Source: Candidatus Sumerlaeia bacterium | GTDB lineage: Bacteria; Sumerlaeota; Sumerlaeia; SLMS01 | Assembly (NCBI GenBank): GCA_038208905.1 | Contig: JBBQYG010000003.1 | Location: 2,697 to 66,696, forward strand | Direction: 5' to 3' | DNA length: 64,000 nt | Shown here: positions 1-64,000 of the stretch, piece after piece | Layout of the letters: each line of letters begins with the position of its first letter | Numbering within the stretch: position 1 is the first letter of the stretch | Position numbers and translations under genes: made by a program | Notes under the pieces: generated by a model | Seen by the model: only the letters and a program-made list of their open reading frames with translations | The model's database searches: none | Told to the model about the DNA's origin: nothing

Positions 1-1788
1 ATCGTCTTCTATTTCGTCTTCATGTTTGGGATGGGTTTTGTCTTTACGGGATTCAACAAGAGCGCCAGCGACTACTTTCGCGGCGGCGGCAGCATGGTAT
101 GGTGGCTGGTGGGAGCCACGGCATTCATGACGCAGTTCAGCGCGTGGACCTTCACCGGCGCCGCGGGAAAGGCCTATCGTGACGGGTGGATTGTCGCGGT
201 GATCTTTATCGGCAATGGCTTCGGCTATCTCGTCAACTATGCCTGGTCGGCGGCCCGATTTCGAAACCTCCGCCTGACCACGGCGATCGAGGCGGTGCGT
301 GATCGATTCGGGGCGGGCAACGAGCAGGTATTCACCTGGCTTCAGGTTCCTATCAGCTTCATCTATGCGGGAATTTGGCTCAACGGCCTGGCGCTCTTCG
401 CCTCCGCGGCGTTCGATATCGATATGTCCTACACGATCTGGATCGTTGGCGTTGTGGTGGTGGTCATGTCGGTAACCGGCGGCTCGTGGGCGGTTGTGGC
501 CAGCGATTTCATTCAGATGCTGCTGCTGATGTCGGTCGCGGTGGTTACGATGGTGATGGCTCTCAACCATCCGGCGGTCGGCGGGATAAGCGGCTTTGTG
601 CATCGTATCCCCTCCAGCCACTGGAACTGGAGCGAGAACGCGCGGTGGGATATTGTGTGGCTGTGGGTGATCGCCACGTTCATCGGCCAGATCGTGAAGA
701 ACAACAGCCTGCTGGAATCCTATCGCTACATGTGCGCCAAGGATGGACGTCACGCGCGTCGGGGGGCGCTACTCGCCGCCGTGCTGATGTTCATCGGCCC
801 GATCGTTTGGTTCGTGCCTCCGATGGCGACGGCCATCATCGAGCCTGATCTTGCCTCCGTGTTTCCCAAGTTGAAGAATGCCAGCGAGGCCGCCTATATC
901 TACATCGGCGCCTACGCCATGCCGACGGGGATGCTCGGCCTTCTGGTTTGCGGAATTTTTGCCGCCACGATGTCCTCCATGGATAGCGGACTGAACCGCA
1001 ACGCTGGCATTTTCGTCAAGAACTTCTATAAACCATTCTTCGCGAAGGAAGCTTCCGACCTGCACTTGCTCACTGTGGGGAAGGTGTCCTCGCTCGTCTT
1101 TGGAGGCGTCATCATCCTCGTGGCATTCTTCATCAAGAGGATGGAGGGATACGACCTCTTCAACTTGATGACCCACTTCGGCGCGCTCGTCACAATCCCC
1201 TACACGGTGCCGCTCATTCTCGGCATGATCGTCAAGCGAGTGCCCGCATGGTCGGCGTGGTCCACGGTGCTCGTGGGATTCATTTTCTCGCTCAATCTGG
1301 CGGGCCTCTCGCTGGGTGGCCGCGCCGTCGTAGAGAAGTTCGATGTCTCGATCATCGGCTTCGATGGCCTCACCGATCGCGAGGCGCTCGACCTCACCTT
1401 CAGCATCAGTACCTTCGGCAACATCATCGTGTGCAGCCTGTGGTTCCTTGCCACCGCGGCCTTCCATCGCTACGCCTCGCCGGCTTACAACGCCCGGGTT
1501 GACGATTTCTTTGCGCGCATGACTTCGCCGGTGGACTATGAGAAGGAGGAAGGCCGGAGCACCGACGGACGCCAGGGCATGGTGCTGGCCAGCATGTGCT
1601 ATATCTACGGTGGATTCGTGGCGCTGTTGGGCTTGGTGTTTCCCAACACCATCGGCGGGCGCCTTTGCTTCTTCTTCTGCGGAGGCATCATGCTGACGGT
1701 GGGATACCTGCTCCACCGATCTGCCAAGTCCTACAACAAGAAGCAGAATGTGGACGACGAGGAGAAGAAGAATGCCGAAGCTGTATAA
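1..1788 (+). CDS. Sodium:solute symporter (SSS) family transporter, 5'-partial (continues upstream of window)
   Basis: 588-aa ORF from 22. The in-frame codons 1-21 upstream (IVFYFVF) are hydrophobic with no stop. Multi-TM composition. The segment SASDYFRGGGSMVWWLVGATAFMTQFSAWTFTGAAGKAY matches the conserved SSS-family TM2 region, which normally lies ~40-70 aa into the protein. Confidence 0.7.
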   Translation: MVFYFVFMFGMGFVFTGFNKSASDYFRGGGSMVWWLVGATAFMTQFSAWTFTGAAGKAYRDGWIVAVIFIGNGFGYLVNYAWSAARFRNLRLTTAIEAVRDRFGAGNEQVFTWLQVPISFIYAGIWLNGLALFASAAFDIDMSYTIWIVGVVVVVMSVTGGSWAVVASDFIQMLLLMSVAVVTMVMALNHPAVGGISGFVHRIPSSHWNWSENARWDIVWLWVIATFIGQIVKNNSLLESYRYMCAKDGRHARRGALLAAVLMFIGPIVWFVPPMATAIIEPDLASVFPKLKNASEAAYIYIGAYAMPTGMLGLLVCGIFAATMSSMDSGLNRNAGIFVKNFYKPFFAKEASDLHLLTVGKVSSLVFGGVIILVAFFIKRMEGYDLFNLMTHFGALVTIPYTVPLILGMIVKRVPAWSAWSTVLVGFIFSLNLAGLSLGGRAVVEKFDVSIIGFDGLTDREALDLTFSISTFGNIIVCSLWFLATAAFHRYASPAYNARVDDFFARMTSPVDYEKEEGRSTDGRQGMVLASMCYIYGGFVALLGLVFPNTIGGRLCFFFCGGIMLTVGYLLHRSAKSYNKKQNVDDEEKKNAEAV

Positions 1789-2149
1789 GGTCGCCCAAAT
1801 GGACGACATTGCGTCAGTGCCTTGCCCCTGCGGCATGTCGCGCCGCGCCTTTGTGGAGCCCGACAATCCTGTGGCGACGATCCATATGGTGGACATCTCC
1901 ATCGATGCCCGCACACACTATCACAAGAGGCTGACGGAGATATACCTCGTTCTGGAGGGCGAGGGCCACATGGAGCTCGATGGAGATCTGATTCCCGTGA
2001 AGCCGATGACGGCGATCTTCATCAAGCCCGGATGCCGCCACCGGGCCGTCGGGAAAATGCGCATCGTGAACATCCCAGTACCCGCGTTCGATCCCACCGA
2101 CGAGTGGTTCGACGAGGCGCCATCGCAGACACCGGGAGGATTGAGATGA
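1772..2149 (+). CDS. Cupin-domain protein (KdgF-like small cupin in a uronate-polymer locus)
   Basis: Start taken at internal MPKLYKV (ATG 1772), overlapping the symporter end. ~125 aa. Two-His cupin motif region HYHKRLTEIYLVLEGEGHMELDG ... FIKPGCRHRAVG. TGA stop at 2143-2145. Confidence 0.6.
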   Translation: MPKLYKVAQMDDIASVPCPCGMSRRAFVEPDNPVATIHMVDISIDARTHYHKRLTEIYLVLEGEGHMELDGDLIPVKPMTAIFIKPGCRHRAVGKMRIVNIPVPAFDPTDEWFDEAPSQTPGGLR

Positions 2150-4506
2150 AGAAGGCCCTAATTGCTATTTCAGTTCTGACGACTCTGATCGCGCCCGCCA
2201 TGCTTCCCGCTCAGGAGAAGAATGGCTACGGCGGCTTTTCAGTTTCGGAGGAGCCCATCCTTCCCGCCAAGGAAGTCCATCCATCGCTGTGGTTCCGCGC
2301 CGATGGGATCGAGGCCCTCCGCGCGAAGCGAAACGCCGACACTCATGCCGCGGGGCTCTGGCGGAAACTCGCCGCCAGCCTCTACGTCTCGATGCCGATT
2401 CCCGCCCTTCCCGCACAGGATGCCAATAAGGAAGCTGTGCACAAGTACTACGGCGCCATGCCCCAGATCGCCGCGGTCTGCGCGTTGATGTCGATCCTCG
2501 CCGACGACGAAGCCGACCGGGGTCGATTCGCCCAGCGCGCGAAGCAGGCGCTGCTCCGCTCCTACGATGGACCTCTCTATGAGATCGATCCCAAGAATCA
2601 GAGCACCGCCGCCGACGAGATCTATCGCGGCACCTGGGCACAGCACTACTGCGCCGCCTATGACTTCCTGCACGGCAGCCTAACCCCCGAGGAGGACAAG
2701 GCCATCCGCGCTTCATTCGTAAAGGAGGCCACGTATATGCACGAGAACCTCATGGGATGGGCCGACCGCCCCCACAACCACCTGTCCAAGCCGGCATGGG
2801 GCCTCGGCACCTTCGCCATCACGCTTTCCGACCTGCCGGAGGCGAAGGACTGGCTGCACCGCGCGCTGACCGCCACCAACATGAACACGCGGGACTACTT
2901 CAGTGCCGATGGCCTATATCGCGAAGGATCGATGTACTACCTCTTCTCCCTCATCAATTTCGTCCCTTTCCTCTATCACTACCGCAACGCTGCCGGGGTG
3001 GACCAGTTTCCCGAGTGGCAGCCCGCCTTCGAGTGGCCGATCCTTACGCGAAACGGGCGTGGGTGGATGCCCAACATCGAGGATTCGTATATACGACCGT
3101 TTCCCTCAGAAATGGTCGCTGGCGCCTATCGCGGTGCCAAGACGCGACTCTCCGCCGATGGCGACCTTGCAGGCGTGCTCCAGTGGAATCACCGCAATAC
3201 CGACTATGCCCCCTTTGACGAGTCGGAGCGCGTCGAGGGATTCAACTACACCGGAGCAAGCTGGGACTATAACCGCGAATTTCACGAATTCCTGTGCTAC
3301 GATCCCACCATCAGCCCTGCGGCGCCCACGGGATCCTCCACGATGTTTATGGAGAGCGGCCAAACGGTGTTCCGCAATGACTGGTCGTTCAAGGATCCCG
3401 CTCACCGATATCTGCTGTTTCACGGTGTCGCCGAGGCCGAGAACCACCAGCACTATGAGCACCTGAGCTTCATCGTGCAGGCCCAGAACCAGATGATGGC
3501 TTCCGATTCCGGCTACGTGCGTAAGAGCTATGGCGAGGCCATTCGCAAGACATGGTATCTCACCTCGGAGGCCCACAACGTCGTGACCGTCGATGGCTCC
3601 GCGCCGATTGATCCCAAGAAGAACGTCACGCCGATCTCGCGCCAACGGCTTGATACTGAGTGGTTCGACTTCGAGGAGAAGGAGGCTCCCTACGAGAAGG
3701 GAGGCCGCCTGAGGCGCGCCATTGCATTCGCTGGTCAAGACCACTGGATCGTGCTGGACCGCGTCGAGCTTCCCGAGGAACGCGAGATCGCGGTGCTCCT
3801 CCACGGAGGACGCGGCTCCCACGCAGCGGATGGTCCACGCCACACCTGGACTTACGGCAAAGACACCTACGGTCCGGCGGCGGCGATGGACGCCTTCGTG
3901 CTCGTGCCGGGGGCTGCGAATGAAATTCGCAACGGCGAGATCACGTATATCAAGGGCGACTACAAGGAGTTCCCCTATTTGCGCGCGGCGCTTCGCGGCA
4001 ACGCGGCTGGCGCGATGCAGATTGTCGTTCCGCGTGCCGTCGACGCACCCGTTCCCTTGTTTGAGGACCTCACCGATGGTGAGTTCTATGGCGGGCGGCT
4101 CATCTGGGCCGACGGCACCACCGAGGAACACGCCGCCCGAAATCAGTCGGGCGTCTATTCGGGCGGCAACTTGAGAAGCGATGCGACCTATTCGGGCGCC
4201 CGATTCAGCAAGGATGGGCTGGCGTGGTTCGCGATGCGGGAAGGCACCTTTCTCGAAATTGGCGGAGCGCCGATTGTTCGCTCAGAGAGCCCAATCACGC
4301 TTCTTGCCGGCCGCATTCTGGAAGGCAACCGGATGGAGATCGTGTTGTCTGAGGACGATGGCGCCACACTCACGATCGGAGCTCCGAATGCGATGCCCGT
4401 GAAGCGGGCGTTGCTCCGCGGCAACGAACTGCCGATGAAGCCCGACGACAGGGGGCTCCTCACGCTATCGGTCTCCGCCGGATCGCGCATCACGCTGGAA
4501 TTCTAG
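2147..4506 (+). CDS. Heparinase II/III-like polysaccharide lyase (PL12/15/17/21-type fold), secreted
   Basis: Start at MKKALIAISVLTTLIAPAMLPAQE (signal peptide), with GGAGG RBS at ~2133-2139, rather than the ORF-track start 1822. Hepar_II_III-like motifs DGLYREGSMYY and HQHYEHLSFIVQAQNQMMASDSGY, followed by a beta-sandwich C-terminal region. Confidence 0.7.
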
Positions 4507-4519
4507 AAAGAACGGCCCC

Positions 4520-5314
4520 ATGTCCAACTACAAGTTCTCCGTATTCGTCAAGCCGTGGAAGGGAAAGCCGCTTCCCGAGATTGCGGCACATATCAAGTCG
4601 CTCGGATTCGACGGCATCGAACTGCCGGTTCGCGCCGGGTTCGACGTGACTCCCGAGAACTGCGCGGCGGAGCTTTCCCGCGTGGCGGCTTTGCTCGCTG
4701 ATCATGGTCTGCGTATATACAGCGTGGCGGCGGAACCAACGGATAGCCTCATTCGCACGCTGGGATCGCTTGCCAATAAGCCGCTCATCCGCGACATGGC
4801 GAAGATCGAAGCGACCGAGACCTATCTGGAGGGCGAGGCCCGCTACAGGGCCCGCTATCGCGCGCTGCTCCCGGTCCTCGCCGGAGAGGGCGTCGCGATC
4901 GGCGTTCAGCACCACGCCAGCCGCTTCGTCACCAACGCCTCCGGCCTCCGCCGTCTCGTGGAGGACTTCGATCCGAGTCTGATCGGAGCCGTGTGGGATC
5001 CCGCGCACTGCGCGTTGGCGGGAGAGATCCCCGATCTCGCCGCGGACCTGCTCTGGTCCCACCTCAAGATGATCAACCTCAAGAACGCGATCTGGCGGAT
5101 GGTAACGGGGCCAGAGGCGGAGGAAGTTCGATGGAACCGCTACTGGACCTCCGGACGCATGGGCATCGCGTCGTGGTCCGATGTGGCAACCGTGCTCCGC
5201 CAGCGCGGCTATCGCGGCGTTCTGACGATCTGCGCGGAGTACGCCGACGAGCATTCGGTCGACCGGCTAATCGCCGAGGATATCGTCTTCGCGCGCCGCG
5301 TTTTTCAGTTCTGA
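4520..5314 (+). CDS. Sugar phosphate isomerase/epimerase (xylose isomerase-like TIM barrel)
   Basis: 264 aa. IKSLGFDGIELPV ... GVQHHASRF ... motifs typical of AP endonuclease 2/xylose-isomerase-like TIM barrels. ATG at 4520. Confidence 0.7.
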   Translation: MSNYKFSVFVKPWKGKPLPEIAAHIKSLGFDGIELPVRAGFDVTPENCAAELSRVAALLADHGLRIYSVAAEPTDSLIRTLGSLANKPLIRDMAKIEATETYLEGEARYRARYRALLPVLAGEGVAIGVQHHASRFVTNASGLRRLVEDFDPSLIGAVWDPAHCALAGEIPDLAADLLWSHLKMINLKNAIWRMVTGPEAEEVRWNRYWTSGRMGIASWSDVATVLRQRGYRGVLTICAEYADEHSVDRLIAEDIVFARRVFQF

Positions 5315-7474
5315 CCGCACATCGCCAGAAATCACAAAACCGCTGAAGGACACACCGGACTTCATCCAGTCGGGGCCCACGTCCTGCGGCGTCAGCGGCG
5401 TGAACTCGATGGGACCGCTTCCTGCCTGGTCCGCTCCCGCGTCCTTGGGATCCGCTCGCGGCTGACCGTCCATGTCCTCTATGACAGTGGGATAGGAGCC
5501 AGCGGCTCCGCCGATTGCGGGGCTACCAGTGTGGGGGCGCATCAACCCATCCGCCGCTCGGGCGAGTAGCGGGCTCGCCTGGGTGATTCCCGTCGTCGTG
5601 CTGATCCCAAGCGTGCCGCCGAACCAGAGGTTCCCCTCGTAGGCGGTACTGAGGGGAGGCGTGACGTACTTGTAGGCCCTCTGGCTCCCGGAGAGCTGCA
5701 TCACATTGTTGGCAATGGTATTGTCGAGCGGCGCCAGCGTGGCATCGCCCCTGCTGCTTACGTTGCCGATGACTATTGCCTCCTGGCAGTCCACAAACGT
5801 GTTGAACGCAATCAAGGCTCGTTCCACCCGCTGGTAGCGGTTCAGTGGCGAACTCGGGACGCCATTCATCAGCGCCACCGTGGCGCGAAGGTTTGTGCCG
5901 CGCATCCCCTCGAAATAGTTGTTTGTGACCACGTGGTCCGGCCCCACGATGCGGACGCCGCTGGTATCCGGCTTCCCGGCGCCGAAGAAGAAGTTCTGGT
6001 CCACGATGCAGGCGGAGCCGTGGCGCAGCGTGAGCTGCCCCAGCGTCTCGCGGAAGGTATTGCCGCGGTAGACGTTGCCGACAGACTTATTTGAGATCGT
6101 CTCGATCTCGCCGTCGCAGCGCAGGAAGAGGTTCCGCTCCACCACGGCCTCCGATGGCCGATTGGAGACATCGCTCGTTCCGATTCGGATGGTCTCGTAG
6201 CCATTGTCCGTCCCGAGGGTTCGGTCGCCGAAGTAGTTGTTGTCGATGCGCGTCCGATTCGCCGGGCCGCTGGCGGCCGGCCACACGACGAGCTGGACGC
6301 CGATGTGATTCATGCCGGAGAACCAACAGTGATCGATGCGATTGTTAAGGCCATAGACGCTCACCCAATCGTAGTCGGTGCTTGCCGACGCCGGATTGTA
6401 GTCGATGATCGCCGACTGCGTCAGGCGACAATTGTTGGCAAGCCGGCTGGAGCCATCGCGGAACTCGACAATCGGGTAGCCGCCCGGCAGGGTGCCGTCC
6501 TCGAACTTCAGCCCGGTCACCACCATGTAGTCGCCGGCGATCTTGAGTGAGGATGCACACGTCAGGATCGTCTTGCCAGGCTGCTCCCCACGGAGCGTGA
6601 TCGGGAGGGCGTCGCTTGTGCCACCCGTGCCATTGCGCGAGCGGTGGCCGGTGAAGACCAGCGTCGCATCCTGCCAGAATCCCGACCGCATGACGATCGT
6701 ATCGCCGGGATCGGCGATCATCAGGGCGGCATCGAATTCCGCGACCGTAGAAACCACGCCCGGCGGGGGAGTCCCCGTCGGAGTGGGAAGCGGCGTCGGC
6801 GTCGCTATGGCACCGCCATTGAGCAGTTGGTTCAGCTCGGCGGCGCCAAGGCCCGTATCCGTGGACATGATCAGTGCGTCGATGCGGGCGTCGTTCTCTC
6901 GGACGCCGATGCGGACTTCCAGCGCGTTCCCGAGATCGCCCGCCGCAACGGCAAAGCTCGTCGAAATGCCTGTGATCCAGGCAAAGCCGCCGCCATTTCC
7001 GGTGGCCGCGCTGCTCGTTGGATTGGCGGCGCCGAATGCAGTGGCCACCCAGACCGAATCGCTCGATCCATTCCCAGCGGTGCCGTTGTTGGAAGCCAGT
7101 ATATACAATTTGTAGGTGCCGGCGGTGGCGAAGCGCAGCCGATAAACGGCGATGCTTTCCTGCAAGGCTGAATCGGTCTGTGCGCGATGGGGCGAGGGTG
7201 GCGCCACTAGCACTGTCCCGCCACTGGTGCCCGCCACGGCGACAGGGGCCCAAACGCGGGCCGGGTTCTCCGGCGATCCGGTCTGGACGCTGTTCTGCAC
7301 GTCGTTTGCGGCGTCGGGATTCAGGATCTCGTCGGCGGCCTCGGCCTCGAACACGATGTAGTCCTTCCCCGACTCCTGATCGATCACCAGTGCGCTTGCG
7401 GTACTGGCAAGTGCCAGGAATGCCAGTGCCAACATACCGCCCATGCGGCGGATGTTCCTATTCATGCGGTCCAT
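5267..7474 (-). CDS. Secreted right-handed beta-helix polysaccharide lyase, PL6-like (alginate lyase/chondroitinase B family) with N-terminal carbohydrate-binding module and PT linker
   Basis: Signal peptide MGGMLALAFLALASTASA. N-terminal ~220 aa beta-sandwich. Linker TPTPLPTPTGTPPPG. Catalytic region VAEFDAALMIADPGDTIVMRSGFW ... NNYFEGMRGTNLRATVALMNG ... NTFVDCQEAIVIGN with parallel beta-helix repeats. Confidence 0.6.
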   Translation of the reverse strand: MDRMNRNIRRMGGMLALAFLALASTASALVIDQESGKDYIVFEAEAADEILNPDAANDVQNSVQTGSPENPARVWAPVAVAGTSGGTVLVAPPSPHRAQTDSALQESIAVYRLRFATAGTYKLYILASNNGTAGNGSSDSVWVATAFGAANPTSSAATGNGGGFAWITGISTSFAVAAGDLGNALEVRIGVRENDARIDALIMSTDTGLGAAELNQLLNGGAIATPTPLPTPTGTPPPGVVSTVAEFDAALMIADPGDTIVMRSGFWQDATLVFTGHRSRNGTGGTSDALPITLRGEQPGKTILTCASSLKIAGDYMVVTGLKFEDGTLPGGYPIVEFRDGSSRLANNCRLTQSAIIDYNPASASTDYDWVSVYGLNNRIDHCWFSGMNHIGVQLVVWPAASGPANRTRIDNNYFGDRTLGTDNGYETIRIGTSDVSNRPSEAVVERNLFLRCDGEIETISNKSVGNVYRGNTFRETLGQLTLRHGSACIVDQNFFFGAGKPDTSGVRIVGPDHVVTNNYFEGMRGTNLRATVALMNGVPSSPLNRYQRVERALIAFNTFVDCQEAIVIGNVSSRGDATLAPLDNTIANNVMQLSGSQRAYKYVTPPLSTAYEGNLWFGGTLGISTTTGITQASPLLARAADGLMRPHTGSPAIGGAAGSYPTVIEDMDGQPRADPKDAGADQAGSGPIEFTPLTPQDVGPDWMKSGVSFSGFVISGDVRSELKNAAREDDILGD

Positions 7475-7584
7475 CGATCAAGCTCCTCTCGGGTGTTCCT
7501 GAAAGTGCCGCCGGGCAGTCCAAACTGGGGCCGCACCGGCGGCGCGATGATGGTCATTTGGCTGTGCGTCTGGCAATCAGCCAA

Positions 7585-9120
7585 TCAGTAGTACAACTGC
7601 CACTGCCTGGCGTCGCTGTAGGTTCCAAACTGATATGCGCCCGCGTCGGGCTTCAATACGCCGTTGTTGGGTCGGATATTGCCTTCGATGTCAACGGCGC
7701 CGATCGCCGTGGCGATGGCGGCGTTGGCGGTGCCCTGGGCAATGACGGGCGAGCCCGCCGACTGCTTGCCGTTGGAGTCCAGGAGCAAGTCCCCGATCGT
7801 CGCGGTATAGAAGCGATCCGCGCCCAGCACGGTGGAGTCGGTCGGTCCTCCGATCGCGTTTCCCTCGCGTGGATCCAGCCCGCCTCCGCCCACGATCTGG
7901 CTGGTGGATCCAAGGAAGTTCACGAAGACGCAGTTGGCCCAGCTTGTGACGGAGCTATTCGCCGAATTGATGGCGCGCTCTCCGCCTGTTCCCGCGGCAA
8001 TGAACGTCGTATGGTAGGCACGGCCAGTGGAGCCCTCCGTGTAGAAGCCACGCGCAGCGGAGCCGGTCCCTTCCTGCGACTTGATAACGGAATTGAAGAC
8101 ATTGACCTCGTTCGACGCGGTCGCATCGGCGAAGCGAATATCGAGAGTGCGATCGCTGCGCGTGCCTGCCGAGTTGTCGAGCACGCACCGGTTGAACGTG
8201 ATCTCCGCGCCGGTGATTGCGGCCAAATCCGGTGCGCGAAAGACTTCCTCGAAGCACGTGATGCTCGTATCCACAAACGTGAACTTGGAGTTCCCCCCGG
8301 GGAAACCGGTGAACTCGATACCGCGCCCATAGTTTACCTGGGTGATGTTCGTATTCGTCATCGTGCATCCGTCGAAGGTCCAATCGTGGTTGTTCCCGCC
8401 GGAGGCCACGTTGACGAGGCTGCGCCCAGCGGTGTTGATATTCACGTTTGTGAAGCTCGCCGTCAGGCCGTCGATAGGGACAGTTCCCTGCTGGCGGATC
8501 GTGGCCTTGTTGTTGGACTGCGTTGCCGTGGTGGAGACGACGCCACCCGTCATCGAGAATGTGATAGGCGCACCGGCAACCACGCCGAGGTTGAACTTGA
8601 TCGCCTCGCCCGCATCGATGGAAACGGGGGGACTCACAAGGCCGGGGCCGGAGTGGATTACGCTTGAGTTGTTGATGAGGGTGATCGTCACCGGGAACGA
8701 GGCCGACTGATCGATGTTCATCGCCGCGCCGGTGTTGGACCCCACGGTGGGGATTAGTCCGGTCCCGTCGGCGGATTGATTGCGGTCAATCGTCACATTG
8801 TCGAAGGTAACGTTCACCGCGCCGGTCGGCGGCGCCTCCGTGGCCACCAGGGCCTCGCCGTTGGAGTTCGCGACAATCACTCCGGGAACCGTCCCGCGGA
8901 TCGTATAGGTCTTTCCGCCAATCAGAACGACAGTCCCGCGGTAGGTGCCCGCCTCGACGATCTGGATTTCGCCATTGTCGCTCACGGCGGCGATGGCGCT
9001 CGCAAGGGTCGAGTGCCCCGCGCTCCCTGAGATGTTGACCTGCTCAACCGGGGCGCCGTAGGCGGCCCCAGCGGCGCAAAGCAATAGGGTCGTCGTCCAA
9101 GTCATTTTCGATCTCCGCAT
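7585..9120 (-). CDS. Secreted right-handed beta-helix (pectin lyase fold) protein
   Basis: Signal peptide MTWTTTLLLCAAGAAYGA. Repeated NxT/G-rich beta-helix rungs (NVTFDNVTIDRNQSADG, FTNVNINTAGRSLVNV, CTMTNTNITQVN). 511 aa. Confidence 0.55.
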   Translation of the reverse strand: MRRSKMTWTTTLLLCAAGAAYGAPVEQVNISGSAGHSTLASAIAAVSDNGEIQIVEAGTYRGTVVLIGGKTYTIRGTVPGVIVANSNGEALVATEAPPTGAVNVTFDNVTIDRNQSADGTGLIPTVGSNTGAAMNIDQSASFPVTITLINNSSVIHSGPGLVSPPVSIDAGEAIKFNLGVVAGAPITFSMTGGVVSTTATQSNNKATIRQQGTVPIDGLTASFTNVNINTAGRSLVNVASGGNNHDWTFDGCTMTNTNITQVNYGRGIEFTGFPGGNSKFTFVDTSITCFEEVFRAPDLAAITGAEITFNRCVLDNSAGTRSDRTLDIRFADATASNEVNVFNSVIKSQEGTGSAARGFYTEGSTGRAYHTTFIAAGTGGERAINSANSSVTSWANCVFVNFLGSTSQIVGGGGLDPREGNAIGGPTDSTVLGADRFYTATIGDLLLDSNGKQSAGSPVIAQGTANAAIATAIGAVDIEGNIRPNNGVLKPDAGAYQFGTYSDARQWQLYY

Positions 9121-9185
9121 AGTTTTTTATCCCAAGGAGGAGTTGAACACCGGTGGCGAATCCGGATGGATCGTGCGGGGCCGGA

Positions 9186-9199
9186 CTAACGCGCGTTAG
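9186..9199. promoter_or_regulatory. Perfect 14-bp palindrome CTAACGCGCGTTAG (candidate operator, copy 1)
   Basis: Read directly from the sequence. Lies 66 bp upstream of the start of the minus-strand beta-helix gene at 9120. Confidence 0.45.
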
Positions 9200-9363
9200 A
9201 TTAGCGTTCAATCACGATCACGCTCCCGTCAACCACAAATTGGACCGGTTTGATCGTTTGATCGGCGATGGCTCCACGACTCCGCCAGAAACGAGTGGGC
9301 GCTTCATGCATAGGCAGCGGTTGGGTTCGCAGTCTGGTCGCGGGAATGCCATCCTCGCGAGCA

Positions 9364-9377
9364 CTAACGCGCGTTAC
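9364..9377. promoter_or_regulatory. 12-bp palindrome core TAACGCGCGTTA within CTAACGCGCGTTAC (candidate operator, copy 2)
   Basis: Read directly from the sequence. Lies 66 bp upstream of the ATG of the plus-strand hydrolase gene at 9443. Mirror-positioned relative to copy 1 in the same divergent intergenic region. Confidence 0.45.
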
Positions 9378-9442
9378 CGTCTTGACAATCCGCCGGGACC
9401 GGCAAAGCGTCTTGCCGATCCATCGGAATTGAGCTCGCCTCC

Positions 9443-11761
9443 ATGCGCCTTGCCGTTTCGCTCCAGTCGCCCGTTCCCCCAGTCCTGATGGCACTGGCCC
9501 TTGCGCTCGCCGCCACCGCAGGCCGGTCCGGTGCGGTACCGTCTCCCATATGGGAGGATTTTGCCGCCAATTCCGGCACGGCGACCCAGCCAATTCTCCC
9601 CGATTTCTCGTACTCGGGCTATCGCCAGGGGGAGGTGGGCATCCCCACCGTTGCCCACACCGTCTTCGATGTGACATCCTATGGCGCGATTCCCAACGAC
9701 GGCCAGATGGACGGACCAGCAATTCAGGCGGCGATTGTCGCGGCGGAGGCAAATGGCTCGGGCATCGTCTTCTTTCCTCCCGGCCGGTTTCACCTCAACA
9801 CCGCCTCCGACGTGGGCACCTCGATCATGATCCACGGCAGCAACATCGTCCTGCGCGGCAGCGGCCAGGGCCCCGGCGGCACCGAACTTTTCATGGAGAG
9901 GAATTTCGAGCCGGCCTCGCCGACGGATTTGGCATCCACACCCTTCATGTTCATCGCCGTTCCCACTGTGGTTGGTGACCCCACGCGCGCCACCATCACC
10001 GCCAACGCCGCGCGGGGAACGCGTATCCTGCAAGTCAGCACGATTTCGGGCCTGGTCGCCGGCGACTGGGTCAGCCTCTATCTCACCGACATCGACGCCG
10101 TGCCGGACTTCCTCGCGCCCTACTCCGCCGATCCCGCGTGGACGGACCTCTCCACTTCCGGAATCCTCGTGAGGGAGCGCCACCGCATCGAGTCCATCGG
10201 CGTGGGAACCGTTACCCTGCGCGAGCCGCTCCTGACCGACATCGACGCGACGCACGACTGGACGTTGCGCGGCTACCGCCGCATGGAGGAACTCGGCTTC
10301 GAGGACATCGCCTTCATCGGCAACTGGCAGGGCCCCTTCGTCCACCATCGCAGCGCGCTCGACGACGGCGGCTGGAGTGCCCTCGACATCACGCGCGCCG
10401 TCAACTCGTGGATACGCCGCTGCACCTTCGCCAACTGGAACTATGGCGTCTTCCTCGATACTTGCTCCGCGTTCTCGATTCTTCAGGTGACGCTCGATGG
10501 CACGCCCGGGCACCACTCGATCCACGCTAGGCGCGGCACAGGGGTGCTTGTCGGGCTCTCCCGTGATTTCTCGTCCCACTGGCACGGCCCCAGCATGGGC
10601 TACCAAAGCGCCTCCACCGTTTACTGGCGCTATGGCTACAACAGCGATTCGTCCTTCGATTCCCACGGATCCCAGCCCTACTCCACGCTGCTCGATGTTG
10701 TTTCCGGAGGCCTCAAATATGGCCGCTGCGGCGGATCGATCGCTGACATGCCGAATCACCTGCGGCACTTCGTCATGTGGAACTACAATGGCACGGGCTC
10801 GCCAGTTTCCAACTTCAACTTCTGGCAGACCAGCGGCTCGCGGCAGATCTTCGTGAAGCCCATCATCGTTGGCTTTCACGGAGCCTCCACCACGTTCAAT
10901 GCCTCGGCGCTTCAGTTGCTTGAGTCCTATGGCACCCCAGTGGAACCCGAGTCGCTCTACGAGGCGCAACTCGCGCTCCGACTCGGCGCGTTGCCCCCTT
11001 GGATCCAGGACGCCAAGGGAGAGTGGGAGGCTATCAAGGCGGGCATCCCGATCCCCACACTCACGACTCCGGCCACCAACACGGTCATCATGCCTGGCGA
11101 CTCGCTCGCAATGGCCGCCAGCATTCCCGCCGAGCAGCTCGCCGCCACGGCGCGCGTCGAGTTCCTCGAAGGTGACAACGTCCTCGGCAACGATACCTCC
11201 TCGCCCTTTGGCTTCACCTGGCCTTCAGCGCCCTATGGCACCTACGCGCTGCGCGCGCGCGCCCTATCCACGGGCGGTGACGAGGGATTCTCTGGCACCG
11301 TCATCGTGTATGCGGGGCTGCTGCCCCAACCCGAGGCGATCCCCACTGGCCTTACCGTCAGCGACGCGCAGGATCCTAATCTGGGTCCGAATGCCATCGA
11401 TGACGATTTCGGCACGCGGTGGTCGGCCGAGGGCGATGGCCAGTGGATTTCCTTCGACCTCGGCGGTGTGATCCCGGTGAATCGCATCGACTTGGCATGG
11501 CACCAGGGAGACCTTCGTCGCGCCAGCTTTTCGCTGGAGCTTTCGGACAACGGCACCGACTGGAGTCGCATGCTGGACACGGAATCGAATGGTACCACGA
11601 CCGGATTCGAGACGCACTACTTCGTCGGCGGTCCCGCGCGATACGTCCGTATCGTCGGCCACGGAAACACGGTGAACGATTGGAACAGCATCACGGAGGC
11701 CGCGATCTTCAGTCCCACCGACGGTGCCGCCCGGGTGCAGGAATGGTGGATGGTCCAGTGA
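9443..11761 (+). CDS. Secreted pectate-lyase-superfamily (PF12708-type, GH28/GH55-like) beta-helix hydrolase with C-terminal F5/8 type C (discoidin) domain
   Basis: Signal peptide MALALALAATAGRSGA. N-terminal SYGAIPNDGQMDGPAIQAAIVAAEANGSGIVFFPPGRFHL matches the Pectate_lyase_3 motif. C-terminal GPNAIDDDFGTRWSAEGDGQWISFDLGG...DLAWHQGDLRRASF matches discoidin. Confidence 0.65.
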   Translation: MRLAVSLQSPVPPVLMALALALAATAGRSGAVPSPIWEDFAANSGTATQPILPDFSYSGYRQGEVGIPTVAHTVFDVTSYGAIPNDGQMDGPAIQAAIVAAEANGSGIVFFPPGRFHLNTASDVGTSIMIHGSNIVLRGSGQGPGGTELFMERNFEPASPTDLASTPFMFIAVPTVVGDPTRATITANAARGTRILQVSTISGLVAGDWVSLYLTDIDAVPDFLAPYSADPAWTDLSTSGILVRERHRIESIGVGTVTLREPLLTDIDATHDWTLRGYRRMEELGFEDIAFIGNWQGPFVHHRSALDDGGWSALDITRAVNSWIRRCTFANWNYGVFLDTCSAFSILQVTLDGTPGHHSIHARRGTGVLVGLSRDFSSHWHGPSMGYQSASTVYWRYGYNSDSSFDSHGSQPYSTLLDVVSGGLKYGRCGGSIADMPNHLRHFVMWNYNGTGSPVSNFNFWQTSGSRQIFVKPIIVGFHGASTTFNASALQLLESYGTPVEPESLYEAQLALRLGALPPWIQDAKGEWEAIKAGIPIPTLTTPATNTVIMPGDSLAMAASIPAEQLAATARVEFLEGDNVLGNDTSSPFGFTWPSAPYGTYALRARALSTGGDEGFSGTVIVYAGLLPQPEAIPTGLTVSDAQDPNLGPNAIDDDFGTRWSAEGDGQWISFDLGGVIPVNRIDLAWHQGDLRRASFSLELSDNGTDWSRMLDTESNGTTTGFETHYFVGGPARYVRIVGHGNTVNDWNSITEAAIFSPTDGAARVQEWWMVQ

Positions 11762-11783
11762 CTGCGGCACCACGCGGGACGCC

Positions 11784-12800
11784 ATGAGAAAGACAAGAAT
11801 CCTCCACATCGCGCAGGACCAACCCGATCCCCGAATCTGGAGCGCTGTCTTCGTCCAGGCGCTGAAGGAGTTCGGCGAAATCGAGCTCGTCGCAGGCGGG
11901 CAGTCGATCCCCGATGCCGAACGCGCGCGCATGATCCGCGACTGCGAGATCCTTCTAACGTGCTGGGGCGCGCAACGCTGCCCCGAGGAACTCGCGAGCG
12001 ATCCCGGCCAGCTTAAGTATATCTGCAACATCACGGGCGAACTGGCGCGGTTCCTACCCGTCGAGTTCATTGACGCGGGAATTCGCGTCAGCAACTGGGG
12101 GGACTATCCCGCCATCGGCGTGGCAGAGGGCGCAATGTCGCTCCTGTTGGCGACACTCAAGGACACCCACTACCAGATCCAAAACGTCCGAAACGATGGC
12201 TGGAAGATGGACATGCACTATCGCGGCGGCTCCCTCTACGATGCCGAGGTCGCCATCTACGGCCTCGGCGTCATCGGCCAGCGCTTCCTCGAACTCATCC
12301 GCCCCTTCGGAGCGAAGCTCCGGCTGTACGACCCCTATCTTGGCCAAACGCCCGATGGCTGCGTCCGCTGCCACTCGCTCGAAGAAATGATGGAGGGCGC
12401 GCAGATCCTCGTGATTCACGCAGCCCTCACCGACGAGACCCGCGGATCCATCACGGCGGATCTTCTCGCGAAACTACCGCGCCACGGCGTCGTCATCAAC
12501 ACAGCCCGCGGCGGCATCATCGATCAGACCGCGCTGTTCCACGAGCTGGAGAGCGGTCGCCTTCGTGCCGGCCTGGACGTGCTGGAGCCCGACCATCTGG
12601 CGGAGGACCACCCCGCCCGCCGCTGGGAAAACCTGATCCTGACCGCCCACCGCGTTGACCACGGATGGCCAGACTTCAACGAGCCACCCACCCGACTGAA
12701 TCGAATGCAGGAAATCTGCATCGACAATATCGGGCGCCACCTCTCGGGAGAGAAACCTCGCTTCCTCTACGACCGCGCGCGCTACCTTAGGAGCACTTGA
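11784..12800 (+). CDS. D-isomer-specific 2-hydroxyacid dehydrogenase family (NAD-binding)
   Basis: Start at internal MRKTRILHI. NAD-binding AIYGLGVIGQRFLELIRPFGAKLRLYDPY and catalytic-domain VVINTARGGIIDQTALFHELESGRLRAGLDVLEPD. TGA stop at 12798-12800. Confidence 0.75.
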   Translation: MRKTRILHIAQDQPDPRIWSAVFVQALKEFGEIELVAGGQSIPDAERARMIRDCEILLTCWGAQRCPEELASDPGQLKYICNITGELARFLPVEFIDAGIRVSNWGDYPAIGVAEGAMSLLLATLKDTHYQIQNVRNDGWKMDMHYRGGSLYDAEVAIYGLGVIGQRFLELIRPFGAKLRLYDPYLGQTPDGCVRCHSLEEMMEGAQILVIHAALTDETRGSITADLLAKLPRHGVVINTARGGIIDQTALFHELESGRLRAGLDVLEPDHLAEDHPARRWENLILTAHRVDHGWPDFNEPPTRLNRMQEICIDNIGRHLSGEKPRFLYDRARYLRST

Positions 12801-14200
12801 GCGTGACCATCCGCCCGCTGATCGCCGCCATGTCACTTACACTGTCATCCGCCGCACTCCCCGCCGCAGAGCCCTTCCCTGATGGCGCCCGCGTGGTGCT
12901 CTTTGGCGACAGCATCACGCACAATGGCTTCTATGGAACCTACATCGCGCACTTCTACGAGACGCGCTTTCCAGACCGGAAGGTGGAGTTCATCAACGCC
13001 GGAACCAGCGGCGGCAATACCACCGACGGATTCGACCGCATCGAGTGGGACGTGCTTTCCCACAACCCCACCGACGTCGTCATCAACTTCGGCATGAACG
13101 ATGTGGGAACCTCCCAATACACCGGCCCGGAGCCCGCGCGCACGCGCACCACCGACGGCATGGTTTCGCGCTTTGAGGAGCGGATGACCGAGATTCTCGA
13201 TAGGCTGAAGGGCGCTGGCATCAAGAGGATCATCCTCACGATTCCCACACCTTATGACCAGACAGGCAATCACGAGCGCGAGAGCGCGGTCGGCAAGAAC
13301 GACGCGATCATCCGATGCGGAGAGGCGCTGAAGCGCTTCGCCGCCGAGCGCCAGCTCCCACTCGTGGATTTCAATTCAACCCTCCTGGCCCTGAACGCAA
13401 AGTATCAACCCGCTGATCCCAGCTTCACCACCATCAGCCCCGACCGCGTGCATCCCGGCAAGCCTGGTCACCTCGTGATGACGTCGGAGTTCCTAAAAGC
13501 TCAGGGGCTTGCCACTTCCGTTTGGGAGGCGCGCATCGACCTCGCCAAGCAAGGCGACGCTACCGCCGAAACAACCCGCGCCAAGATTTCCGCCATTCAG
13601 CAGTCGGCGGATTCCGTCACTTGGACAATGGAGTTGGAGGCGATTCCCTTCACCGTGGATGCGGAGCCCGAAGCCTCGACCAAGCCATCCGCCCTTCCCG
13701 CGCTGGAGTGGATTCCCTTCGAGTCGCAATTCAACCGGGAGATCCTTCGCATCGATGGCCTTTCCGCCGGACGCTGGGAACTCCGCATGAACGACAGGGA
13801 CGTGGGCACCTACTCGGCGGATGCGCTGGCGATGGGCATCGATTTGCGGCGCGCGGAGGGGACTCCCCAGAAGGAACTCTCCCTCAAGATGCTGAACCTC
13901 GCGCTCGACCGGCGCGAGGAGGAGCGTAAGCTCCGCGCGGAATCCTGGATTCGCACGCGCGTCCTCGAACCCGCCGGCGTGGACGTCACCGATTTCGCGG
14001 CCTGCGACGCGGCAATTGCGGAATGGAGAAAGGCCGATGACTTTCAGGATGGATGGAATCGCTACGCCGAGCAGTATGTCGAGTTTCGTTCCGCCGAGAG
14101 CATTGCCAAGGTCCAGGCGCGCATCGACGCCTTGAAGGCCCAAATCCGGGCGGAGGCCCAGCTGGCGCCGGTTGCCTGTGTCCTGCGCCGTGTCACCTGA
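12797..14200 (+). CDS. SGNH/GDSL-family hydrolase (esterase), secreted
   Basis: Signal peptide followed by VVLFGDSITHNGFY (block I GDS), GGNTTDG and INFGMNDV blocks. The start could be TTG 12797 or GTG 12803, overlapping the upstream stop. Confidence 0.65.
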   Translation: MSVTIRPLIAAMSLTLSSAALPAAEPFPDGARVVLFGDSITHNGFYGTYIAHFYETRFPDRKVEFINAGTSGGNTTDGFDRIEWDVLSHNPTDVVINFGMNDVGTSQYTGPEPARTRTTDGMVSRFEERMTEILDRLKGAGIKRIILTIPTPYDQTGNHERESAVGKNDAIIRCGEALKRFAAERQLPLVDFNSTLLALNAKYQPADPSFTTISPDRVHPGKPGHLVMTSEFLKAQGLATSVWEARIDLAKQGDATAETTRAKISAIQQSADSVTWTMELEAIPFTVDAEPEASTKPSALPALEWIPFESQFNREILRIDGLSAGRWELRMNDRDVGTYSADALAMGIDLRRAEGTPQKELSLKMLNLALDRREEERKLRAESWIRTRVLEPAGVDVTDFAACDAAIAEWRKADDFQDGWNRYAEQYVEFRSAESIAKVQARIDALKAQIRAEAQLAPVACVLRRVT

Positions 14201-14265
14201 TCGTCCTTTCGAATGCAGGAGGCCATTGACCCGCCGCCGGGAATGGCGCCCGATGACGCATCCGA

Positions 14266-15603
14266 ATGTCCGGGGATAGTGCCATCGTGCCGAGTCTTTG
14301 CCGCCGTGCCTCGCTGCCTGCTGGTTTCCGACTATTTTGCGGGACGCTTATCGCCGCGCCACTCCTTCTTTCCTGTGGGCGAGAGGAGAAACGGAACGGT
14401 GGAGGAGATTCCGACACCGTCCTGCGGATGAAAGTCGATCGCGTGGGCATGTCGGGAAAGCTCCTCGGCCAGATCAGCCAGGAATACTTCGAGGAATCAG
14501 GTGTGCGCGTCGAGTTCGAGGCCACCGAGATGGATACCTCCGTACGCCTAACAAAAACTCAGCAGTACCTTAACAGCCGATCGACGGGGATCGATGTCTT
14601 CGAGATCGACGTAATATGGCCGGGACTAATTGGGGACCAACTTCTCGACCTCACCCCCTCCATGAAGGGCAGCTTCGCCGATTTCCTTCCCTCGCTGATC
14701 CAGAACAACACCTACACCGGCCGCCTGGTGGCGATTCCCTACTACGTGGACTTCGGGCTTCTGTACTACCGGACGGATCTTCTGGCGAAGTATGGCTATG
14801 AGGCGCCCCCGGCCACGTGGGCCGAGCTGGAGGAGATGGCGGCACGCATCCAGGCGGGGGAGCGCGAAGCGGGCGTCGCCGATTTCCACGGCTTCGTGTT
14901 CCACGGCGCCGCGAGAGAGGGGCTTACCTGCGCCTTTCTCGAATGGTCCGCCAGCGACGGGGGAGGCACCATGGTCGAGCCCGACGGCACCATCAGCATC
15001 AACAATCCCAAGGCTGCCGCCGCCATCGACCGCGCGGCCCGGTGGATGGGCACGATCACTTCCAGCGATGCCCTGTCGATGGACGAGGAGGGCGCCCGCA
15101 TTGCCTTTCAGGGTGGTCACGCGGCCTTTATGCGCAACTGGACCTATGCCTACGCCTACATGAATCAGGGCGATTCCGGCGTGCGCGGCAAATTTGCCGT
15201 CACTCAGATCCCCGCTGGCGAGACTGGTCACCGCGCGACGCTCGGCGGATGGCAGCTCGCGGTGTCACGCTACTCCACCCACACGGCGGAGGCCACCCGC
15301 TTCGCGCTCTGGATGACCGACCGAAAGAACCAGCTCCGCCGCGCCGTGGAGGGCGGCTACGCTCCCACGCGGCCGTCCCTCTATGCCTCGCCGGAACTGC
15401 GGGAGGCGATGCCCCACTTCGCCAATGTGCTGCCGATGCTCGAGCAATCCTGCGTCCGCCCCTCCACCGTCACCGGGCCCAGCTATCCCCAGATTTCGTC
15501 GGCCACCTATAGCACCGTGCATCGCGCCCTTAAGGGCGAGATGACCGGGGCCGAAGCCGTCGCCCACCTCGACAAAACCTATCGCGAAATCCTCGGCCAG
15601 TAG
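14266..15603 (+). CDS. ABC-transporter solute-binding lipoprotein (family 1, sugar-type), orphan (no permease genes adjacent)
   Basis: Lipobox LIAAPLLLSCG. SBP_bac_1-like composition (YYVDFGLLYYRTDLLAKYG, GWQLAVSRYS). No adjacent membrane-permease or ATPase ORFs. Confidence 0.6.
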   Translation: MSGDSAIVPSLCRRASLPAGFRLFCGTLIAAPLLLSCGREEKRNGGGDSDTVLRMKVDRVGMSGKLLGQISQEYFEESGVRVEFEATEMDTSVRLTKTQQYLNSRSTGIDVFEIDVIWPGLIGDQLLDLTPSMKGSFADFLPSLIQNNTYTGRLVAIPYYVDFGLLYYRTDLLAKYGYEAPPATWAELEEMAARIQAGEREAGVADFHGFVFHGAAREGLTCAFLEWSASDGGGTMVEPDGTISINNPKAAAAIDRAARWMGTITSSDALSMDEEGARIAFQGGHAAFMRNWTYAYAYMNQGDSGVRGKFAVTQIPAGETGHRATLGGWQLAVSRYSTHTAEATRFALWMTDRKNQLRRAVEGGYAPTRPSLYASPELREAMPHFANVLPMLEQSCVRPSTVTGPSYPQISSATYSTVHRALKGEMTGAEAVAHLDKTYREILGQ

Positions 15604-15609
15604 CCGCGT

Positions 15610-18147
15610 TCAGCCGCCAGATTCCTCGCCGGCCAGCGCGCGGGTCGCGATCCGGTCGGAACTGCCGCGGCCTCGATCGTCGATTCCCGCTTCCACCACG
15701 CCCAGCGATTCCGTGCTCACATGGAGCCGGGCCGCCAGCGCCGCCAGCGCGGGAATCTGGCCTGGTCGCGGCGCAGGCGATGACGCCGCTCCACGCAGGA
15801 ATGCCGGCAGCGCGCGTCCATGCACCAGCGCAAACACGATGTTCTGCGCCTCCCACAAGTCGGGTTTCGCCTTCAGCAACTCCAGCACTTCAAGCAGCGA
15901 GATCGCCACGGTGCACAGCGACTCCGTTGGCGCAACGGCCAGCTCCCGAAACACCCGCCCCAGCGCCAGCCCCAGCGGCCGCGCCACCATTTCCTCGTTC
16001 ATCCTGGCGTCGTACCGCGCCGCCTCGCGGGCGGTCTCCATCATCGGGGAAGCATCCGCCGTGCGCAGGAAGTCGTCGAGCTGCGAGACAAGGCGCCCCT
16101 GAAGCACGAACTCCGCCGCCGCCAGAAAGCTCTTGGGAAGCGGCGCGCCCATCTCCAGCAGATAGTCCATGAACTTGCGATTCTCTTCGTAGATGCGATT
16201 GATCGTGTCGTCGAAGCGGCGGAACGAGTCGTCGGTGATGCGGCGCAGCAGGTCGCGGCGCCCCTCCGCAAAGAGGTGGTTGATCGAATAGTACGATCGC
16301 CCAAAGTGCTCGTCCAGCGCGCGTACGAGATCCGTCAGGGAGCGCTTGTGGTATGCGGTGAACAGGTCGTCGCGAAGCTTCTCGTAGGCCGAGAAACCCA
16401 GCGGCGCCGCGATCGAGCATCGGAAGTCGTGGCCGCCAAAGTGCAGCACAGCCGCGGTGGCCTCCAGCGATTCGCCGTCCACCAGGGAGCGTGCCGTCAC
16501 GCGGGAGAGCTTAAGTCGCGAATTTCCAAAGGACGTCGTCACCGCGTCGCGCTCGCGAATTTCGTATCGATAGACCAGGCGCGGCTCCTCCCCCACGCGG
16601 TCGAATGATGTGATTGCGTGATGGGCCACCACGCGCTGCATATCCACGATGGCCGGGCGCACCCACAGGCGATGCGCCACGGCGGCGTTGCGGATCTCCG
16701 GCAAGTTGCTCGGGCAGTTCTTCAGTAGCTCCAGGTACTCGTTCTCGATCTGCGGATGCTGCGGTTGCAGAAGCTGCATCAGGCGCCCCGCGTATTTCAG
16801 GTTCTGGACGCCCTCCAGCCCTGTCACTTCGTCGAAGAACCACGCGCAACTCGTCCACACGAGCTGCGCCATCCTCATCGTCTCCATCAGGCGCAGGATA
16901 TCGACTCCCTCTTCGGGTGACGCGCCTCGGAGCGCCTCCTCCGCCAGAAAGCGGCGAAACGCCTCGGGATTCGGGTCCAGAAGGACGTGTATATACCGAA
17001 GCAGCGCACCCTCCGGATCGCGAAGGCACTGCGGCGCCAGCGCGCCATAGGTTTCATCCGCCCGCGCGGAGAGCGCCCGGAACGCTTCCCGCAACGGCTT
17101 GCGCCAACGCTGGTGCCACCCCGGCTTCGTGCCCGAGTTGCAGCCACAGTCCGCGCGCCAGCGCTCCACCCCATGCACGCAGGACCACGAGGAATTGTTC
17201 CACACCTGCGCCTCGGCGTGGGGCGCGTGGTTCTCAAGATACTCGCCGTAGTTGGTCAGTCTCGCCCACCCTTCGCGCTCGATCAGGTGAAGGGCGTATG
17301 CCAGCGCCATCTCTCCGTGGCGGTGGTGGTGGCCATAGCTCTCGCCGTCCGTCGCGATGTTCAGGAGCTGCGACCACGGGCGCTCGTCGTCGAAACCCTG
17401 CATCAGCCGCGCCGCAAACGCATTGCCGTCGTTCAGCAACCCCTCAAAGGCGATGGCCTGGCTGATGGGCCCGTCATAGAAAAATAGGACAATACTGCGG
17501 CCCGATGGCAGCGGGCACACATACGGCCGCGTGGGATCGATGCGTGAACCTTCCGCCGATATCCATTCCCGCAAGGGAGCGGCCATCTCGCGAACGCGCC
17601 GCGCCTGCCGGGGGGCCAGCACTGTATAGACAACGCCGTTCGCCGCCAGGCACTCCAGCGTGGCGATGTCCACCGCGCACTCCGGCAGCCACATCCCCTC
17701 GGCATCGCGGCGAAAGCGGTGGCGGAAGTCCTCCAGCCCCCACACAACCTGCACCTGCTTTTCCCGCTCCGTGGCCAGCGGCAGGATCGTGTGGTTGTAG
17801 GCTTGGGCGATCGCGTTGCCGTGGCCGGAACGCTCGCCGACGGACGCCGCGTCGGCGTCGAGGATCTCCCCATAGATGTCCGGCCGGCATTCCTCCATCC
17901 AACCCAGCAGCGTGGGGCCGAAGTTGAAGCTGATCCGACGGAAGTTATTGCGGATGTCCAAAATCCGCCCCTCCCACGTGCTGATCCGCGCCGCAGCGTT
18001 TCGGCCATAGCATTCCGCCGCAATGCGTGTGTTCCAGTCGCGGTGGGGCCGCGCGGACTCCTGAGCCTCCACGGCATGGAGCCACGGATTCTCCCTCGGG
18101 GGTTGATAGAAATGACCGTGAATGCACAGGAAGCGGCGCGAGAGCAT
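15610..18147 (-). CDS. Glycoside hydrolase family 57 (alpha-amylase/4-alpha-glucanotransferase family) with long C-terminal extension (DUF3536-like)
   Basis: GH57 signature CIHGHFYQPPRENPW near the N-terminus. Start taken at internal MLSRRFLCIHGH (the ORF-track start 18324 is upstream). ~845 aa. Confidence 0.75.
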   Translation of the reverse strand: MLSRRFLCIHGHFYQPPRENPWLHAVEAQESARPHRDWNTRIAAECYGRNAAARISTWEGRILDIRNNFRRISFNFGPTLLGWMEECRPDIYGEILDADAASVGERSGHGNAIAQAYNHTILPLATEREKQVQVVWGLEDFRHRFRRDAEGMWLPECAVDIATLECLAANGVVYTVLAPRQARRVREMAAPLREWISAEGSRIDPTRPYVCPLPSGRSIVLFFYDGPISQAIAFEGLLNDGNAFAARLMQGFDDERPWSQLLNIATDGESYGHHHRHGEMALAYALHLIEREGWARLTNYGEYLENHAPHAEAQVWNNSSWSCVHGVERWRADCGCNSGTKPGWHQRWRKPLREAFRALSARADETYGALAPQCLRDPEGALLRYIHVLLDPNPEAFRRFLAEEALRGASPEEGVDILRLMETMRMAQLVWTSCAWFFDEVTGLEGVQNLKYAGRLMQLLQPQHPQIENEYLELLKNCPSNLPEIRNAAVAHRLWVRPAIVDMQRVVAHHAITSFDRVGEEPRLVYRYEIRERDAVTTSFGNSRLKLSRVTARSLVDGESLEATAAVLHFGGHDFRCSIAAPLGFSAYEKLRDDLFTAYHKRSLTDLVRALDEHFGRSYYSINHLFAEGRRDLLRRITDDSFRRFDDTINRIYEENRKFMDYLLEMGAPLPKSFLAAAEFVLQGRLVSQLDDFLRTADASPMMETAREAARYDARMNEEMVARPLGLALGRVFRELAVAPTESLCTVAISLLEVLELLKAKPDLWEAQNIVFALVHGRALPAFLRGAASSPAPRPGQIPALAALAARLHVSTESLGVVEAGIDDRGRGSSDRIATRALAGEESGG

Positions 18148-18295
18148 GAATTGTTTGTCGGTGGATAGGGGGATCGATGCCTCAAGAAACCACCTCGGTC
18201 TCGTTCCAGACAAGCGGAGTCCCCCCATCCTGCAAGGAACAACGCGCAACGGCTTTAGTAGCGGTCGATATTTCGATGGTCTATCGAATTTATGT

Positions 18296-18324
18296 TTGAC
18301 ATACCAAACAGATCGAGCATACAC
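18296..18324 (+). promoter_or_regulatory. Candidate sigma70-like promoter for the pseudopilin gene (TTGACA -35, 17-bp spacer, ATACAC -10)
   Basis: Lies in a lower-GC divergent intergenic region between the GH57 gene and the pseudopilin gene. The -10 element is weak. Coordinates are +/-1. Confidence 0.25.
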
Positions 18325-18368
18325 CCACCCCGCCTCCGATGGAGGCTACTGTCAACAGGGGCTGCTCC

Positions 18369-19091
18369 ATGAAAATCACCCGATCCGGGTTCACGTTGAT
18401 CGAACTGCTCATCGTCGTCGCCATCATCGCCATCCTCGCCGCCATCGCCGTCCCCAATTTTCTTGAGGCACAGACGCGCGCCAAGGTTTCGCGAGTCCTT
18501 GCCGATCACCGTTCCATGGCCACTGGCCTCGCGGCCTATCGGGTCGATCACAACAACTATCCCGAGGGGACCGATCAACCCGCCCGCTATCCAGAGGGCT
18601 TGTCGGACTTTTTCGGCCCATTGGCGCCGGGCTACTACACGTTTGCCACGCGCACGCCCGATGGGCGCACCGCCGGAAACGGCAGCTTTGCCACCCTCAC
18701 AACGCCGATTTCCTATGCCTCAGTTCCCTTCGAGGACCCCTTCGCGGCCCAGCAAGGCGCCCGCGTCCACTATCAATACCGCAATGCCAAGGACACCAAG
18801 AACGGCTACATCATCACCAGTGTAGGTCCCGACGCCGACCTGCTGGCGGCCAATGGCAAGGGGACCACGAATACCAACCCGCTCTCCACGTTCTCCGACA
18901 CAGGCAACCCATCGCGCATCGGCGACATCAACGAGCGGGGCGTGATCCACTACATCGAGAACACCAACGCGACGATCGTGAACGCGGTAGATACAGGATA
19001 CGGTTCGCTGCGAGCGGCGCTGGGAGACCTGACCTACGATCCCACCAACGGCACCGTCAGCGACGGCGACCTCTATCGGCTCGACTACTGA
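18369..19091 (+). CDS. Type II secretion/type IV pilin-like pseudopilin (prepilin N-terminal cleavage/methylation domain), GspG-like
   Basis: Start at internal MKITRSGFTLIELLIVVAIIAILAAIAVPNFLEAQTRAKVSR, the canonical class III signal (G-FTLIELL). 240 aa, longer than classical GspG. Confidence 0.8.
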   Translation: MKITRSGFTLIELLIVVAIIAILAAIAVPNFLEAQTRAKVSRVLADHRSMATGLAAYRVDHNNYPEGTDQPARYPEGLSDFFGPLAPGYYTFATRTPDGRTAGNGSFATLTTPISYASVPFEDPFAAQQGARVHYQYRNAKDTKNGYIITSVGPDADLLAANGKGTTNTNPLSTFSDTGNPSRIGDINERGVIHYIENTNATIVNAVDTGYGSLRAALGDLTYDPTNGTVSDGDLYRLDY

Positions 19092-19127
19092 CTTCGTGTT
19101 GCGGCAAGGGGGGACTACATATCCGCA

Positions 19128-19448
19128 CTAGGTCGCGCGCCCCTTCGGCGCGCGCGACGCGTTTTCACGGCGCCGCTTGGCCGACGCACCGTGGGGCGAC
19201 GGCACCCCATCGCCCGAGGGCTCGACCGCCAGATGGTGGCGGGCCGATTCGCCAGCGGGGGCAATCGCCTGGCGGCGACGATGGGCCTCGCGCTGGGCCG
19301 CTACGGCGAGCGCATAGATGGATCGCAGTTCGTCGTCGGTCAGTTGCGACAATCTGCCCATGTAAGCGGACATGCTCCCCTGACGAACAAGCCCCATAAA
19401 CAGGCGTTCCTCGGGGGTCAGCGGAGACTCAACGGGATGATTCGTCAT
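19128..19448 (-). CDS. Small hypothetical protein (weakly supported)
   Basis: 106-aa ORF. The N-terminal part is protein-like (LTPEERLFMGLVRQG...DDELRSIYALAVAAQREA), but the C-terminal tail is low-complexity and overlaps the terminator hairpin. Confidence 0.3.
   Translation of the reverse strand: MTNHPVESPLTPEERLFMGLVRQGSMSAYMGRLSQLTDDELRSIYALAVAAQREAHRRRQAIAPAGESARHHLAVEPSGDGVPSPHGASAKRRRENASRAPKGRAT
19132..19166 (+). terminator. Rho-independent terminator candidate after pseudopilin gene (10-bp GC stem GTCGCGCGCC/GGCGCGCGAC, loop, GCGTTTT)
   Basis: The stem is read directly from the sequence. The T tract is short (4 T). The hairpin overlaps the 3' end of the convergent small ORF 19128-19448. 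Confidence 0.45.
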
Positions 19449-19527
19449 GGCACGGCACCTCGCTCAGTGGGCTGGAAGGTCCGCGGCACCGGGTCTCTAA
19501 CCGGCTCGATCAAATTAGGGAGCGATT

Positions 19528-19546
19528 CCCGTGACACTGTCACGGG
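19528..19546. promoter_or_regulatory. Perfect 9-1-9 palindrome CCCGTGACA-C-TGTCACGGG
   Basis: Read directly from the sequence. Lies ~80-100 bp upstream of the minus-strand small ORF start (19448) and just downstream of the 19575-20015 gene. No flanking T-tract on either strand, so an operator-type site is more likely than a terminator. Confidence 0.3.
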
Positions 19547-19574
19547 AAAAATTAGCACGACGAACTCCCAGTTT

Positions 19575-20015
19575 CTACATCTGGAGCAGACTCTCTGAAA
19601 CGATCCGCTCGATTTCCTTCTCCGCGCTCTTATAGTCGCCGCGCTCCAGATAGAGCTGTACGATCAGCCGCCGCACGGCGCTCTTCACGTTCTGCTGGGG
19701 AACCTTCACGACGAGTTTCTCCAGCCATGTGATGGCCTTCCCCACGTCTCCCTGTGCCCGCTCCAGCTCGATGATCTGGACCGCGCAGAGGTAGATCGAC
19801 TTCTCCGGCTCCGACTCGGCGCTCAGGCTGCGCAGGTGCGGGTCCGTCCAGTGGGAGCTTGAAACCGTCAGCACTTCCCCCTGATTCACCGCCGCCTCCA
19901 GTTCAACCTTTTGGGGCGCCAACTGCTCCTCCGCCTGCTGGGCCACGATCATCGTGCCCCCTGCTGCCATCGCCCCTGCCACCGTTAAAGCCAGACCCCA
20001 GTGCTTGAGCCTCAT
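19575..20015 (-). CDS. Secreted hypothetical protein
   Basis: Signal peptide MRLKHWGLALTVAGAMAAGGTMIVAQQ. 146 aa. Charged helical C-terminal part. Confidence 0.5.
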   Translation of the reverse strand: MRLKHWGLALTVAGAMAAGGTMIVAQQAEEQLAPQKVELEAAVNQGEVLTVSSSHWTDPHLRSLSAESEPEKSIYLCAVQIIELERAQGDVGKAITWLEKLVVKVPQQNVKSAVRRLIVQLYLERGDYKSAEKEIERIVSESLLQM

Positions 20016-20209
20016 GGACGTGCCCTCCTGAACGGAATTTGATTCTTCCCACTGTACTCAAGTTCCTTGCCAACTTACCCAGCGGCAAGGGCAACGCCTC
20101 TGGTACCGACAAACCCACAGCGATTCCCAATTCCCCCCTTCAACCATTCCCCTTTCCCAGCGCCCCCCTCCCGCATACTGTATTCACGCGAGGCCTGAAT
20201 CCACACCCC

Positions 20210-21556
20210 ATGACCACCAAGAGCCGCAAGACCCCCATCACGGCGCCCCATCGGCTGCACCAGATGCTTCATCACCTGGGGTGGTCGCTCGGGGCATTGG
20301 AGAATGCCCAGCCCCTCGCCTGGGGGCATGGCACCACGGCTGCCCGAGGGTCTTGGCAGGCGGCGCTGCTCCCCGATGGGCAGGTGCTGCTCCTGATCCG
20401 GACCGAGAACCCCCTTCCCCAGCTCGGCGAATCGTTCAAGCGCTATGAGGATCTGGCACCCATGCACGCCGAGCTCCGTTCGGCTCTTCAACGCGAGCGC
20501 ATCGCCGGGCGCCATGTCCTTCTCTTCGATCCCGTCATGGGCGCGCAGCTGATCGACTTCGCCCAGGAGGACGTGCTTCTGGACGCCCGGGGAGAGGACG
20601 AGGTGACTGATCGACTCCTCCCGATACTGAATCTCAACGCCCTAGCCAAGGGCTCCCTTGTATCGTTCCCCCGCAAGACGCCGCACCACCGCGCGCGGGA
20701 GCTCGCGGATTGGACCAAGATTTGGTCCGCGCGCATCGGCGCCGCATCGGCCAGCTCGCCCGAGATCGCGCGACAGTTCCTCTTCTGGATGCACCTGACG
20801 AGGCTGGTGGAGCATCTGGGGCTGCTTTCCGCGAAGGGGAGTGGCTTCGCGGAGTATCCGCTCACGCCTAAGGTCGTGAACCCGGTCCGCTTCCTCACGC
20901 GGATCTTCACACCGCTCCATCGCGACTGGAACCTCCTGCAGGGCGCGCCCCTCGAGGTCCATCGCCAGATCGCCCACCGCGCCCACGAGGCGGAGCAGCT
21001 GGCGCCATGCCTCGAATCCTACAGCCGTATCTCGCGGAGCAAGTTCTCCGCAGCCATTTTCGCGGAGGCATTTGCCGACGAAGAGCTACGACTCGCGAGC
21101 TGGCGGGGATCGATCATGGAGTCCCCCGCGGCGGCGCTCGACGACCCGGCGCTGCGCCTGATCGAACCCACGACGATCAATCTGGACCAGACCGGATTCG
21201 CGGTGCTTTTCTCTCACTTCGATGCCATTGCCGAGGATCTTCGCCGCCTCGCCCGCGACCAGGCCGTGGCGGCTGAACGGGGCGCCCGCCCGGGGCTCCA
21301 AATGGATGCCTTTGCATCGGTGCCGCCCGCAATTCTGGAGGAGGAAGCTCCGCGGCTAGCCCTGCAGGTCGGGCTACGCGTCAAGACCTCGCGACGCGAT
21401 CGTGGAGAGGTTGCGCGGCTTGCCCTGCTCGCCCACGCGGCGGAGTGGCACGCGCGAATTGGCCGTGCCGCGCCGATCTTCCCGGCTCCGCGAATAGATA
21501 CGCCAGCGGCGCCACCGCCCCCGAGGCGACCCCCAGCCGATCCGAGTCTCAACTGA
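20210..21556 (+). CDS. Hypothetical protein
   Basis: Long ORF 20039-21556. Start assigned at internal MTTKSRK. No recognisable family signature. Confidence 0.4.
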   Translation: MTTKSRKTPITAPHRLHQMLHHLGWSLGALENAQPLAWGHGTTAARGSWQAALLPDGQVLLLIRTENPLPQLGESFKRYEDLAPMHAELRSALQRERIAGRHVLLFDPVMGAQLIDFAQEDVLLDARGEDEVTDRLLPILNLNALAKGSLVSFPRKTPHHRARELADWTKIWSARIGAASASSPEIARQFLFWMHLTRLVEHLGLLSAKGSGFAEYPLTPKVVNPVRFLTRIFTPLHRDWNLLQGAPLEVHRQIAHRAHEAEQLAPCLESYSRISRSKFSAAIFAEAFADEELRLASWRGSIMESPAAALDDPALRLIEPTTINLDQTGFAVLFSHFDAIAEDLRRLARDQAVAAERGARPGLQMDAFASVPPAILEEEAPRLALQVGLRVKTSRRDRGEVARLALLAHAAEWHARIGRAAPIFPAPRIDTPAAPPPPRRPPADPSLN

Positions 21557-21565
21557 CGGGGGAGC

Positions 21566-22249
21566 TTACTCCCCCTCGCGCGGCTTGAAGAACAGCGCCA
21601 GATAGATGAATGGCGTGTCGAGCACTGCGACGACGAGCTTGAAGAAATACGCCGTCAGGAATATCTCCGGCGCCGCGGCCAGCGGGAAAACTCCAAACAT
21701 GGTGGCGATCGTCGTGAACACCGCCGTGTCGATTAGTTGGCTCAGCATGGTGGACGCGTTGTTGCGCAGCCACAGGTGGCGCCCCTTGGTCTTCCGCTTG
21801 ATAACATCGTAGATGACCACGTCGTGGTACTGGCTTGCCACATAGGCCGCCAGCGACGCGAAGGCGATCCCCGGCACCAGGCCAAAGACCGCCTTGAGCG
21901 GCGCATGGGCCGTGTCGAAATCGCTCGGCGCGTAGTTGACCGCAAACGTCATGTGGACCGCCGCGAGGAACATCGCCAGAAAGCCCAGGATCACGCCGCG
22001 GCGGGCTTCCTTCTTTCCGTAGAACTCGCCCAGCATGTCCGTCGCCAGGAAGATGCTCGCATAGAGCGTATTCCCCAGCGTGGTGTTGATGCCGAAAAGG
22101 CGCACCTGCTTAAGCACCTCGATATTGCACAGCACGATGCTCAGCACGATGGAAACGTGCAGCCCCACCCGCCCAAAAAAGCGGTAGAACACCAGCACCA
22201 TCCCAAGCGTCAGAAGAAGCGAGACGAACCACAGGACTTCGTTGAGCAT
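21566..22249 (-). CDS. yhhQ: Queuosine-precursor transporter YhhQ/DUF165 (VUT family)
   Basis: 227 aa, polytopic membrane protein. Conserved-looking stretches VLSIVLCNIEVLKQV, ASLAAYVASQYHDVVIYDVIKRKTKG and FTTIATMFGVFP are typical of the YhhQ family. Confidence 0.7.
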   Translation of the reverse strand: MLNEVLWFVSLLLTLGMVLVFYRFFGRVGLHVSIVLSIVLCNIEVLKQVRLFGINTTLGNTLYASIFLATDMLGEFYGKKEARRGVILGFLAMFLAAVHMTFAVNYAPSDFDTAHAPLKAVFGLVPGIAFASLAAYVASQYHDVVIYDVIKRKTKGRHLWLRNNASTMLSQLIDTAVFTTIATMFGVFPLAAAPEIFLTAYFFKLVVAVLDTPFIYLALFFKPREGE

Positions 22250-22250
22250 T

Positions 22251-24800
22251 CTAGAAGAGGTTCCAGTTCTCCGGCGATGTCTCTGCGCGGATCAGGCGAA
22301 ATCGCAGCGCGTCGGCGATCAGTGTCTCGTTGCCCGTGGTGTTCCCGTGGATCGACACGTAGACTCGCCCCTTGGCAAAACGGAAGGAGTTCTGGTCCAC
22401 GACTCCATCGACATCGATGAACCACCCGCCGGTCGTTTGGCTGTCGGTTCCGGTGCGTTGGGTGACCGCGGTGTTGCGCGTCACGCCGTTGCCGTCCACG
22501 AAGCGATACTGCGCGCCGCGGGCAAAGGCTGTGTTGTTCCTCACCCATCCGTCAATGGCCCAGTTCCCCGCGCGCGGCAGGTCCACGATCCAGACCGAGA
22601 CCGCGTCGAAGGGGAACGACGCGTTGGAGAAGAACCGCGCATTGCCGCCGAAGTACCCCGCCAGATTGGAAGTCTGCCAGTTCCCCGTCGTCCCGATGTC
22701 GTCGTAGTTCAGCGCCTGCGGGGTGCTGTCCACGATGACTTCGGTGACGGGGGAGCCGGGCGCCACCACGGGCGGCTTGGGCTCCTTGGGCTGGGGCGCT
22801 ACCGCCGCGCGAACAAGACGCAAGGCGCTGGCGTTCATGCGCGAATCGGTGGAACCGCCGAGGTTGGTCTGCGTCGCATTGTCGAACTCGATGAAGTGCC
22901 CAGCTCCAGTCTGAAAGTCCAGGGTGCCGATGGGGAACCAGCCATTTCCAGCGTTGGCGGCCGTCAGATCGATGGTGGTGGTCCGCTCCCCTCCTGCATC
23001 GTTGAAGCGCGACGTGATGCCGAGGGCGTTGGCGCTCGCGAAATTGAAACTCGTGACAAAGGCGCTGTACCGTCCCGTGGGAAGATTCCCCGGCGTGAAC
23101 CGCGCGCGGTCGTTTCGCCCGGTCACGTCGGCGGGCAGCGCAAAGCGCGACCCGATGCTCGGCGTCGTTCCCGGCGCGCTGCTCTGCGAGTTGCTGTCGC
23201 CGAAGGAGCCCACTTCCGAGTAGTCGGCGAGATTCTTCCCGCCGGCCCGCGTCTCGATGATGTACTCACCACCTGAAACGGATACCGGCCCAATATCGGC
23301 CCGCGCCTGATTGTTCCAATTGTCATAGGCGACGACACTGTAATGCGTGGTCGCGCTGCCCGCCGTCACATCGTCGAAGGTAAAGCTGCTTCGCGCCGAT
23401 TCCAGATCCCACCACTCCATCAGCATGTTGGAGTAGTACAAATCCACCGCGCTCTTGGTATCGCGATAGAGACGATAGTGGACCGGCAGGTCGCCGTCGC
23501 CAGCGGCGGAAGGACGCGCGAAGGTGACGCGGGGAACGCCGTCCACCAATGCAACCTGCGCGCCGGCGGGCGCGTTTGGGGGCACAGTCTCCTCACCGAG
23601 GGCGATCTTGTGAGCCACCGGCGGCACATCGGCCCACGTCGCCATCGGGCCACCGGGATTGAAGAGATCCTGAGCGAGCTGCGTCGCTGGCGTGCCGTCG
23701 TCGAAGAGTGCGCCCTTCGCAAAAAACACATAGCCATCCGGCTTGCGCGCGTTGGCCTCCAGCGCGTTCACCGCCTGCAAATTCAGCGAGCCATCTCCTG
23801 CGTCGAGGAAGAGGTAGGAGCCGATCGCGCAGACCAGCGGGCGCTTGAACTGGTCGCCGTTCTGCGCCAGTTTCGCCACATAGAAATTCCAGTCATCCAT
23901 GGTGCCCGCCACGGTGCTGGAGTAGCACCCGGGATACAGGATATCGATCGCGTTGTTGGCGACCCACCAGTTGTATCCCTGACCGAGGAACTCGACCGAG
24001 TCGTCGAAATTGACGAGGAACGCCGACGAATCGACCCACGGCTTTTCCAGGCGCGTCTGGTTGTGGACGCGTTGGACAAGCTGGGAAATCTGGTCGCGGC
24101 GCCACGCCTCGTAGACCTCCTCCAACTGGGCGCCAGTGTTCTGTGTGTCGAAGTTCCACCCGGTTTCGGCAAGGAACTGCGCCTTTGTGGCGGGGTCGAA
24201 TCCAGCGTCGGAATTGATCAGGCGAATGTAGTCAAAGTGGACGCCGTCCACGTCGTAGTTTCGCACGACATCCATGAACACGTTGTACACGTAGTCCTGT
24301 ACCCCCGGAATGCCGGGATCCAAGGGTGCATCCTCTGCTGAGGTGAACGTGACGCCCGCGCGATCCTCGGTCACCCACTCGGGATGCGTGTTAAAGACAT
24401 GGCTAGGGCTGGCGGGGATGGCTGCCGGGCGGTTCCACGTGTTGAAAGTGGTCAGCCACGCGATCACCTCGCGCCGTGGCGTGGCATTGTGGCACCGGTC
24501 TATGTAATACTGGAGAATATCCAGGTCGCCCGGGACAATCGTGTAGAGCTGGCCTCGCGGGTCGGGATTCGGATACGTGCTATCTTCGCGGTTTGGATAG
24601 TAGTAGGAATCGGCGCGGGCGCGCACCTGCACAAACACCTGGTTGATGTTGCTGCCAAGGATCTGCTGGATTGCCTCTGCGCTGCGCGCCTCCGTGTTCG
24701 TGTCGAACGTTGGTATATACACGCCGCGATACTGCCCCTGGCCGGGGGCCGTCCCTGCCAGCGCCGTCATCAGCGCGGCCGCCATCCATCGCGTCCTCAT
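22251..24800 (-). CDS. Secreted glycoside-hydrolase-like family 10 (GHL10, PF02638/YngK-like) protein with additional C-terminal beta-sandwich domains
   Basis: Start at internal MRTRWMAAALMTALAGTAPGQ (ATG 24798-24800). GHL10 hallmarks QVFVQVRARADSYYYP ... VDGVHFDYIRL. ~850 aa. Confidence 0.6.
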   Translation of the reverse strand: MRTRWMAAALMTALAGTAPGQGQYRGVYIPTFDTNTEARSAEAIQQILGSNINQVFVQVRARADSYYYPNREDSTYPNPDPRGQLYTIVPGDLDILQYYIDRCHNATPRREVIAWLTTFNTWNRPAAIPASPSHVFNTHPEWVTEDRAGVTFTSAEDAPLDPGIPGVQDYVYNVFMDVVRNYDVDGVHFDYIRLINSDAGFDPATKAQFLAETGWNFDTQNTGAQLEEVYEAWRRDQISQLVQRVHNQTRLEKPWVDSSAFLVNFDDSVEFLGQGYNWWVANNAIDILYPGCYSSTVAGTMDDWNFYVAKLAQNGDQFKRPLVCAIGSYLFLDAGDGSLNLQAVNALEANARKPDGYVFFAKGALFDDGTPATQLAQDLFNPGGPMATWADVPPVAHKIALGEETVPPNAPAGAQVALVDGVPRVTFARPSAAGDGDLPVHYRLYRDTKSAVDLYYSNMLMEWWDLESARSSFTFDDVTAGSATTHYSVVAYDNWNNQARADIGPVSVSGGEYIIETRAGGKNLADYSEVGSFGDSNSQSSAPGTTPSIGSRFALPADVTGRNDRARFTPGNLPTGRYSAFVTSFNFASANALGITSRFNDAGGERTTTIDLTAANAGNGWFPIGTLDFQTGAGHFIEFDNATQTNLGGSTDSRMNASALRLVRAAVAPQPKEPKPPVVAPGSPVTEVIVDSTPQALNYDDIGTTGNWQTSNLAGYFGGNARFFSNASFPFDAVSVWIVDLPRAGNWAIDGWVRNNTAFARGAQYRFVDGNGVTRNTAVTQRTGTDSQTTGGWFIDVDGVVDQNSFRFAKGRVYVSIHGNTTGNETLIADALRFRLIRAETSPENWNLF

Positions 24801-24828
24801 GGCGTCCACTCCACGGTGGTCCAGTTCG

Positions 24829-25845
24829 TCAGTTGCCTGCCGCGTCCTGCGGTGCGGCAAACCTGACCTTCGGGGTCTCGCCCCCGTCGATCTTCCTGAG
24901 ATTGGCGATGGGATCCTCCTCCAGTCGGAGGAACTTGAACCCGACCAGCACCGCCTTGCCATCCTTTTCCAGTTTTTCCTTATCCTCCAGGCGGCGCGCC
25001 ACATAGGCCTGAATCGGCTCCTCGCGCACGCGGGGCGGTGTGGAGTGAAGGAAGTTCGCCGTGCCGTCCTCGCCAATCGCCACAAGTCCAACATGAGGCA
25101 CATAAGTCCCGCCCTTGGGACTGCTGACCACTACGTTCACGTAGTCGCCGTTGCGCAGCAGGGGCTCCACGCGGGGGAGCGCCGATAGCGGCACATAGCT
25201 CGTGGTCAGCTTCTCCTTGGGAATGTCGCGGTCGATCTTGTAGCGATTCTTCAGGAACTTCGCGCGATCGAAAGTCCCGCTAAACTCCTTCGCGTCGTCG
25301 CCCGCCAGTTCTGCGCTGATGTCGCGGACAAGCCACGCGTTGTTCACGTTCCAGTCGGCCTCTGTGTAATGGTTGCGCGTCGCCACGCCGATTTCGCCGT
25401 CCTTGTAGCGGATGCGCTGGAGCATGGTGAAGAACGACGTCCAGTCATGGGAGAGCGCCATCGCATAGCTGTGCTCGCTGAACACCACGCAGTCGCTCCG
25501 GTCGAGGCAATAGAGCGGCTGGGGATCGTACGTCTCCACGGGAAACTCCCCGAGTAGGTACAGTTCATAAGGCTGGCCGATATTCTTCCGCCCAATGCGC
25601 ACGATGCGGTCCGGCAGGCTGGGCTCCACCTTCTGCATATACGCGAGATAGGGCCCCAGCTCTGCTTCGCTGAACTTGTAGAGTGGCTTCGCATCAAGCA
25701 CCGCGATTTGGTCGGCGTCGAGGCCCAGCGTCTCGACGATGGCCAGCGACTCCGGCGACAGGGGCTCCACGCGGGGCGCGGTTCCGGCGCAGCCCGAGAG
25801 GGCGGCTGCCACGGCAAGGGACAGGCAAAGTGCGGTGCGGCGCAT
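24829..25845 (-). CDS. Lipoprotein, possible papain-fold (DUF1460-like) amidase
   Basis: Lipobox LAVAAALSGCAG. A candidate Cys/His pair (YCLDRSDCVVFSEHSYAMAL). The family assignment is from memory and uncertain. Confidence 0.45.
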   Translation of the reverse strand: MRRTALCLSLAVAAALSGCAGTAPRVEPLSPESLAIVETLGLDADQIAVLDAKPLYKFSEAELGPYLAYMQKVEPSLPDRIVRIGRKNIGQPYELYLLGEFPVETYDPQPLYCLDRSDCVVFSEHSYAMALSHDWTSFFTMLQRIRYKDGEIGVATRNHYTEADWNVNNAWLVRDISAELAGDDAKEFSGTFDRAKFLKNRYKIDRDIPKEKLTTSYVPLSALPRVEPLLRNGDYVNVVVSSPKGGTYVPHVGLVAIGEDGTANFLHSTPPRVREEPIQAYVARRLEDKEKLEKDGKAVLVGFKFLRLEEDPIANLRKIDGGETPKVRFAAPQDAAGN

Positions 25846-25866
25846 GGAAGACCTCGCTTTCGTGGG

Positions 25867-27153
25867 TTAGGGGTAGATGAGGAACTGGGCGCGCTTCTTC
25901 ATGAACTCGTCAACCTGGGGCTGATAGTAGGCGATGATGCTCTCCGCCGAGTCGCCGCGCAGGATGCGCTGGCGGATTTCCTTGTCGCCCATCACCTTGT
26001 CAAACATTGCGCGGCGCGGATTGTCGTCGTTGAACAGGCCGGCCTCTGGATACAGCCGCTGGAGCACTTCCATCATGTGGATCTGCGCCTCCACCGGTCG
26101 AATCTTGCGGTAGTCACTGATGTGGAAGTGTGCGCCTTGGACGATCTCGTCCTTGAACTTGGAGGCGTAGGGCTTGATCGTGATCGGCATAACCAACAAG
26201 CCGGGGATGTTCTTGGCGCGCATCGCCGCCGTAAACTCGTCGCGGTCGATGAACGGCGCCGCGATCAACTCAAACGCCAGGGGATATCCCACGCCGATCG
26301 AAACGTCGTTCAGCTCGCCGATGATTCCCGTCAGGTTATAGTACATCGCGTGGCGTGCGCTGGGAATGTTTGGCGATGACGGCACAAAGGGGAGCCCCGT
26401 GTCCCACTGGAGCATGTCGCGTTCATACCCGCGCAGCGGCACCACCGTCAGGTCGCACTTCTTCTTGTTGTAGTGCTCGTTGAACAGCCCCGCAATCTCG
26501 CCGGGCGTCATGCCATACATATAGGGGATCGCATAGAGCCCAACGAAGCTGGTGCCCTGCGACTCGTCGAGGATGTTTCCGCTCACGATGTCTCCGCAGG
26601 GATTCGGCCGATCAAGCACGAAGAAGGGAATTCCCGCCTCGCCGCACGCCTCCATCGCATAGGCCATCGTATAGATGTATGTATAGCTGCGCGAGCCCAC
26701 GTCCTGGATGTCATACACCATCGCGTCCAGCCCCTCCAGAAACTCCGGTGGCGGGCGGCGCGTCTTGCCATAGAGGCTGAACATCGGGATCCCCGTGCGC
26801 GCGTCCACGGTGTCGGCGACCTTGTCGCCCGCGTGAATCTCTCCGCGGACGCCATGCTCGGGCCCAAAGAGCTTCACCAGTTCGATGTCCGGATGATCGT
26901 TGAGCAGATCGATGGTCGAAACCAGCTTGCTGTCGGCGCCCGTCGGGTTGGTGATCAGGCCGATGCGCTTCCCCTTCAGCTTGGCCAAGTACGCCGGCTC
27001 GGTCAACAGCACCTCGACTCCGGGCTTCACGCGGGGATGTTCCAGGCTATACTGATCGAAGGAAGCAGAACCGAACTTGGCACCCGTCGAGCAGGAAAAG
27101 AGGAGCGGGAGCGAGAGGGCCATCACGGCGAAGCGGGCAAATCGAAAAACCAT
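25867..27153 (-). CDS. NamZ-like exo-beta-N-acetylmuramidase (DUF1343 family) lipoprotein
   Basis: Start at internal MVFRFARFAVMALSLPLLFSCS (lipobox). DUF1343 hallmarks KRIGLITNPTG, YDIQDVGSRSYTYIYTMAYAMEA, FFVLDRPNP. Confidence 0.65.
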   Translation of the reverse strand: MVFRFARFAVMALSLPLLFSCSTGAKFGSASFDQYSLEHPRVKPGVEVLLTEPAYLAKLKGKRIGLITNPTGADSKLVSTIDLLNDHPDIELVKLFGPEHGVRGEIHAGDKVADTVDARTGIPMFSLYGKTRRPPPEFLEGLDAMVYDIQDVGSRSYTYIYTMAYAMEACGEAGIPFFVLDRPNPCGDIVSGNILDESQGTSFVGLYAIPYMYGMTPGEIAGLFNEHYNKKKCDLTVVPLRGYERDMLQWDTGLPFVPSSPNIPSARHAMYYNLTGIIGELNDVSIGVGYPLAFELIAAPFIDRDEFTAAMRAKNIPGLLVMPITIKPYASKFKDEIVQGAHFHISDYRKIRPVEAQIHMMEVLQRLYPEAGLFNDDNPRRAMFDKVMGDKEIRQRILRGDSAESIIAYYQPQVDEFMKKRAQFLIYP

Positions 27154-27250
27154 GCGGGGGTCACCTTGCGGGAGGAATTCCCACGAGCTTCCAAACCTGC
27201 CCCGTTGCCGCAACCTGAAATGGGCACCTCGGGCCATTATGGACAAGAAA

Positions 27251-28123
27251 TCATGGGAGCAACATCGTCCCGCAGCCGCTTTCCGTGAAGACCTCCACCA
27301 GTAACTGGTGCGGTTCCACGCCGCTCAGCACATGCACCTGGCTCACGCCGTTCTGGAGCGCCCGGACGGCCTCTTCCACCTTGGGGATCATGCCATCGCT
27401 GATGATTCCCTCGCTGATGGCCTGGCGTGCCTGGGCCGCGCTAATCTGGCTAATCAGCGTCGTGGGATCGTTCAGGTCGGACATGATGCCCGGCTTATCG
27501 ATCATCAGCATCAATTTCTCCGCCTTCAGCTCTGCCGCGATTCGGGCGGCAATGGTATCGGCGTTGATGTTTAGCACCTGCCCCGTCGCGTCGGTGGAAA
27601 GGGGCGAAACCACCGGCAGGAATCCGGCGTTCAGCAGCGCGCGCAGGGCGTCCACATTGCACGCGACGATCTCGCCCACCATGCCGAAGTCGATATCCTG
27701 GTCGCCGCCGCCGGTCACCTTCCCGGGTGCCTTCTTGCGCGACTGGATAATCCCGGCGGATAGCGCGGAGAGACCCACCGCGCGCACGCCCGCCGATTGC
27801 AGCGACGCCACGATCTCCACGTTCAGCTTGCCGGAGAGCATCATCTTCAACACGTCGATGGACTCGGGGCTGGTAACGCGGCGGCCCGCAATCTTGCGCG
27901 ACTCCACCCCCAGCTTCTTCTCCATCTCCGTCACCTGGGCGCCCCCCCCGTGGACGATGACAAGGTTGATGCCCACGCTGTACAGGAAGGAGATGTCCTC
28001 CGCGAGCTTCTCCTGCAATTCGCGTGTGCGGATCGCCTCTCCCCCGAACTTCAGGACGAATAGCGCGCCCTTGAACTTCCGGAGGTAGGGGAGCGCCTCT
28101 CTCAGCAATCCGATATCCTGCAC
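27251..28123 (-). CDS. argB: Acetylglutamate kinase
   Basis: 290 aa. LVIVHGGGAQV, GRRVTSPESIDVLKMMLSGKLN, GFLPVVSPL...GQVLNINADT are characteristic of the AAK family. Confidence 0.9.
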   Translation of the reverse strand: MQDIGLLREALPYLRKFKGALFVLKFGGEAIRTRELQEKLAEDISFLYSVGINLVIVHGGGAQVTEMEKKLGVESRKIAGRRVTSPESIDVLKMMLSGKLNVEIVASLQSAGVRAVGLSALSAGIIQSRKKAPGKVTGGGDQDIDFGMVGEIVACNVDALRALLNAGFLPVVSPLSTDATGQVLNINADTIAARIAAELKAEKLMLMIDKPGIMSDLNDPTTLISQISAAQARQAISEGIISDGMIPKVEEAVRALQNGVSQVHVLSGVEPHQLLVEVFTESGCGTMLLP

Positions 28124-28180
28124 GTGGGTGTACCTCTCGAGTGAATTGCCGCGCGGCGGAACGCCGCGCCGTCCTGCATG

Positions 28181-29191
28181 CTACGTCAACATCCTGAGGA
28201 GAAGGGCCTTCTGCACGTGGAGACGATTCTCCGCCTCGTCAACCACCACGCTGTGGGGGGAGTCCAGAACCTCCGGCAGAACCTCCACGCCGCGCCTCAC
28301 CGGCAGACAGTGCATAAACAGCGCGTTATCGGTCCGGTTGAGGTGCTCGCGGGTCAACTGCCACTTCCCCTTCATGTTCAGCGTCACGCCCCGCTCCACC
28401 GCGGGATCGCCATAGTTCGTGATGCTGCCCCAGCTCTTGAAATACACGGCGCGCGCGCCCGGCAGCGCCTCGTCCAGTTCGTGATAGATCTTCACGCTGC
28501 CGCCTGCCGAGGCCGCGAGCTTGCTGGCAGTGTCCATGATGCCGGGATCCAATTCCCAGCCCGGGGGATGCGCCAGGCGCACCTCCATGCCAAACTTCGC
28601 CGCCTCCACCAGGATGCTATTGGAGACCGCCATTGGCAGTGGATTCACGTGCCACCCCCACGAGACCACGATGGGCTGGCCCTTCGGCTCGCCCAGCTTC
28701 TCGCGGATTGTCATGATGTCGGCGAGGCTCTGGCACGGGTGATGGCGCGAGGACTCCATGTTGATGATTGGTACGGTGGAATGGTCGATGAATCCGCGAT
28801 GCACGGGGTCGTGGCGGTTGGCCTCCCATGATTCGGTGTATTTGGGAAACGCGCGAATCGCCAAGGCATCGACATAGCGCGACAGCACCGGTGCCGCCTC
28901 GCGGATGTGCTCCACCGCCGTGCCGTCCATCACCACGTCGTCTCGGTACTCCAAGTTCCAGGTGTTGTCGCCCACGTTGAGCGACGTCGTGTGCCCGCCA
29001 AGCTGCTGCATCGCGATGTCGAAACTTGTCCGCGTGCGCAGCGACTGGTTGAAGAATACCATGCCCAAGGTCTTGTTCTGCAGCTCGCGGCCAAAGCGGC
29101 GCACCTTCAACTCCCGCGCAAGCTCCAGCAACTCCTGCGTCTCCGCGAGCGATAGATCGCCCGGCTCCATGAAAGTCGTCAGTGGCCTCAT
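28181..29191 (-). CDS. argF: Ornithine carbamoyltransferase-family enzyme, atypical (likely N-acyl-L-ornithine carbamoyltransferase, argF'-type)
   Basis: Carbamoyl-phosphate site SLRTRTSF (STRTR-like), HPCQ and HCLP motifs all present. The canonical ornithine-binding DxxxSMG is replaced (...YFKSWGSITNYG...). Confidence 0.7.
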   Translation of the reverse strand: MRPLTTFMEPGDLSLAETQELLELARELKVRRFGRELQNKTLGMVFFNQSLRTRTSFDIAMQQLGGHTTSLNVGDNTWNLEYRDDVVMDGTAVEHIREAAPVLSRYVDALAIRAFPKYTESWEANRHDPVHRGFIDHSTVPIINMESSRHHPCQSLADIMTIREKLGEPKGQPIVVSWGWHVNPLPMAVSNSILVEAAKFGMEVRLAHPPGWELDPGIMDTASKLAASAGGSVKIYHELDEALPGARAVYFKSWGSITNYGDPAVERGVTLNMKGKWQLTREHLNRTDNALFMHCLPVRRGVEVLPEVLDSPHSVVVDEAENRLHVQKALLLRMLT

Positions 29192-29206
29192 CGGTGCGTT
29201 GCTCCC

Positions 29207-30259
29207 TTAGGGCCACATGCCCGGCCAGGAGAGCGGCGACGTCGCAGCCGCCGGGTCCAGGCCGTGCATCAGATAGAGGGATTCCACGCCCTGCCCGGCG
29301 CCGCCCTTCAGCAGGTTGTCGATCGTTGCCACCACGTGAAGGCGCCCATCCTCGCCAACGCGCGCCCGGACTTCGGCGTAGTTGGTTCCCGCGATGGAAC
29401 CGCACTCCGGCTCGCGGTCGCCGAGCACCTTCACAAAGGGCCCGCGCTTCGCGTAGAAGTCGCGATAGAGTGCCGCGGTTTCCTTCTGGGACATTGCCCC
29501 GCCCAGTTCCGCCGAAACCGATACCAGAATGCCGCGCACGATCGGCGCGGAGATCGGGATGAAGCTGAGTCCGCCGAGCGCCGAGCCCGCATCGCCCGCG
29601 AGCTGTAGAATTTCTGGCGTGTGCTGGTGCTTCAAGACCTTGTAGGGACGAATCGTCTGAGCGCGTGTGGGATGATGTGTCGTGGCCGTATGCTCGGCCC
29701 CCGCGCCGGAGGAACCGGTCAGCCCCGTGACGACGGGAATGCCGCGCAGCAGCCCCGCGCTCGCCGCCGGAAGAAGCGCCAGATTGATCGCCGTGGCAAA
29801 GCACCCCGGCGCCGCCACCAGCTGGGCGCCTGCGATGCGTTCGGCGTTGAGTTCCGTGCAGCCATACACCGAGCGCGCCAGCAAGTCGGGCCGCGGATGG
29901 TCGTGCTCGTACCAGCGCTTGTAGGACTCCGCGTCGCGCAGCCGGAAATCGCCGCTCAGGTCGATGACGCGCATTCCAGCATCGATGAACCAGGAAAGCG
30001 TCTCCGCCGAGGCGCCGTGTGGGAGCGCGCCGATGATGACGTCCGACTTCTCCGCGATCTCCTCGCGCGATGGGTCCGAAAAACAGAGTTCCGTCAGCCC
30101 ATCCAGATTGCGGTGAACGCCACCCACCGGCGTGCCGCCCTTGGCGCGGCTGGTCGCAAAGGCGATGCGGAACTCGGGCGCGCGCAGCAGAAGTCTGAGA
30201 AGTTCACCGCCGCCGTAGCCCGTCGCTCCCAGGATCGAAACCCGGATCGGAGCGCTCAT
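29207..30259 (-). CDS. argC: N-acetyl-gamma-glutamyl-phosphate reductase
   Basis: Start at internal MSAPIRVSILGATGYGGGELLRLL, where its ATG overlaps the stop of the upstream gene (ATGA). Catalytic-Cys region LVAAPGCFATAINLAL. Confidence 0.9.
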   Translation of the reverse strand: MSAPIRVSILGATGYGGGELLRLLLRAPEFRIAFATSRAKGGTPVGGVHRNLDGLTELCFSDPSREEIAEKSDVIIGALPHGASAETLSWFIDAGMRVIDLSGDFRLRDAESYKRWYEHDHPRPDLLARSVYGCTELNAERIAGAQLVAAPGCFATAINLALLPAASAGLLRGIPVVTGLTGSSGAGAEHTATTHHPTRAQTIRPYKVLKHQHTPEILQLAGDAGSALGGLSFIPISAPIVRGILVSVSAELGGAMSQKETAALYRDFYAKRGPFVKVLGDREPECGSIAGTNYAEVRARVGEDGRLHVVATIDNLLKGGAGQGVESLYLMHGLDPAAATSPLSWPGMWP

Positions 30260-31356
30260 TCCCGGATCTCGACGGTCAGGCCAACTTCCTTCGCGATCAT
30301 GCGGGCAAGCTCCATCGGCTCGTTTCGCGCGTTCGCGCAGGCGATGCCCATCGTGCCGGTGATGTAGGTCGTCCCCACGTCGTTGTCCGTCACGGGTCCG
30401 CTGATCACCTGGGGCTTGTGCTTCAGATCGTCCAGAAAGATCACGCCGCCCCACGCGCCCACCAGATCATTGGCGCACAGGATGCGCGCCGCCGTGCGGT
30501 GAAGGATCGATGGATCCTTCAGAATGCTATCCAGGTGATAGCCGCCGATGACGCCGTCGCCGAGTTCGAGCAGGATCATCTCCGGCTGGCTCTTCTCCAG
30601 CTCCGCGATGACAGAGCGCGCCACCGATGCCAGATCCGTGGCGTTCACCGTGCTTGGCAGTCCGCAATCGAGGAACGAGCACGTCTCCACCGCGCCGTTG
30701 TCGCGCATCGAGAGCACGTCCCTCAGCGCGGCCACGCCGGACAGCTTCCCCGCGGCGATGCGCACTCCGCTATGGCTCAGTATGCGGATTACCTCGCTTG
30801 CGGCATAGGTCTTTCCGCTGTTCATGCACGTGCCCAGAACGAGCACGATAGGCGGGCCCTCTGTGGGAATCGAATCGCACGGCGGCAGCGCGTAGTCGCG
30901 GATGTTCAACAGCTTGCCGTTGCGCGTCGCCTGACCCAGAACCTTGCACGGGATCGGCATTCCAAGCGCGCGGCTGGCCGACTTGCAGATGCCCATCACG
31001 CCGCCGATATTTAGCAGGTGGATCTCGTCGCCCATCGCGATCGTGGGCGGAACGATTCCCATATAGCCGTGCAGCGCCTGGCGCGCGCCCAGCACGCCGA
31101 CCAGGATATTCCCCGAGACCACCTTGGACATGCGCCCCGTGGGGAGTTCCAACTCGCCGTAAACCTTCCGCTCGCCCAGCGCCCGGACGACGATCACCGC
31201 GCCCTCCTCGGCAAGGCACTCTTCGCTCACCTCGACGATGTTGCCCAATCGCGCCGGGGAAGTCGCCGAGCCAATACGGTCCAAACGAATCTTTCGCGTA
31301 AATCGCAGCGGCGATTGCGGGGCATTGGCGGCATCCGGCGACGGCGAATCGGGCAA
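30256..31356 (-). CDS. DUF1611-like protein with non-classical P-loop (VLVLGTCMNSGKTYAASE), first gene of the arg operon
   Basis: 366 aa, two-domain composition. The GxxxxGKT-like motif sits mid-protein. Translationally coupled to argC. The DUF1611 assignment is from memory of family hallmarks, not a search. Confidence 0.5.
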   Translation of the reverse strand: MPDSPSPDAANAPQSPLRFTRKIRLDRIGSATSPARLGNIVEVSEECLAEEGAVIVVRALGERKVYGELELPTGRMSKVVSGNILVGVLGARQALHGYMGIVPPTIAMGDEIHLLNIGGVMGICKSASRALGMPIPCKVLGQATRNGKLLNIRDYALPPCDSIPTEGPPIVLVLGTCMNSGKTYAASEVIRILSHSGVRIAAGKLSGVAALRDVLSMRDNGAVETCSFLDCGLPSTVNATDLASVARSVIAELEKSQPEMILLELGDGVIGGYHLDSILKDPSILHRTAARILCANDLVGAWGGVIFLDDLKHKPQVISGPVTDNDVGTTYITGTMGIACANARNEPMELARMIAKEVGLTVEIRE

Positions 31357-31618
31357 TGGAGGGTGTCCCTTGTCGTGAAAATGAAAATCGCCGCGGCGGA
31401 TGCCCCGGAGACCGGGTCAAGTAGAGGGAAATGGCGGGGTGTCACAATGCCAATTTCGAGCGGGGGAGACGAGCACGGGAGTTCCATCGCGAATCACTCG
31501 ACCGGATTCGACGTCGAGGCGAATTCCGACTTGCCCTAAGACGCAACCAACTGAGTTGCTGCAACAAGGCCGGACTTCAGGAGGTCGTTGCTTGGCAAAG
31601 AAACAGCAACAGAGCCGA

Positions 31619-33730
31619 ATGCTTATCGGCGACATGCCGATCTACGAGGCGATTCGGCAGGGCTCGTCTGGTCAGGCGTCTGGCCCGGACAAGCTGAAGT
31701 TCGAACGGACGGCGCAGGTCCTTGCCGACGCCGCTGTGGAGAGCCACCAGCCGATCAACATCGGCGTGTATGGCAAGTGGGGCACCGGCAAGACCAGCCT
31801 CATGCGGCTGATGATGGAGAAGGTCCGCGACCCCGAGCGCGTCACTCCCGCGATCCCCGCCTGGTTCAATGCTTGGCAATACGAGCGTGACGAACACCTG
31901 ATCGTCCCGTTGATCGCGACGATCAACCGGGAGATCGAGCGTGAGATCGCCCAGATGGAGAAATCCCTACCCGCTCTGGAAAAAGCCAAGAGAGATGTAA
32001 AACAGGCACTCGTCACTGGCGCAAAGAAGCTCCACGCCGCCCTACGCTCCGTCGCCTACGGCTTCGCGATAAGGGGGAAGGTCGGCATTCCGATGATGGC
32101 CGAGGCGGACGTCAACCTTTCAGGGAAGGACATGGTCAACCGCTATCAGGAGCTGACCAAGGACTCCGTTCTTGCACGGAGTCTCTACTTCGACGCCTTC
32201 GAAGAACTGCGAAAGCTTTCCGACGGCAAAGAAATCCCACGTCCCCGCATCGTTGTCTTTGTCGATGACCTCGACCGCTGTTTTCCCGACAAGGCCGTGG
32301 AGCTTCTGGAGGGCATCAAGCTCGTCCTTCACCAGCCCGGCTTCTGCTTCGTTCTGGGCGTCAACGACGGGATCATCCGGGAGTATGTGAGGACCAAGTA
32401 CACCAAGGACTACAACATCGACATCGAGAAGGTTGACTTCAACTACCTCGAGAAGATCGTTCAGGTGGAAGTCCGCGTCCCCGAGCGGGCACCGGATGCC
32501 ATGACGGACTACATCGAAAGCCTACTGTCGGATGCGGGTATGCTAGAGGAGTTTTGCCCGCAAGGCGGCAGGCAAGTCGACAGGGACGTCCTCTTTGCCG
32601 CTGTCGCCATCGCGGGTCGCCAGAATCCGCGAGAGATCGTGCGAAGACTGAACAAGTTGATCCTTGCGTGGCGCCTGCAGGAAGCCGATGAGTTTCAACT
32701 CCTCGATCTCCTGCTCAACGACATCATACCTCCGCAATTGAAGTCCCGGCTGGATTCTCCGGTCGGTAGTGAAGACACCCCTATGACCCTTGCTGAACTT
32801 ATTCTGGCAATTGTCGTCAAGGCCGACCAGCATGCTACCGCAGAGGACTTTGTGGAGCACCTCAAGCGCGAGGTGCTCAGTAATAAATCGATCACCGCCG
32901 CTTACATCGACAAGATTCCCGACCATGAACTGCCCTCCCTCGCCATGCTACGAACCTTGCCCGGCAAGCGGTGGCTTGGGGACAAGAACTTGCGATCAGG
33001 TTTGGCCAAGATTGTTGTCGAAGCCACGGAAACACAGCCGAGTTCGGTCGTCCCGCAGGAGAGTGAACTCGTCCAGCGCGCCATCCGCGAAATCGAGCGC
33101 GACATGGTGGATATTCCCGGGGGTGACTTCATGATGGGGGAGGACGAGAGTAGCGTCGAGGTCAGGCTCTCCGCCTTCAAGATGTCAAAGTACCAAGTCA
33201 CTCAGGATGTCTACGAAGCCATCACGGGAAAAAATCCATCAAAATTCAAAGGCCCAAGGATGCCCGTTGAGTCCGTCTCTTGGAGCGATGCGGAGGTGTT
33301 CTGTGGACGGCTTTCATCATTGACTGGCAGAATCTGGCGCCTGCCGACGGAGGCACAATGGGAGTATGCCTGCAGGGCGGGATCCCAGACAGCGTATTGT
33401 TTTGGTGACGACGGGGCGAAACTCGAAGAATATGCTTGGTTCGAAAAAAACTCCGGGCAATCGACTCATCCGGTCGGCGGGAAGAAGCCCAACAAATTCG
33501 GGCTGTACGACGTGCACGGCAACGTGTGGGAGTGGTGCGCGGATTGGCATGGGTCCTCGCTTCCGGGCGGGACGGACCCGACGGGGCCTTCGTCGGGTTC
33601 GTACCGCGTGGCTCGCGGCGGCAGCTGGTTCGGCAACGCCCAGAACTGCCGGTCGGCCAATCGTTTCATCATCGTCCCGTCGTTCCGGATCAGCTACTTC
33701 GGGTTCCGCGTTCTTTCTCCAGTCCAGTGA
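31619..33730 (+). CDS. KAP-family P-loop NTPase fused to C-terminal FGE-sulfatase (SUMF1/formylglycine-generating-enzyme-like) domain
   Basis: Start at internal MLIGDMPIY (ATG 31619), where the ORF track begins at 31400. Walker A GVYGKWGTGKTSL and KAP-type Walker B IVVFVDDLDRCFPDKAVELLEGIKLVL. C-terminal FGE hallmarks MVDIPGGDFMMG, WRLPTEAQWEYACRAG, GLYDVHGNVWEWCADW, VARGGSWF. No TM segments. Confidence 0.8.
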   Translation: MLIGDMPIYEAIRQGSSGQASGPDKLKFERTAQVLADAAVESHQPINIGVYGKWGTGKTSLMRLMMEKVRDPERVTPAIPAWFNAWQYERDEHLIVPLIATINREIEREIAQMEKSLPALEKAKRDVKQALVTGAKKLHAALRSVAYGFAIRGKVGIPMMAEADVNLSGKDMVNRYQELTKDSVLARSLYFDAFEELRKLSDGKEIPRPRIVVFVDDLDRCFPDKAVELLEGIKLVLHQPGFCFVLGVNDGIIREYVRTKYTKDYNIDIEKVDFNYLEKIVQVEVRVPERAPDAMTDYIESLLSDAGMLEEFCPQGGRQVDRDVLFAAVAIAGRQNPREIVRRLNKLILAWRLQEADEFQLLDLLLNDIIPPQLKSRLDSPVGSEDTPMTLAELILAIVVKADQHATAEDFVEHLKREVLSNKSITAAYIDKIPDHELPSLAMLRTLPGKRWLGDKNLRSGLAKIVVEATETQPSSVVPQESELVQRAIREIERDMVDIPGGDFMMGEDESSVEVRLSAFKMSKYQVTQDVYEAITGKNPSKFKGPRMPVESVSWSDAEVFCGRLSSLTGRIWRLPTEAQWEYACRAGSQTAYCFGDDGAKLEEYAWFEKNSGQSTHPVGGKKPNKFGLYDVHGNVWEWCADWHGSSLPGGTDPTGPSSGSYRVARGGSWFGNAQNCRSANRFIIVPSFRISYFGFRVLSPVQ

Positions 33731-33925
33731 CGTGGGCCAAGGGGCGGAGGCCGGGCGGGGGGGCTGCGGGCCGACGGGACGGAGGCCGAGCGGAGCGAGA
33801 GCGGGCACCCCGACCGAGCCGGAGCGATCCGGGCGGCGGGGACGGTTGACCGGGGGAAGCCCGCCCTTCGCGTTGCGTCCCTACCGCCGCTGGCCAGAGG
33901 CTCCCACCACTCGGAGCCACCCGCC

Positions 33926-35905
33926 TTGCCAGAGCGCCTCTCGCCCCTCCCCGTCGTCCTGCTCGCGCTCTTCGCGGCCCTGCTGGCGTTCTTCCCCATC
34001 GTCAGCGTGGACATCTGGTGGCACCTGAAAACCGGCGACTGGATTCTCGCGGAGGGTCGCCTTCCCACCCGCGACCTGTTCACCTACACCGTTTCGCCGG
34101 AAACGCGGTGGTACGACACCCAATGGCTCTTCCAGGTGGCCGTGGCGCTGGCCTATCGGGCGGGCGGCTGGTCGGGGCTCATCGCGCTGCGCATGGCGGC
34201 GTGCGCCGCGATCGGCGTGGTGCTCTACCTCTGGCTCGCGGAGCGCCGCCTTCCCCCGTGGGCCGCCCTGGCCGCCGGGGCCGTCGTCCTCGCGGCGATG
34301 CGCTACCGATTCTTCCAGCGGCCAGAGCTGTATAGCTTTCTATACATCGCCATTCAGCTCTGGCTCCTCGACCGCGCCAGCAGGCGTGGACGGCTCGAAC
34401 TGCACTGGCTTGTTCCCCTTCAACTCCTGTGGTCGTGGACGCATAGTTCCTGCATCCTCGGAATCTTCGTGGCGGGAGTGTGGTCGATCTGGCAGTTGGT
34501 CAGAAACAAGTCGCTCGTTCTTTCCGCAGCGGGGGAGACCTCGGTCTGGTGGCCCCTTCGCGCGCCGCTCTTCTATCTCGCGGTGGCCGTGCTGGCGACG
34601 CTCGCGAATCCCAATGGAATCGTGCAGTTGACCTACGGATTTGGCGAGGGAACCAAGCTCTTTATCGAGGAGTTCCTACCTCCCCGGCCCGCATTCTTCC
34701 TCAGCCCGATGGGCCTCGTCCTCCTCCTTGCGGCAGGGGGCCTCGGTGGCATCTGGCGCAGGAGGGATGTTTTCCTCGCCGTCCTCGTGGCCGTTTTCCT
34801 GACTCAATCGTTCCGCATGGTGCGCTTCTTTCCCTACGCCGCAATTGCGGCGGCGCCGCTGGTGGCTGCGTGCCTCGTGGAGGTTGCGCGCCTGCTCGCC
34901 CACAAGCCGCGATGGACACGATTCGCCTGTGGGGGATTGGGCCTGGGCGTGTTCGTCGCCCTTGCCGTACTCTCCTTCAGCACGGACCGGAAGACTCCCT
35001 TTCGTGGTGGTACCTCGGGACAGAACGAGCCAGCCGCGGCGGTCGATTTCATCCTGAAGGAGAACATCCCCGGCCACCTCTTCCACCTACCTGATGACGG
35101 CGCCTACCTCCTCTGGCGTCTTGCGCCACGCGGCAAGGTGATGGCCTTCAACGAGACGCGACTGAATGCGGAATTGCTCGAGCGCGTCTCGTCCCTCTCC
35201 GGCGGAACCGCGTGGCGTCGCCTCGCCGACGAGCTCCAATGCACCCATTTCCTCGTGCCGACCAACGCGTTCATCGGCGGCCCAGAGTCGCCCAGCATCG
35301 CCACCATGATCCAGTCATGGCCCGGATGGATTCCGGTTTTCTGGGACGATGACTACATCGTCTTCGCGCGAGAGATCCCGGAACTCGCTGAAATGATCCA
35401 GCGTCGCCGCTCGGGTTTCTTTCCCGAGTGGATTCCTCGCCGCGGCGTCGCGGGCGGGGATCCGGTCGGCTTGCAGACTACCCTGCGCGATCCCGCCGCG
35501 TGGGAGGCGCTTCGCCCCGAGCTCGAGCGCGCCATCGCGGAGAGCCCACACCACTTCTGCGCCGCCTACGCTCTCGGCGTCGGAAACGATCTCCTCGACC
35601 GCAACCCGGTTGAGGCGATGCGGCACTTTCGCATCGCCGAATCCTTCGACTCCCGCGCCCCCGACCTTCTTTCCCTGATGGGAGTTCGTCTTTTCAAGGA
35701 TGGCGATCCCGCGCAGGGAAGGCTCTACCTCTCGCGCGCCGCGCGCAACACTCCGGCGCCGGAGGAGGCCCTTTGCAATCTCGCGATGGCGGAACTCCTC
35801 TACGGCGAAAAGGCCGAGGCGGCGCGCCTTGCAGCCGAGGTTCTGCGCATGGTCCCCAACCACCCCCGCGCCACCGACCTCGCGAAGCGCCTTAACACGC
35901 CTTAG
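33926..35905 (+). CDS. Polytopic membrane protein (~11-13 TM) with C-terminal soluble TPR-like domain
   Basis: 659 aa. The N-terminal 2/3 is hydrophobic (VDIWWHLKTGDWILAEGRLPTRDLFTYT motif in the first loop). The C-terminal ~150 aa is helical-repeat-like (AAYALGVGNDLLDRNPVEAMRHFRIAESFDSRAPDLLSLMG...). Confidence 0.55.
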   Translation: MPERLSPLPVVLLALFAALLAFFPIVSVDIWWHLKTGDWILAEGRLPTRDLFTYTVSPETRWYDTQWLFQVAVALAYRAGGWSGLIALRMAACAAIGVVLYLWLAERRLPPWAALAAGAVVLAAMRYRFFQRPELYSFLYIAIQLWLLDRASRRGRLELHWLVPLQLLWSWTHSSCILGIFVAGVWSIWQLVRNKSLVLSAAGETSVWWPLRAPLFYLAVAVLATLANPNGIVQLTYGFGEGTKLFIEEFLPPRPAFFLSPMGLVLLLAAGGLGGIWRRRDVFLAVLVAVFLTQSFRMVRFFPYAAIAAAPLVAACLVEVARLLAHKPRWTRFACGGLGLGVFVALAVLSFSTDRKTPFRGGTSGQNEPAAAVDFILKENIPGHLFHLPDDGAYLLWRLAPRGKVMAFNETRLNAELLERVSSLSGGTAWRRLADELQCTHFLVPTNAFIGGPESPSIATMIQSWPGWIPVFWDDDYIVFAREIPELAEMIQRRRSGFFPEWIPRRGVAGGDPVGLQTTLRDPAAWEALRPELERAIAESPHHFCAAYALGVGNDLLDRNPVEAMRHFRIAESFDSRAPDLLSLMGVRLFKDGDPAQGRLYLSRAARNTPAPEEALCNLAMAELLYGEKAEAARLAAEVLRMVPNHPRATDLAKRLNTP

Positions 35906-35908
35906 GCC

Positions 35909-37267
35909 CTATTTCCCAATGCAAAACGTGCTGAACACCGCGTCGAGGATATCCTCGTCGAGGCTTCCCTTCCCCAGCAGCGCATCGATTTCCGACAACG
36001 CCAGTGCGAGGTCGAGCACCACGAATTCCGGCGACATGTTCCGCGCGTGCGCCGCGGATGCCGACTGCAACGACTCACGCGCGGCGGAAAGCGCTGCCTC
36101 GTGCCGCGCGCTGGCGATCACCGGCTCGTCGTTGTTCGCATCGTACCCCAAAAAGTGCGCCCTAATCGCCGCCTCCAGCTCGGCGATGCCCTCGCGCGTC
36201 GCCGCGCTGACGCGCAGCGCCCCCTGTATATGCGTGAACGGAGCAAGATCGCACTTGCTCACGACGGGCATGTGCGGGAACTCGCTGACGCGATACTCCT
36301 CTTCCCCGTACCTGGAAACCTCTGCCGCGTCGATCAGATAGAGCACCAGATCCGCCGCCGCCAATTCGTCCCGGGTCTTCGCGATGCCGATCGCCTCGAT
36401 CTCCTCGGCCGCCGACCGGAGCCCCGCCGTATCGATAAGGGTGAGTGGAATTCCTCCCAGGTCGATTGTCGCCTCGATCGTGTCGCGCGTCGTGCCCGGA
36501 TGCGGAGACACGATCGCGCGCTCGCGCCCGACGAGGGCATTGAACAGCGACGACTTTCCCGCGTTCGGCGGTCCCGCCAGCACCACCCGCGCACCACCCG
36601 CGATCACACGCCCGCGGCGCATGGAATCGAGCACCAATGCAAGATCGCGATCCGCATCGCGCAACGCGCCTGCGACCATCTCGCGGGCAAGCGGTGGAAG
36701 TTCCTCTTCCGGATAGTCCACCGCGGCCTCCAGCTCCGCAGTCGCCTGCACCAGCCGCGCGCGGGTGGCCAGCAGCCTTCGCGAGAGGCCACCACCGAGC
36801 TGGTGCAGCGCAACGCGCCGTGCCGCGTCCGTTGCCGACGCCGACAGCGCCGCCACCGATTCGGCCTGCGCCAGATCCAGCTTTCCATTGAGGAACGCGC
36901 GCCGTGTGAACTCGCCTGGCTGCGCGGCCCGCGCGCCCGCCGCGATCAATGCCCGCATGGCCCGATCCACGATGGCGGGTGAGCCGTGCAAGTGGAACTC
37001 CGCCATGTCTTCGCCGGTGTAGGAGGCGGGCGCCACCCACTGCACCGCGAGGCACTGGTCGATGGTCTCGCCACCCGCCGCATCGCGCAGATGCCCCAGC
37101 ACCATGCGCGCCGGGTCTAGTTCCGAATGCCGGGAAAAAACTGATTCAACCAACGCCGCCGTGCCCGCCCCGCTCACTCGCACGATGGCAATTGCCCCGG
37201 CGCCCGGCGCCGTGGCGGGGGCCGCAATCGTGTCGCGCGGCGATGCGGTGGCCGTGGCGCGCGCCAT
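35909..37267 (-). CDS. mnmE: tRNA modification GTPase MnmE (TrmE)
   Basis: G-domain GPPNAGKSSLFNAL, DTAG, and C-terminal ...FCIGK motif. 452 aa. Confidence 0.9.
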   Translation of the reverse strand: MARATATASPRDTIAAPATAPGAGAIAIVRVSGAGTAALVESVFSRHSELDPARMVLGHLRDAAGGETIDQCLAVQWVAPASYTGEDMAEFHLHGSPAIVDRAMRALIAAGARAAQPGEFTRRAFLNGKLDLAQAESVAALSASATDAARRVALHQLGGGLSRRLLATRARLVQATAELEAAVDYPEEELPPLAREMVAGALRDADRDLALVLDSMRRGRVIAGGARVVLAGPPNAGKSSLFNALVGRERAIVSPHPGTTRDTIEATIDLGGIPLTLIDTAGLRSAAEEIEAIGIAKTRDELAAADLVLYLIDAAEVSRYGEEEYRVSEFPHMPVVSKCDLAPFTHIQGALRVSAATREGIAELEAAIRAHFLGYDANNDEPVIASARHEAALSAARESLQSASAAHARNMSPEFVVLDLALALSEIDALLGKGSLDEDILDAVFSTFCIGK

Positions 37268-37270
37268 GGG

Positions 37271-38350
37271 CTAGGGAGCCTCGATGCTGAACTCTTCTGC
37301 CTGGCGCGATTCGTTCTCCACGCCCAGCCAGAACCGGTCGGCGTCCACCGATACCTCGATCGGCTCCAGCGCGTATCCGTCCGCCAGGATGATATCGGTG
37401 TCCTCGCGCAGCTTCACCAGCCGGCGCCGTTCCTCCTCGCGGAACTTCACCGCATACTCCTGCATACCCGGCGTCTCGAAATCGATGACCTGGAACAAGT
37501 GGACGCCATCCTCAAGGACGATAGGGGCGGAAGTCTCCCCCATCTTGAGTTCGCTCACCGAGTCCCAGATCGCGGGCTTCACCTGCTCTCTGCGAAACCA
37601 CCCCAGCGCGCCGCCGGACTTCTGCGTCTGGCGGTCGTCGCTGTGGAGCCGGGCCGCCTCGGTGAAGTCCAGTCCCGCCGCGATGTCGCGCCGGACACGG
37701 AGCGCGCGCTCGCGGGCGTCCGTGATCGCGGCCTCGTCACTCCCCGCTGGCAGCACGAGGATGTGTGCGATGCGTACCTCCGAGGCCTCGCTCACCTTTC
37801 CATCGAATGGCGTCGCGCCTCCGAGGTCCGCATAGACCCCCACACCATCTCGGACAAGGATGTTATTGCGAGCCTGAGTTTTCACCCAGTCGCGGAACTC
37901 CGTGGGGTCGATTCCGGCCTCTCCCATGAGCGCAACCAGCGCCACCGCGCCACCGGCCAGATCGGCATAGCGCTCCATCGCCGACTGGTATCGGAGCGCG
38001 ACCGCCTCCTCCCGCGGCGGAGTCACTTGCAGCTCCGCCCAGGCGGCCAGCATGGCGTCATTAACAGCCTGAGTCAGGTACTTGCGGCGGAGCGCCTCGT
38101 CGGCCTCGCCCTCCCGGTCGGGGTTCAGAAGCCGGCTCTCGAACACCCACAAGTCCAGATCCCGCTGGGTATAAACCCGGCGCTGGGCCACTGCAACCAC
38201 CCGGTCGGCCTCGCCCCGGGCGGCAAGGATGGGTGTCGGGGATGATGCCAAAAGCAATATCCACAGGGCTCTGGAAACGCCGAATCGCGTCACGCGGTCG
38301 AAAATATTCGCCGTAAATCGACGGCTCGTCATGGTCTCATTGACTCGCAA
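37271..38350 (-). CDS. Parvulin-type peptidyl-prolyl cis-trans isomerase (SurA/PpiD-like), secreted
   Basis: Signal sequence present. Parvulin domain VRIAHILVLPAG...GGALGWFRREQVKPAIWDSV...GETSAPIVLEDGVHLFQVID. Confidence 0.75.
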   Translation of the reverse strand: MRVNETMTSRRFTANIFDRVTRFGVSRALWILLLASSPTPILAARGEADRVVAVAQRRVYTQRDLDLWVFESRLLNPDREGEADEALRRKYLTQAVNDAMLAAWAELQVTPPREEAVALRYQSAMERYADLAGGAVALVALMGEAGIDPTEFRDWVKTQARNNILVRDGVGVYADLGGATPFDGKVSEASEVRIAHILVLPAGSDEAAITDARERALRVRRDIAAGLDFTEAARLHSDDRQTQKSGGALGWFRREQVKPAIWDSVSELKMGETSAPIVLEDGVHLFQVIDFETPGMQEYAVKFREEERRRLVKLREDTDIILADGYALEPIEVSVDADRFWLGVENESRQAEEFSIEAP

Positions 38351-38440
38351 GGGACTCTCTGGCTCAATTCACCCTGATCTAAGCGGACCCCGCGCGGTGA
38401 ACCCTCGCGTCGCCAACCCAGTTACCGGAGGCGCTCCATC

Positions 38441-39253
38441 ATGGGCGGCTGGTTGCTCCTGATACCCCCGTCAGAGTCCAAGAAAACGCCGCCGAACGGC
38501 AATGCGAATTACCCCGACATTCGCCGGGATAAGAAGCGTAATTCCTTTCCCGAACTCGATGTCGCGCGTGACGTGCTCATCTCCCAGCTCATCGCCGCCA
38601 TCGACCGCGGCACGGGGCTCGACCGACTCTTCGAGATGACCGGAGAGACGCTTGGCGAGGCCATCGCGTGGAATCGGCTTCTCCCCAATGCCCCCACCGC
38701 CGCCGCGCGAGACCTCTATTCCGGCGTCATGTACGAGGCCATCGATTTCGGCACGCTCAAGATGGCCGAGAAGAAGCTCTTCGACAAGAACGCCCTCATC
38801 ATCAGCGGCCTCTTCGGCCTTCTGCGCCCGTCGGATTGGATTCCCGCCTACAAGCTCAAGATCGGCGCCAACCTGGGCGGAGCCGTGGGCAAGGTCGCAC
38901 ACTTCTGGCGTCGCCCCGTCAGCGAGCTGCTGCGCCGCGAGCTGCGCGGAAAAATCGTGTGGGATTTCCTGCCCGATCAGCACCGCCGCGTGTGGGACAG
39001 CACCGGCGAAGTCGTCGCCCACCACCAGGTGAAATTCGTCAAGCGCATCATCCGCAGCGGCGTCGCCGAATACAAGACGATCAGCCACCACTCCAAGGCG
39101 CTCAAGGGCTCCCTGATTCGTCACCTACTCGCTAAAAACGCGGAATCGCCGAAGGACCTGCACGACTTCGTGCACCCCGACGGCTACAGCTATAATCGCG
39201 AATTGAGCGTGAACAGCAAGCGAGAGAGCACGCTGGTCTTCGCGGCGGATTGA
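38441..39253 (+). CDS. yaaA: YaaA/UPF0246 (DUF328) family protein
   Basis: The N-terminus LLLIPPSESKK matches the family LILxSPAKT start. 270 aa. Confidence 0.7.
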   Translation: MGGWLLLIPPSESKKTPPNGNANYPDIRRDKKRNSFPELDVARDVLISQLIAAIDRGTGLDRLFEMTGETLGEAIAWNRLLPNAPTAAARDLYSGVMYEAIDFGTLKMAEKKLFDKNALIISGLFGLLRPSDWIPAYKLKIGANLGGAVGKVAHFWRRPVSELLRRELRGKIVWDFLPDQHRRVWDSTGEVVAHHQVKFVKRIIRSGVAEYKTISHHSKALKGSLIRHLLAKNAESPKDLHDFVHPDGYSYNRELSVNSKRESTLVFAAD

Positions 39254-39281
39254 TCGCTCAACCCGCCGCGAATCCGGCATC

Positions 39282-41177
39282 CTAGTTACCCGAGACGTTC
39301 TTCCCGCCACCGACCTTGGTGCGCTCGGCCTTCTTGCGGTTCTCTGAATTAAGGATCGCCTTGCGGACACGGATGGTCTCGGGGGTGACCTCCACGAGTT
39401 CGTCCTCGGCGATCCACTCCATCGCCTGATCAAGGTTCAGGCGGCGCGGCACATCGAGCGAGTTGTCCAGTTCCTTGTTGGCGGAACGGTGATTGGTGAG
39501 CTGCTTCTTGCGAGCCGGGTTGCAGAGCATGTCGTCGGGGCGCGAATGCTCGCCGATCACCATGCCCTCGTAAACCTTCTCCATCGGCCCGATGAACATC
39601 TGGCCGCGGATCTGGATACCCTCGATGCTGTATCCCGTCGCGTCGCCCGTGTCGGTGCTGATCATGGAGCCGCGGTTGCGCGAGACCACATCGCCCCTCC
39701 ACGGCGTATAGCCCGTAAAGCGCGACGCCATGATGCCCAGGCCGCGGGTATCCGTAAGGAACTCGTTGCGATAGCCGATCAGGCCGCGCGTCGGGATGTC
39801 GAATTCCATGCGGACGATGCCGGTGCCCGTCGCGTTCATGGTTGTCATCTCGCCCTTGCGCTTTGCCAGCTTCTCGATCACCGCGCCCTGATAGATCTCG
39901 GGGACATCGATGACCAGCTTCTCCAGCGGCTCCAGCAGCTTCCCGTCGGCATCGTGCTGCGTGATAACCTCGGGGCGCGAAACACAGAGTTCCATGCCCT
40001 CTCGGCGCATTTCCTCGATCAGGATGCCAAGGTGCAGCTCTCCGCGGCCAGAAACCTTGAGTCCGTCGGCGCGGCCAATGTCCTCCACGCGAAGGGCCAC
40101 GTTGACCTTCGTCTCGCGATCCAGGCGGTCGCGCAACTGGCGCAGCGTGATCGCGCGGCCTTCCTGGCCGGCGAAGGGACCGCTGTTCACGAGGAAGAAC
40201 ATCGAGACCGTCGGCTCCTCGATCTCAAGCGGCGGGAACGCCGGGTTCAGCATTTCCGGCGAGCTGAAAGTGTCGCCGATCATGATGTCTTCGGGACCGG
40301 AGATCCACACGATGTCGCCGGCGGAAATCTCCTCGACCTCCGTCCGCTCCAGGCCGCGCGTCACCCACAGGTGGGTCGAGCGCTCGTTCTTCGTTGCCAC
40401 AACCTCCCACTCGCCCGACTGCTCTTCGTGGTTCTTCCAGCGCACCGACGTCCGCGCAAACCATGCGCCGACGTGATGACGGCCCTGGGTGATGCGCCCG
40501 CATCCGATGCGGCCGATGTAGTCATTCCACGCCAGCGTGCTCACCTGCATCAGGAACGGCGCGTCAAGGTCGGCCTTGGGCGGGGGAACGTACTGGACGA
40601 TTGTCTCGAAAAGGTGCTCCATCCCCTCGTGCTTGTCCTTCTCCAAATCGCGGACGAGCCAGCCGGCGAGGCCGGAGCCATACAGCACCGGAAAGTCGAT
40701 CTGCTCGTCGGTGGCGCCAAGCTCGATGAACAGCTCGAACGTCTTCTCCAGCGCCTCCTTCGGAGTCGCCTGGGGGCGATCCACCTTGTTCACGATCACG
40801 ATGGGCCTCAGTCCCAGCTTCAGCGAACGCATCAGCACATACCGCGTCTGGGGCATCGGCCCCTCATTGGCGTCCACCAGCAAGAGCACCGAATCCACCA
40901 TCGAGAGCACTCGCTCCACCTCGCCGGAAAAGTCGGCGTGGCCCGGCGTGTCGATGATGTTGATCATATAGTCCTGCCACGATACCGAGCAATGCTTTGC
41001 CCGGATCGTGATGCCGCGTTCCTTCTCCAGCTCGTTGTTGTCCATCACGCGTTCCTGCACGCGCGCATTGTCGCGGAACAGGTGGGCCTCGCGAAAGATC
41101 GAGTCGATCAGGGTCGTCTTGCCGTGGTCGATGTGGGCGATAATGGCCAGATTGCGGATTTTCTCAACGGCGGTCAT
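39282..41177 (-). CDS. typA: Translational GTPase TypA/BipA
   Basis: [24 protein letters not shown] motifs. EPTVSMFF and ...ELVEVTP..IRVRK C-terminal signature. Domain II carries a divergent ~9-aa insertion relative to E. coli BipA. Confidence 0.9.
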
Positions 41178-41299
41178 GGAGAACTTTCGATTAGGTGGAA
41201 TATTGTGGCATCGAACGCCCGCGGGGCTCCGAAGCCGCCGGTAGGGACCACACCCCCCGGGCCCGCGTCAAAGGGCATTCTGGCTACTTTGTTGAGTCT

Positions 41300-42475
41300 T
41301 CACCGCCAAACGGCAGGGCGCTTTACCAGCACTCCATCGATCACCTGCTCCAATTCCTTCGCCCGGCGGGCCCAGGTCCAATCGGCCTCCACCCGGCGGC
41401 GTGCCTCCGTGCCCATCTCCCGGCGTGTCGCGCCGTCCTCGATTAATTCCCTCAGATTGGCGCAAAGTGCTGCGACGTCGTCCGCCTCGCAGAGCAACCC
41501 ATTGACCCCGTGCTCCACCAATTGCTCCGTGCCGGGAATCCGGGTTCCGATCACTGGCAGGCCGCAGGCCGCCGCCTCCAGAACCACATTCGGCATCCCC
41601 TCGTAGCGCGACGGAAACGCGAAGATATCCGCCCGGCGATAGGCCCCGGCGATCTCCTTGCGGCTCACGAGGCCAAGAAACTTCACGCGGTCGACAATGC
41701 CGAGGCGGCGCGCCAACTCCCCGAATTCCGCGAGCCTCGGCCCCGTGCCCGCAATATCGAGCCGCCACTCCCGCGAGTTGCCACGCAGTGCCGCCAGCGA
41801 GTTGAGAAGCGTATCCACCCCCTTCTGCGTCGTGAGGCGACCCGCGAAGAGAATCGCAACTGGCCCTGTGCGAGCGGCGCGACCCCCCGGCGGGGGAGTA
41901 AACGCCTGCGGATCGATCCCATTGTAGAGCACGCCGACCGCCTTGTGGGGGAACGCGCGCTGGGCAAGGTCCCTTAGCCCATCGCTATTCGCCAGCGCCA
42001 CCGCCGACCGATTCACGATCAGGCGATTCAGCCAAAGTGTCGCGCGATGCAGCCTCTCCAGCTCCCCCGGCAGCCATCCCGGCACATCGCCGCCGCGAAA
42101 CAGCACCACGTGCGGAATGCCCCTCACCAGCGACGCTGGAAATGCGGCAAGACCAGAGGGAATCGAATGAAAGGAAACGATCACTTCGGGTCGCGGCCCG
42201 CCGCGCAGCATCAGATACGGGACCGCCGCCGCCACGAAGGACATCATTTCCACGGGATTCGATTCACCGCGCTGCTTCCGCAGGCAAGGCAGTCGCCGAA
42301 TGGCGAGCCCGCCGCGCCGCGCCAACGCTGGCAACCGACCGTATCCAGCCGTGACAACCTCGACACGGTGCCCGAGCCTCGCCAGTTCCCGCGCCAGAAA
42401 GGACGAGCCGGTGCTGGCCCCGCCGCCCAGCGGGGGAAATTCATAGTTGCAGATCAGGATTCGGCGGCGGGTCAC
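41300..42475 (-). CDS. Glycosyltransferase family 4 (GT-B)
   Basis: RILICNYEFPPLGGG N-terminal motif. EGMPNVVLEAAACGLPVI (E-x7-E region). Confidence 0.75.
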   Translation of the reverse strand: MTRRRILICNYEFPPLGGGASTGSSFLARELARLGHRVEVVTAGYGRLPALARRGGLAIRRLPCLRKQRGESNPVEMMSFVAAAVPYLMLRGGPRPEVIVSFHSIPSGLAAFPASLVRGIPHVVLFRGGDVPGWLPGELERLHRATLWLNRLIVNRSAVALANSDGLRDLAQRAFPHKAVGVLYNGIDPQAFTPPPGGRAARTGPVAILFAGRLTTQKGVDTLLNSLAALRGNSREWRLDIAGTGPRLAEFGELARRLGIVDRVKFLGLVSRKEIAGAYRRADIFAFPSRYEGMPNVVLEAAACGLPVIGTRIPGTEQLVEHGVNGLLCEADDVAALCANLRELIEDGATRREMGTEARRRVEADWTWARRAKELEQVIDGVLVKRPAVWR

Positions 42476-42535
42476 GATGCTCGGTCTTTGCTGCTTGATT
42501 TCGCCACGTTTAGCGGCGATCTTGCCCCCCCGGGG

Positions 42536-42556
42536 CCAGCCTGATCTGGCTTTTTC
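42536..42556 (+). promoter_or_regulatory. Terminator-like hairpin plus T5 tract in the folE 5' leader (candidate attenuator/riboswitch expression platform)
   Basis: GCCAG-CCTGAT-CTGGC followed by TTTTT, preceded by the CCCCGGGG palindrome. No upstream plus-strand gene that it could terminate. Confidence 0.3.
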
Positions 42557-42697
42557 GGTCCCTTTTCAGTAGGCACATTTCTCGTTACTCCCCATTGCAG
42601 GTACCGCGTCGTGCAGCCCATCAGAGATCCGGACATGCTGCCGAGCGAGGCCACCGAGGCGGCGCCCCGCCAGAATCCCCCGCAAGGACGCGAGCCA

Positions 42698-43330
42698 ATG
42701 TCAGTCGAATACATCGAGCCGCAGTTCCCCCAGGAAGACGACGAACTGAGCCCCGCCCACGGCTCGCTGGGAATCGAAAAGCAAATCCGCGAGATACTCG
42801 TCAAGATGGGCGAAGACCCAGAGCGCGAGGGCCTGCTCAAGACGCCGGGCCGCGTCGACCGCGCCATGGCCTTCCTCACCTCCGGCTACCACGCCGACAT
42901 CGGCAAGATCGTCAACGGCGCTATTTTCGAGGAGGCCGACGGCGAGCGTTTCGACGAGATGGTACTCGTGAAGGACATCGAGTTCTACTCCATGTGCGAG
43001 CACCACATGATCCCCTTCTTTGGCCGGGTCCATATCGCGTACATACCCAACCGGAAGGTCGTGGGACTCTCCAAGCTGCCGCGCATCGTGGAGGTCTTCG
43101 CGCGAAGGCTCCAACTCCAGGAACGCCTGACACACCAGATCGCCAACTGCGTGGACGAGGTTCTCAGCCCACGCGGAGTCGCCGTCGTCGCCGAGGCCCG
43201 CCACATGTGCATGTGCATGAGGGGCATCCAGAAGCAGGGCTCCTCGACCACCACCTCCGCCATGATGGGCGTCTTTCGCGAGAACCCCCAAACGCGCAAC
43301 GAGTTCCTCAGCCTCATCCGCGGCGTATAG
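42698..43330 (+). CDS. folE: GTP cyclohydrolase I
   Basis: [21 protein letters not shown] and [16 protein letters not shown] are hallmark FolE motifs. Start at MSVEYIEP (alternative upstream ATG at 42611). Confidence 0.9.
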
Positions 43331-43333
43331 ACA

Positions 43334-44575
43334 TCACCCAAACAGGTCTGGCGCGCTATCGTCGCTGACCACCGCCTGCCGGCGCCCATCCTTGAACTGG
43401 AGGCTGATCGGAAGGTTCTTCTTTAACTCGTCCGCCGAAGAAATGACGCGCTCGTTGGAGGCGCGCCGGACGACCGCGTAGCCCTTCGAGAGAATCAACT
43501 CCGGGTTGTGACCATCCAGCGCGCCGTCGAGCCGCTCCACACGCGCGCGGGCCCGCTCCAGCCTACGCAGGACGACTTCGGGCATCCGCTTCATCGCCAG
43601 ATCGACGCGTTGCTGGTATTCGCGCAGCAGCAGCTCGGGCCTCCTCAGCGCATGACTCTGGAGTAGTCCAGTCACCCGGGCGCGCTCGCTCTTCAGGTGT
43701 GACTCCACCACGCGCCGGGCCCGGGCCACGCGGTCGAGCAATCGCTCGCGCAGGTCCACATAGCCCGCGCTTGCCAACTCTGCCGCCGCCGACGGCGTCG
43801 GCGCGCGGAGGTCCGCCACAAAGTCCGAAATGCTGAAATCCGTCTCGTGTCCCACGGCGGAAATGATCGGCACCGGCGACGCGTGGATGACGCGCGCAAG
43901 CTGTTCGCTATTGAATTCCCACAGGTCCTCCGCCGAGCCGCCCCCGCGCCCCACGATGATCACATCCACGCGGCCCGACTTCGCGAGTCTCGACACCGCG
44001 TTGGAGATTTCCGCCGCCGCACCCTCGCCCTGAACCCGAGCCGGCCATAGCAGCACCGGCAGAAACGGCGCGCGCCGGCCCAGGATGTTCAGGATGTCGC
44101 GGATCACCGCCCCCGTGGGCGACGTAACCACGCCGATGCGTGTCGGGTACAGCGGCAGCGGACGCTTTCGCGCGCCATCGAATAGGCCCTCTGCCTCCAG
44201 CTTCGCCTTCAGCGCCTGAAACTTCGCCCACAACTCTCCCTCGCCGGCGCGCTTCATCCCGTCCACCAGTAGTTGGTACTGCCCGCGCTTCTCAAAAACC
44301 GACACGCGCCCCCGGCACTCGACCTTGTCGCCCTCGCGCGGATCGAACGACATCCTGCCGCGGCTTCCCTTCCAGATCACGCAACCCAACAGCGCGCCCT
44401 CGTCCTTGATCGAGAAGTAGGCGTGCCCTGACGAAGCCACCATCCACGAACTGATCTCCCCGCTTACCACCACCGAGGCGAATCGCGCCTCCAACTCTCC
44501 GCGAATCAGCGCGGAAAGCTGGCTCACCGTCAGGATGTCCGAGGCGGCGCCCGCCTTGGAGAGGATATTGGCCAT
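43334..44575 (-). CDS. xseA: Exodeoxyribonuclease VII large subunit
   Basis: OB-fold N-terminus (VSGEISSW...GHAYFSIKDE), IGVVTSPTGAVIRD, IIVGRGGGSAEDLW. Confidence 0.85.
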   Translation of the reverse strand: MANILSKAGAASDILTVSQLSALIRGELEARFASVVVSGEISSWMVASSGHAYFSIKDEGALLGCVIWKGSRGRMSFDPREGDKVECRGRVSVFEKRGQYQLLVDGMKRAGEGELWAKFQALKAKLEAEGLFDGARKRPLPLYPTRIGVVTSPTGAVIRDILNILGRRAPFLPVLLWPARVQGEGAAAEISNAVSRLAKSGRVDVIIVGRGGGSAEDLWEFNSEQLARVIHASPVPIISAVGHETDFSISDFVADLRAPTPSAAAELASAGYVDLRERLLDRVARARRVVESHLKSERARVTGLLQSHALRRPELLLREYQQRVDLAMKRMPEVVLRRLERARARVERLDGALDGHNPELILSKGYAVVRRASNERVISSADELKKNLPISLQFKDGRRQAVVSDDSAPDLFG

Positions 44576-44596
44576 CGCTGATGAACTCCTCTCTGT

Positions 44597-46465
44597 CTAG
44601 ACGCGGGGGATGTAGTCCGAGGCCCAGGTGCGAGCCTGCTTGCTATCCAGAATGTGGCACTTGCGCGCGCGCTTGAGCAACGCGCGGCTGAACATGGCGA
44701 GCGGCAGATACACCAGCGCGCGACTGTGCCGGCGCGCCAGTTCCCGCAACTCCGGATGTGGAGGCTTTGCCGAGACCACGGCGATGTAGCGCTCTTCCGA
44801 CATCATGATCGCCGCCGCGACGAGAAGCCGACCGTGCGTCTCCCACCCGTACAGCGGAGGAAAGTCCCACACGTCGGCAATGCCCCGCGCCGGATAGACG
44901 GAAAGGATTCCCGAATACTCGATCCGCGAAATGCCAGGCCCGACCATCTCCCGGCCCAGCGGCGTGGAGTAGAACGCGATGTCCGACTCGTTGCTATTCT
45001 CCGCATACAGCGACGTCCGCCACAGATTGCTGGCCGCCAGGTGGACATCGCGCCAGATCAGGACGACGGGGCCGACCTTTCCCGGCGGGATGCGTTCCCG
45101 GCGGACGTATATCTTCCGTTCGTGAAGGTGCCGCATCGTCTCGCGTATATCCAGACCGTCGAGAACGCTCGAAGTGAACGGCTCGCTGGTGCTGTGATTC
45201 GCTCCAATCTCCTGCTGCGCGCGCGTGCGGATCGTGCGGAAGAAATTCTCAATGAAGATGTCCTCCGGAGGCCAGGAGCAGATCCCCGCGCCCAGCATCA
45301 GGTTCCTGCCAAAGCCCGCGCGCCATTTCAGCTTCTCCTCCGGCGTGGCTGGCGGGCGGCGGTGAAACTCGAAGAAAATCTCGCCGAGTGGCGGATACGG
45401 ATACGCATGGATAGGCCTTTCCACGCCATCGGAAAATTCGGTGTGCAGGTTCAGGCTCGTGTGCTGCCCGTCGTGCTCCTGCTCCTCGCCCGGTCGCGCG
45501 TTCGGCGGATAGTGGCTCAGCGTCTCCAGCACGATCGCGCCAAAGTCGTCATCCACGCATCCCTTGGCCGCCTGCACCATCTCATAGAGTCGCGGCCTCA
45601 GATGCCCGCGAACAATCGCAAGGTTCCTTCCGAACTGAAAGAGCGCCCGCCATTCCGTCATGCTGATCGGCTCGTCATACTCCTCCTCATACTGCGCAGA
45701 CGCCATGCGCAGGATTTGCCGGAGCGCACCGAGAATCGGAAACCGCGTTTCCGGACCATGGCCCGCGCGGAAATTCTCGAAGAGCCACGCGAGACGCGGC
45801 ATCTCTCTCAGCACGAGGGGGAGTTGATTCTCCGTCAGTGGCGCGGACTGGAAGTTGGGCACCAACTCGTTCCACCGGCAGGATGGCAACCGGCGCTCCC
45901 GGCCCGCCAGCAACGCGCGCAGTGGCACCAAGTGTGATACAGCGCCAACGAAGAGGATATCCTTACCAACTCGGGAGAGCGCCCTCAGCCGCGCCGCCAC
46001 CACGCGGAGGTTGCCTCCCGCATCGTCGGCGGGCATCCCTTCCGCCGTCGCCTCCGCCCACGCTGATAGCCCGATCCGCGTCGCCGCCCACTCGTCGGGT
46101 AGGCGTTGCCACCGGCCAGCATGGCCTGCGCGCCAGGTATCGACGAACTCCAGTGGGATGCGATACTCGCCTGCGAGTCGCGCCGCCTCCACCAGCGGAT
46201 CGCACGGATCCGCCGCGAACATCAGCGCCGGCGCGCCTCTCCGCTTCCACGCGAGCACGCGGATTTCCGGCAGGGAACCAACCAGCTCGCGGAAGGGCTC
46301 CGCTAGCGGGCGAGGGAACTCGATGGCGATGCAGTCAGGGTGGCGCTCTGCCACCGCGCGGCGAACCTCGTCGGCACAGGCAAGTGACCCGTGGGCCACC
46401 GGGGCCATCCGGATGCCCGGGGCCAGCGCAACGGTAGGATCGGAGATCGTTTGCGAGACCTGCAT
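44597..46465 (-). CDS. TraB/GumN/Tiki-superfamily N-terminal domain protein with long C-terminal region of unknown function
   Basis: The N-terminus VAHGSLACADEVRRAVAERHPDCIAIEFPRPL resembles the family GTAHVS...PD.V.vEL motif, and the second block is ILFVGAVSHLV. ~620 aa. The start is uncertain (M at 46465 or 46408). Confidence 0.45.
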   Translation of the reverse strand: MQVSQTISDPTVALAPGIRMAPVAHGSLACADEVRRAVAERHPDCIAIEFPRPLAEPFRELVGSLPEIRVLAWKRRGAPALMFAADPCDPLVEAARLAGEYRIPLEFVDTWRAGHAGRWQRLPDEWAATRIGLSAWAEATAEGMPADDAGGNLRVVAARLRALSRVGKDILFVGAVSHLVPLRALLAGRERRLPSCRWNELVPNFQSAPLTENQLPLVLREMPRLAWLFENFRAGHGPETRFPILGALRQILRMASAQYEEEYDEPISMTEWRALFQFGRNLAIVRGHLRPRLYEMVQAAKGCVDDDFGAIVLETLSHYPPNARPGEEQEHDGQHTSLNLHTEFSDGVERPIHAYPYPPLGEIFFEFHRRPPATPEEKLKWRAGFGRNLMLGAGICSWPPEDIFIENFFRTIRTRAQQEIGANHSTSEPFTSSVLDGLDIRETMRHLHERKIYVRRERIPPGKVGPVVLIWRDVHLAASNLWRTSLYAENSNESDIAFYSTPLGREMVGPGISRIEYSGILSVYPARGIADVWDFPPLYGWETHGRLLVAAAIMMSEERYIAVVSAKPPHPELRELARRHSRALVYLPLAMFSRALLKRARKCHILDSKQARTWASDYIPRV

Positions 46466-46515
46466 GGTGGGAGATTTTCTCCCCCACCCGCGCAGGTCAA
46501 GGGAGTGTTCTTGCG

Positions 46516-47304
46516 CTACTTGGCGGCGGGCTTCTCCACGACGAGCCACCCGCGAACCCGCCCGCTTACCTTATCGACCTTGTTCATGGCGTCCCACATC
46601 TCCCGGGCGTCCACCCAGAATGGCTCGCGATCGGCATTTACCTCGAGGATCAACACCTGGTTGGTCGCCTCGTCGAAGTCCGCCACCGGCGAAAAATGCC
46701 CGCCCGAATTCACACGCTTATAGAGCCAGTTTACCGCGTAGTTGGATATCAGAACATCGTCGCCGGAAAGGCGGTTCTTCTTCAACGCCGCGATCCACGC
46801 ATCGTAACCAAACTCGCCGTCCTCTGTCCCTGCGTGAAAGCGACTGGTCGCCAGGCCCGACCGGGTGTTGATCATCGTCATCAACTCCTCCAGCGTGAAG
46901 CCCTGCTTGTAAACCACATCCTGCGTGATGATGTGGGCGGTTTCAGGAATGAACAGGCTGTCCTGGGTGTAGGCCTCGCCCGGCTTCAGCGCATTCTGGA
47001 CGATCACCGCGGAGGCCGCGCCACAGTGGCTCTTGAGTTGGGGAATCCACTTCGCAGCGAGTGGCGCGTAATCGATGGCGGCCTTCTTGTCGAGCAGTGC
47101 GGCGCCTTCATCGGAGCTTAGCGGAACCATCTTCGCCGCCGCTTCGAGCAGCTTCTCCCGCGCGATCTTCTCGGCCGCGACCTCCGTCGTGGCCGCCACT
47201 GCGGCGGTCGGCTGGTCTGCCGCGCGAAGCGCCATCGGGGAGGACAGCAGAAAGGCAAGCAGCGCAATCCGGAGAGTCAGTGCCATCGGGGAAATCCTCG
47301 CCAT
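46516..47304 (-). CDS. Phytochelatin-synthase-like (papain-fold, Phytochelatin domain) secreted protein
   Basis: Start at internal MARISPMALTLRIALLAFLLSSPMALRA (signal peptide). Catalytic Cys motif QLKSHCGAASAVIVQNAL resembles PCS Q..CG.AS..V.NAL. Confidence 0.6.
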   Translation of the reverse strand: MARISPMALTLRIALLAFLLSSPMALRAADQPTAAVAATTEVAAEKIAREKLLEAAAKMVPLSSDEGAALLDKKAAIDYAPLAAKWIPQLKSHCGAASAVIVQNALKPGEAYTQDSLFIPETAHIITQDVVYKQGFTLEELMTMINTRSGLATSRFHAGTEDGEFGYDAWIAALKKNRLSGDDVLISNYAVNWLYKRVNSGGHFSPVADFDEATNQVLILEVNADREPFWVDAREMWDAMNKVDKVSGRVRGWLVVEKPAAK

Positions 47305-47609
47305 TAATTCAGTGAAGTTGATCCACGATCCCAAGGGGAACCGGACGCGGCAAGTCGAAAATGGCGAGCGTGCGCAGCCCGCTTGGCCTGCTCGTGTCAC
47401 GCAACTGTCAAATTGGTTTCGTACCCCGCGCGTATTGGCAATTCTCGTTGTCGGCGCCCGGACCACATGCATAACCTTCGTGGAGAACCGCGCGTATCGA
47501 GCGTGGCAGCGTATTCGTCACGCCTCTTGCAAGGATCATCACGCGTGCCCGAGCAACCGCCACCTGCGGCCTCGGCTCGCAGGGGCCACTCGCGCCTGAA
47601 AGGCAACGA

Positions 47610-48470
47610 ATGTCATCAGTCAAGCCAGCAACCTCCCGTGTCCGCCTCGCCTACTCGGAGGACTTCACGACCGCACCCGTCGTGCAGGGGCTGGATCAGG
47701 TTGTGAAGGGTGCGACCGTTCGCCGTTGCGTCAGTCTGTCTGAGGTGCGCGACCTCGCCCGCACGGGCGAGGCGGAAGTGGCCCTTGTTCCCACCGCCGA
47801 CGCGCTCTGCCTCCCCAACGTGTCACTGATTCCGTGCAGCGCCGTCACCGCCCTCGGCGCCACGCGGTCGTTTATGCTTTTTTCCAAGAAGCTCCCCGGA
47901 GAGATCAAGCGCGTCCTCGTCGATCAGGAGGACTACGGCATGACGCCTCTGGCGAAGCTACTCTTTCCCAAGAAGCTCATGGTCCGCCCGGAATTCCTCG
48001 TCAGCGCAGAGCCGATCGATCCGAGCACTTACGACCTGATGCAGAATGATGGTTTCGACGCCTACTTGCTCACGGGCCGCAACGCCATCGTCGTCAAGCG
48101 CGAGCCCTTCGCGTTCACGTGGGACATGACGCTCGCGTGGTACGAGTACTCCCGCCTGCCATTCGTCGTCCACTGCTGGATCGTGAAGAAGGGGCTCAAG
48201 CTTGGCGGCGTCGACAAGCAGCTCGGCGAGCTCTCCCGCCGCATCGATCTCAAGGGCGAGTCGGCGATCAAGACAGCGGAGCGGATGAACGTCACCTCGT
48301 CGAGCATCAAGGCGATCTTCGAGAAGGGCTTCTTCGCCGAATTCAACCCCAACATCCTCACGGCGATCCGCCGCTTCGGCCAGGAACTGGCCCAGGCACG
48401 GGTCCTGCCCGTGCAGGCGACGAGCGTCTATACGGAGCCGGCGGCCACCAAGCGACCCACCGGAGTGTGA
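47610..48470 (+). CDS. mqnA: Chorismate dehydratase MqnA-family (futalosine pathway; VitK2_biosynth/periplasmic-binding-like fold)
   Basis: 286 aa. The composition and segments LAYSEDFTTAPVV..., ALVPTADALCLPNVSLIPCSAV..., YLLTGRNAIV fit MqnA/MqnD-family proteins. TGA stop at 48468-48470. Confidence 0.6.
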   Translation: MSSVKPATSRVRLAYSEDFTTAPVVQGLDQVVKGATVRRCVSLSEVRDLARTGEAEVALVPTADALCLPNVSLIPCSAVTALGATRSFMLFSKKLPGEIKRVLVDQEDYGMTPLAKLLFPKKLMVRPEFLVSAEPIDPSTYDLMQNDGFDAYLLTGRNAIVVKREPFAFTWDMTLAWYEYSRLPFVVHCWIVKKGLKLGGVDKQLGELSRRIDLKGESAIKTAERMNVTSSSIKAIFEKGFFAEFNPNILTAIRRFGQELAQARVLPVQATSVYTEPAATKRPTGV

Positions 48471-50464
48471 TCTCCGCCACGCTGCTCCTCGCCGCGGGGG
48501 CTTTCATCGCCTCCATCGCCGCGCGGCGAATTCCATCGCTGGGCGTGGTTTGGGCTACGGGACTCGCGCTTGCAGTGATCGCCGGGTGGGTGTCGGGAAT
48601 GGTGCTGCATAGCCGCATCGCCCTGTGGGTACTTCTCTCTTTCGTCGCGGGCGCATTCCCGCTGCTCATCGTCCTGCGGCCCGCAGCAAGGGCCGCTTGG
48701 CGCGCCGCGCTCCGTTTTCGTATTGGCACGGGGCGGGATCGGCTGCCGACGCTACTGCTGATGGGCGGCCTCGCCGCGATGACGCTTCTGCTCGCCAAGG
48801 CGGTGGGCATTCCCTTGCTGAATTACGACGTGCTGAGCTATCATCTACCCCAAGCGGAGGCGATGACGCGGGCCGATGGCGGAGCGGCACTCTTCCAGTC
48901 GCCGGATTCCTTCTATGCGCGCATGGCGCTGGGCGGCCCGATCCTCGAATCACTTTTCATGAATCCCGGCAATCCGGGGCGATTTGGATTCGGCATTCAG
49001 GCGTTCATCGCGCTCTCCATCGTCGCGGGCGCCTGCTCCGCCGCGCGCTGCGCCGCGTGGCTTGGCGGGCGCCGAATCGCACGCCTCTGCGCGGGGTGGC
49101 TCTATCTCGCGCATCCACTCCTGGGCGGCGCGATGGACAACGCGCTTTTCGATCCCGTGATCGCGCTCCTCGCCATCGCATCACTCGAATTGCTTCTCCA
49201 GGGCGAGTCGATCCGTGGCCGTCGCTGGCAACTACTGCTGGCTGGTGCGCTCGCCGGAACCGCAGTCGCCACGAAGTTCTCCGCCGTGGGCACCGCGCTG
49301 ATCCCCCTCGGAATCGTCTCCTCGTCCTGCCTGATCGGGCGTCTCCTCGCGCGGAGCGGACTTCCCGCGCTGCTGTGCCTTCGGAGCACCGCCCTCTTCG
49401 CCCTCGGCGCGTTCGCGGTGCTGGCACCGTGGTTTCTGCGCGGGATCCTGCTCGGCGGGCATCCGCTGTTCCCATTCATGGGCGAATCGGCGGGTTGGAG
49501 TCACGCCCAGGCGGAGTTCGTGGTCAGCGTCCACCAGCCACTGTCTCCTTTCTCCCTCGAATACTGGCGACAGTTTCTCACGCGCACGGGAATGCTGGGT
49601 TTTCCGATTCCATTCATCCCTTTCTCCGGAGCCAGCATTCTTCTCCTTGCCGCAGGCTGTTCCTTTTTCCCCCGCGGATCGCGCCTCGGTCGGCTGATCG
49701 TCATCGCGGCGCTGGTTGGATATGCCTCGTGGCTGACGCTGCGCCAGAATCCCGCGCGATTCCTTGCCCCCGCCGCCGTCCTGCTGATCCCGGTGGCGGC
49801 GACCGCCGCGATGCGGTGGCGGAGGGGCGCCGTCGTCAACTCCTTCGCCGCCCTCGTGCTCTTGCTCGCCACTCTTTCCGATGCGATGCCGCGCTACGTC
49901 CGCTGGGGCCTCGGCGAGCCCGTCTATCGGGCGCCGTACCGCGAAGCTATGCTCGACGAGCTTGGCGCGGGATTTCTCGCCGTCGCGCGCGCGGCCCGCG
50001 ACGCGGCGCCCGCCGATGGGGAGTTGCTGCTCCTCTTCGAGGCCCGCCCCGCGATCTTCGCCCGGACGCCCGTGTGGAACACCGTCTGGGATGTGCCGCC
50101 CTGGGCTCCGTTGCTTAGGGAATCCGGCGACGCCACCGACTTCTCCGCCCGTCTCCGCAAGGCAGGGATGAGGGCTATCTTCGTCAACGAATTCGAGTGG
50201 AGCCGATTCCTGCAATTCTACGCGCGCGACCGCTTTCCCAAGGGGGAATCCCTCATGGGACGCGTCGGTCTCTCCGCGCCCGGCGGAGACGAGGCCGCGC
50301 TCGCATCCCTCCGCGCGTTCCCTCCCTTCCGGTTTGCCTCGCTTTCGGATCGGGAGTTGACCATCCTTCTCCAGTTCCTGCACACACACCGCGCGCGGGC
50401 CGCTGCTGCAACACCTGCCGGGCCCCATTCCGAAATATGGTATGCCTACCTTGATCAAGAATAG
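48467..50464 (+). CDS. Polytopic membrane protein with C-terminal soluble domain
   Basis: Start proposed at GTG 48467, overlapping the mqnA stop (GTGTGA). The ORF-track frame 48119 is open upstream inside mqnA. ~665 aa, with >10 hydrophobic segments followed by a ~200-aa soluble C-terminus. Confidence 0.5.
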   Translation: MISATLLLAAGAFIASIAARRIPSLGVVWATGLALAVIAGWVSGMVLHSRIALWVLLSFVAGAFPLLIVLRPAARAAWRAALRFRIGTGRDRLPTLLLMGGLAAMTLLLAKAVGIPLLNYDVLSYHLPQAEAMTRADGGAALFQSPDSFYARMALGGPILESLFMNPGNPGRFGFGIQAFIALSIVAGACSAARCAAWLGGRRIARLCAGWLYLAHPLLGGAMDNALFDPVIALLAIASLELLLQGESIRGRRWQLLLAGALAGTAVATKFSAVGTALIPLGIVSSSCLIGRLLARSGLPALLCLRSTALFALGAFAVLAPWFLRGILLGGHPLFPFMGESAGWSHAQAEFVVSVHQPLSPFSLEYWRQFLTRTGMLGFPIPFIPFSGASILLLAAGCSFFPRGSRLGRLIVIAALVGYASWLTLRQNPARFLAPAAVLLIPVAATAAMRWRRGAVVNSFAALVLLLATLSDAMPRYVRWGLGEPVYRAPYREAMLDELGAGFLAVARAARDAAPADGELLLLFEARPAIFARTPVWNTVWDVPPWAPLLRESGDATDFSARLRKAGMRAIFVNEFEWSRFLQFYARDRFPKGESLMGRVGLSAPGGDEAALASLRAFPPFRFASLSDRELTILLQFLHTHRARAAAATPAGPHSEIWYAYLDQE

Positions 50465-52154
50465 CCTCTTCGCCCCGCTCCTCCTCGTCGCCGCTTCCAC
50501 TGTATTTGCGAAGGTTCCGCCGCCCGAGGTGCTAAGCGCCTCCCACGCCAACATTGCAGAAGGCATCATCACGCTGACCGGCGATCCCGAGCGCCACCGA
50601 ATCGCAGCACCGCCCGCGGTTCTACTTCACCTAGACAACGACCTCGGCAAGGGTGGTCACGGCGGCTTCGAGGTCCACATCGATGGCGATGGAAAGGGAG
50701 ACCTCGAACTTCAGGCGATCTTCGAAGGGAAACTCCCCGTGCTCGTGCCCAGACGCTCGAAGCCCGCCAACGGCCCCGGCATTGTGCGTTGGGAACTCCC
50801 CGTGGCGGAGCGCGTCACCAGCGCCACGCTCACGCTTCGCGGCGAAGGCACCGCGCGCATCGCCGACTGGCGCATGGCCGACTTCGGCGAGTTGGCGCCG
50901 ACTGATCGTATCGCGGCGCTCTCGGGGGAGCCTCTCCGGGCCGTCCGCGCGGCGAAGCCCGTTGCGAATGGAAAACTCGAACTGGAACTCACCGTCCCTC
51001 AGTCAGCGCGCTTCTTCATCACCACCGCCCGCCTGCGCCTGGAATGGAAGTTCGATAACGGCACCGTGCTCGAAAGCTCCTTCGATTCCGTCAGCTCGCC
51101 CACGGGCGCCCGCACCGACATCGTCCGCTTGCAGATTGCCATTCCAGACAATCCGGAGACTGTCCGCTCCGCTCGACTTCTGGCAGCCCTCGATTCCGAG
51201 GTCGCGGAAATCGCTGCGCTGAAGTTGGACCTGTCGGAGTTCGCCGGCCCATCCTACGAAGTCGCAGGCCGCAGCATCGAGGACTTTGCCGTCATCGAGC
51301 GAAACGGCGAGCTCGCCATCTACTCCTGCGTCTCCGCCGACGGGGTTTCGCGCCGCCAGGATCAGCTCCCGGTGCAGACCGCTTCCGTTTGGCTAGCCGT
51401 CGGCAACGGCGCCGAGTGGGCGGTGGACGAGGAGCTGCTTCGCATTTCCCCCGGCGGGGGAGAGGCCGGTGGCCCGATGGCGATTTCCGCGGGGCGTATA
51501 GACAATCGCTTTTACGGATTCTACACGCTTCCCTACCTCGACGGGCGGGAGGGCCTTGGCATTTCCAGCGCCACAACCTCTCTTCGCCTGGTCGCCTCTA
51601 CCAAGAATCCCGTCTGGGTTCCCCAGGCAAGCGCGGGCGGCACCCTCTGGCGCGGGAATGCCTTCCTCGAACTCAACGGTTCCATGATGCTGGTCGGCAT
51701 CGAGCGCCCTGTCGGCGCATCGCCCCGGGCCCGTGCCCTTTCAAGCATGCTGCAAACTCGATGGACCGATCTTGGCCTTCTTCCCCTTCCCGCCCTGCCA
51801 CCTCAGGTCGAGTGGATCACTGGCTTTCAGGACGAGGGGATGAACTACCTTCTCGCGGGCCCCCATGCGATGCTCTATCGCAGCGAAGATCCCCTGCGCG
51901 GCTGGACTGGGGCACCCTTTCCAAGTCCCGAAGGCGCGGAGAAGTCGCAACTCCTCCGCTGGGACAACCGCCTCTGGCTCTTCTGGCAGGTGCGCCGCAA
52001 CGGTCGCGGCATCGTATCGTGGGCTGAAGTGGAGGAGGTTGACGACAGTTTCAAGGTATATGCAGACAAGCCGTTCCGCGCGCCGGCCCTGCAGGCGAGC
52101 GACGAAGTACGCCCAACACCAATCCCGTTGGAGGGAACACATGGACGAAAGTAA
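50442..52154 (+). CDS. Secreted hypothetical protein
   Basis: Signal peptide MPTLIKNSLFAPLLLVAASTVFA. 570 aa. Overlaps the upstream stop and the downstream rnr start. Confidence 0.5.
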   Translation: MPTLIKNSLFAPLLLVAASTVFAKVPPPEVLSASHANIAEGIITLTGDPERHRIAAPPAVLLHLDNDLGKGGHGGFEVHIDGDGKGDLELQAIFEGKLPVLVPRRSKPANGPGIVRWELPVAERVTSATLTLRGEGTARIADWRMADFGELAPTDRIAALSGEPLRAVRAAKPVANGKLELELTVPQSARFFITTARLRLEWKFDNGTVLESSFDSVSSPTGARTDIVRLQIAIPDNPETVRSARLLAALDSEVAEIAALKLDLSEFAGPSYEVAGRSIEDFAVIERNGELAIYSCVSADGVSRRQDQLPVQTASVWLAVGNGAEWAVDEELLRISPGGGEAGGPMAISAGRIDNRFYGFYTLPYLDGREGLGISSATTSLRLVASTKNPVWVPQASAGGTLWRGNAFLELNGSMMLVGIERPVGASPRARALSSMLQTRWTDLGLLPLPALPPQVEWITGFQDEGMNYLLAGPHAMLYRSEDPLRGWTGAPFPSPEGAEKSQLLRWDNRLWLFWQVRRNGRGIVSWAEVEEVDDSFKVYADKPFRAPALQASDEVRPTPIPLEGTHGRK

Positions 52155-54354
52155 AGTCGTCGAGGCCATCCTCAAGTCGCCATCGCCGCTGAGTGTCGCC
52201 CAGCTCGCGCGCCAGTTCCGCGTGAAGGGCCCCGCGCGGCGCGAGTTCCGCGGACTCCTCCGCGACCTGGAGCAGCGCGGCGTCGTCGCCCGCGTGGGCG
52301 GGAAGAGCTACACGCGCCCGACCGGCAGGAGTTCCGCCATCATCGGTCGGCTGGAGGTCACCACGCGCGGCTTCGGGTTCGTGCGGCCCGACTGGAGCAG
52401 TCTCTCCGGCAAGCCGCCCTTCCAGGGCGACCTTTTCATTCCCCCGCGCAGCATGGGTGCCGCCCTCGATGGCGACCTCGTCCGCGCGGAGTTCCTCCGC
52501 AAGGACGAGCAGGGCGCCAGCGGGCGCATCGAGGAAGTCATCGAGCACGCGCACACCTCCATCGTGGGAAGATACCAGCGCACCGGCGGCCGCACCGCCG
52601 TTGTGACGCCCCGCAGCCAGCGTATCGAACGCCGCATCGAGGTCCCCCCCGTCGAGGCTTCCCTCGGCGTCGCCGATCACGATTGGGTCGAGGTCGAGAT
52701 CACCAACTTTACCGACGCCCCCTCCGACTTGAAAGGCCGCGTTATCTCGCGCCTCGGAGTGGACGGCGACCGGGGCATCGACGTATTGCTCGTGCTCCGA
52801 GACCTCGGCATCGTGGAGGAGTTTCCCGCGTCCGTGGAGAAGGAAGTCGAGGGACTGCGTTTCGACTGGGACACGGACCTGAAGGATCGCAAGGATTACC
52901 GAAAGCTCCCCACCATCACCATCGACCCCAAGACCGCCAAGGACTTCGACGACGCCCTCAGCATTGAGCCGATTCCCGGCGTCGGATGGCGTCTATACGT
53001 CCACATCGCCGATGTCGCGCACTTCATCAAGCCCGGCACCGCGCTGGACAACGAGGCCGTCGAGCGCTCCACCAGCGTCTATCCCGTGGATCGCGTCGTC
53101 CCGATGCTCCCCACCAAGATCAGCAACTACCTCTGCTCCCTTGTCCCCAACGAGGACCGCCTCACGATGACGGCGATCATGGAAATCAGCACCGACGGCC
53201 TCCTACTCCGGAAGGAATTTCACAGCTCTGTCATCCACAGCGACTATCGCCTGACCTACGAGCAAGTGCAGGAGGCATTCGACGGCCATGCACCCGCCGA
53301 CGCCGCGTTTGCCCACGTCGTCCCGCTCATGAACGAGCTTCGTCCCGTGGCGCGCGCCCTGCGCAAGCGGCGCTTCGCGCGCGGTGCGCTCGACCTCGAC
53401 ATTCCCGAGCTCAAGATCCTCTTCGACGAGAGCGGCGCCGCGTCGGATATCAAGTTCTATCCGCATTTCGAATCGCACGAGCTCGTCGAGGAGTGCATGC
53501 TCATCGCCAACGAGGCCGTCGCCCAGATCCTCACTGAGAAGGAGGCGCCTCTTCTGTATCGCGTGCACGAGGTCGCCGATCAAAAGCGACTGGAGCAACT
53601 TGCTCCCGCGCTCGGGGTCTTCGGCATCAAGCTCTCGGGCCGCGAGGACCAGATCACGCCGAAGGATATTCAGCGCGCGCTGGAACAGGCCCAGAAGCAC
53701 CCCGCCGGGCACATCCTCCGAAGGCTTGTCCTGCGGGCGCTGCGCCGCGCGGAGTACGATCCCGTCAACGTGGGCCACTTCGGGCTCGCGTCGGAGTGCT
53801 ACTGCCACTTCACGTCGCCGATCCGCCGCTATCCCGATGTCGTGGTCCATCGCCAGCTCAAGTCTCTCGAGGCAAAGGGCCCCCTCGCGTATCCCCGTGA
53901 TGACAACGATCTGGAAACGCTTGGCGAGCACACCAGCAGCCGCGAGCGCCGCGCCCAGGAGGCGGAGTGGGAAGCCACGGCCATCAAGAGCCTCGAGTTC
54001 ATGAAGCCCCGCGTCGGCGACGAGTTCGATGGCTATATCTGCGGCATGCAGAATCAGGGAATCTTCGTCGAACTGGTCGAGTTCCCCATCGAGGGCTTCG
54101 TCAAGAAGGTGTCCCTTCGCGCCGACCGCTACGAACTCGACGATACCGGCATCCGCATGGTCGGCAAGCTCTCGGGCCACGTCCTCAAGCTCGCCGACAA
54201 GGTACGCGTCACCATCGACCGCATCGACCCGATGGCGCGTCGGCTGGACCTGACACTGCTGGAACAACCGAGCACGCTCATGGGTCGACGCGCGAAGAAG
54301 GCAGTCGGCGGCACGCCCAAGCCCAAGCCAAAGGGGAAGGGACGGCGAGGCTAG
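52141..54354 (+). CDS. rnr: Ribonuclease R
   Basis: Start at internal MDESKVVEAIL (ATG 52141). RNB-domain motif ITIDPKTAKDFDDALSIE...VHIADVAHF, S1 domain, and basic C-terminal tail KKAVGGTPKPKPKGKGRRG. Confidence 0.9.
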   Translation: MDESKVVEAILKSPSPLSVAQLARQFRVKGPARREFRGLLRDLEQRGVVARVGGKSYTRPTGRSSAIIGRLEVTTRGFGFVRPDWSSLSGKPPFQGDLFIPPRSMGAALDGDLVRAEFLRKDEQGASGRIEEVIEHAHTSIVGRYQRTGGRTAVVTPRSQRIERRIEVPPVEASLGVADHDWVEVEITNFTDAPSDLKGRVISRLGVDGDRGIDVLLVLRDLGIVEEFPASVEKEVEGLRFDWDTDLKDRKDYRKLPTITIDPKTAKDFDDALSIEPIPGVGWRLYVHIADVAHFIKPGTALDNEAVERSTSVYPVDRVVPMLPTKISNYLCSLVPNEDRLTMTAIMEISTDGLLLRKEFHSSVIHSDYRLTYEQVQEAFDGHAPADAAFAHVVPLMNELRPVARALRKRRFARGALDLDIPELKILFDESGAASDIKFYPHFESHELVEECMLIANEAVAQILTEKEAPLLYRVHEVADQKRLEQLAPALGVFGIKLSGREDQITPKDIQRALEQAQKHPAGHILRRLVLRALRRAEYDPVNVGHFGLASECYCHFTSPIRRYPDVVVHRQLKSLEAKGPLAYPRDDNDLETLGEHTSSRERRAQEAEWEATAIKSLEFMKPRVGDEFDGYICGMQNQGIFVELVEFPIEGFVKKVSLRADRYELDDTGIRMVGKLSGHVLKLADKVRVTIDRIDPMARRLDLTLLEQPSTLMGRRAKKAVGGTPKPKPKGKGRRG

Positions 54355-54585
54355 AATGATTCGCGAAAGGCATGTTGTGAAGGGGTCAAAATAAGGGGAC
54401 CGTGGGCGCTCGAGCTTGGGAAGAAACCCAAATAGCCATCCACGTGGTAAGGTGGTTTGAGCTTTCGCATGGAGAAGAGCCAGCCGCGAGCCTGCAATGC
54501 GCCCGCTTTTTTCCCCTTTGATCGGACGATGGTTTTTTTCTCAAGATCCCTCGCTCACGCTGCCTTGGGAGGCGTGCGTTGGGTA

Positions 54586-54616
54586 CCTCCCATCTTGGAG
54601 ACGGAGGGTTTTTTTC
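54586..54616 (+). terminator. Rho-independent terminator candidate downstream of rnr (CCTCC...GGAGG stem + T7)
   Basis: Hairpin followed by TTTTTTT at ~54609-54615. Lies in the convergent intergenic region with the aldo/keto reductase gene. Confidence 0.45.
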
Positions 54617-54662
54617 GGAGGGGTGGGAAGAAAAACTCCCATTTGCGCCATGGGCGCTGGTT

Positions 54663-55853
54663 TCAGCTCTCGCTTAGCCGCTTCGCCGGTTCCTTCCACA
54701 GGAGGCTGTGTGCCTCGCGGAGCAGCGCCGGGATGCGGTCCTTGAAGGGGGATTTCTCCAGGGCGGGCGCCAGATCGACTTCCGCCGCTTTCTCCGCATT
54801 CCCGCCGGGGAACCAGTGCCCCGCGTTGCCCAGAAGGTTGTATCGCATCTGGGCGTACTCCTTCATGTCAAAGGCTCGCGCCAGGTTGTGCAGCCACAGG
54901 ATGATCGGCATATTCACGTTGCCGGGCGTCTGCTCCCACTTGGGAAGGCCCTCCGCGAATCGCGAGGCAAAATCGGCGCCCACGGCCTCCGCCATTGCCG
55001 CGCGCAACCGCGCCTCGATCGCGGGTAGCAACTCCGCCGTGCGGTCGCGATACGCCAGCGACTCCACATGCAGCTCGAAATCCGATGGCCGCGCCGCGCC
55101 GACGCTGAGGGTGTGGACCTCTGGCCGGGCGAGGCAGAACAGATTGTTGAAGATGATCGGGTGCAGGGGCGCCGTCAGCTCCGCCATGCGCGCTGTCGGT
55201 TTATAGAGCATCCCGCCCTTGTCCGACGGACTGATGATGAACACGCCCATGTCGTGCGCGCGCGCCTCCATCACCGCGGGCCAGTTGTTCTGGAAGATGT
55301 AGTACCAGTGGATGTTCACGTAGTCGAAGCCGCCGCCAGTTTCCGTGCGGATCGCCTTCAGGATCGTGTCGAGGTGGGCGTGGGTGGAGAACCCGACATG
55401 CCGCGCAAGGCCCTCGCGCTGGAGCTGACGCGCCGCCTCCAGGCAGCCGCCCGGCTTGATCGACCACTCCAAAGTCTCCTCGTCGTTGATGCCGTGGAGG
55501 GATAACAGGTCGACGTACTCCAGCTTTAGCCTCGCCAGTGAATCCAGAAAGTTCGCGCGGAACTCCGCCACGTCGGCAACGGGAGCCACCTTCGTCTGGA
55601 CGATCAATTCCTCGCGGGGAAACGTAGGCAACACCAGCCCAAGCTGACGCTCGCTGGACCCGTAACCCCGCGCCGTTTCGATGTGGTTAACGCCCACCTC
55701 GAAGGAGCGCCGGATCGTGGCTTCCAGGTTGGCTTGGTTCTCCGGCGGAACTTCGGACAGCGGCGTGTCCTGCCACTTGTGCTGATAGCGCATTCCGCCA
55801 CAGCTAAATACCGGCATCGCCAGTTCTGTCCTGCCAAATCGCCGTCGTTCCAT
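54663..55853 (-). CDS. Aldo/keto reductase family oxidoreductase
   Basis: Start at internal MERRRFGRTELAMPVFSCGGM. AKR motifs NHIETARGYG, LEYVDLLSLHG. Confidence 0.75.
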   Translation of the reverse strand: MERRRFGRTELAMPVFSCGGMRYQHKWQDTPLSEVPPENQANLEATIRRSFEVGVNHIETARGYGSSERQLGLVLPTFPREELIVQTKVAPVADVAEFRANFLDSLARLKLEYVDLLSLHGINDEETLEWSIKPGGCLEAARQLQREGLARHVGFSTHAHLDTILKAIRTETGGGFDYVNIHWYYIFQNNWPAVMEARAHDMGVFIISPSDKGGMLYKPTARMAELTAPLHPIIFNNLFCLARPEVHTLSVGAARPSDFELHVESLAYRDRTAELLPAIEARLRAAMAEAVGADFASRFAEGLPKWEQTPGNVNMPIILWLHNLARAFDMKEYAQMRYNLLGNAGHWFPGGNAEKAAEVDLAPALEKSPFKDRIPALLREAHSLLWKEPAKRLSES

Positions 55854-56009
55854 TGCGGTTTCCTTGCCTTCACGGTCGGGCTGTCGGTGCCCAGTGCTAC
55901 GCCAGCAAATATCGGAGCAACCCCTCCCGCGCCGCAAACGCAAAACCGCCGGGCGCGTTATCGGCGCCCGGCGGTTTGATGGGTCAAGCGAGGGTAAGTG
56001 GCGGACCGC

Positions 56010-57765
56010 CTACTCGTAGATCGACCAGTTGTTCGTCGCCAGCGGCGATGCCTGGCCGGGGGAAGCTGTCGTCGTCGGAAAGAACGTCGCGGAGGAATCG
56101 ACATTCGTCACGAAGAGCGAGCGCACGAGGCTGACAGCGGCACTTCCCGCGCGGGTGGCGGCCGAGTCCGTCTGGCCCGTGGAGTTGATCGGCGCAAAAA
56201 GTGCCAAATCAGTCTCGGCGCCGAAGTTCACTCCGTCGATCACGAAGTCCAGCGGGAAGATTCCAACGCCGGTTCTGGCCGCGGCGCCCGGGAACATCAG
56301 GGCGACGCTGTCGGCGGTCGCGAGGCCGATGTTTCCAGACGTGCCAAGAGTGCCCGTGACATCGGTCAGCACCGTGAGCGTATTGCCGTTTGCCGGTGTC
56401 CATGTGGCCGGAGCGCGGCGGGGCTCATAGAATACGCGGACGCCCGTGGGAACGGAGTCCAGCCATGCGGGCTCCGCCTCGGGATCGGCCGTGGTGGGGA
56501 TTCCCACGGCAAGGACGATGTATTCGCCGGCGGCGATCGAGGTGGAAGCGGGGAAGGAAACCATGCCTTCGCCCGCGCCACTCCTGTCCTCATCGGTTAC
56601 TACCACCCCGCTGATGTCGATCGGCGAGGCGCTGGTGTTCAGAATCTCGATCATTTCCGACGTTGCGGGATCGGAGATCACCTCCGTGATAAACAGCCCA
56701 GCGTAATCCGCCGGATCGGCGGAGAAGCCCAGGACATCGACTGTCTCCGTGTCGCCGCTCTGGTCGTTGCTCTGAATCGTGAGAGTGGCTTCGGCGCGGC
56801 CCTTGAACCCTGCCGGCGTGAACTGGATCGTCATCGTATTGGTGGTGCCGGCCGCAATATTCGCCGGCGCAACGGCAATGCCGAAGAGCGTGGGATTCGT
56901 CCCGGCGAAGGAGCTCGTGCCGCCGTTCACCGTCAGAGTCGCCGAGGAGCCCCCGTTATCCACGTCGAAGCTAGCTTGCGCATTCCCCGTCGGGAGCGTG
57001 CGCCCGATCGGCAGGAGCGCTGTCTGCACGAAGATGTCGGGATTGTCCCCCGCGACACCGCGCAGGCCGTTGATGTAGGCGATGTTGGCGGGATTGTTGC
57101 CCGCCCCGGGGGTGAAGACGGAAATGGCCTGATCGTAGTCGCTCGGCAAGGCAAACGTCCCGCCGTTAGCGGCAACATTTAGGTTGGTAACGTCAATGTC
57201 GAGGGTCGAATGGCTAGTTTGGGGACTCCCAACCGCCAATCCGAATCGAAAGTTCAAGGGATCGTAGAAGGGGGGGATAGTTGTAGAAGACGTGCGTGGA
57301 AGAAAGTACTCCCCGCCGATTCCTATCACGATAACGTCGGCCGTCCCGCCAATATCCATTCCGTCATCGGCGGTGACATTGAACGGCAGCAGCGAATCGA
57401 AGGGGGTGTCTTCGCTGAAGGCCAGTGTATAGTCCCCGCTGCCCGGATCGTAGGTCGTATCATTGACTACAATCGGTGTGCCCGCATCGTCCTCCCAGAT
57501 GGTGATGATCGTCCCCGCAGCCAGATTCTGGAATCCTGTGCCCGAAAGCTGGATACCGCCCCCACCGATGGCGCCGGCAGTGAGCCCATCCATTATCACG
57601 TAGTTCTGGTAGTTCCCCGTCGTCGTCACCAAGACCTCGACAAACTCCTCGGAGTTAGGGGGTAGTCTTCGCCTCGTTCACGACCAGTGCCGCGCTCGCG
57701 GTCCCCGCCACTCCAAGCATGGCGGCAACCACTGCCGCTGCGGATCGCAAAGTCCTGTGGATCAT
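56010..57765 (-). CDS. Secreted protein with lamin-tail domains (LTD), interrupted by a 1-nt frameshift in a G5 homopolymer
   Basis: The signal-peptide ORF (MIHRTLRSAAAVVAAMLGVAGTASA, 57655-57765) and the main ORF (56010-57632) are in different frames. Removing one G from GGGGG at 57658-57662 fuses them in frame (...EAKTTPNSEEFVEVLVTTTGNYQ...). LTD-like segment LFITEVISDP...MIEILNTSASPIDISGVVVTDED...EYIVLAV. Confidence 0.6.
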
Positions 57766-57955
57766 CGCTGATTCTGCTTCTTCGTTCCTCGGGGATGGGT
57801 ACACCATGCCAAATATGCGGAGACGTTGCCTTGGAACTGGTCCGCGATGCAACAAGAAAATCAGTCCCCGCGGCATTTTATACGCGATTATGGCCGGGGG
57901 AGCCGCAGCCCCATCCAAGACTCGCCCTGGACCGTTACGTCCTGCCCGGTCTTAC

Positions 57956-58642
57956 CTAGGCCTTCTCATCCATCGCCGAGAAAATCGCCCCGCCCAGCGC
58001 CGCTCCTATGATCGGAGCCACCCAGAACATCCAGAGCTGGCTGATCGCGCCGCTTCCCGCAAACACTGCCACGGCAGTGCTGCGCGCGGGGTTTACCGAT
58101 GTGTTGGTGACGGGGATGCTGATGAGGTGGATCAGCGTCAGGCCCAGGCCGATGGCGACGGGGGCGAAGCCCTGGGGGGCGCGCTTGTGCGTCGCGCCAA
58201 GGATGATCACCAGGAACATCAGCGTCATTACGACCTCGGTCACGAAGCCCGACAGCAGCGAGTACCCGTGGGGCGAGCGAGCGCCATAGCCGTTGGAGAC
58301 GAATCCGCCTATCTCGAAGCCGGGCTGACCGCTCGCGATCACATACAGCACGCCCGCCCCCGCAAGGCCGCCGACCACCTGGGCGATGATATAGGGCACC
58401 AGATCCTTGGCCGGGAATCGCCCCGCGACACACAGGCCAATGGACACCGCCGGATTCAGATGGCATCCCGAAATGTGGCCAATCGCAAAGGCCATCGTCA
58501 ACACCGTGAGGCCAAACGCGAGCGAGACCCCGGCGTATCCGATTCCAAATTGGGGAATGCCCGCCGCGAGGACGGCGCTCCCGCAACCCCCCAGCACTAG
58601 TCAGAACGTCCCGATAAACTCCGCCAGCAGTTTCTTCTGCAT
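57956..58642 (-). pseudogene. aqpZ: Aquaporin Z (MIP family) with in-frame TGA at conserved Trp14
   Basis: ATG at 58640-58642 gives [30 protein letters not shown], where E. coli AqpZ has ...[19 protein letters not shown]. Both NPA motifs (HLNPAVS, NPARS) are downstream. TGA is a genuine stop elsewhere in the window. Confidence 0.7.
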
Positions 58643-58795
58643 TGCAAGGCACCCCCGAGGACAGTTCCCGCGCGCGCGGGTCGGATGTGGTCAACATTGA
58701 CCGGGCCAGCCTGAATCGGCTGCCTCAGTGGTCAATAGTGTTCTTGCAATCGCGCGACGACGGAAGGGGGCCGCTCCGCCGAATCCGGACAAGTC

Positions 58796-59095
58796 TCAAG
58801 GCCGCTGGTCCCGCTCCTCGTCCATATCGAGATGAAATCGGCGAAGAAATCGGTGTAGCCACGGTGCGGCAAGGAATGCGGCCGCCGAAAAGAACACAAT
58901 CCCAATGAAGAGCGCATAAGCGGAGGCGAACAGCTTGCCCCCTGTTGTTTTCAACTCTGTCACAGGTCCCATTCCCGCGAGGATCATCGATGCGTTGAGA
59001 AGCGCATCCACCCATGCCATGCCCTCTACCATCTTGTACCCACACGTCCCGATCAGCAATGCGACGAGGATGATGGCGCCAGAGATGGCGCTCAT
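58796..59095 (-). CDS. Small 2-TM membrane protein
   Basis: 99 aa: MSAISGAIILVALLIGTCGY...LFASAYALFIGIVFFSAAAFLAAPW, with a charged tail. Confidence 0.5.
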   Translation of the reverse strand: MSAISGAIILVALLIGTCGYKMVEGMAWVDALLNASMILAGMGPVTELKTTGGKLFASAYALFIGIVFFSAAAFLAAPWLHRFLRRFHLDMDEERDQRP

Positions 59096-59498
59096 CGCGG
59101 CTTGCGAATGGAATGGGATACTGGGAATCCTCGCCGAAGTAGTAGACCGAGTTTGTCTTTCTGCCGATGGCGAAGTAGTTCTGCGAAATCTCGATCACTT
59201 TTCCATTCTTGCTCTCCCGCTCTTCCACAATGCGGGCCTCCACTCCATCTACCATCAGGGTTTCCTCGGTGACGGTGATAGTCAGGGTCTCGCCCGAAGC
59301 ATTGTCGAACTCCGCATACTCGGCGACCCACCCGGGCTCCAGGATGAAGTAGGGATTCGTTCCGGCTGACATGAGATCAGACTTGTCCTCCGGGAAATCG
59401 CGCTGGAAGTCGTCGGCCTTGGTCCCTCCCGTGTGGGCATAGGATGCGGCAAACACGAGGGTGCCCAATGCAACGGAACAGCACACTGACTTGTTCAT
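59096..59498 (-). CDS. Small secreted domain protein with undefined 3' end (reads through, out of frame, across the downstream membrane-protein gene)
   Basis: Start at internal MNKSVCCSVALGTLVFAASYA (signal peptide, ATG 59496-59498). Protein-like for ~125 aa (...GRKTNSVYYFGEDS), then it becomes Arg-rich junk overlapping the 58796-59095 gene in another frame. A frameshift or a gene fusion is suspected. Confidence 0.35.
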
Positions 59499-59655
59499 GG
59501 CGAACGCTCCTTGCCGCTTTGAATCAGAATGGAATCCGCTGCGATTAGGAAGCAGTAGCCATTCGGAAGCTGAAGTTTTTGAGGAATCTCCCCTCGCCAC
59601 CATAAAATCCAGGCTCAAGGATGGCCCTAAGAATCCGATCCGGAGGAATCCACCC

Positions 59656-60579
59656 ATGATTGTGCGCGTCGCCGCCGTACAGGCATCACCCGTATTCCTC
59701 GATCTGGATGCCACCCTTCAGAAGACAATCGGCCTGATTGAGGAAGCCGCGGCGCTCGGCGCGCGCTACATCGTCTTCCCCGAGTCGTGGCTTCCCGGCT
59801 ATCCCGCATGGCTCGACTTCTGCCCGGGCGCCGCGTTGTGGAATAGCCCGGGCGCGAAGGCCGTCTTCGCGCGGCTCCGCGAGAACAGCGTGGTGGTCGA
59901 CGGGCGCGAGACCCAGGCGCTCGCTGAGGCCGCCCTACGCCTCGGCGTCGTGCTCGTCGTCGGCATCCATGAGCGCGTCGACTCCGGGCCAGGACGCGGC
60001 ACCCTCTATAACACGTTGCTCACATTCGACGAGATGGGAGCACTCGCAAACGCACACCGCAAGCTGGTCCCCACCTACACGGAACGACTGCTCTGGGGAC
60101 AGGGCGACGGCAAGTCGCTCGTCGCGACGCCTACCGGAGTTGCCGGCCGCGTCGGAGGGCTCATCTGCTGGGAGCACTGGATGCCGCTTTCGAGACAGGC
60201 GCTACACAACTCCGGCGAGGACATCCACGCCGCCGTGTGGCCCACGGTGCATGAGATGCACCAGATCGCCAGCCGCCACTATGCCTTCGAGGCACGCTGC
60301 TTCGTCGTTGCCAGCGGGGGGATATTGCGAGTCCGCGATCTGCCCGCGGACTTGGAAGTCATCGCTGAACTCAAGGACCGCCCCGATCACATGGTACTTC
60401 GCGGCGGGAGCGCCGTCATCGGCCCCGACGGCAAGTACATCGCCGAGCCAGTCTTCGCCGAGGAGACAATCGTTGTCGCCGACTGCGATTTCCGCCGTAT
60501 CGACGAGGAACGCATGACTCTCGACACAGCCGGACACTACTCGCGCCCCGACGTGTTTAGGTTCGGCATTCGCGAATAG
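59656..60579 (+). CDS. Nitrilase/cyanide hydratase family (carbon-nitrogen hydrolase branch 1)
   Basis: ATG 59656 with GGAGGA RBS. Catalytic E (FPESWLPGYP), K (HRKLVPT) and C (GGLICWEHWMP) motifs. Confidence 0.8.
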   Translation: MIVRVAAVQASPVFLDLDATLQKTIGLIEEAAALGARYIVFPESWLPGYPAWLDFCPGAALWNSPGAKAVFARLRENSVVVDGRETQALAEAALRLGVVLVVGIHERVDSGPGRGTLYNTLLTFDEMGALANAHRKLVPTYTERLLWGQGDGKSLVATPTGVAGRVGGLICWEHWMPLSRQALHNSGEDIHAAVWPTVHEMHQIASRHYAFEARCFVVASGGILRVRDLPADLEVIAELKDRPDHMVLRGGSAVIGPDGKYIAEPVFAEETIVVADCDFRRIDEERMTLDTAGHYSRPDVFRFGIRE

Positions 60580-60723
60580 CCCCAAGCGAGGCAGGTGGAG
60601 CCTTCCGCTCGCCTATGTCTTGTATTGCGACCCACGCGAGCCTCCTCCGTGACAGCCCGGGTGAGGTCGGCGTTCATTTCCCATGCTTTCACACCCAATA
60701 ATAAGTAATCGAGTGTTTGTATT

Positions 60724-60742
60724 TGTGGGGTCCAACCCCACA
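60724..60742. repeat. 7-5-7 inverted repeat TGTGGGG-TCCAA-CCCCACA at the 5' boundary of the radical-SAM remnant, inside a short AT-rich segment
   Basis: Read directly from the sequence. The flanking sequence cccaataataagtaatcgagtgtttgtattt is atypically AT-rich for this genome. Confidence 0.4.
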
Positions 60743-60744
60743 TC

Positions 60745-61228
60745 CCTTCATCGAGTTCGCCGACGACAACCCCTTAGTGAACAAGTCGTGGTGGGGAAAG
60801 GAGCTCTGCGAGGCGCTCATCTCCGAGCGCCTCAAGTGGTTCTCCGAGACCGATATCAGCGTGGCCGCCGACGAGGAATCCCTCCGCCTGATCTCGCGCT
60901 CGGGCTGTCGCCAGTTGCTCATCGGGCTGGAGAGCCCCGCCGCCTCCGCCCTTGGCGGCTCGAGATGCGCACCGACCTCAAGGCGCGCCGCGCGGGAACC
61001 AATGAGGAGCCCATCCGCCGCATTCAGGACCACGGCATCACCGTGAACGGCTGCTTCATCCTCGGCCTCGACGGGCACACGCCGAAAGTGTCCGAGGAGA
61101 TGTACGACTTCGCGCACTGGATGCCGCTCTACGAGGTGCAGATCACGGTACTCAAGCCATTTCCGGGAACGCCGCTCTGCGAGCGGCTGCTCCGCGCGGG
61201 GCTGCACGAGTTGTCGCGCCCGCTGTAA
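60745..61228 (+). pseudogene. Radical SAM (B12-binding-type) protein remnant, 5'-truncated and frame-broken
   Basis: Frame 0 (60717-61046) reads ...NPLVNKSWWGKELCEALISERLKWFSETDISVAADEESLRLISRSGCRQLLIGLES. Frame 2 (60683-61228) continues ...RRIQDHGITVNGCFILGLDGHTPKVSEEMYDFAHWMPLYEVQITVLKPFPGTP. The CxxxCxxC cluster and the B12 domain are absent. Confidence 0.55.
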
Positions 61229-61374
61229 AGCGCAGAGGCGCTGGAGGAGCGTCGCAGGCTGTTCTTTCGGAACCTGATGCGGTCGCGGCGCGCGGTTTCA
61301 GTTGGCAGTCTCCCATTGCGTCTTGGACCCGTCGGCTATTGAATCGCGTGACCATAAATTCGGGAGAATTGGAA

Positions 61375-63078
61375 ATGCATCCCTTCACTTGGCTGCTCGC
61401 ACTATCGGTCCCTACGGGTGTCTGGGCCGCGGGAATCAACATCGCCGCCGATGTGAATCGCGACGGAGTGGTCGACTTTGCCCGTGACGCGCCCGGAAAG
61501 GCCCAGTGGTCATGGGAGCGCGGCGCCGTCTTTCTGAACAACAACGATAGCGACGCCAACAGCGGCCAGCCGGATCACGCCGATGATGTGGTAAACGATG
61601 CCGCGGATCTGGCGGACCTTGCGCCGATCCTGATTCAGCGCCTCTCCAGCATGGAACCCGGCTCGGTGCTGAGCGTGGGGGTAAACCCGTCGGCGGCCCC
61701 CTATATCAAACTCTTTGCCGGAGGGAGCGCAGGTTGGCAGCCCCTGAACTCCAACGGATCGAACGTGCTCGATGCCGCTCTCCTTGCCGTCGGCGATATC
61801 GAGCTGCGCATCGAGGCCAACAGCTATGCCCTGCCCGCGTGGGACGGCCAGGTGGACGTGACCGCAACGCTGGTGCCGCCCGGTGGACAATCGGTCAGCG
61901 ATACAGTGCGCCTGCGCGTGGCGCCTTGGCTGATGCTCGGTCACTCCCGCCCGGCCACCCAGGTCTATCTGCGCGAGTACATCGGCCAGAACGACGTGAT
62001 GCGCGGTCAACTCCAGGCGATCCTCCCGGGGATCGGGTCGTCGCTGGTTGTCTCCCCACAGTCGGATCCCTACCCCTCCAACAATATCTGGATGCAGGAC
62101 GCGATGGAGATCGGCTATTCGGAGATGCCCGGTCGCCGGATGAACGTGGTGCTCAAGTCGAACCGCGGCCCCTCGTGGCCACTGAGCAACTACCCCAAGG
62201 ACGAGCTGCTGGGCCGCGACTTTGGATGGTTCCAGATCGGTGACTATCGATCGTCCTTTGCCGTCGGAAGTGCACCCGACGGCTGGTTGGATTGGTTCGG
62301 CAATTTGGAGGTCACGCCGCCGATCATCGGCCACCCCTTTGGCCGCGCCTACTATGGCTGGAATCCCGAGAGCGGCCAAGGCCTTGATCCGCGAATCGTG
62401 GGGATGATCGACGCGCAGAACCTTCAGGCACCCGCGCTCAAGCTCGATGTCGGCTGGCTCCTGATTCAGCATGTGGACGAGTTGGTGTGCTGGGTGCCCG
62501 CCGCCGATGGCGGATGGAGGATTCTCGTCCCCGACACGCGCGTGATGTATCAGCTGCTGGATGAATGGGTGGCTGCTGGATATACGTCACAGCCCATGAT
62601 GAGGCTCTATGAGCCGACAGAGTCCGTCGGCGCCTTCCGCAACGACGCAACCGATCGCGCGCGCAACCTGGCGCTTCAGTCCAGCCGCATCGATCCGGTC
62701 ATCGAGGCGATGAAGTCCGCCTGGGGGCTGACCGAGGCGCAGGTAATCCGCGTGCCGTCGGCGTTCTACAGCAACGGCGGCGCATACGTCCCCTCGATGG
62801 TGAACGCGTTGGTGGTGAACGGGGCGATCCTGGTCGCCGATCCCCACGGTCCCGAGCCCGATGGGGCCGATCTGATGCAAGCGCACTTCAGGGAGAGTCT
62901 TGCCGCCGCGGGCGTCGAGCTGGCAGTGCATTTTCTGGACGATCAGCGCTATCACCGCTGGAGCGGGAACGTCCACTGCGCCACCAATGCCCGGCGGGAG
63001 GCATACGATCCGGGCGTCTGGGCATCGCTCACCGTGGAGCCCGCGTCCTCCGACAGTGAGAACTGGATGCTTCGCTAG
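61375..63078 (+). CDS. Secreted protein-arginine deiminase (PAD)-like / amidinotransferase-superfamily protein
   Basis: Start at internal MHPFTWLLALSVPTGVWA (signal peptide). Ca-binding-like ADVNRDGVVDFARD. C-terminal catalytic-Cys region YHRWSGNVHCATNARRE resembles the PAD active site. The family call is from motif memory. Confidence 0.5.
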   Translation: MHPFTWLLALSVPTGVWAAGINIAADVNRDGVVDFARDAPGKAQWSWERGAVFLNNNDSDANSGQPDHADDVVNDAADLADLAPILIQRLSSMEPGSVLSVGVNPSAAPYIKLFAGGSAGWQPLNSNGSNVLDAALLAVGDIELRIEANSYALPAWDGQVDVTATLVPPGGQSVSDTVRLRVAPWLMLGHSRPATQVYLREYIGQNDVMRGQLQAILPGIGSSLVVSPQSDPYPSNNIWMQDAMEIGYSEMPGRRMNVVLKSNRGPSWPLSNYPKDELLGRDFGWFQIGDYRSSFAVGSAPDGWLDWFGNLEVTPPIIGHPFGRAYYGWNPESGQGLDPRIVGMIDAQNLQAPALKLDVGWLLIQHVDELVCWVPAADGGWRILVPDTRVMYQLLDEWVAAGYTSQPMMRLYEPTESVGAFRNDATDRARNLALQSSRIDPVIEAMKSAWGLTEAQVIRVPSAFYSNGGAYVPSMVNALVVNGAILVADPHGPEPDGADLMQAHFRESLAAAGVELAVHFLDDQRYHRWSGNVHCATNARREAYDPGVWASLTVEPASSDSENWMLR

Positions 63079-63164
63079 AGGGCATCGCATCCGCTTTCCC
63101 CTGCCTGCCGGCCCTGTTGTTCACCACCCATACAACTGACTAGGCTGGCCCTTTCACCCTCGAA

Positions 63165-63947
63165 GGAACCTCTGACCTCTGCCCCGACTCTTCCTGTATA
63201 TACGCCTAGCAAGGCCTAGCGGAGCAATACGGCCATGGCGTTTCTGATTCCGTGGCAAAAGGACGCGTTCGACGGCATCATCGCGGGGGCTCCGGCCAAC
63301 GCGGCGCTCAACCGCCAGCTCGCGGCAGGCGGGCTCTTCGTGAAGCCGGGCGCGATCAGCGTGGTGGACGCGACCGTGATCCGCGCGGCGACGCGCCCGC
63401 GCAGCAGTCCGCCGCGACGCCGACGCCGCGTAGACCGGGATGATCCCGGATTTCGACGTGACGCCGGCGAATGTGGCGGACATCGACGTGTTCGAGCAGG
63501 TGCTGGGCGACGGCATCGCCGGCGGACTGGCGGACAAGGGCCACGACTCGGCGCAGAACCGCGCGGCGCTGGAGAAGCGCGGCGCGTCCGACGGCACCAT
63601 GCGGCGCATCAGGGCCAAGTGCCCGCCGCCGATCCGCGCGCTCAAGCGATGGCGCCGGCTGGGCCGCGCCGTATATACAGGCATCGTCCGCTTCCGCGAA
63701 CAGGTCAGCCTGGCGATCCTCGCCCACAACCTGCTCAAAGCAGTCCAGCGACGGCACAGCCGCACATGACGCCAGGTCAGAGGGCGGCAACGCGCACCGC
63801 GAACCCGCGCAGGGCCACCACCACCGCGCGCAATCGACCGCCCAGAAGGCTCCAACGCGGCATCGAAGAGGGAAAATGTGGCTCCGGGGCGAAAAAACGA
63901 GGTTGCTTTCAGAACGGAGAGGGGCGGAGGGTCAGGTCAGAGGTTCC
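63165..63947. mobile_element. Internally deleted IS5-family insertion sequence remnant bounded by perfect 13-bp terminal inverted repeats (GGAACCTCTGACC ... GGTCAGAGGTTCC)
   Basis: The IRs at ~63165-63177 and ~63935-63947 are read directly from the sequence. The element encloses a frame-broken IS5-type DDE transposase C-terminal fragment. At ~783 bp it is too short for an autonomous IS5 member. Confidence 0.55.
63235..63769 (+). pseudogene. IS5-family (DDE_Tnp_1) transposase fragment, frameshifted and N-terminally truncated
   Basis: Frame 1: ...GAISVVDATVIRAAT. Frame 2 (63440-63769): DVTPANVADIDVFEQVLGDGIAGGLADKGHDSAQNRAALEKRGASDGTMRRIRAK...RWRRLGRAVYTGIVRFREQVSLAILAHNL. This is typical of the IS5 C-terminal DDE region. 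Confidence 0.6.
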
Positions 63948-64000
63948 CTTTCAGACTACCGCAACGAAGAAGAGCTAAAGGCCGATCTCGCGAGGCGGTT

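Follow-up and report, generated by a model that had tools for sequence, protein, structure and literature searches.

Paired palindromes in a divergent spacer as predicted operators of a LacI-family regulator in a polysaccharide locus of Candidatus Sumerlaeota

Two palindromes in the spacer between divergent polysaccharide-degradation genes of a Candidatus Sumerlaeia bacterium are, in all likelihood, operators of a 340-aa LacI-family factor that is encoded locally and would control a locus for a uronate-containing polysaccharide, a prediction that we draw from sequence comparison. The analysis is centred on a stretch of DNA of 64,000 nucleotides, hereafter the window. The system is of an ordinary and well-known kind, that is, a LacI-family operator set controlling a polysaccharide-utilisation locus. 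What is new is the orthologous group to which the regulator belongs, the motif CTAAC-n-CG-n-GTTAG and its regulon, all of them in a little-studied and uncultured phylum.

Candidatus Sumerlaeota was formerly named BRC1. To our knowledge it has no cultured model and no described regulon, and a literature search on only the two terms Sumerlaeota and polysaccharide gave no described regulon among the best-ranked 10 of 33 papers. The present results give this phylum a concrete and testable pair, consisting of one protein sequence and a 14-bp consensus with four target promoters, and they delimit a co-regulated locus for an acidic (uronate-containing) polysaccharide. Their value lies in annotation and in providing a handle for experiments and synthetic-biology parts, and the mechanism is what would be expected of a LacI-family local repressor.

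Two palindromes in the divergent spacer

The spacer at 9121-9442 (322 bp) separates two divergent open reading frames, 7585-9120 on the minus strand and 9443-11761 on the plus strand. It contains two predicted operators:

9186..9199, operator O1: CTAACGCGCGTTAG, a perfect 14-bp palindrome with central CG, on the side of the minus-strand operon
9364..9377, operator O2: CTAACGCGCGTTAC, a 12-bp palindrome with one arm mismatch, on the side of the plus-strand operon

The initial annotation of this DNA described them as twin perfect palindromes, which is accurate for the first copy over its 14 bp and a slight overstatement for the second, in which only 12 bp are palindromic. The sequence TAACGCGCGTTA occurs exactly at 9187-9198 and 9365-9376, with no third exact copy in the 64-kb window, and the 14-mer ACTAACGCGCGTTA is common to both copies. 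According to base-composition arithmetic, an exact 12-mer of the make-up of TAACGCGCGTTA is expected about 0.002 times per 64 kb, and for this reason the occurrence of two copies 178 bp apart in one spacer is not due to chance; a chance origin of the two palindromes is excluded. When the search was widened to CTAACNCGNGTTAG with up to two mismatches, three matches were found in the window, compared with 0.69 expected. A blastn search of the spacer against a plasmid collection gave no match.

It had also been proposed that each palindrome lies exactly 66 bp from the start of the gene it faces, and that this mirror-symmetric placement speaks for an operator. Arithmetically the offset is right for the longest open reading frames, since each copy is separated by 65 nt from the start of the longest ORF beside it (minus strand 9120, plus strand 9443), equivalent to the offset of 66. 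Nevertheless, the ATG at 9120 is not accompanied by a Shine-Dalgarno sequence, and the ATG at 9105, which would yield a protein of 506 aa, has GGAG 7 nt upstream and is the start picked by the gene caller on a near-identical public contig. If translation starts at 9105 instead of 9120, the 66/66 symmetry is lost. In orthologous loci the operator-to-start gaps are 30/48 nt (locus L015) and 27/61 nt (locus L020), and the two operators are placed differently relative to TTGAC, as described below. Mirror symmetry was therefore rejected as a functional feature, and the 66-bp spacing, being dependent on the start codon and not conserved, lends no support to the operator idea.

A separate observation concerns the sequence AAGGAGG at 9135-9141, which in the window is read on the plus strand; in the orthologues it is the minus strand that reads AAGGAG, which serves the beta-helix gene as its Shine-Dalgarno sequence. 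Because AAGGAG(G) lies on opposite strands in the window and in the orthologues, the minus-strand start is ambiguous. The plus-strand open reading frame that follows AAGGAGG, at 9153-9488, was rejected as a gene, as it has no Pfam match and a GC3 of 0.63, compared with about 0.8 in real genes.

Genes flanking the spacer

The genes on both sides of the spacer, together with the part of the main catabolic operon that extends into the start of the window, are the following:

22..5314, plus strand: distal part of the main catabolic operon, with an SSF transporter, a cupin, a heparinase II/III-like lyase and a xylose-isomerase-like TIM barrel
5267..9120, minus strand: operon under O1, with a secreted beta-helix protein followed by a PL6 lyase
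7585-9120, minus strand: secreted beta-helix protein of 511 aa (or 506 aa), no family match
5267-7474, minus strand: PL6 chondroitinase-B-like lyase (Pfam)
9443..14200, plus strand: operon under O2 (Pfam; synteny in L015 and L020)
9443-11761, plus strand: DUF4955/PF12708 protein, a PL29-like lyase with Ig and F5/8-C domains (Pfam, NCBIfam)
11724-12800, plus strand: 2-hydroxyacid dehydrogenase (Pfam)
12797-14200, plus strand: GDSL esterase (Pfam)

The first plus-strand gene had been labelled a hydrolase, a name that we replace. Its DUF4955 product resembles the NCBIfam model "BT3328 family hyaluronic acid endo-lyase" with an E-value of 4e-108, which is below the cut-off of that model, and BT3328 itself, a PL29 lyase, has chondroitin sulfate and hyaluronan as its substrates (PMC6994673); because of this similarity, the gene is better called PL29-type lyase-like. 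A literature search on the name DUF4955 found nothing. For the 772-aa protein of the window, a homology search found an identical protein on record (P0001).

The beta-helix/PL6 gene pair is also present in L015 and L020. The 511-aa protein has no Pfam or NCBIfam match and only four homologues in a collection of 5.8 billion proteins. Its AlphaFold (AF2) model has a pTM of 0.79 and a pLDDT of 67, and a comparison of this model with the PDB recovered only right-handed beta-helix enzymes and tailspikes, for example GH28 and chondroitinase B, with weak E-values of 2e-3 or higher. The name "beta-helix" given to this gene in the initial annotation can thus be kept at the level of the fold, and does not correspond to a match with any family. 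By guilt-by-association, co-regulation would indicate that one substrate is shared by the 511-aa beta-helix protein and the PL29-like DUF4955 proteins.

Conservation of the motif across Sumerlaeota genomes

The regulon was evaluated with loci from eight distinct Candidatus Sumerlaeota genomes. In two of them, L015 (SRR29704194) and L020 (GCA_016125005.1), the same divergent gene pair is found, with flanking proteins that are 54-56% identical to those of the window. Their spacers are 240 bp (L015) and 238 bp (L020) long, compared with 322 bp here, and apart from the operators they can hardly be aligned. The L015 spacer has CTAACTCGTGTTAG at the O1 end and CTAACTCGTGTTTAG, with a 1-nt insertion, at the O2 end, while the L020 spacer has CTAACTCGCGTTAG and CTAACGCGCGTTAA at the O1 and O2 ends, respectively. 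A four-way alignment of the spacers leaves invariant islands mainly at the two operators, and a block GTCAAC...TGGACCG is the sole other partly conserved stretch, which is not resolved as an invariant run in that alignment.

In its general form the motif is an even palindrome, CTAAC-n-CG-n-GTTAG, in which the arms and the central CG are fixed and the two positions that flank the central CG vary freely and non-palindromically. Beyond the 14-bp core, the flanks show only a weak preference for A/T, so that the motif extends weakly to 16 bp. The loci from the eight genomes contain 18 sites with at most one mismatch, all of them intergenic or located at gene boundaries that seem to have been mis-called; the central CG is invariant in every one (18/18). 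As to the boundaries, the site at L026 7746 falls inside an aldo-keto reductase call that is 61 codons longer than its orthologues, and the site at L030 9883 overlaps the final 4 nt of the upstream gene. The sites target the beta-helix/PL6 and PL29-like operons, the main catabolic operon, pseudopilin/alginate-lyase operons and additional PL6-like or beta-helix genes (L026 5098, L018 13890), as well as the transcription unit of the regulator itself. The proposal that the palindromes are operators of a dimeric transcription factor serving both promoters is supported by these data, with the motif standing at both ends of diverged orthologous spacers and occurring, in eight genomes, only at 5' intergenic positions of this one polysaccharide locus.

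A position weight matrix was built solely from the seven other genomes and scanned over 78 kb of DNA of the source species. It recovered exactly four sites, with 24.1, 24.1, 21.7 and 18.4 bits, all of them 5' intergenic and in one locus; O1 scores 24.1 bits and O2 18.4 bits with this independent matrix. The next match, at window position 35892, where a TPR gene has its stop codon, scores 14.2 bits, a value in the range of randomised sequence. In 200 Markov-1 randomisations the maximum averages 11.8 bits and the highest value is 20.3 bits, so that the score of O2 is lower than the single highest random maximum. A random scatter of the motif, including positions inside genes, had been named as the outcome that would speak against an operator; the distribution in the 78 kb is instead non-random and restricted to promoter sides.

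The regulon is not universal in the phylum, because L001, a Sumerlaeota locus with a PL29-like gene that is 56% identical, has no site within 22 kb; this locus is not syntenic with the one studied here. In a scan of genome contigs with the PL29-like protein, L001 was the only close relative, and the other matches, from Actinobacteria and one Chloroflexi MAG, involved the F5/8-C domain only. A metagenome scan that combined the operator with GTCAAC and TGGACCG retrieved only the same strain again (JGI sample 3300007799), and no independent genomes were therefore gained.

The variation among the 18 sites also bears on whether the palindromes act as nucleic-acid hairpins, either in an RNA leader, as an attenuator or terminator, or as a REP/MITE-like repeat. 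The palindromes can be drawn as a stem of 5 bp closed by a 4-nt loop, and the 5' leader of the minus-strand transcript probably includes O1. Such a hairpin would be weak, with -2.4 to -3.5 kcal/mol and z-scores of -0.5 to +1.2 relative to shuffled sequence, and each of the seven departures from the arm consensus breaks pairing, with none compensated. There is no terminator-like T-run in 9050-9500, and Rfam gave no family match on 8900-9700, the one sub-threshold match being a chance match inside a coding region. REP elements are typically far more numerous and not limited to the 5' side of operons; the palindrome, by contrast, has only four copies in 78 kb, all 5' of operons. We consequently give almost no credence to a hairpin or RNA role, which was discarded on account of the weak fold, the uncompensated arm changes, and the lack of a terminator and of an Rfam match.

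A LacI-family regulator gene upstream of the window

The initial annotation saw no regulator gene in the window and concluded that the cognate factor is encoded elsewhere. Indeed, we detected no regulator gene inside the 64-kb window, and a LacI-family gene with the motif in its own promoter region was found shortly before it. The window is 99.4-99.5% identical to, and colinear with, the contigs ENA ERZ27246989 k141_831389 and JGI Ga0105049_10000917, and the position of the regulator relative to the window is deduced from these near-identical contigs, on which it lies 7.6-8.6 kb upstream of window position 1. Coordinates labelled L022 equal window coordinates plus 14144. The features outside the window are:

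L022 5557-6579 (window about -8587 to -7565), minus strand: gene for the 340-aa LacI-family regulator, with PF00356 and Peripla_BP_1/3/4
L022 6609-6622 (window about -7535): perfect site CTAACGCGGGTTAG, in the 73-bp spacer that separates the regulator gene from the main catabolic operon
Outside the window, on a near-identical contig: perfect site CTAACGCGCGTTAG again, 69 nt upstream of the pseudopilin/alginate-lyase operon

The main operon, divergent from the regulator gene, encodes a CBM11-like protein, an aldo-keto reductase, UxuA, a DUF4955 protein, an ADH, an SSF transporter, a cupin, a heparinase-like protein and a TIM barrel. The site at L022 6609 is located 29 nt from the regulator's own start codon.

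The regulator aligns over its full length with CcpA (2o20, E 3e-32, the closest solved structure), PurR and LacI. Its hinge leucine, Leu64 of the stretch "ATARSL", corresponds in the alignments to LacI Leu56 and to the CcpA hinge "AVARGL", and is invariant in 17 relatives. From the structures of LacI, PurR and CcpA, the hinge leucine is known to act at the central CpG of the operator. At the positions of LacI Y17/Q18/R22 the regulator has R/T/F, and its recognition helix AGVARTTVSF is nearly invariant among the orthologues, which would fit the invariant arms of the operator. The C-terminus, "...DRKTT", aligns with LacI residues 325-329 and ends where CcpA ends; the C-terminal leucine-heptad tetramerisation helix (LacI ~340-357) is absent, and LacI-like looping by a tetramer was discarded for that reason. 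Orthologues with at least 49% identity are extended at the C-terminus by 2 residues or not at all, and four distant relatives (38-45% identity) have 3-18 extra C-terminal residues. No NCBIfam equivalog cut-off was reached by the regulator, the best score being 131 bits against a cut-off of 310.

The orthologous group has approximately 20 members, and all those with a source name come from Candidatus Sumerlaeota. The orthologues are inside the locus in L026, L028, L033 and L035. A site with at most one mismatch is present upstream of the regulator's transcription unit in six of the seven genomes in which an orthologue (58-71% identical) is visible. The sites found upstream of the regulator gene or operon are:

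L022 6609
L028 9780
L026 7689 and 7746
L030 9883
L032 4227
L033 7792

In the seventh genome (L035) a weaker site, at 1077, precedes a longer same-strand gene run that holds the regulator. In L030 and L032 the regulator is away from the main catabolic operon, and yet a site stands upstream of its unit; in L033 the regulator gene closes a small operon.

This co-localisation of motif and LacI-family gene is correlative, and the palindrome might be the operator of some other transcription factor, of AraC type, of GntR type or encoded at a distance, with the LacI-family gene as one of its targets. Genes with HTH_18 (AraC-type) flank the locus in L018, L020 and L021, and a GntR/FCD gene adjoins the LacI-family gene in L030. 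We regard this as highly improbable: no AraC-type gene occurs on the source-species contig or in L015 and L028 across 35-45 kb, AraC-family proteins typically use direct repeats, the GntR gene is present in one genome only, and the LacI-family gene is the sole regulator that accompanies the motif in seven genomes. Moreover, an even palindrome with a central CG is a signature of the LacI family (PMC4052901).

Promoter geometry and the predicted mode of regulation

A scan of 9050-9500 for sigma-70 promoters and terminators found nothing, with no full sigma-70 consensus. As no such consensus was called, the -10 box, the transcription start and the promoter positions given here are predicted from -35-like hexamers:

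9227..9232, minus strand: -35-like TTGACG of the putative minus-strand promoter
9382..9387, plus strand: -35-like TTGACA of the putative plus-strand promoter

O1 begins 33 nt downstream of the first base of TTGACG and would occupy about -2 to +12, or more loosely the stretch from the -10 region to +12. O2, which stops 4 nt before TTGACA, would span about -53 to -40. Each arrangement recurs in other loci. TTGAC is located 22-38 nt upstream of the operator start at seven sites in four genomes, O1 included, and the operator is followed within 2-4 nt by TTGAC at four sites (O2, L022 6609, L026 7746 and L028 9780). Because of this differing arrangement relative to TTGAC, O1 and O2 are not functional mirror images; both arrangements are compatible with steric repression.

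The existence of two distinct geometries could also mean that the same LacI-family factor is a dual regulator, repressing at O1 and activating at O2 and at the site of the main operon. At the four sites with the second geometry the operator centre would be at about -46, and the closest solved homologue of the factor is CcpA, a protein that activates from some upstream cre sites. We consider this dual role quite unlikely, given that an operator right beside the -35 also obstructs sigma region 4 and alpha-CTD, which means that repression explains the arrangement equally well, and that the geometry is read from putative promoter positions. The distance of only 29 nt between the site at L022 6609 and the regulator's start codon fits autorepression, and the majority of local regulators in the LacI family repress, binding DNA in their ligand-free form (PMC4052901).

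We favour local repression, a working model that we adopt because it is the norm of the family and has a precedent in AlgO, discussed in the next section. The factor has an N-terminal HTH_LacI domain and a sugar-sensing domain resembling periplasmic-binding proteins, and its predicted dimer would read the two CTAAC half-sites, with the hinge-helix leucine contacting the invariant central CpG. When the inducer is lacking, the factor is expected to occupy the four sites of the locus. The first, O1, would overlap the start region of the beta-helix/PL6 operon, and the second, O2, would abut the -35 of the PL29-like/dehydrogenase/esterase operon. The third, between the regulator gene and the main operon for transport, lysis and uronate catabolism, would also provide autoregulation, and the fourth would act upstream of the pseudopilin/alginate-lyase operon. 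Release of the factor, and with it de-repression of the whole locus, would come from the presumed inducer, a uronate-derived product that the enzymes of the locus form from an acidic (uronate-containing) polysaccharide. In this scheme, the motif, its conservation, its placement on promoter sides alone and its association with the regulator gene are observed, and the physical binding, the negative sign of regulation, the promoter positions and the nature of the inducer are inferred.

Comparison with known systems

The predicted system shares several features with the local repressors of the LacI/GalR family. In both cases the operator is an even palindrome with a central CG, with sites that are mostly tens of bp before start codons; the regulator gene is part of the catabolic locus and has a site in its own promoter region; and the protein combines HTH_LacI with a periplasmic-binding-protein fold and a conserved hinge leucine. 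A difference is found in the length of the motif, as catalogued LacI/GalR motifs have 16-22 nt and the conserved core here has 14 bp, weakly 16. In a survey of 1303 LacI-family transcription factors, the operators were even palindromes with a central CG in 1173 of the 1303, and 72% of the regulators were autoregulated (PMC4052901, Ravcheev et al. 2014).

At the functional level only, a likeness can be drawn with AlgO of Sphingomonas sp. A1, a LacI-like repressor of an alginate cluster that binds close to the promoters in its ligand-free state and comes off in response to unsaturated alginate oligosaccharides (PMC7641319, PMC9751261). Both are LacI-type factors in a cluster for a uronate polysaccharide, and they differ in that the present locus belongs to another phylum and encodes other enzymes (PL6, PL29-like, heparinase II/III-like and an unclassified beta-helix protein). 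In Zobellia galactanivorans the alginate PUL is repressed by AusR, a GntR-family protein that senses oligosaccharide products (PMC7641319); like the factor in our model, AusR is a local repressor of an acidic-polysaccharide system, and it belongs to a different transcription-factor family, hence with a different type of operator.

CcpA is the closest solved structure to the regulator, and its cre site likewise has 14 bp, is pseudo-palindromic and carries CG at the centre. However, the regulator scores 125.5 bits against the CcpA equivalog TIGR01481, whose cut-off of 442 is not reached. The half-site CTAAC differs from the cre half-site, TGNAAN-CG, and cre sites are global, whereas the four sites found here in 78 kb all belong to one locus.

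A second conserved element and helical phasing

The distances between the centres of O1 and O2 in three genomes are 178, 136 and 148.5 bp, which correspond to 16.95, 12.95 and 14.14 turns at 10.5 bp/turn. These near-integral values suggest that the two operators are placed on the same face of the helix, with three data points only, and may be a coincidence. On this basis and that of the second element described below, the spacer may be a composite, two-input control region, in which dimers would bind cooperatively or form a loop through a non-canonical interface and a second factor would take part, a tentative reading that we hold to be rather unlikely. Were it true, the uncultured phylum Sumerlaeota would gain its first regulator-operator system open to experiment, and this system would control at least one enzyme of no described family, the 511-aa beta-helix protein.

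The second element lies on the O1 side of the spacer:

9241..9250, minus-strand reading: second conserved element TGGACCGGTT, 7-8 nt upstream of the -35-like hexamer

TGGACCGGTT has a single exact copy in the window, and a block GTCAAC-N8-TGGACCGGTT is also found beside the operator of the pseudopilin/alginate-lyase operon (L022 5454-5477). In its general form, TGGACCGRTT, the element is located 7-8 nt upstream of a -35-like hexamer at O1 of the window, at L022 5410 and at L020 9790, and it is also present in regulated spacers of L015, L020, L026 and L028. By a rough count, TGGACCGRTT is enriched about 20-fold in the regulated spacers.

Architecture of the putative regulated spacers

The two palindromic putative LacI-family operators of the divergent spacer, O1 and O2, are 178 bp apart from centre to centre (window 9186-9377), and the operator pairs of the two genomes with the same divergent gene pair, L020 (9790-9939) and L015 (9791-9953), show centre-to-centre distances of 136 and 148.5 bp, respectively. 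In each of the three genomes, the distance thus comes close to a whole number of helical turns; despite this near-integral phasing, the tetramerisation helix of LacI is absent from the regulator. Within the regulated spacers, which are the intergenic regions carrying the CTAAC-n-CG-n-GTTAG operator, we found a second conserved element, TGGACCG(G/A)TT, whose copies are compiled below.

Copies of TGGACCG(G/A)TT in the regulated spacers
Window: 9241-9250
L022 (near-identical, colinear public contig): 5468-5477
L015: 9817, 9831 and 9964
L020: 9840, 21934 and 22025
L026 (another Sumerlaeota locus): 5079
L028 (another Sumerlaeota locus): 9856 and 9871

At three promoters, the element is located 7-8 nt upstream of a -35-like TTGAC, and the copies in L028 form an inverted pair, CCGGTCCA-N9-TGGACCGG. 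It could represent a co-regulator site or an upstream promoter element.

Genes under the putative operators

A prepilin-type (N_methyl, GspG/PilA-like) protein and an alginate-lyase-family gene recur as a pair, both under the same operator.

Prepilin-type / alginate-lyase-family pairs
L022: 4660-5340 / 3481-4623
L020: 21101-21775 / 19885-21090
L032 (Sumerlaeota locus), instance of the pair: 3403-4089

This partnership is odd, and it may indicate that the polysaccharide system has a pseudopilin-like component of its own, at the cell surface or for secretion.

In the window, O1 precedes the gene of a secreted protein.

7585-9120, minus strand: secreted 511-aa protein, co-transcribed with the PL6 lyase under O1

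Neither Pfam nor NCBIfam gave a match for this protein, only four homologues were found among 5.8 billion proteins, and it is predicted to fold as a right-handed beta-helix. We consider it a candidate founder of a so far undescribed family of polysaccharide lyases or hydrolases. The start of its gene (window 9103-9141) is ambiguous between the ATG at 9105, which has a GGAG, and the ATG at 9120, which lacks a Shine-Dalgarno sequence. A perfect AAGGAGG occupies 9135-9141 on the plus strand, where the Shine-Dalgarno of the orthologues is on the minus strand. Behind this AAGGAGG, the ORF at 9153-9488 (plus strand) is probably not a gene, since its GC3 is low (0.63) and a family search gave no match.

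Limits of the proposed regulon

The sequence TTAACACGCCTTAG (window 35892-35905), which overlaps a TPR gene at its stop codon, matches the operator motif weakly, with two mismatches; its score of 14.2 bits, from a PWM built from seven other genomes, falls inside the random range, and we therefore judged it a chance occurrence. In L001 (JASGMJ010000008.1), a locus from a Sumerlaeota MAG with a 56% identical PL29-like gene in a non-syntenic context, no operator was found within 22 kb, allowing up to two mismatches; the proposed regulon is therefore not shared by all Sumerlaeota.

Other genes in the window

4520-5314, plus strand: xylose-isomerase-like TIM-barrel gene, intact ORF of 264 aa
61339-63078, plus strand: animal-type protein-arginine deiminase homologue (PF03068 PAD, E 4e-61, plus PAD middle domain)
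31400-33730, plus strand: KAP-family P-loop NTPase / FGE-sulfatase fusion

In both 99.4%-identical public contigs, gene calling gives two fragments for the TIM-barrel gene, one of 99 aa and a second of 118 or 107 aa; the cause is a difference between strains or assemblies, or a frameshift. The animal-type protein-arginine deiminase family is uncommon among bacteria. The fusion is unusual in joining a C-terminal FGE-sulfatase (formylglycine-generating-enzyme-like) domain to a KAP-family P-loop NTPase domain.

Follow-up and report, generated by a model that had tools for sequence, protein, structure and literature searches.

The arg operon and the product of its first gene

The window, i.e., the whole 64,000-nucleotide stretch of the Candidatus Sumerlaeia bacterium contig JBBQYG010000003.1 that was analysed, carries on its minus strand an operon with the order X-argC-argF'-argB (Table 1). 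The first gene, here called gene X, encodes a two-domain protein; in the public annotation of this contig, the gene has the same start and an identical product of 366 amino acids, which is 100% identical to the public protein P0001 and also occurs in the assembly GCA_038246475.1. The first-pass annotation of this DNA had described an ORF heading the operon, its coupling to argC through an ATGA overlap, an internal GTCMNSGKT motif and the downstream genes argC, argF' and argB, and all of these features were confirmed. The ArgB protein contains only the PF00696 domain in Pfam, with no fused acetyltransferase domain. The same annotation had pointed out that the operon has no argA/argJ-type gene; in agreement with this, a Pfam scan of 45 ORFs of the window detected neither an ArgJ nor a GNAT domain. 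The other arginine steps are encoded outside the window.

A KAP-NTPase gene (public gene call) starts about 262 bp upstream of X, and the region between both genes is probably a divergent promoter region. No consensus sigma-70 promoter was detected in it, and a promoter and terminator scan of the arg operon gave nothing exceeding the shuffled expectation.

Table 1. Location of the features of the arg operon in the window.
Feature	Position	Strand	Basis or remark
Gene X, two-domain protein, 366 aa	30256..31356	-	ORF and translation, TTG start
All-beta N-terminal domain of X, residues ~17-165	30862..31308	-	DSSP of models; no Pfam match
SIMIBI-type P-loop C-terminal domain of X, residues ~166-366	30259..30861	-	Foldseek, BFVD
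Walker A GTCMNSGKT, residues 175-183	30808..30834	-	aligns with GTDTEVGKT of E. coli BioD
Invariant Lys204, strand beta2, motif GKLSG	30745..30747	-	aligned with catalytic Lys37 of dethiobiotin synthetase
Walker-B-like ELGDG, residues 264-268	30553..30567	-	E264, G266, D267 and G268 invariant
ATGA stop/start overlap, X TGA with argC ATG, translational coupling	30256..30259	-	sequence
argC	29207..30259	-	TIGR01850, 326.8 bits (cut-off 233.6); Pfam matches
argF', N-acylornithine carbamoyltransferase	28181..29191	-	NF003384, 403.9 bits
Codon for Val93 of ArgF'	28913..28915	-	equivalent to Glu92 of Xanthomonas acetylornithine carbamoyltransferase; acetyl/succinyl switch
argB, N-acylglutamate kinase, 290 aa	27251..28123	-	TIGR00761, 238 bits; PF00696 only
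Probable divergent intergenic/promoter region, X and KAP-NTPase gene	31357..31618	.	public gene calls

The product of gene X gave no significant match in Pfam, NCBIfam or the PDB sequences, either in single-sequence or in family-profile searches, and no GNAT, ArgJ or amino-acid-kinase domain was detected in it with Pfam or NCBIfam. Some weak response-regulator matches were judged to be due to chance. The family of X has a mean column identity of 61% with 64 invariant columns, a degree of conservation that would be expected of an enzyme.

The AlphaFold (AF2) model of X, with a pLDDT of 92.9, has been used for fold searches. The N-terminal domain, which contains Y66, E70, G74, R75 and R92 among the family-invariant residues, has no PDB analogue by Foldseek (top PDB match E=0.38), and its LexA/UmuD-like matches (E=0.4-3) were dismissed as noise. 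The C-terminal domain presents both the SIMIBI-class P-loop fold and a Walker A motif of the GxxxxGK[ST] type, in which G175, T176, M178, N179, G181, K182 and T183 are family-invariant. Its PDB matches are SRP54/FtsY, dethiobiotin synthetase (BioD), CTP synthase and HypB (E of about 1e-6 to 1e-5, probability 1.0), and CTP synthase is the top match in a BFVD search. E264 is located at the end of the strand formed by residues 260-265. X lacks both the motifs of GTPase specificity and the ParA/MinD-type deviant Walker A.

Comparison with DgcN and with dethiobiotin synthetase

It had been proposed in the first-pass annotation that X has the architecture of DUF1611, the family of the D-glutamate N-acetyltransferase DgcN (EC 2.3.1.312; PDB 7XRJ; DUF1611_N plus DUF1611 domains). 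A search against Pfam contradicted this assignment. PF07755 matches X with 13.2 bits (E=0.06), below the cut-off of 25, over only 31 residues round the P-loop, and DUF1611_N (PF17396) matches none of the 38 family members, while a true DUF1611 protein scores 64 bits. Weak PF07755 matches occur in 24 of the 38 members (best E=1.6e-5), and almost as many (23) have a CbiA match. The hhalign comparison of the X family with DUF1611 proteins including DgcN gave a probability of 3.9% (E=0.011, 46 columns). The structures 7XRJ, 2OBN and 2G0T were not found at E<=10 by searching the PDB sequences with the family HMM, and none of them is among the top 50 Foldseek PDB matches of X. Thus, with a sub-threshold PF07755 match, no DUF1611_N, the low hhalign probability and a different N-terminal domain, full membership was rejected: gene X is not a member of the DUF1611/DgcN family.

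Nevertheless, DgcN resembles X in having two domains and about 340-370 residues, and a C-terminal BioD-like P-loop domain with the GTxxxxGK motif and a strand that ends in E-G-x-G; as proposed for X, it modifies a glutamate at its amino group. In contrast, the N-terminal domain of DgcN is Rossmann-like, and that of X all-beta. The motifs also differ, with GK[M/K/R]xT, TGQTG and EGQG..H on the DgcN side and GKT, GKLSG and ELGDG in X; the four DUF1611 sequences compared (7XRJ, 2OBN, 2G0T and phage AD1_017) present GK[M/K/R], TGQTG and EGQG, and GKT, Lys204 and E264-x-G-D267 are invariant in the X family. Moreover, DgcN is catabolic, D-specific and encoded in D-Glu utilisation clusters, whereas X is found in arginine biosynthesis clusters; a role of X in D-glutamate catabolism of the DgcN/DgcA type was rejected, as no racemase partner was found and all the gene contexts are biosynthetic.

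Among enzymes, BioD and the CTP synthase amidoligase domain score highest in the fold search of X. BioD shares with X the GTxxxxGKT motif and, probably, a lysine ending strand beta2 (K37 in BioD, K204 in X) and a glutamate at the end of the Walker B strand, the alignment of both lysines by hhalign (E=0.0086) covering 34 columns. Both BioD and the CTP synthase domain make a C-N bond after ATP activates an oxygen, and the chemistry of these two enzymes, as well as that of the Mur/FolC ligases, is an acyl-phosphate-type ligation. Within the region aligned by Foldseek, their identity with X is 11-19%; an additional beta domain of 150 residues is present in X, and the substrates are unrelated. One member of the X family is automatically annotated as 'dethiobiotin synthetase'.

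Gene neighbourhood of X and the specificity residue of ArgF'

The comparison of the neighbourhood of X covered 83 related loci, which belong to Sumerlaeota, Acidobacteriota, Chloroflexia, Planctomycetota and Myxococcota. In 71 of the 75 loci that extend far enough, argC has the same orientation as X and lies within 700 bp downstream of it; argF' is present in 39/43 loci and argB in 40/43. Fuller clusters have the form argR-argG-X-argC-argD-argF'-argB..argH or argG-X-argC-argF'-argB-M20(argE)-argH; because they carry argR, argG, argD, an argE-like M20 gene and argH, all the other arg steps co-occur with X, and the first arginine step is the sole one never seen beside it. No ArgA-type synthase was found in the window or within +/-10 kb of the related loci, and no ArgA, ArgJ or GNAT genes were seen near X in the related loci examined. 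A carrier-protein pathway of the LysW/ArgX type was rejected, given that ArgB scores like a genuine acetylglutamate kinase, the substrate of ArgF' is free acyl-ornithine and M20 deacylases occur.

One of the family members belongs to an organism using genetic code 25, with 30% GC. Distant paralogues of X also occur in non-arginine contexts, and therefore the fold itself does not dictate the reaction of X.

The ArgF' protein carries Val at the position that corresponds to Glu92 of the Xanthomonas acetylornithine carbamoyltransferase. Shi et al. (2007) describe that the E92A, E92P, E92S and E92V mutations turn that enzyme into a succinylornithine carbamoyltransferase. The best PDB matches of ArgF' are entries of the Xanthomonas enzyme, and the best single one is an entry with Val at the switch position. 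In 61 neighbouring ArgF' proteins, a sample consisting mostly of Pyrinomonadaceae, this residue is T in 56 cases, A in 3 and S in 2, and never E, and the ArgF' of one locus (L087) carries Gln. Overall, ArgF' scores 280 bits against the Xanthomonas acetylornithine enzyme and 182 bits against its succinylornithine counterpart from Bacteroides, the former being the closer of the two. The Val residue suggests that N-succinyl-L-glutamate is more likely to be the product of X than N-acetylglutamate. Thr is outside the mutants tested by Shi et al., and the succinyl assignment is therefore weaker for the Thr-bearing lineages.

A role identical to the one proposed here for X has been predicted by Price et al. 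(GapMind 2026 preprint, bioRxiv 10.1101/2024.10.14.618325, Appendix 2) for ACG33_RS14135 of Steroidobacter, presented as an alternative N-succinylglutamate synthase. That family is, like X, unannotated and only remotely similar to DgcN, and it is virtually always encoded in arg clusters with argB, argC, argD, argF', argE, argG, argH and argR. The neighbouring ArgF' proteins have a residue other than Glu at position 92 in both cases, with a rare Gln variant in both sets, although A/P/S/V dominate in their genus-level sample and Thr in ours. Price et al. found 7XRJ by Foldseek with E=1.4e-7, whereas it lies outside our top 50 PDB matches. They also reported that the homologues of ACG33_RS14135 never share a genome with ArgA homologues, and that Steroidobacter has no recognisable ArgE either. 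X and ACG33_RS14135 appear to belong to the same family, a homology that we infer from these shared traits. The first-pass annotation had considered the replacement of the first step by X as novel; the idea is not new, since the prediction in the preprint concerns a family that is almost certainly that of X.

A candidate N-acyl-L-glutamate synthase

According to these data, X is probably an N-acyl-L-glutamate synthase that has no relationship with ArgA, ArgJ or the GNAT enzymes, and N-succinyl-L-glutamate is its most likely predicted product. The core logic of the first-pass annotation, i.e., that a P-loop protein heads arg clusters whose enzymes need an N-acylated substrate and near which ArgA and ArgJ are not seen, is strongly supported. 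Its proposal of a first-step replacement gains from the synteny across phyla and from an independent published prediction, but loses the DUF1611 identity and, owing to Val93 of ArgF', the N-acetyl product. The same step has been assigned to ArgA, ArgJ and BT3761, the GNAT-type N-succinylglutamate synthase of Bacteroides thetaiotaomicron; BT3761 likewise belongs to an arg operon, in a pathway whose intermediates are succinylated, but none of these proteins has a sequence or fold relationship with X.

In the proposed mechanism, X would commit glutamate to arginine synthesis, most likely as N-succinyl-L-glutamate. ArgB would phosphorylate this product and ArgC would reduce it; a transamination would follow, and ArgF' would carbamoylate the resulting N-succinylornithine. 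The invariant Arg, Tyr and Glu residues of the N-terminal domain seem suited to holding substrate carboxylates, and the dethiobiotin-synthetase-like P-loop of the C-terminal domain may bind the nucleotide moiety of the acyl donor. Our default reading, based on the analogy with DgcN, is a transfer of the acyl group from succinyl-CoA. The similarity of X to DgcN, the only acyltransferase on this fold, is marginal, and this counts against the explanation that we favour; an enzyme that uses ATP would account for GKT, Lys204 and Glu264 no less well than one that uses CoA.

X and its arg-linked relatives could also be ATP-dependent acid-L-glutamate ligases, built on a dethiobiotin-synthetase/CTP-synthase scaffold with a new beta-domain, which would convert a free carboxylate (succinate or similar) into an acyl phosphate to be attacked by the alpha-amino group of L-glutamate, without acyl-CoA. 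We regard this as an unlikely alternative that carries some weight, because the family keeps the GKT, the K37-like lysine and the Walker-B glutamate, and the compared DUF1611 proteins differ at the first two. The best catalytic structural matches of X, dethiobiotin synthetase and CTP synthase, and the automatic label of one member point to enzymes of this kind, and the hhalign match to BioD is no worse than that to DUF1611. Code-25 lineages usually lack the TCA cycle and hence succinyl-CoA, so the presence of a member in such an organism is also consistent with a ligase. However, these motif arguments come from short alignments with E of about 0.01, a GKT P-loop can equally hold the CoA diphosphate, and the only biochemically characterised remote relative, DgcN, is described as using acetyl-CoA without ATP (Yu et al., 2023).

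An acetyl-CoA-dependent N-acetyltransferase of the DUF1611/DgcN type, yielding N-acetyl-glutamate and acetylated pathway intermediates, seems improbable. NCBIfam does name the adjoining carbamoyltransferase N-acetylornithine carbamoyltransferase, and the bit scores of ArgF' and the weak PF07755 matches point in the same direction, but the switch residue of ArgF' is Val and not Glu, as in its best PDB match, and the DUF1611 membership of X failed in every test. It is very unlikely that X is an accessory or regulatory NTPase of the pathway (a sensor, an assembly factor or a repair enzyme) or that it replaces another step, e.g., as an acyl-citrulline deacylase. The non-enzymatic SIMIBI GTPases SRP54, FtsY and HypB among the top Foldseek matches, the lack of ArgE in Steroidobacter and the paralogues outside arg clusters would fit such a role, but X shares clusters with M20 ArgE-like genes, argD, argG and argH and has neither the GTPase motifs nor the ParA/MinD Walker A, and only the first step is left without a gene, ArgA homologues being reported never to co-occur with the family.

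Many arginine-making bacteria lack a recognisable first-step enzyme, a standing gap in pathway reconstruction. If X is an N-acyl-L-glutamate synthase, its family would close this gap for at least 510 species-level genomes of Sumerlaeota, Acidobacteriota, Chloroflexia, Planctomycetota, Myxococcota, Gemmatimonadota and some Pseudomonadota, and N-acylglutamate synthesis would have been invented independently a third or fourth time. The current labels, 'hypothetical protein' for the members of the family and acetylornithine enzyme for the neighbouring ArgF', are probably wrong or incomplete. The window adds a compact test operon, X-argC-argF'-argB, and active-site motifs that look more ATP-like than DgcN-like. 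Were X a ligase, the first arginine step would proceed by a previously unknown reaction, and the wider superfamily would constitute a new class of amide ligases that form acyl phosphates. This superfamily comprises 447 clusters at E<=1e-30, with some members in phosphonate clusters and in eukaryote-like contigs.

Gene X and its operon in the window

The first gene of the minus-strand operon (hereafter X) starts at a TTG, the sole in-frame start upstream of the conserved region, and the same 366-aa product is called in the public annotation of an identical contig; its GC3 (0.83) is usual for the coding frames of the window. The first-pass annotation had described this ORF with its GTCMNSGKT motif, which translation places at residues 175-183, and its coupling to argC, and both were borne out, the stop codon of X overlapping the argC ATG at 30256-30259 (ATGA). 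The downstream genes had also been read correctly, as argC, an N-acylornithine-type carbamoyltransferase gene (argF') and argB, and the operon does lack an argA/argJ-type gene: a Pfam scan of 45 ORFs of the window found no ArgJ or GNAT domain and no arg genes beyond this operon.

Coordinates of X, its neighbours and the related loci (L-numbers, fetched loci; P-numbers, homologous proteins)
Feature	Location	Strand	Details
X	window 30256-31356	-	366 aa, TTG start
argC	window 29207-30259	-	TIGR01850, 327 bits
argF'	window 28181-29191	-	NF003384, 404 bits
argB	window 27251-28123	-	TIGR00761, 238 bits; 290 aa, kinase domain only
NamZ (exo-beta-N-acetylmuramidase) and AmiA-like amidase	window 24829-27246	-	directly 3' of argB
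KAP-family P-loop NTPase fused to C-terminal FGE-sulfatase (formylglycine-generating-enzyme-like) domain	window 31400-33730	+	divergent from X
Carbon-nitrogen hydrolase	window 59461-60579	+	
Eukaryote-type protein-arginine deiminase domains	window 61339-63078	+	PF03068, 208 bits; PAD_M
HAD-family hydrolase	L002:13264-13929; L003		between argD and argF'
argG-argF'-X-argC	L087:126-4750 (ENA contig NODE_122143, ERZ24794647); L088		30% GC
P0263 cluster	L096:4801-9566; L097:889-5655 (GCA_027007625.1, GCA_015522845.1)		phosphonate-type
P0264	L086:2-922		divergent X relative
P0222	L098:8001-9086; L099 (Logan SRR33769978)		208 bits
DgcN-like gene, Dickeya phage AD1	L084:13015-14932 (MH460463)		178 bits to 7XRJ

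The NamZ and AmiA-like genes are peptidoglycan-recycling genes with no relation to arginine. No terminator was predicted between argB and these genes in the window; co-transcription with the arg genes is possible, though confined to this organism, because the other loci lack them. For the KAP/FGE gene, the true start probably lies ~220 bp downstream of the listed one; its product in the public call is 691 aa. Elsewhere in the window, the carbon-nitrogen hydrolase gene lies ~760 bp upstream of the deiminase-domain gene, separated from it by a small opposite-strand ORF; PF03068 is uncommon in bacteria.

Relation to DUF1611 and predicted fold

X had been assigned to DUF1611, the family of DgcN, which is indeed a characterised D-glutamate N-acetyltransferase (EC 2.3.1.312), but strict membership was ruled out by Pfam/NCBIfam, profile-profile and PDB-sequence searches. 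X has no significant Pfam or NCBIfam match; at a relaxed threshold, PF07755 matches 31 residues around the P-loop (E=0.06, 13 bits against a cut-off of 25). Weak PF07755 matches occur in 24 of 38 family members (best E=1.6e-5), as do matches to the P-loop families CbiA (23/38) and MobB (16/38), and none of the 38 matches DUF1611_N. True DUF1611 references were found via AD1_017, a phage protein (MH460463) so annotated, which scores 157 and 64 bits on the two DUF1611 models and recovers DgcN (7XRJ), 2OBN and 2G0T from the PDB. When the profile of the X family was compared with that of these four proteins, the probability was 3.9% (E=0.011, 46 columns around the P-loop), and the X-family HMM recovered none of the DUF1611 proteins from PDB sequences. 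A methyltransferase gene and an asparagine-synthase-like gene flank the bona fide DUF1611/DgcN-like gene of the jumbo phage AD1, with an 8-bp overlap between it and the synthase-like gene.

A high-confidence AlphaFold2 model of X (38-sequence alignment; pLDDT 92.9, pTM 0.88) predicts an all-beta domain (residues ~17-165) and a SIMIBI-type P-loop domain (~166-366). Modelled by itself (pLDDT 92.7), the N-domain, in which Y66, E70, R75 and R92 are invariant, has no significant Foldseek match in the PDB (best E 0.38). For the P-loop domain, the best 50 PDB matches comprise SRP54/FtsY, dethiobiotin synthetase, CTP synthase and HypB (E 8e-7 to 4e-5, probability 1.0), DgcN and other DUF1611 structures being absent among them; CTP synthase is also the top match in a viral structure library. 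With hhalign, VLVLGTCMNSGKT...AAGK204 of X falls on YFVTGTDTEVGKT...AGYK37 of E. coli BioD (E=0.0086), a match as good as that to DUF1611. Invariant in the X family are a canonical GKT, the strand-beta2 residue Lys204 and, where strand 260-265 ends, E264-L-G-D267-G, whereas the four DUF1611 proteins have GK[M/K/R]xT, TGQTG and EGQG.

Gene context of the X family

The family has more than 2,600 matches in 90% clusters, 1,253 clusters at E<=1e-10 (447 at E<=1e-30) among 50%-identity representatives, and at least 510 GTDB species genomes carrying a relative. The closest relatives are from Sumerlaeota (65-75% identity), and named members, all annotated as 'hypothetical protein', also come from Pyrinomonadaceae and Blastocatellia, Chloracidobacterium, Chloroflexia, Planctomycetota, Myxococcales, Gemmatimonadota and Pseudomonadota.

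Among 83 fetched loci, argC lies on the same strand within 700 bp downstream of X in 71 of the 75 of sufficient length (median gap 102 bp), and argF' and argB are found within 10 kb in 39/43 and 40/43, respectively. In the fuller clusters (argG-X-argC-argF'-argB-M20-argH, argR-X-argC-argD-HAD-argF'-argB and argR-argG-X-argC-argD-argF'-argB...argH), X thus co-occurs with all arg steps but the first, and their flanks have no ArgJ or GNAT gene. Some clusters carry a HAD-family hydrolase gene.

Relatives scoring ~240 bits to the family profile are still within arg clusters and those at 170-210 bits are outside them, so the arginine role belongs to one clade and not to the whole superfamily. One of the latter adjoins nucleotidyltransferase and arginase-family genes. 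The distant paralogue P0263 (172 bits) lies in the order PEP mutase (PepM), split phosphonopyruvate decarboxylase, aldehyde dehydrogenase, X-like gene and cytidylyltransferase-like gene, suggesting that the fold serves other carboxylate/amine chemistry. P0264 is preceded by a RimK-like/sugar-transfer ATP-grasp gene fused to a putative zinc protease domain, a further glutamate-ligase-flavoured context beyond arg clusters. The superfamily may reach eukaryotes, since the contig that encodes P0222 is sparse and eukaryote-like and also carries PP2C, RNase III, KPWE and MRP-S33 genes.

Proposed reaction and acyl group

The proposal that X replaces the first step of arginine biosynthesis is well supported by gene context, although it is not novel as had been thought. 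On computational grounds only, Price et al. (bioRxiv 10.1101/2024.10.14.618325) put forward ACG33_RS14135 of Steroidobacter denitrificans as the missing ArgA: a hypothetical protein virtually always in arg operons, very distantly related to 7XRJ by Foldseek, whose homologues never share a genome with ArgA homologues and adjoin ArgF' proteins of which 90% have A/P/S/V at position 92 (Gln exceptions, n=2). Each hallmark fits the X family, compared by description and not by sequence, and we strongly infer that the two families are the same. X would be a further member of a computationally known kind with a function so far predicted. In Bacteroides, the N-acylglutamate-forming step has been assigned to the GNAT protein BT3761.

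The first-pass annotation had X supplying N-acetyl-glutamate; the first-step role fits the context and we hold it to be likely, but the acetyl group is disfavoured by ArgF'. The window ArgF' aligns best with the Xanthomonas N-acetylornithine carbamoyltransferase and has Val93 (MDGTAVEHI) at the Glu92 site (wild type MDGDTEEHI); its best single PDB match is an entry with Val at that position. The substitutions E92A/P/S/V turn this enzyme to N-succinylornithine, as Price et al. summarise from Shi et al. (2007). Among 61 ArgF' adjoining X homologues, the residue is Thr in 56, Ala in 3, Ser in 2 and Glu in none. This non-Glu residue makes succinylated intermediates probable in the window's pathway, and the product of X would then be N-succinyl-L-glutamate; succinyl is more likely than acetyl, which we consider quite improbable.

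The best-supported reading is a putative N-succinyl-L-glutamate synthase, in which the all-beta domain, with its invariant residues, probably holds carboxylate-rich substrates and the P-loop domain would bind the acyl donor's nucleotide moiety. On the model of DgcN, the donor could be succinyl-CoA; on that of dethiobiotin synthetase, CTP synthase and the Mur/FolC ligases, it could be an ATP-activated free acid. Comparison of the motifs with BioD and DUF1611 leans to an ATP-competent site, but through short, weak alignments, and an ATP-dependent ligase performing the first step seems rather unlikely.

The L087 contig, with the order argG-argF'-X-argC, has many in-frame TGA codons in every gene. 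The 26 in X sit on invariant glycine columns (ELPTGR, LGxR, GxVP, NxGGVxG), and therefore TGA is read here as Gly; judged from these codons, the contig uses code 25, as in Gracilibacteria/Absconditabacteria, and not the TGA = Trp of the gene caller. An arginine cluster is unexpected in a code-25 organism; in the ArgF' of this contig, Gln takes the place of Glu92.

Follow-up and report, generated by a model that had tools for sequence, protein, structure and literature searches.

A KAP NTPase–FGE-fold fusion protein with a hypervariable C-terminus, a predicted remote target of a DGR retroelement in an uncultured bacterium

The locus and its gene

The stretch of DNA analysed here (64 kb; hereafter the window) contains a gene whose product joins a KAP P-loop NTPase, a helical domain and a C-terminal FGE-sulfatase fold, in this order, on a single soluble chain (Table 1). 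The open reading frame extends over 31400..33730 of the forward strand. Translated from 31619, the protein matches database entry P0001 exactly, and this start is backed by the N-termini of 39 homologues in an alignment of 40. The alternative start at the in-frame ATG at 31400 would prepend 73 residues, none of which is conserved.

Table 1. Features of the KAP–FGE gene and its 3' flank (window coordinates)
Feature	Position	Strand	Basis
CDS, KAP NTPase / CLec(FGE-fold) protein, 703 aa	31619..33730	+	ORF list; stop codon counted in
KAP family P-loop NTPase domain, aa 31-345	31709..32653	+	Pfam PF07693, E=1.8e-34
Walker A GKWGTGKTS, aa 52-60	31772..31798	+	Read from sequence
Soluble helices inserted between the Walker motifs, aa 95-202	31901..32224	+	AlphaFold model
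Walker B DDLDRC, aa 216-221	32264..32281	+	Read from sequence; invariant in family
All-helical domain after NTPase core, aa 350-471; disordered linker, aa 472-480	32666..33031	+	AlphaFold model
C-type-lectin / FGE-sulfatase-fold domain, aa 483-703, predicted non-catalytic	33065..33727	+	Pfam PF03781, TvpA match
DGR variable region (VR) and invariant 3' end	33614..33741	+	Variable bases seen at 33626-33698
GC-rich 3' flank accompanying the VR, target-recognition candidate	33742..33860	+	Similarity to L090 flank

The upstream neighbours argB, OTCase and argC are divergent from the gene, and downstream of it lie a membrane protein gene, mnmE, a PPIase gene, yaaA and typA. This annotation agrees with the sequence-only reading, which had described a lone gene divergent from arginine genes within a housekeeping neighbourhood. 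No defence genes, mobile elements or defence island were seen in the neighbourhood of this copy, no sulfatase gene lies near it, and neither Rfam nor tRNA scanning of the window gave a match. The GC content is 0.56-0.59 over the gene and 0.62-0.69 in its flanks. The nearest relative contig, with a TypA 82% identical, is not syntenic with the window, so it carries no information on insertion of the gene. The nearest named relatives of the window TypA are found in Poribacteria, Sumerlaeota and Phycisphaerae, at 72-76% identity.

The KAP NTPase half

The N-terminal half scores 119.8 bits against the Pfam KAP_NTPase model, for which the cut-off is 20, in line with the family assignment made earlier from its two Walker motifs. 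Walker A fits the pattern GxxGxGK[ST]; its residues G52, W54, G55, G57, K58, T59 and S60 are unchanged in 40 homologues, as is the Walker B context VFVDDLDRC (aa 213-221), which fits the pattern hhhhDDLDR.

The insertion between the two motifs occupies the place of the transmembrane helices present in many KAP proteins. In the AlphaFold model it is formed by three long soluble helices (95-119, 122-155 and 169-202), the tip (154-177) being modelled with low confidence. No transmembrane segment is found in the 703-residue protein, the maximum Kyte–Doolittle mean over 19 residues being 1.29; the absence of transmembrane insertions, already proposed for this variant, is thus borne out. The helical domain that follows the NTPase core is conserved in the closest KAP–FGE homologues, with aligned stretches reaching aa ~460-470. 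The ~25-30 residues that precede the core contain no detected domain, and no effector domain was recognised in the whole protein with Pfam or in the AlphaFold model.

Two class assignments were considered for the NTPase and rejected. Domains of the STAND clade (NACHT, NB-ARC etc.) are represented only by sub-threshold AAA_16 and ATPase_2 matches; the NTPase is a KAP, with no STAND domain above threshold, and the protein was not placed among STAND/NLR-like receptors. QatA (Qat anti-phage system), PifA (F plasmid) and PDC-S20 match the protein only partially, within the common KAP core of its N-terminal part, and membership of these systems was likewise rejected. The core is homologous to QatA and PifA over ~300 aa (E=4e-35 and E=4e-29, respectively), but the QatA match reaches 121.5 bits against an equivalog cut-off of 600, covers the N-terminal 300 aa only, and no qatBCD genes occur near the window gene. 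The C-terminal halves of QatA and PifA are unlike that of the window protein, and PifA is membrane-associated.

The FGE-fold half

Pfam PF03781 (FGE-sulfatase) matches aa 494-699 with E=9.2e-45 and 153.7 bits, above its cut-off of 23.3, so that both profiles expected by the sequence-only reading, PF07693 and PF03781, are detected. The motifs which that reading had listed, GDFMMG, WRLPTEAQWEYACRAG, GNVWEWCADW and RGGSWF, are all present. Its "complete FGE domain" of ~270 aa proved correct as to the fold; the domain is smaller, at ~220 aa (483-703), and is not complete as an enzyme, as seen at Gly672 (below).

The domain is modelled with pLDDT >90, and Foldseek matches it to FGE structures with E ~1e-15. 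Its best match in the PDB, by sequence and by fold, is TvpA (Treponema denticola variable protein 1, PDB 2y3c), with E=2e-39 versus ~1e-20 for true FGEs and an rmsd of 1.9 Å versus 3.2-5.3 Å. TvpA, whose C-type-lectin fold is of the FGE type, is the target of a DGR and shares 34% identity with aa ~490-700 of the window protein. In both proteins, the VR lies at the extreme C-terminus on a GGSW...C...R...P..R...GFR scaffold. TvpA is a lipoprotein. It is a stand-alone protein with its DGR adjacent, whereas the window domain shares its chain with a cytoplasmic KAP NTPase, and no DGR lies within 30 kb.

True FGEs (human SUMF1, T. curvata and S. coelicolor) have the same fold and 27-30% identity over the domain. 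The two copper-binding cysteines of FGE are catalytic. Alignment to 6s07 sets its CHESYC opposite G672-NAQN-C677, which places Gly672 at the position of the first copper-binding cysteine: one FGE catalytic cysteine is lost. Among homologues, the Gly672 column is hypervariable, while the second cysteine of the CxxxxC pair, C677, is kept; the groove region as a whole is hypervariable, in contrast to FGE. From these residues, we predict a non-catalytic domain that has the FGE fold without FGE chemistry and is not a sulfatase-maturing enzyme.

The strong Pfam match, the NCBI names of homologues and the retained C677 would also accommodate an ATPase-regulated enzyme of the SUMF1/EgtB/PvdO type, performing formylglycine formation or another oxidative modification. 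Such an enzyme is extremely improbable here. Its first catalytic cysteine would be a glycine at a hypervariable position, and its active-site region would coincide with the VR. Furthermore, the NCBIfam equivalogs all score far under their cut-offs (e.g. PvdO, 85 bits vs 500; EgtB, 44 vs 360), there is no DinB or iron-binding domain, and the neighbourhood lacks a sulfatase. The label "SUMF1/EgtB/PvdO family nonheme iron enzyme", which the family carries in public annotation, is likely to mislead.

A hypervariable region at the C-terminal tip

What the sequence-only reading missed about this half is a DGR variable region at its C-terminal tip, formed by the last ~35 codons of the gene, which differs between assemblies of the locus. 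A search by way of TypA led to the same locus in two further assemblies (L093 and L094). Over 12,299 nt, L093 and the window differ at 87 positions, of which 22 fall within the 73 nt at 33626-33698; this corresponds to a mismatch rate of 30% in the segment versus 0.54% elsewhere (Fisher p=5e-31). Hypervariation at this locus is restricted to the VR. L093 and L094 share one VR and may come from the same reads; there are two independent alleles at the locus, plus one on a paralogue.

The differences follow a codon pattern. All 22 between L093 and the window lie at positions 1-2 of NNC/NNT codons, and NNC accounts for 13 of the 14 variable codons. The third allele, found on an unrelated FGE gene (contig L090), shows 16 mismatches in 128 nt with none at position 3, versus 13 of 23 mismatches at position 3 in the 111 nt just upstream of its VR (p=3e-4 vs VR). 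Scaffold and third positions are identical among the three alleles across ~130 nt. Because strains diverged by 0.54% differ at 22 VR sites without third-position or scaffold changes, we place the rewriting after a very recent split.

Some features of the assemblies could point to a source other than a DGR, namely assembly artefacts or gene conversion among paralogous FGE cassettes: both short contigs break at the VR, the VR-like segment at the end of L094 is not collinear and perhaps chimeric, and the paralogous cassette of L090 has the same flanks. Conversion of diverged paralogues or chimeric assembly is nevertheless an unlikely source, because neither would confine the differences of three otherwise identical alleles to positions 1-2 of the same codons. 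The pattern is also like that of the verified TR–VR pairs of relatives described below, and we consider such an origin very unlikely.

The 3' flank of the gene is ~88% identical to that of the L090 FGE gene, although the adjacent genes differ, and may act as a target-recognition element. Folded as DNA, 33700-33900 scores no better than shuffles (z=0.33), and neither a hairpin nor a cruciform was detected downstream of the VR.

Template repeat and retroelement

DGR linkage is observed in relatives of the gene. At 55 related KAP–FGE loci, a template repeat (TR) is present in 12, with a TR–VR identity of 79-91%, and a TR, RT or Avd in 16. The mismatches in the 12 TR loci fall mostly at TR adenines (9-21 of 9-26 per pair); those off TR adenines number up to 9 in the least clean TRs (e.g. 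L011 and L051), and those at VR adenines 0-1. NNC codons make up 83-86% of the hypervariable VR columns family-wide, whether or not a TR is visible, and 20-22% of the variable columns just upstream.

At the window locus, the codon patterns suggest that mutation of the VR is adenine-specific. A single inferred template fits all three alleles (...AGG AAC AAC AAC GCC CAG AAC TGC CGG TCG GCC AAT CGT AAC AAC AAC AAC CCG ACG AAC CGG AAC AAC AAC ATC GGG...) and is built like the real TRs of relatives. The predicted TR is CGCGGCGGCAGCAGGAACAACAACGCCCAGAACTGCCGGTCGGCCAATCGTAACAACAACAACCCGACGAACCGGAACAACAACATCGGGTTCCGCGTT. No TR was found in the window by a whole-window repeat search and blastn of the last 260 nt with a word size of 7 (best E=0.35), and tblastn of the window with six RTs and three Avds of relatives gave no matches. 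An exact scan of viral contigs for the inferred TR found no match. A metagenome scan, which found L090, used a pattern with CCGTCG where the inferred TR has CCGACG and could find only VR alleles of the TCG type.

Since TR, RT and Avd are all absent from the window, we infer that the KAP–FGE gene is a remote target, on which a DGR acts in trans from elsewhere in the genome. Their absence from the 64 kb would also fit a fossil or orphan target, diversified in the past and left with a frozen VR after loss of the retroelement from the genome, and degraded DGRs do occur in relatives (e.g. L006, which has a TR and no RT). Against this stand the 22 VR differences between strains that have diverged so little, none at third positions or in the scaffold, and the NNC signature, which has not decayed. 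A frozen VR is therefore improbable, and action in trans remains our reading of the locus.

Relatives and known systems

The KAP–FGE pairing is widespread: ~90 clusters among the top 120 matches combine KAP and FGE, in many phyla. At E<=1e-30, 373 clusters were matched. Full-length KAP–FGE proteins were not found on 72,556 plasmids and 50,697 phages, which hold only the separate halves. In other relatives, the same KAP module is joined to LRR, pentapeptide or TIR modules.

Proteins of this kind have been described computationally. In the NTPase–FGS conflict systems, the place of the STAND NTPase can be taken by a KAP ATPase, and a DGR RT and a four-helix accessory protein either adjoin the NTPase–FGS gene or are encoded elsewhere in the genome (Kaur, Burroughs, Iyer, Aravind, eLife 2021, PMC8195603). 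The window protein conforms to their arrangement, in which a C-terminal FGS is fused to an NTPase (STAND, KAP or AP-GTPase). These systems usually include an N-terminal effector or effector-associated domain and partner genes, whereas in the window protein ~25 residues precede the KAP domain, and no conserved partner gene accompanies it. The clade-5 DGR targets of multicellular bacteria were named putative antigen sensors, with intracellular sensing proposed, and KAP appears as an alternative NTPase among those of clade 5D (Doré et al., PNAS 2024, PMC10907252). A central NTPase and a DGR-diversified C-terminal CLec are common to these sensors and the window protein; theirs have the DGR in cis and usually two targets, whereas the window gene, from an uncultured bacterium, is a lone target, predicted to be remote from its DGR. 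The window gene is thus a further member of a predicted class, that of KAP–FGE proteins with DGR diversification (Kaur 2021, Doré 2024). The earlier suggestion that a KAP–FGE system is uncharacterised stands as regards function established by experiment, but the architecture is neither undescribed nor rare.

Experimental evidence is available for other KAP proteins. EF_KAP and three metagenomic single-gene KAP P-loop NTPases protect against phage, and this defence needs the NTPase, the C-terminal region and Walker B (PLoS Biol 2026, PMC13552941). These proteins resemble the window protein in placing a KAP NTPase before a variable C-terminal module on one polypeptide. They differ in having transmembrane helices and a membrane anchor, a C-terminal fold that is unassigned and no reported hypermutation, while the window protein is soluble and carries a VR on a lectin fold.

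The genomic contexts of homologues, which the sequence-only reading proposed to inspect for defence islands, give a divided picture. Some relatives adjoin NACHT–FGE paralogues, integrases, prophage-like genes and OLD/AAA_15-type genes, while homologues L004, L008 and L009 lie in housekeeping contexts, and no partner gene is conserved across seven homologue neighbourhoods. The protein might be a hypermutated sensor-NTPase without an immune role. Its variable lectin face would then bind ligands of self or of the environment (to recognise kin or surfaces, to tune regulation, or to sense nutrients or signals), and its KAP module would regulate a housekeeping process. The housekeeping contexts, including the arginine-biosynthesis and translation genes around the window gene, favour such a role, as do the lack of an effector domain and the fact that the functions of cellular DGR targets are putative (PMC10907252). 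We regard it as rather unlikely, given the relatives in conflict-type contexts, the fusions of the KAP module to TIR and LRR and the repeated links between the KAP family and phage defence (PMC13552941).

Proposed function

On balance, we think it probable that the gene encodes an immune-type, DGR-diversified cytoplasmic receptor-NTPase, in which a variable lectin face senses an invader ligand and signals to the KAP switch. The protein would be a single-chain receptor, with the N-terminal KAP P-loop NTPase as a switch or oligomerisation module and the ligand-binding face of the lectin-fold domain encoded by ~16 codons within the last 35 residues. An error-prone RT would copy the AAC-rich template repeat and randomise its adenines, and the mutated cDNA would replace the VR. 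Repeated rewriting of the lectin face in this manner would generate a repertoire of binding specificities.

The ligand would be present in the cytoplasm and would most likely be a phage molecule or one from another invader. Its binding would be passed on to the KAP NTPase, leading to an NTP-dependent conformational change or assembly and to an output that we expect to be protective. Because the protein has no recognisable effector domain, the output would come from the NTPase together with the helical insertion, or from an unlinked partner. The idea, put forward in the sequence-only reading, of an FGE-fold module as a ligand sensor on a conflict-type NTPase is predicted to be correct.

More tentatively, the protein may be a self-contained, adaptive-type receptor without an effector, in which a remote retroelement re-randomises the lectin face and the KAP module is itself the output, through its conserved helical insertion, NTP consumption or assembly. 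If true, this would constitute a minimal "hypermutating antigen receptor plus switch" in a core genome, and DGRs would serve dispersed immune receptors in trans.

Among the bacterial analogues of hypermutating antigen receptors that have been proposed so far, DGR-diversified NTPase–lectin proteins come closest. The locus presented here is a clean minimal case, with one soluble polypeptide, no partner genes, variation between near-identical strains and a TR sequence that can be predicted exactly. It suggests that a retroelement encoded elsewhere can act on a gene seemingly isolated in a housekeeping neighbourhood, and that neighbourhood-based defence scans would miss such genes.

Domain organization of the KAP-FGE protein

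The KAP-FGE gene lies in one long ORF, and its product is identical to the database protein P0001. The chosen start aligns the N-terminus with those of 39 homologues; starting from the upstream ATG (31400) would prepend 73 residues that show no conservation. All motifs quoted in the sequence-only reading, including Walker A and Walker B, are present in the translated sequence, and Pfam detects both domains that it had named. The KAP NTPase is intact. No hydrophobic segment is found in the 703-residue protein (maximum 19-residue Kyte–Doolittle mean of 1.29), which is soluble and lacks a signal peptide. In the AlphaFold2 model (mean pLDDT 82, pTM 0.60), a three-helix insertion replaces the TM helices of many KAP proteins, in agreement with the proposed lack of a transmembrane insertion. 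The observation as a whole was correct, and the finding proved to be more specific than had been thought.

Features of the KAP-FGE gene, its surroundings and related loci
Feature	Location	Strand	Remarks
Long ORF	window 31400-33730	+	
KAP-FGE gene	window 31619-33730	+	ATG at 31619; 703 aa
KAP_NTPase	aa 31-345		Pfam E=1.8e-34, far over curated cut-off
Walker A	G52-S60		invariant in family
P-loop core insertion, three helices	aa 95-202		AlphaFold2; site of TM helices in many KAPs
Walker B	D216-C221		invariant in family
All-helical domain	aa 350-471		AlphaFold2; short disordered linker follows
Lectin-type domain	aa 483-703		AlphaFold2, very confident
FGE-sulfatase	aa 494-699		Pfam E=9.2e-45, far over curated cut-off
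365-aa gene	window 30256-31353	-	no Pfam match at E<=1e-4
659-aa multi-pass membrane protein	window 33926-35902	+	no Pfam match at E<=1e-4
Glycosyltransferase gene	window 41300-42475	-	adjacent to typA
L093 alignment	window 33613-45911		ends at the variable region
Mismatch cluster	window 33626-33698		73 nt
GC-rich 3' flank	window 33731-33860		~125 nt; L090 970-1093 (minus)
L094 non-collinear end	L094 11813-11943		= window 33503-33633; 131 nt
NACHT/NPHP3-FGE and KAP-FGE genes	L006 4836-10448, 10809-11051		one common TR
Three FGE-fold genes	L002 8001-15566		same genes on L003
23S_rRNA_IVP (Avd-like) fragment	L009 1348-1527		59 aa

The closest solved structure by sequence is TvpA, a variable protein of Treponema denticola (2y3c; E=2e-39), with true FGEs and PvdO reaching only ~1e-20. 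A fold search also places TvpA first (E=6e-19, rmsd 1.9 Å, 34% identity), followed by FGEs at rmsd 3.2–5.3 Å. TvpA itself is targeted by a diversity-generating retroelement (DGR). In FGE, two copper-binding cysteines are catalytic. The CHESYC segment of the T. curvata FGE, which contains them, aligns to G672-N-A-Q-N-C677. This puts a glycine at the first cysteine position, and that column is hypervariable in the homologue alignment. The domain had been described as a complete FGE; the substituted cysteine and the TvpA match point instead to a lectin-fold module that is predicted to be catalytically dead, in a protein that would not be a catalytic FGE. An enzyme is, with this glycine, an explanation of slight probability. 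All NCBIfam enzyme equivalogs (PvdO, EgtB, OvoA and SenA) score far under their cut-offs.

Template repeats in the KAP-FGE family

In a search of 5.8 billion proteins, about 90 clusters among the top 120 matches, for which architecture was tallied, combine KAP and FGE, with 40–47% identity along the whole protein. Their sources include Planctomycetota, Fibrobacterota, Hydrogenedentota, KSB1, Desulfobacterota, Ignavibacteria and Brocadiia, so the architecture is not rare. A more distant KAP-FGE clade (27–30% identity) is common in Anaerolineales. Elsewhere the KAP half (40–45% identity) carries C-terminal LRR, pentapeptide repeats or TIR, and residues 1–480, run against the full set of 1.84 billion representatives, gave 373 clusters at E<=1e-30.

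Of 55 non-redundant KAP-FGE loci screened for copies of the gene 3' end, twelve contain a non-coding, AAC-codon-rich copy with 79–91% identity over 71–138 nt. Mismatches to the gene fall mostly at copy adenines, and all or nearly all do so in the cleaner pairs; loci L011 and L051 have up to 9 elsewhere. Gene adenines account for almost none (0–1) across the 12 copies. These copies therefore qualify as DGR template repeats (TR). Adjoining ORFs encode RVT_1 reverse transcriptases (RT) and bAvd/23S_rRNA_IVP accessory proteins (Avd), with an HRDC protein in one locus. Extension by tblastn reveals at least one DGR component in 16 of the 55 loci, many of which end close to the gene. Among hypervariable columns within the 35 C-terminal residues, NNC codons make up 83% where no TR is visible and 86% where one is, against 20% and 22% in equally variable columns just upstream (p=1e-23). 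This excess, independent of a TR in view, indicates that most family members bear an imprint of adenine mutagenesis on AAC codons.

Several loci contain more than one FGE-bearing gene. On L006, a 5.4-Mb MAG chromosome, the common TR sits 190 nt past the KAP-FGE stop, and no RT is found within 8 kb. Present instead are a C-terminal piece of Cas6, several integrases, Mu F and IS110, which gives the appearance of a mobile island whose DGR is degraded or served in trans. Contigs L002 and L003 carry consecutive genes for KAP-FGE (689 aa), NACHT-FGE (1020 aa) and a 694-aa FGE protein, with different N-terminal halves and 3' ends 64–70% identical; the 18 kb examined contains no TR. Adjoining FGE-bearing genes in L010, L015, L016, L021 and L041 have 3' ends 82–89% identical over 126–185 nt, which suggests two targets per TR; no TR lies on the L010, L015 and L021 fragments. 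On L009, an Avd-like fragment next to a DDE transposase may be left over from a DGR; the KAP-FGE gene 6.5 kb downstream of it has no nearby TR.

Hypervariation at the window gene

No TR was found in the 64-kb window, and tblastn detected neither RT nor Avd there. In the variable region (VR) of the gene, 13 of 14 variable codons are NNC, the remaining one being AAT, against an NNC background of 39.5% in the rest of the gene (binomial p=5e-5). Two short contigs, L093 (ENA ERZ27246989) and L094 (JGI 3300007799), also encode the window TypA; both are collinear with the window and end at the VR. L093 is 99.29% identical to the window, with 87 mismatches and no gaps. The mismatch cluster holds 22 of these (30% versus 0.54% elsewhere; Fisher p=5e-31), each at codon position 1 or 2, and the 195-nt spacer past the stop codon shows one SNP. 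L093 and L094, with one VR in common, are possibly not independent.

A third allele came from JGI metagenomes, where a scaffold-pattern scan picked out contig L090; it stands at the 3' terminus of another FGE gene, whose upstream DNA is ~45% identical and whose neighbours differ. Over the final 128 nt of that gene, stop codon included, 16 bases are unlike those of the window, and every one is at codon position 1 or 2; in the preceding 111 nt, 13 of 23 differing bases are at third positions (p=3e-4). A single template, inferred from the alleles, fits all three: CGC GGC GGC AGC AGG AAC AAC AAC GCC CAG AAC TGC CGG TCG GCC AAT CGT AAC AAC AAC AAC CCG ACG AAC CGG AAC AAC AAC ATC GGG TTC CGC GTT. 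The real L006 TR, RGGSWNNNARNCRAANRNNNNPSNRNNNIGFR, has a like form.

These comparisons indicate that the window VR was rewritten after the split of strains 0.5% diverged, and we infer that the responsible DGR lies outside the window. A frozen fossil of a DGR target has, beside such recent rewriting, little probability. Remote DGR targets are on record (PMC8195603).

The GC-rich flank past the stop is ~88% identical on L090, with a 13-nt indel, although the FGE gene it follows there is otherwise unrelated and has different neighbours; a cis element may move together with the VR. The flank has no significant secondary structure (z=0.33).

Both assemblies break right at the VR (L093 at window 33613, the collinear part of L094 at 33634), as would be expected from heterogeneity in the population or from a repeat that paralogous targets have in common. 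The L094 end resembles the first two-thirds of another VR (..RVFRSGSWGADALFSRSARRASTGPSGR), fused in frame to the window-type VR, and shows non-adenine differences from the inferred TR. Either this end of the contig is chimeric, or the community holds a genuine recombinant or a second family of VRs. For the locus as a whole, an artefact is a minor alternative.

Genomic context and the immune reading

As had been noted, the gene stands alone amid core genes. On the opposite strand upstream are argB, OTCase, argC and the 365-aa gene; downstream, the 659-aa membrane protein precedes mnmE, PPIase, yaaA and typA. GC is 0.56–0.59 across the gene and 0.62–0.69 in its surroundings. The 414-aa argC call overlaps the 365-aa gene but has Pfam domains only from residue 70 on, so argC probably starts further downstream than called. 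The typA-adjacent gene, with precomputed matches to GT4-conflict (PF20706) and ordinary GT4/GT1 families, probably encodes an ordinary glycosyltransferase. The window TypA has 82% identity to its best other sequence and 72–76% to named Poribacteria, Sumerlaeota, Phycisphaerae and Planctomycetota MAG proteins.

The gene very probably encodes a DGR-diversified KAP-lectin protein, ending in a lectin-fold domain that is predicted to be non-catalytic and diversified at its tip. The variable face would bind a cytoplasmic ligand, occupancy would be passed on via the helical domain, and the NTPase would shift conformation or assemble, setting off a response. We lean, with some reserve, towards invader sensing. 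We count as support the NACHT-FGE paralogues adjoining homologues in L002 and L006, the mobile elements of L006, prophage-like genes and an AAA_15/21 gene near the L007 homologue, the TIR and LRR fusions of the KAP core, and PADLOC matches to QatA, PifA and PDC-S20. Single-gene KAP proteins with C-terminal modules protect against phage in a Walker-B-dependent manner (PMC13552941), and QatA binds DNA and forms 7–8-mers; both count towards the same role. Several copies, like the window gene, sit amid housekeeping genes. This placement, the lack of an effector domain in the window protein and of a partner gene conserved among the homologue neighbourhoods examined count against an immune role; a non-immune sensor is a reading that we consider unlikely but worth keeping in mind. 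Identity with QatA, PifA or a STAND protein was rejected for the window protein.

Relation to described systems

The system had been thought uncharacterised. Kaur et al. 2021 define NTPase-FGS conflict systems (PMC8195603), and Doré et al. 2024 list a KAP NTPase among clade-5D DGR targets, termed putative antigen sensors (PMC10907252); the architecture and its DGR link have therefore been described computationally. A 2026 STAND-receptor survey notes FGE-sulfatase-like sensors and does not mention KAP. In contrast to described targets, the window locus has no N-terminal effector or adaptor, its protein is soluble, and the gene stands alone among core genes as a remote target.

The window gene thus belongs to a known, computationally predicted class, recognisable to a DGR or defence specialist, and is not a new one. 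Because the host is uncultured, this instance alone makes the question of ligand and output little more tractable. Its value lies in correcting a probably misleading public annotation, in locus-level evidence suggestive of trans hypermutation, and in an exact prediction of the missing template.
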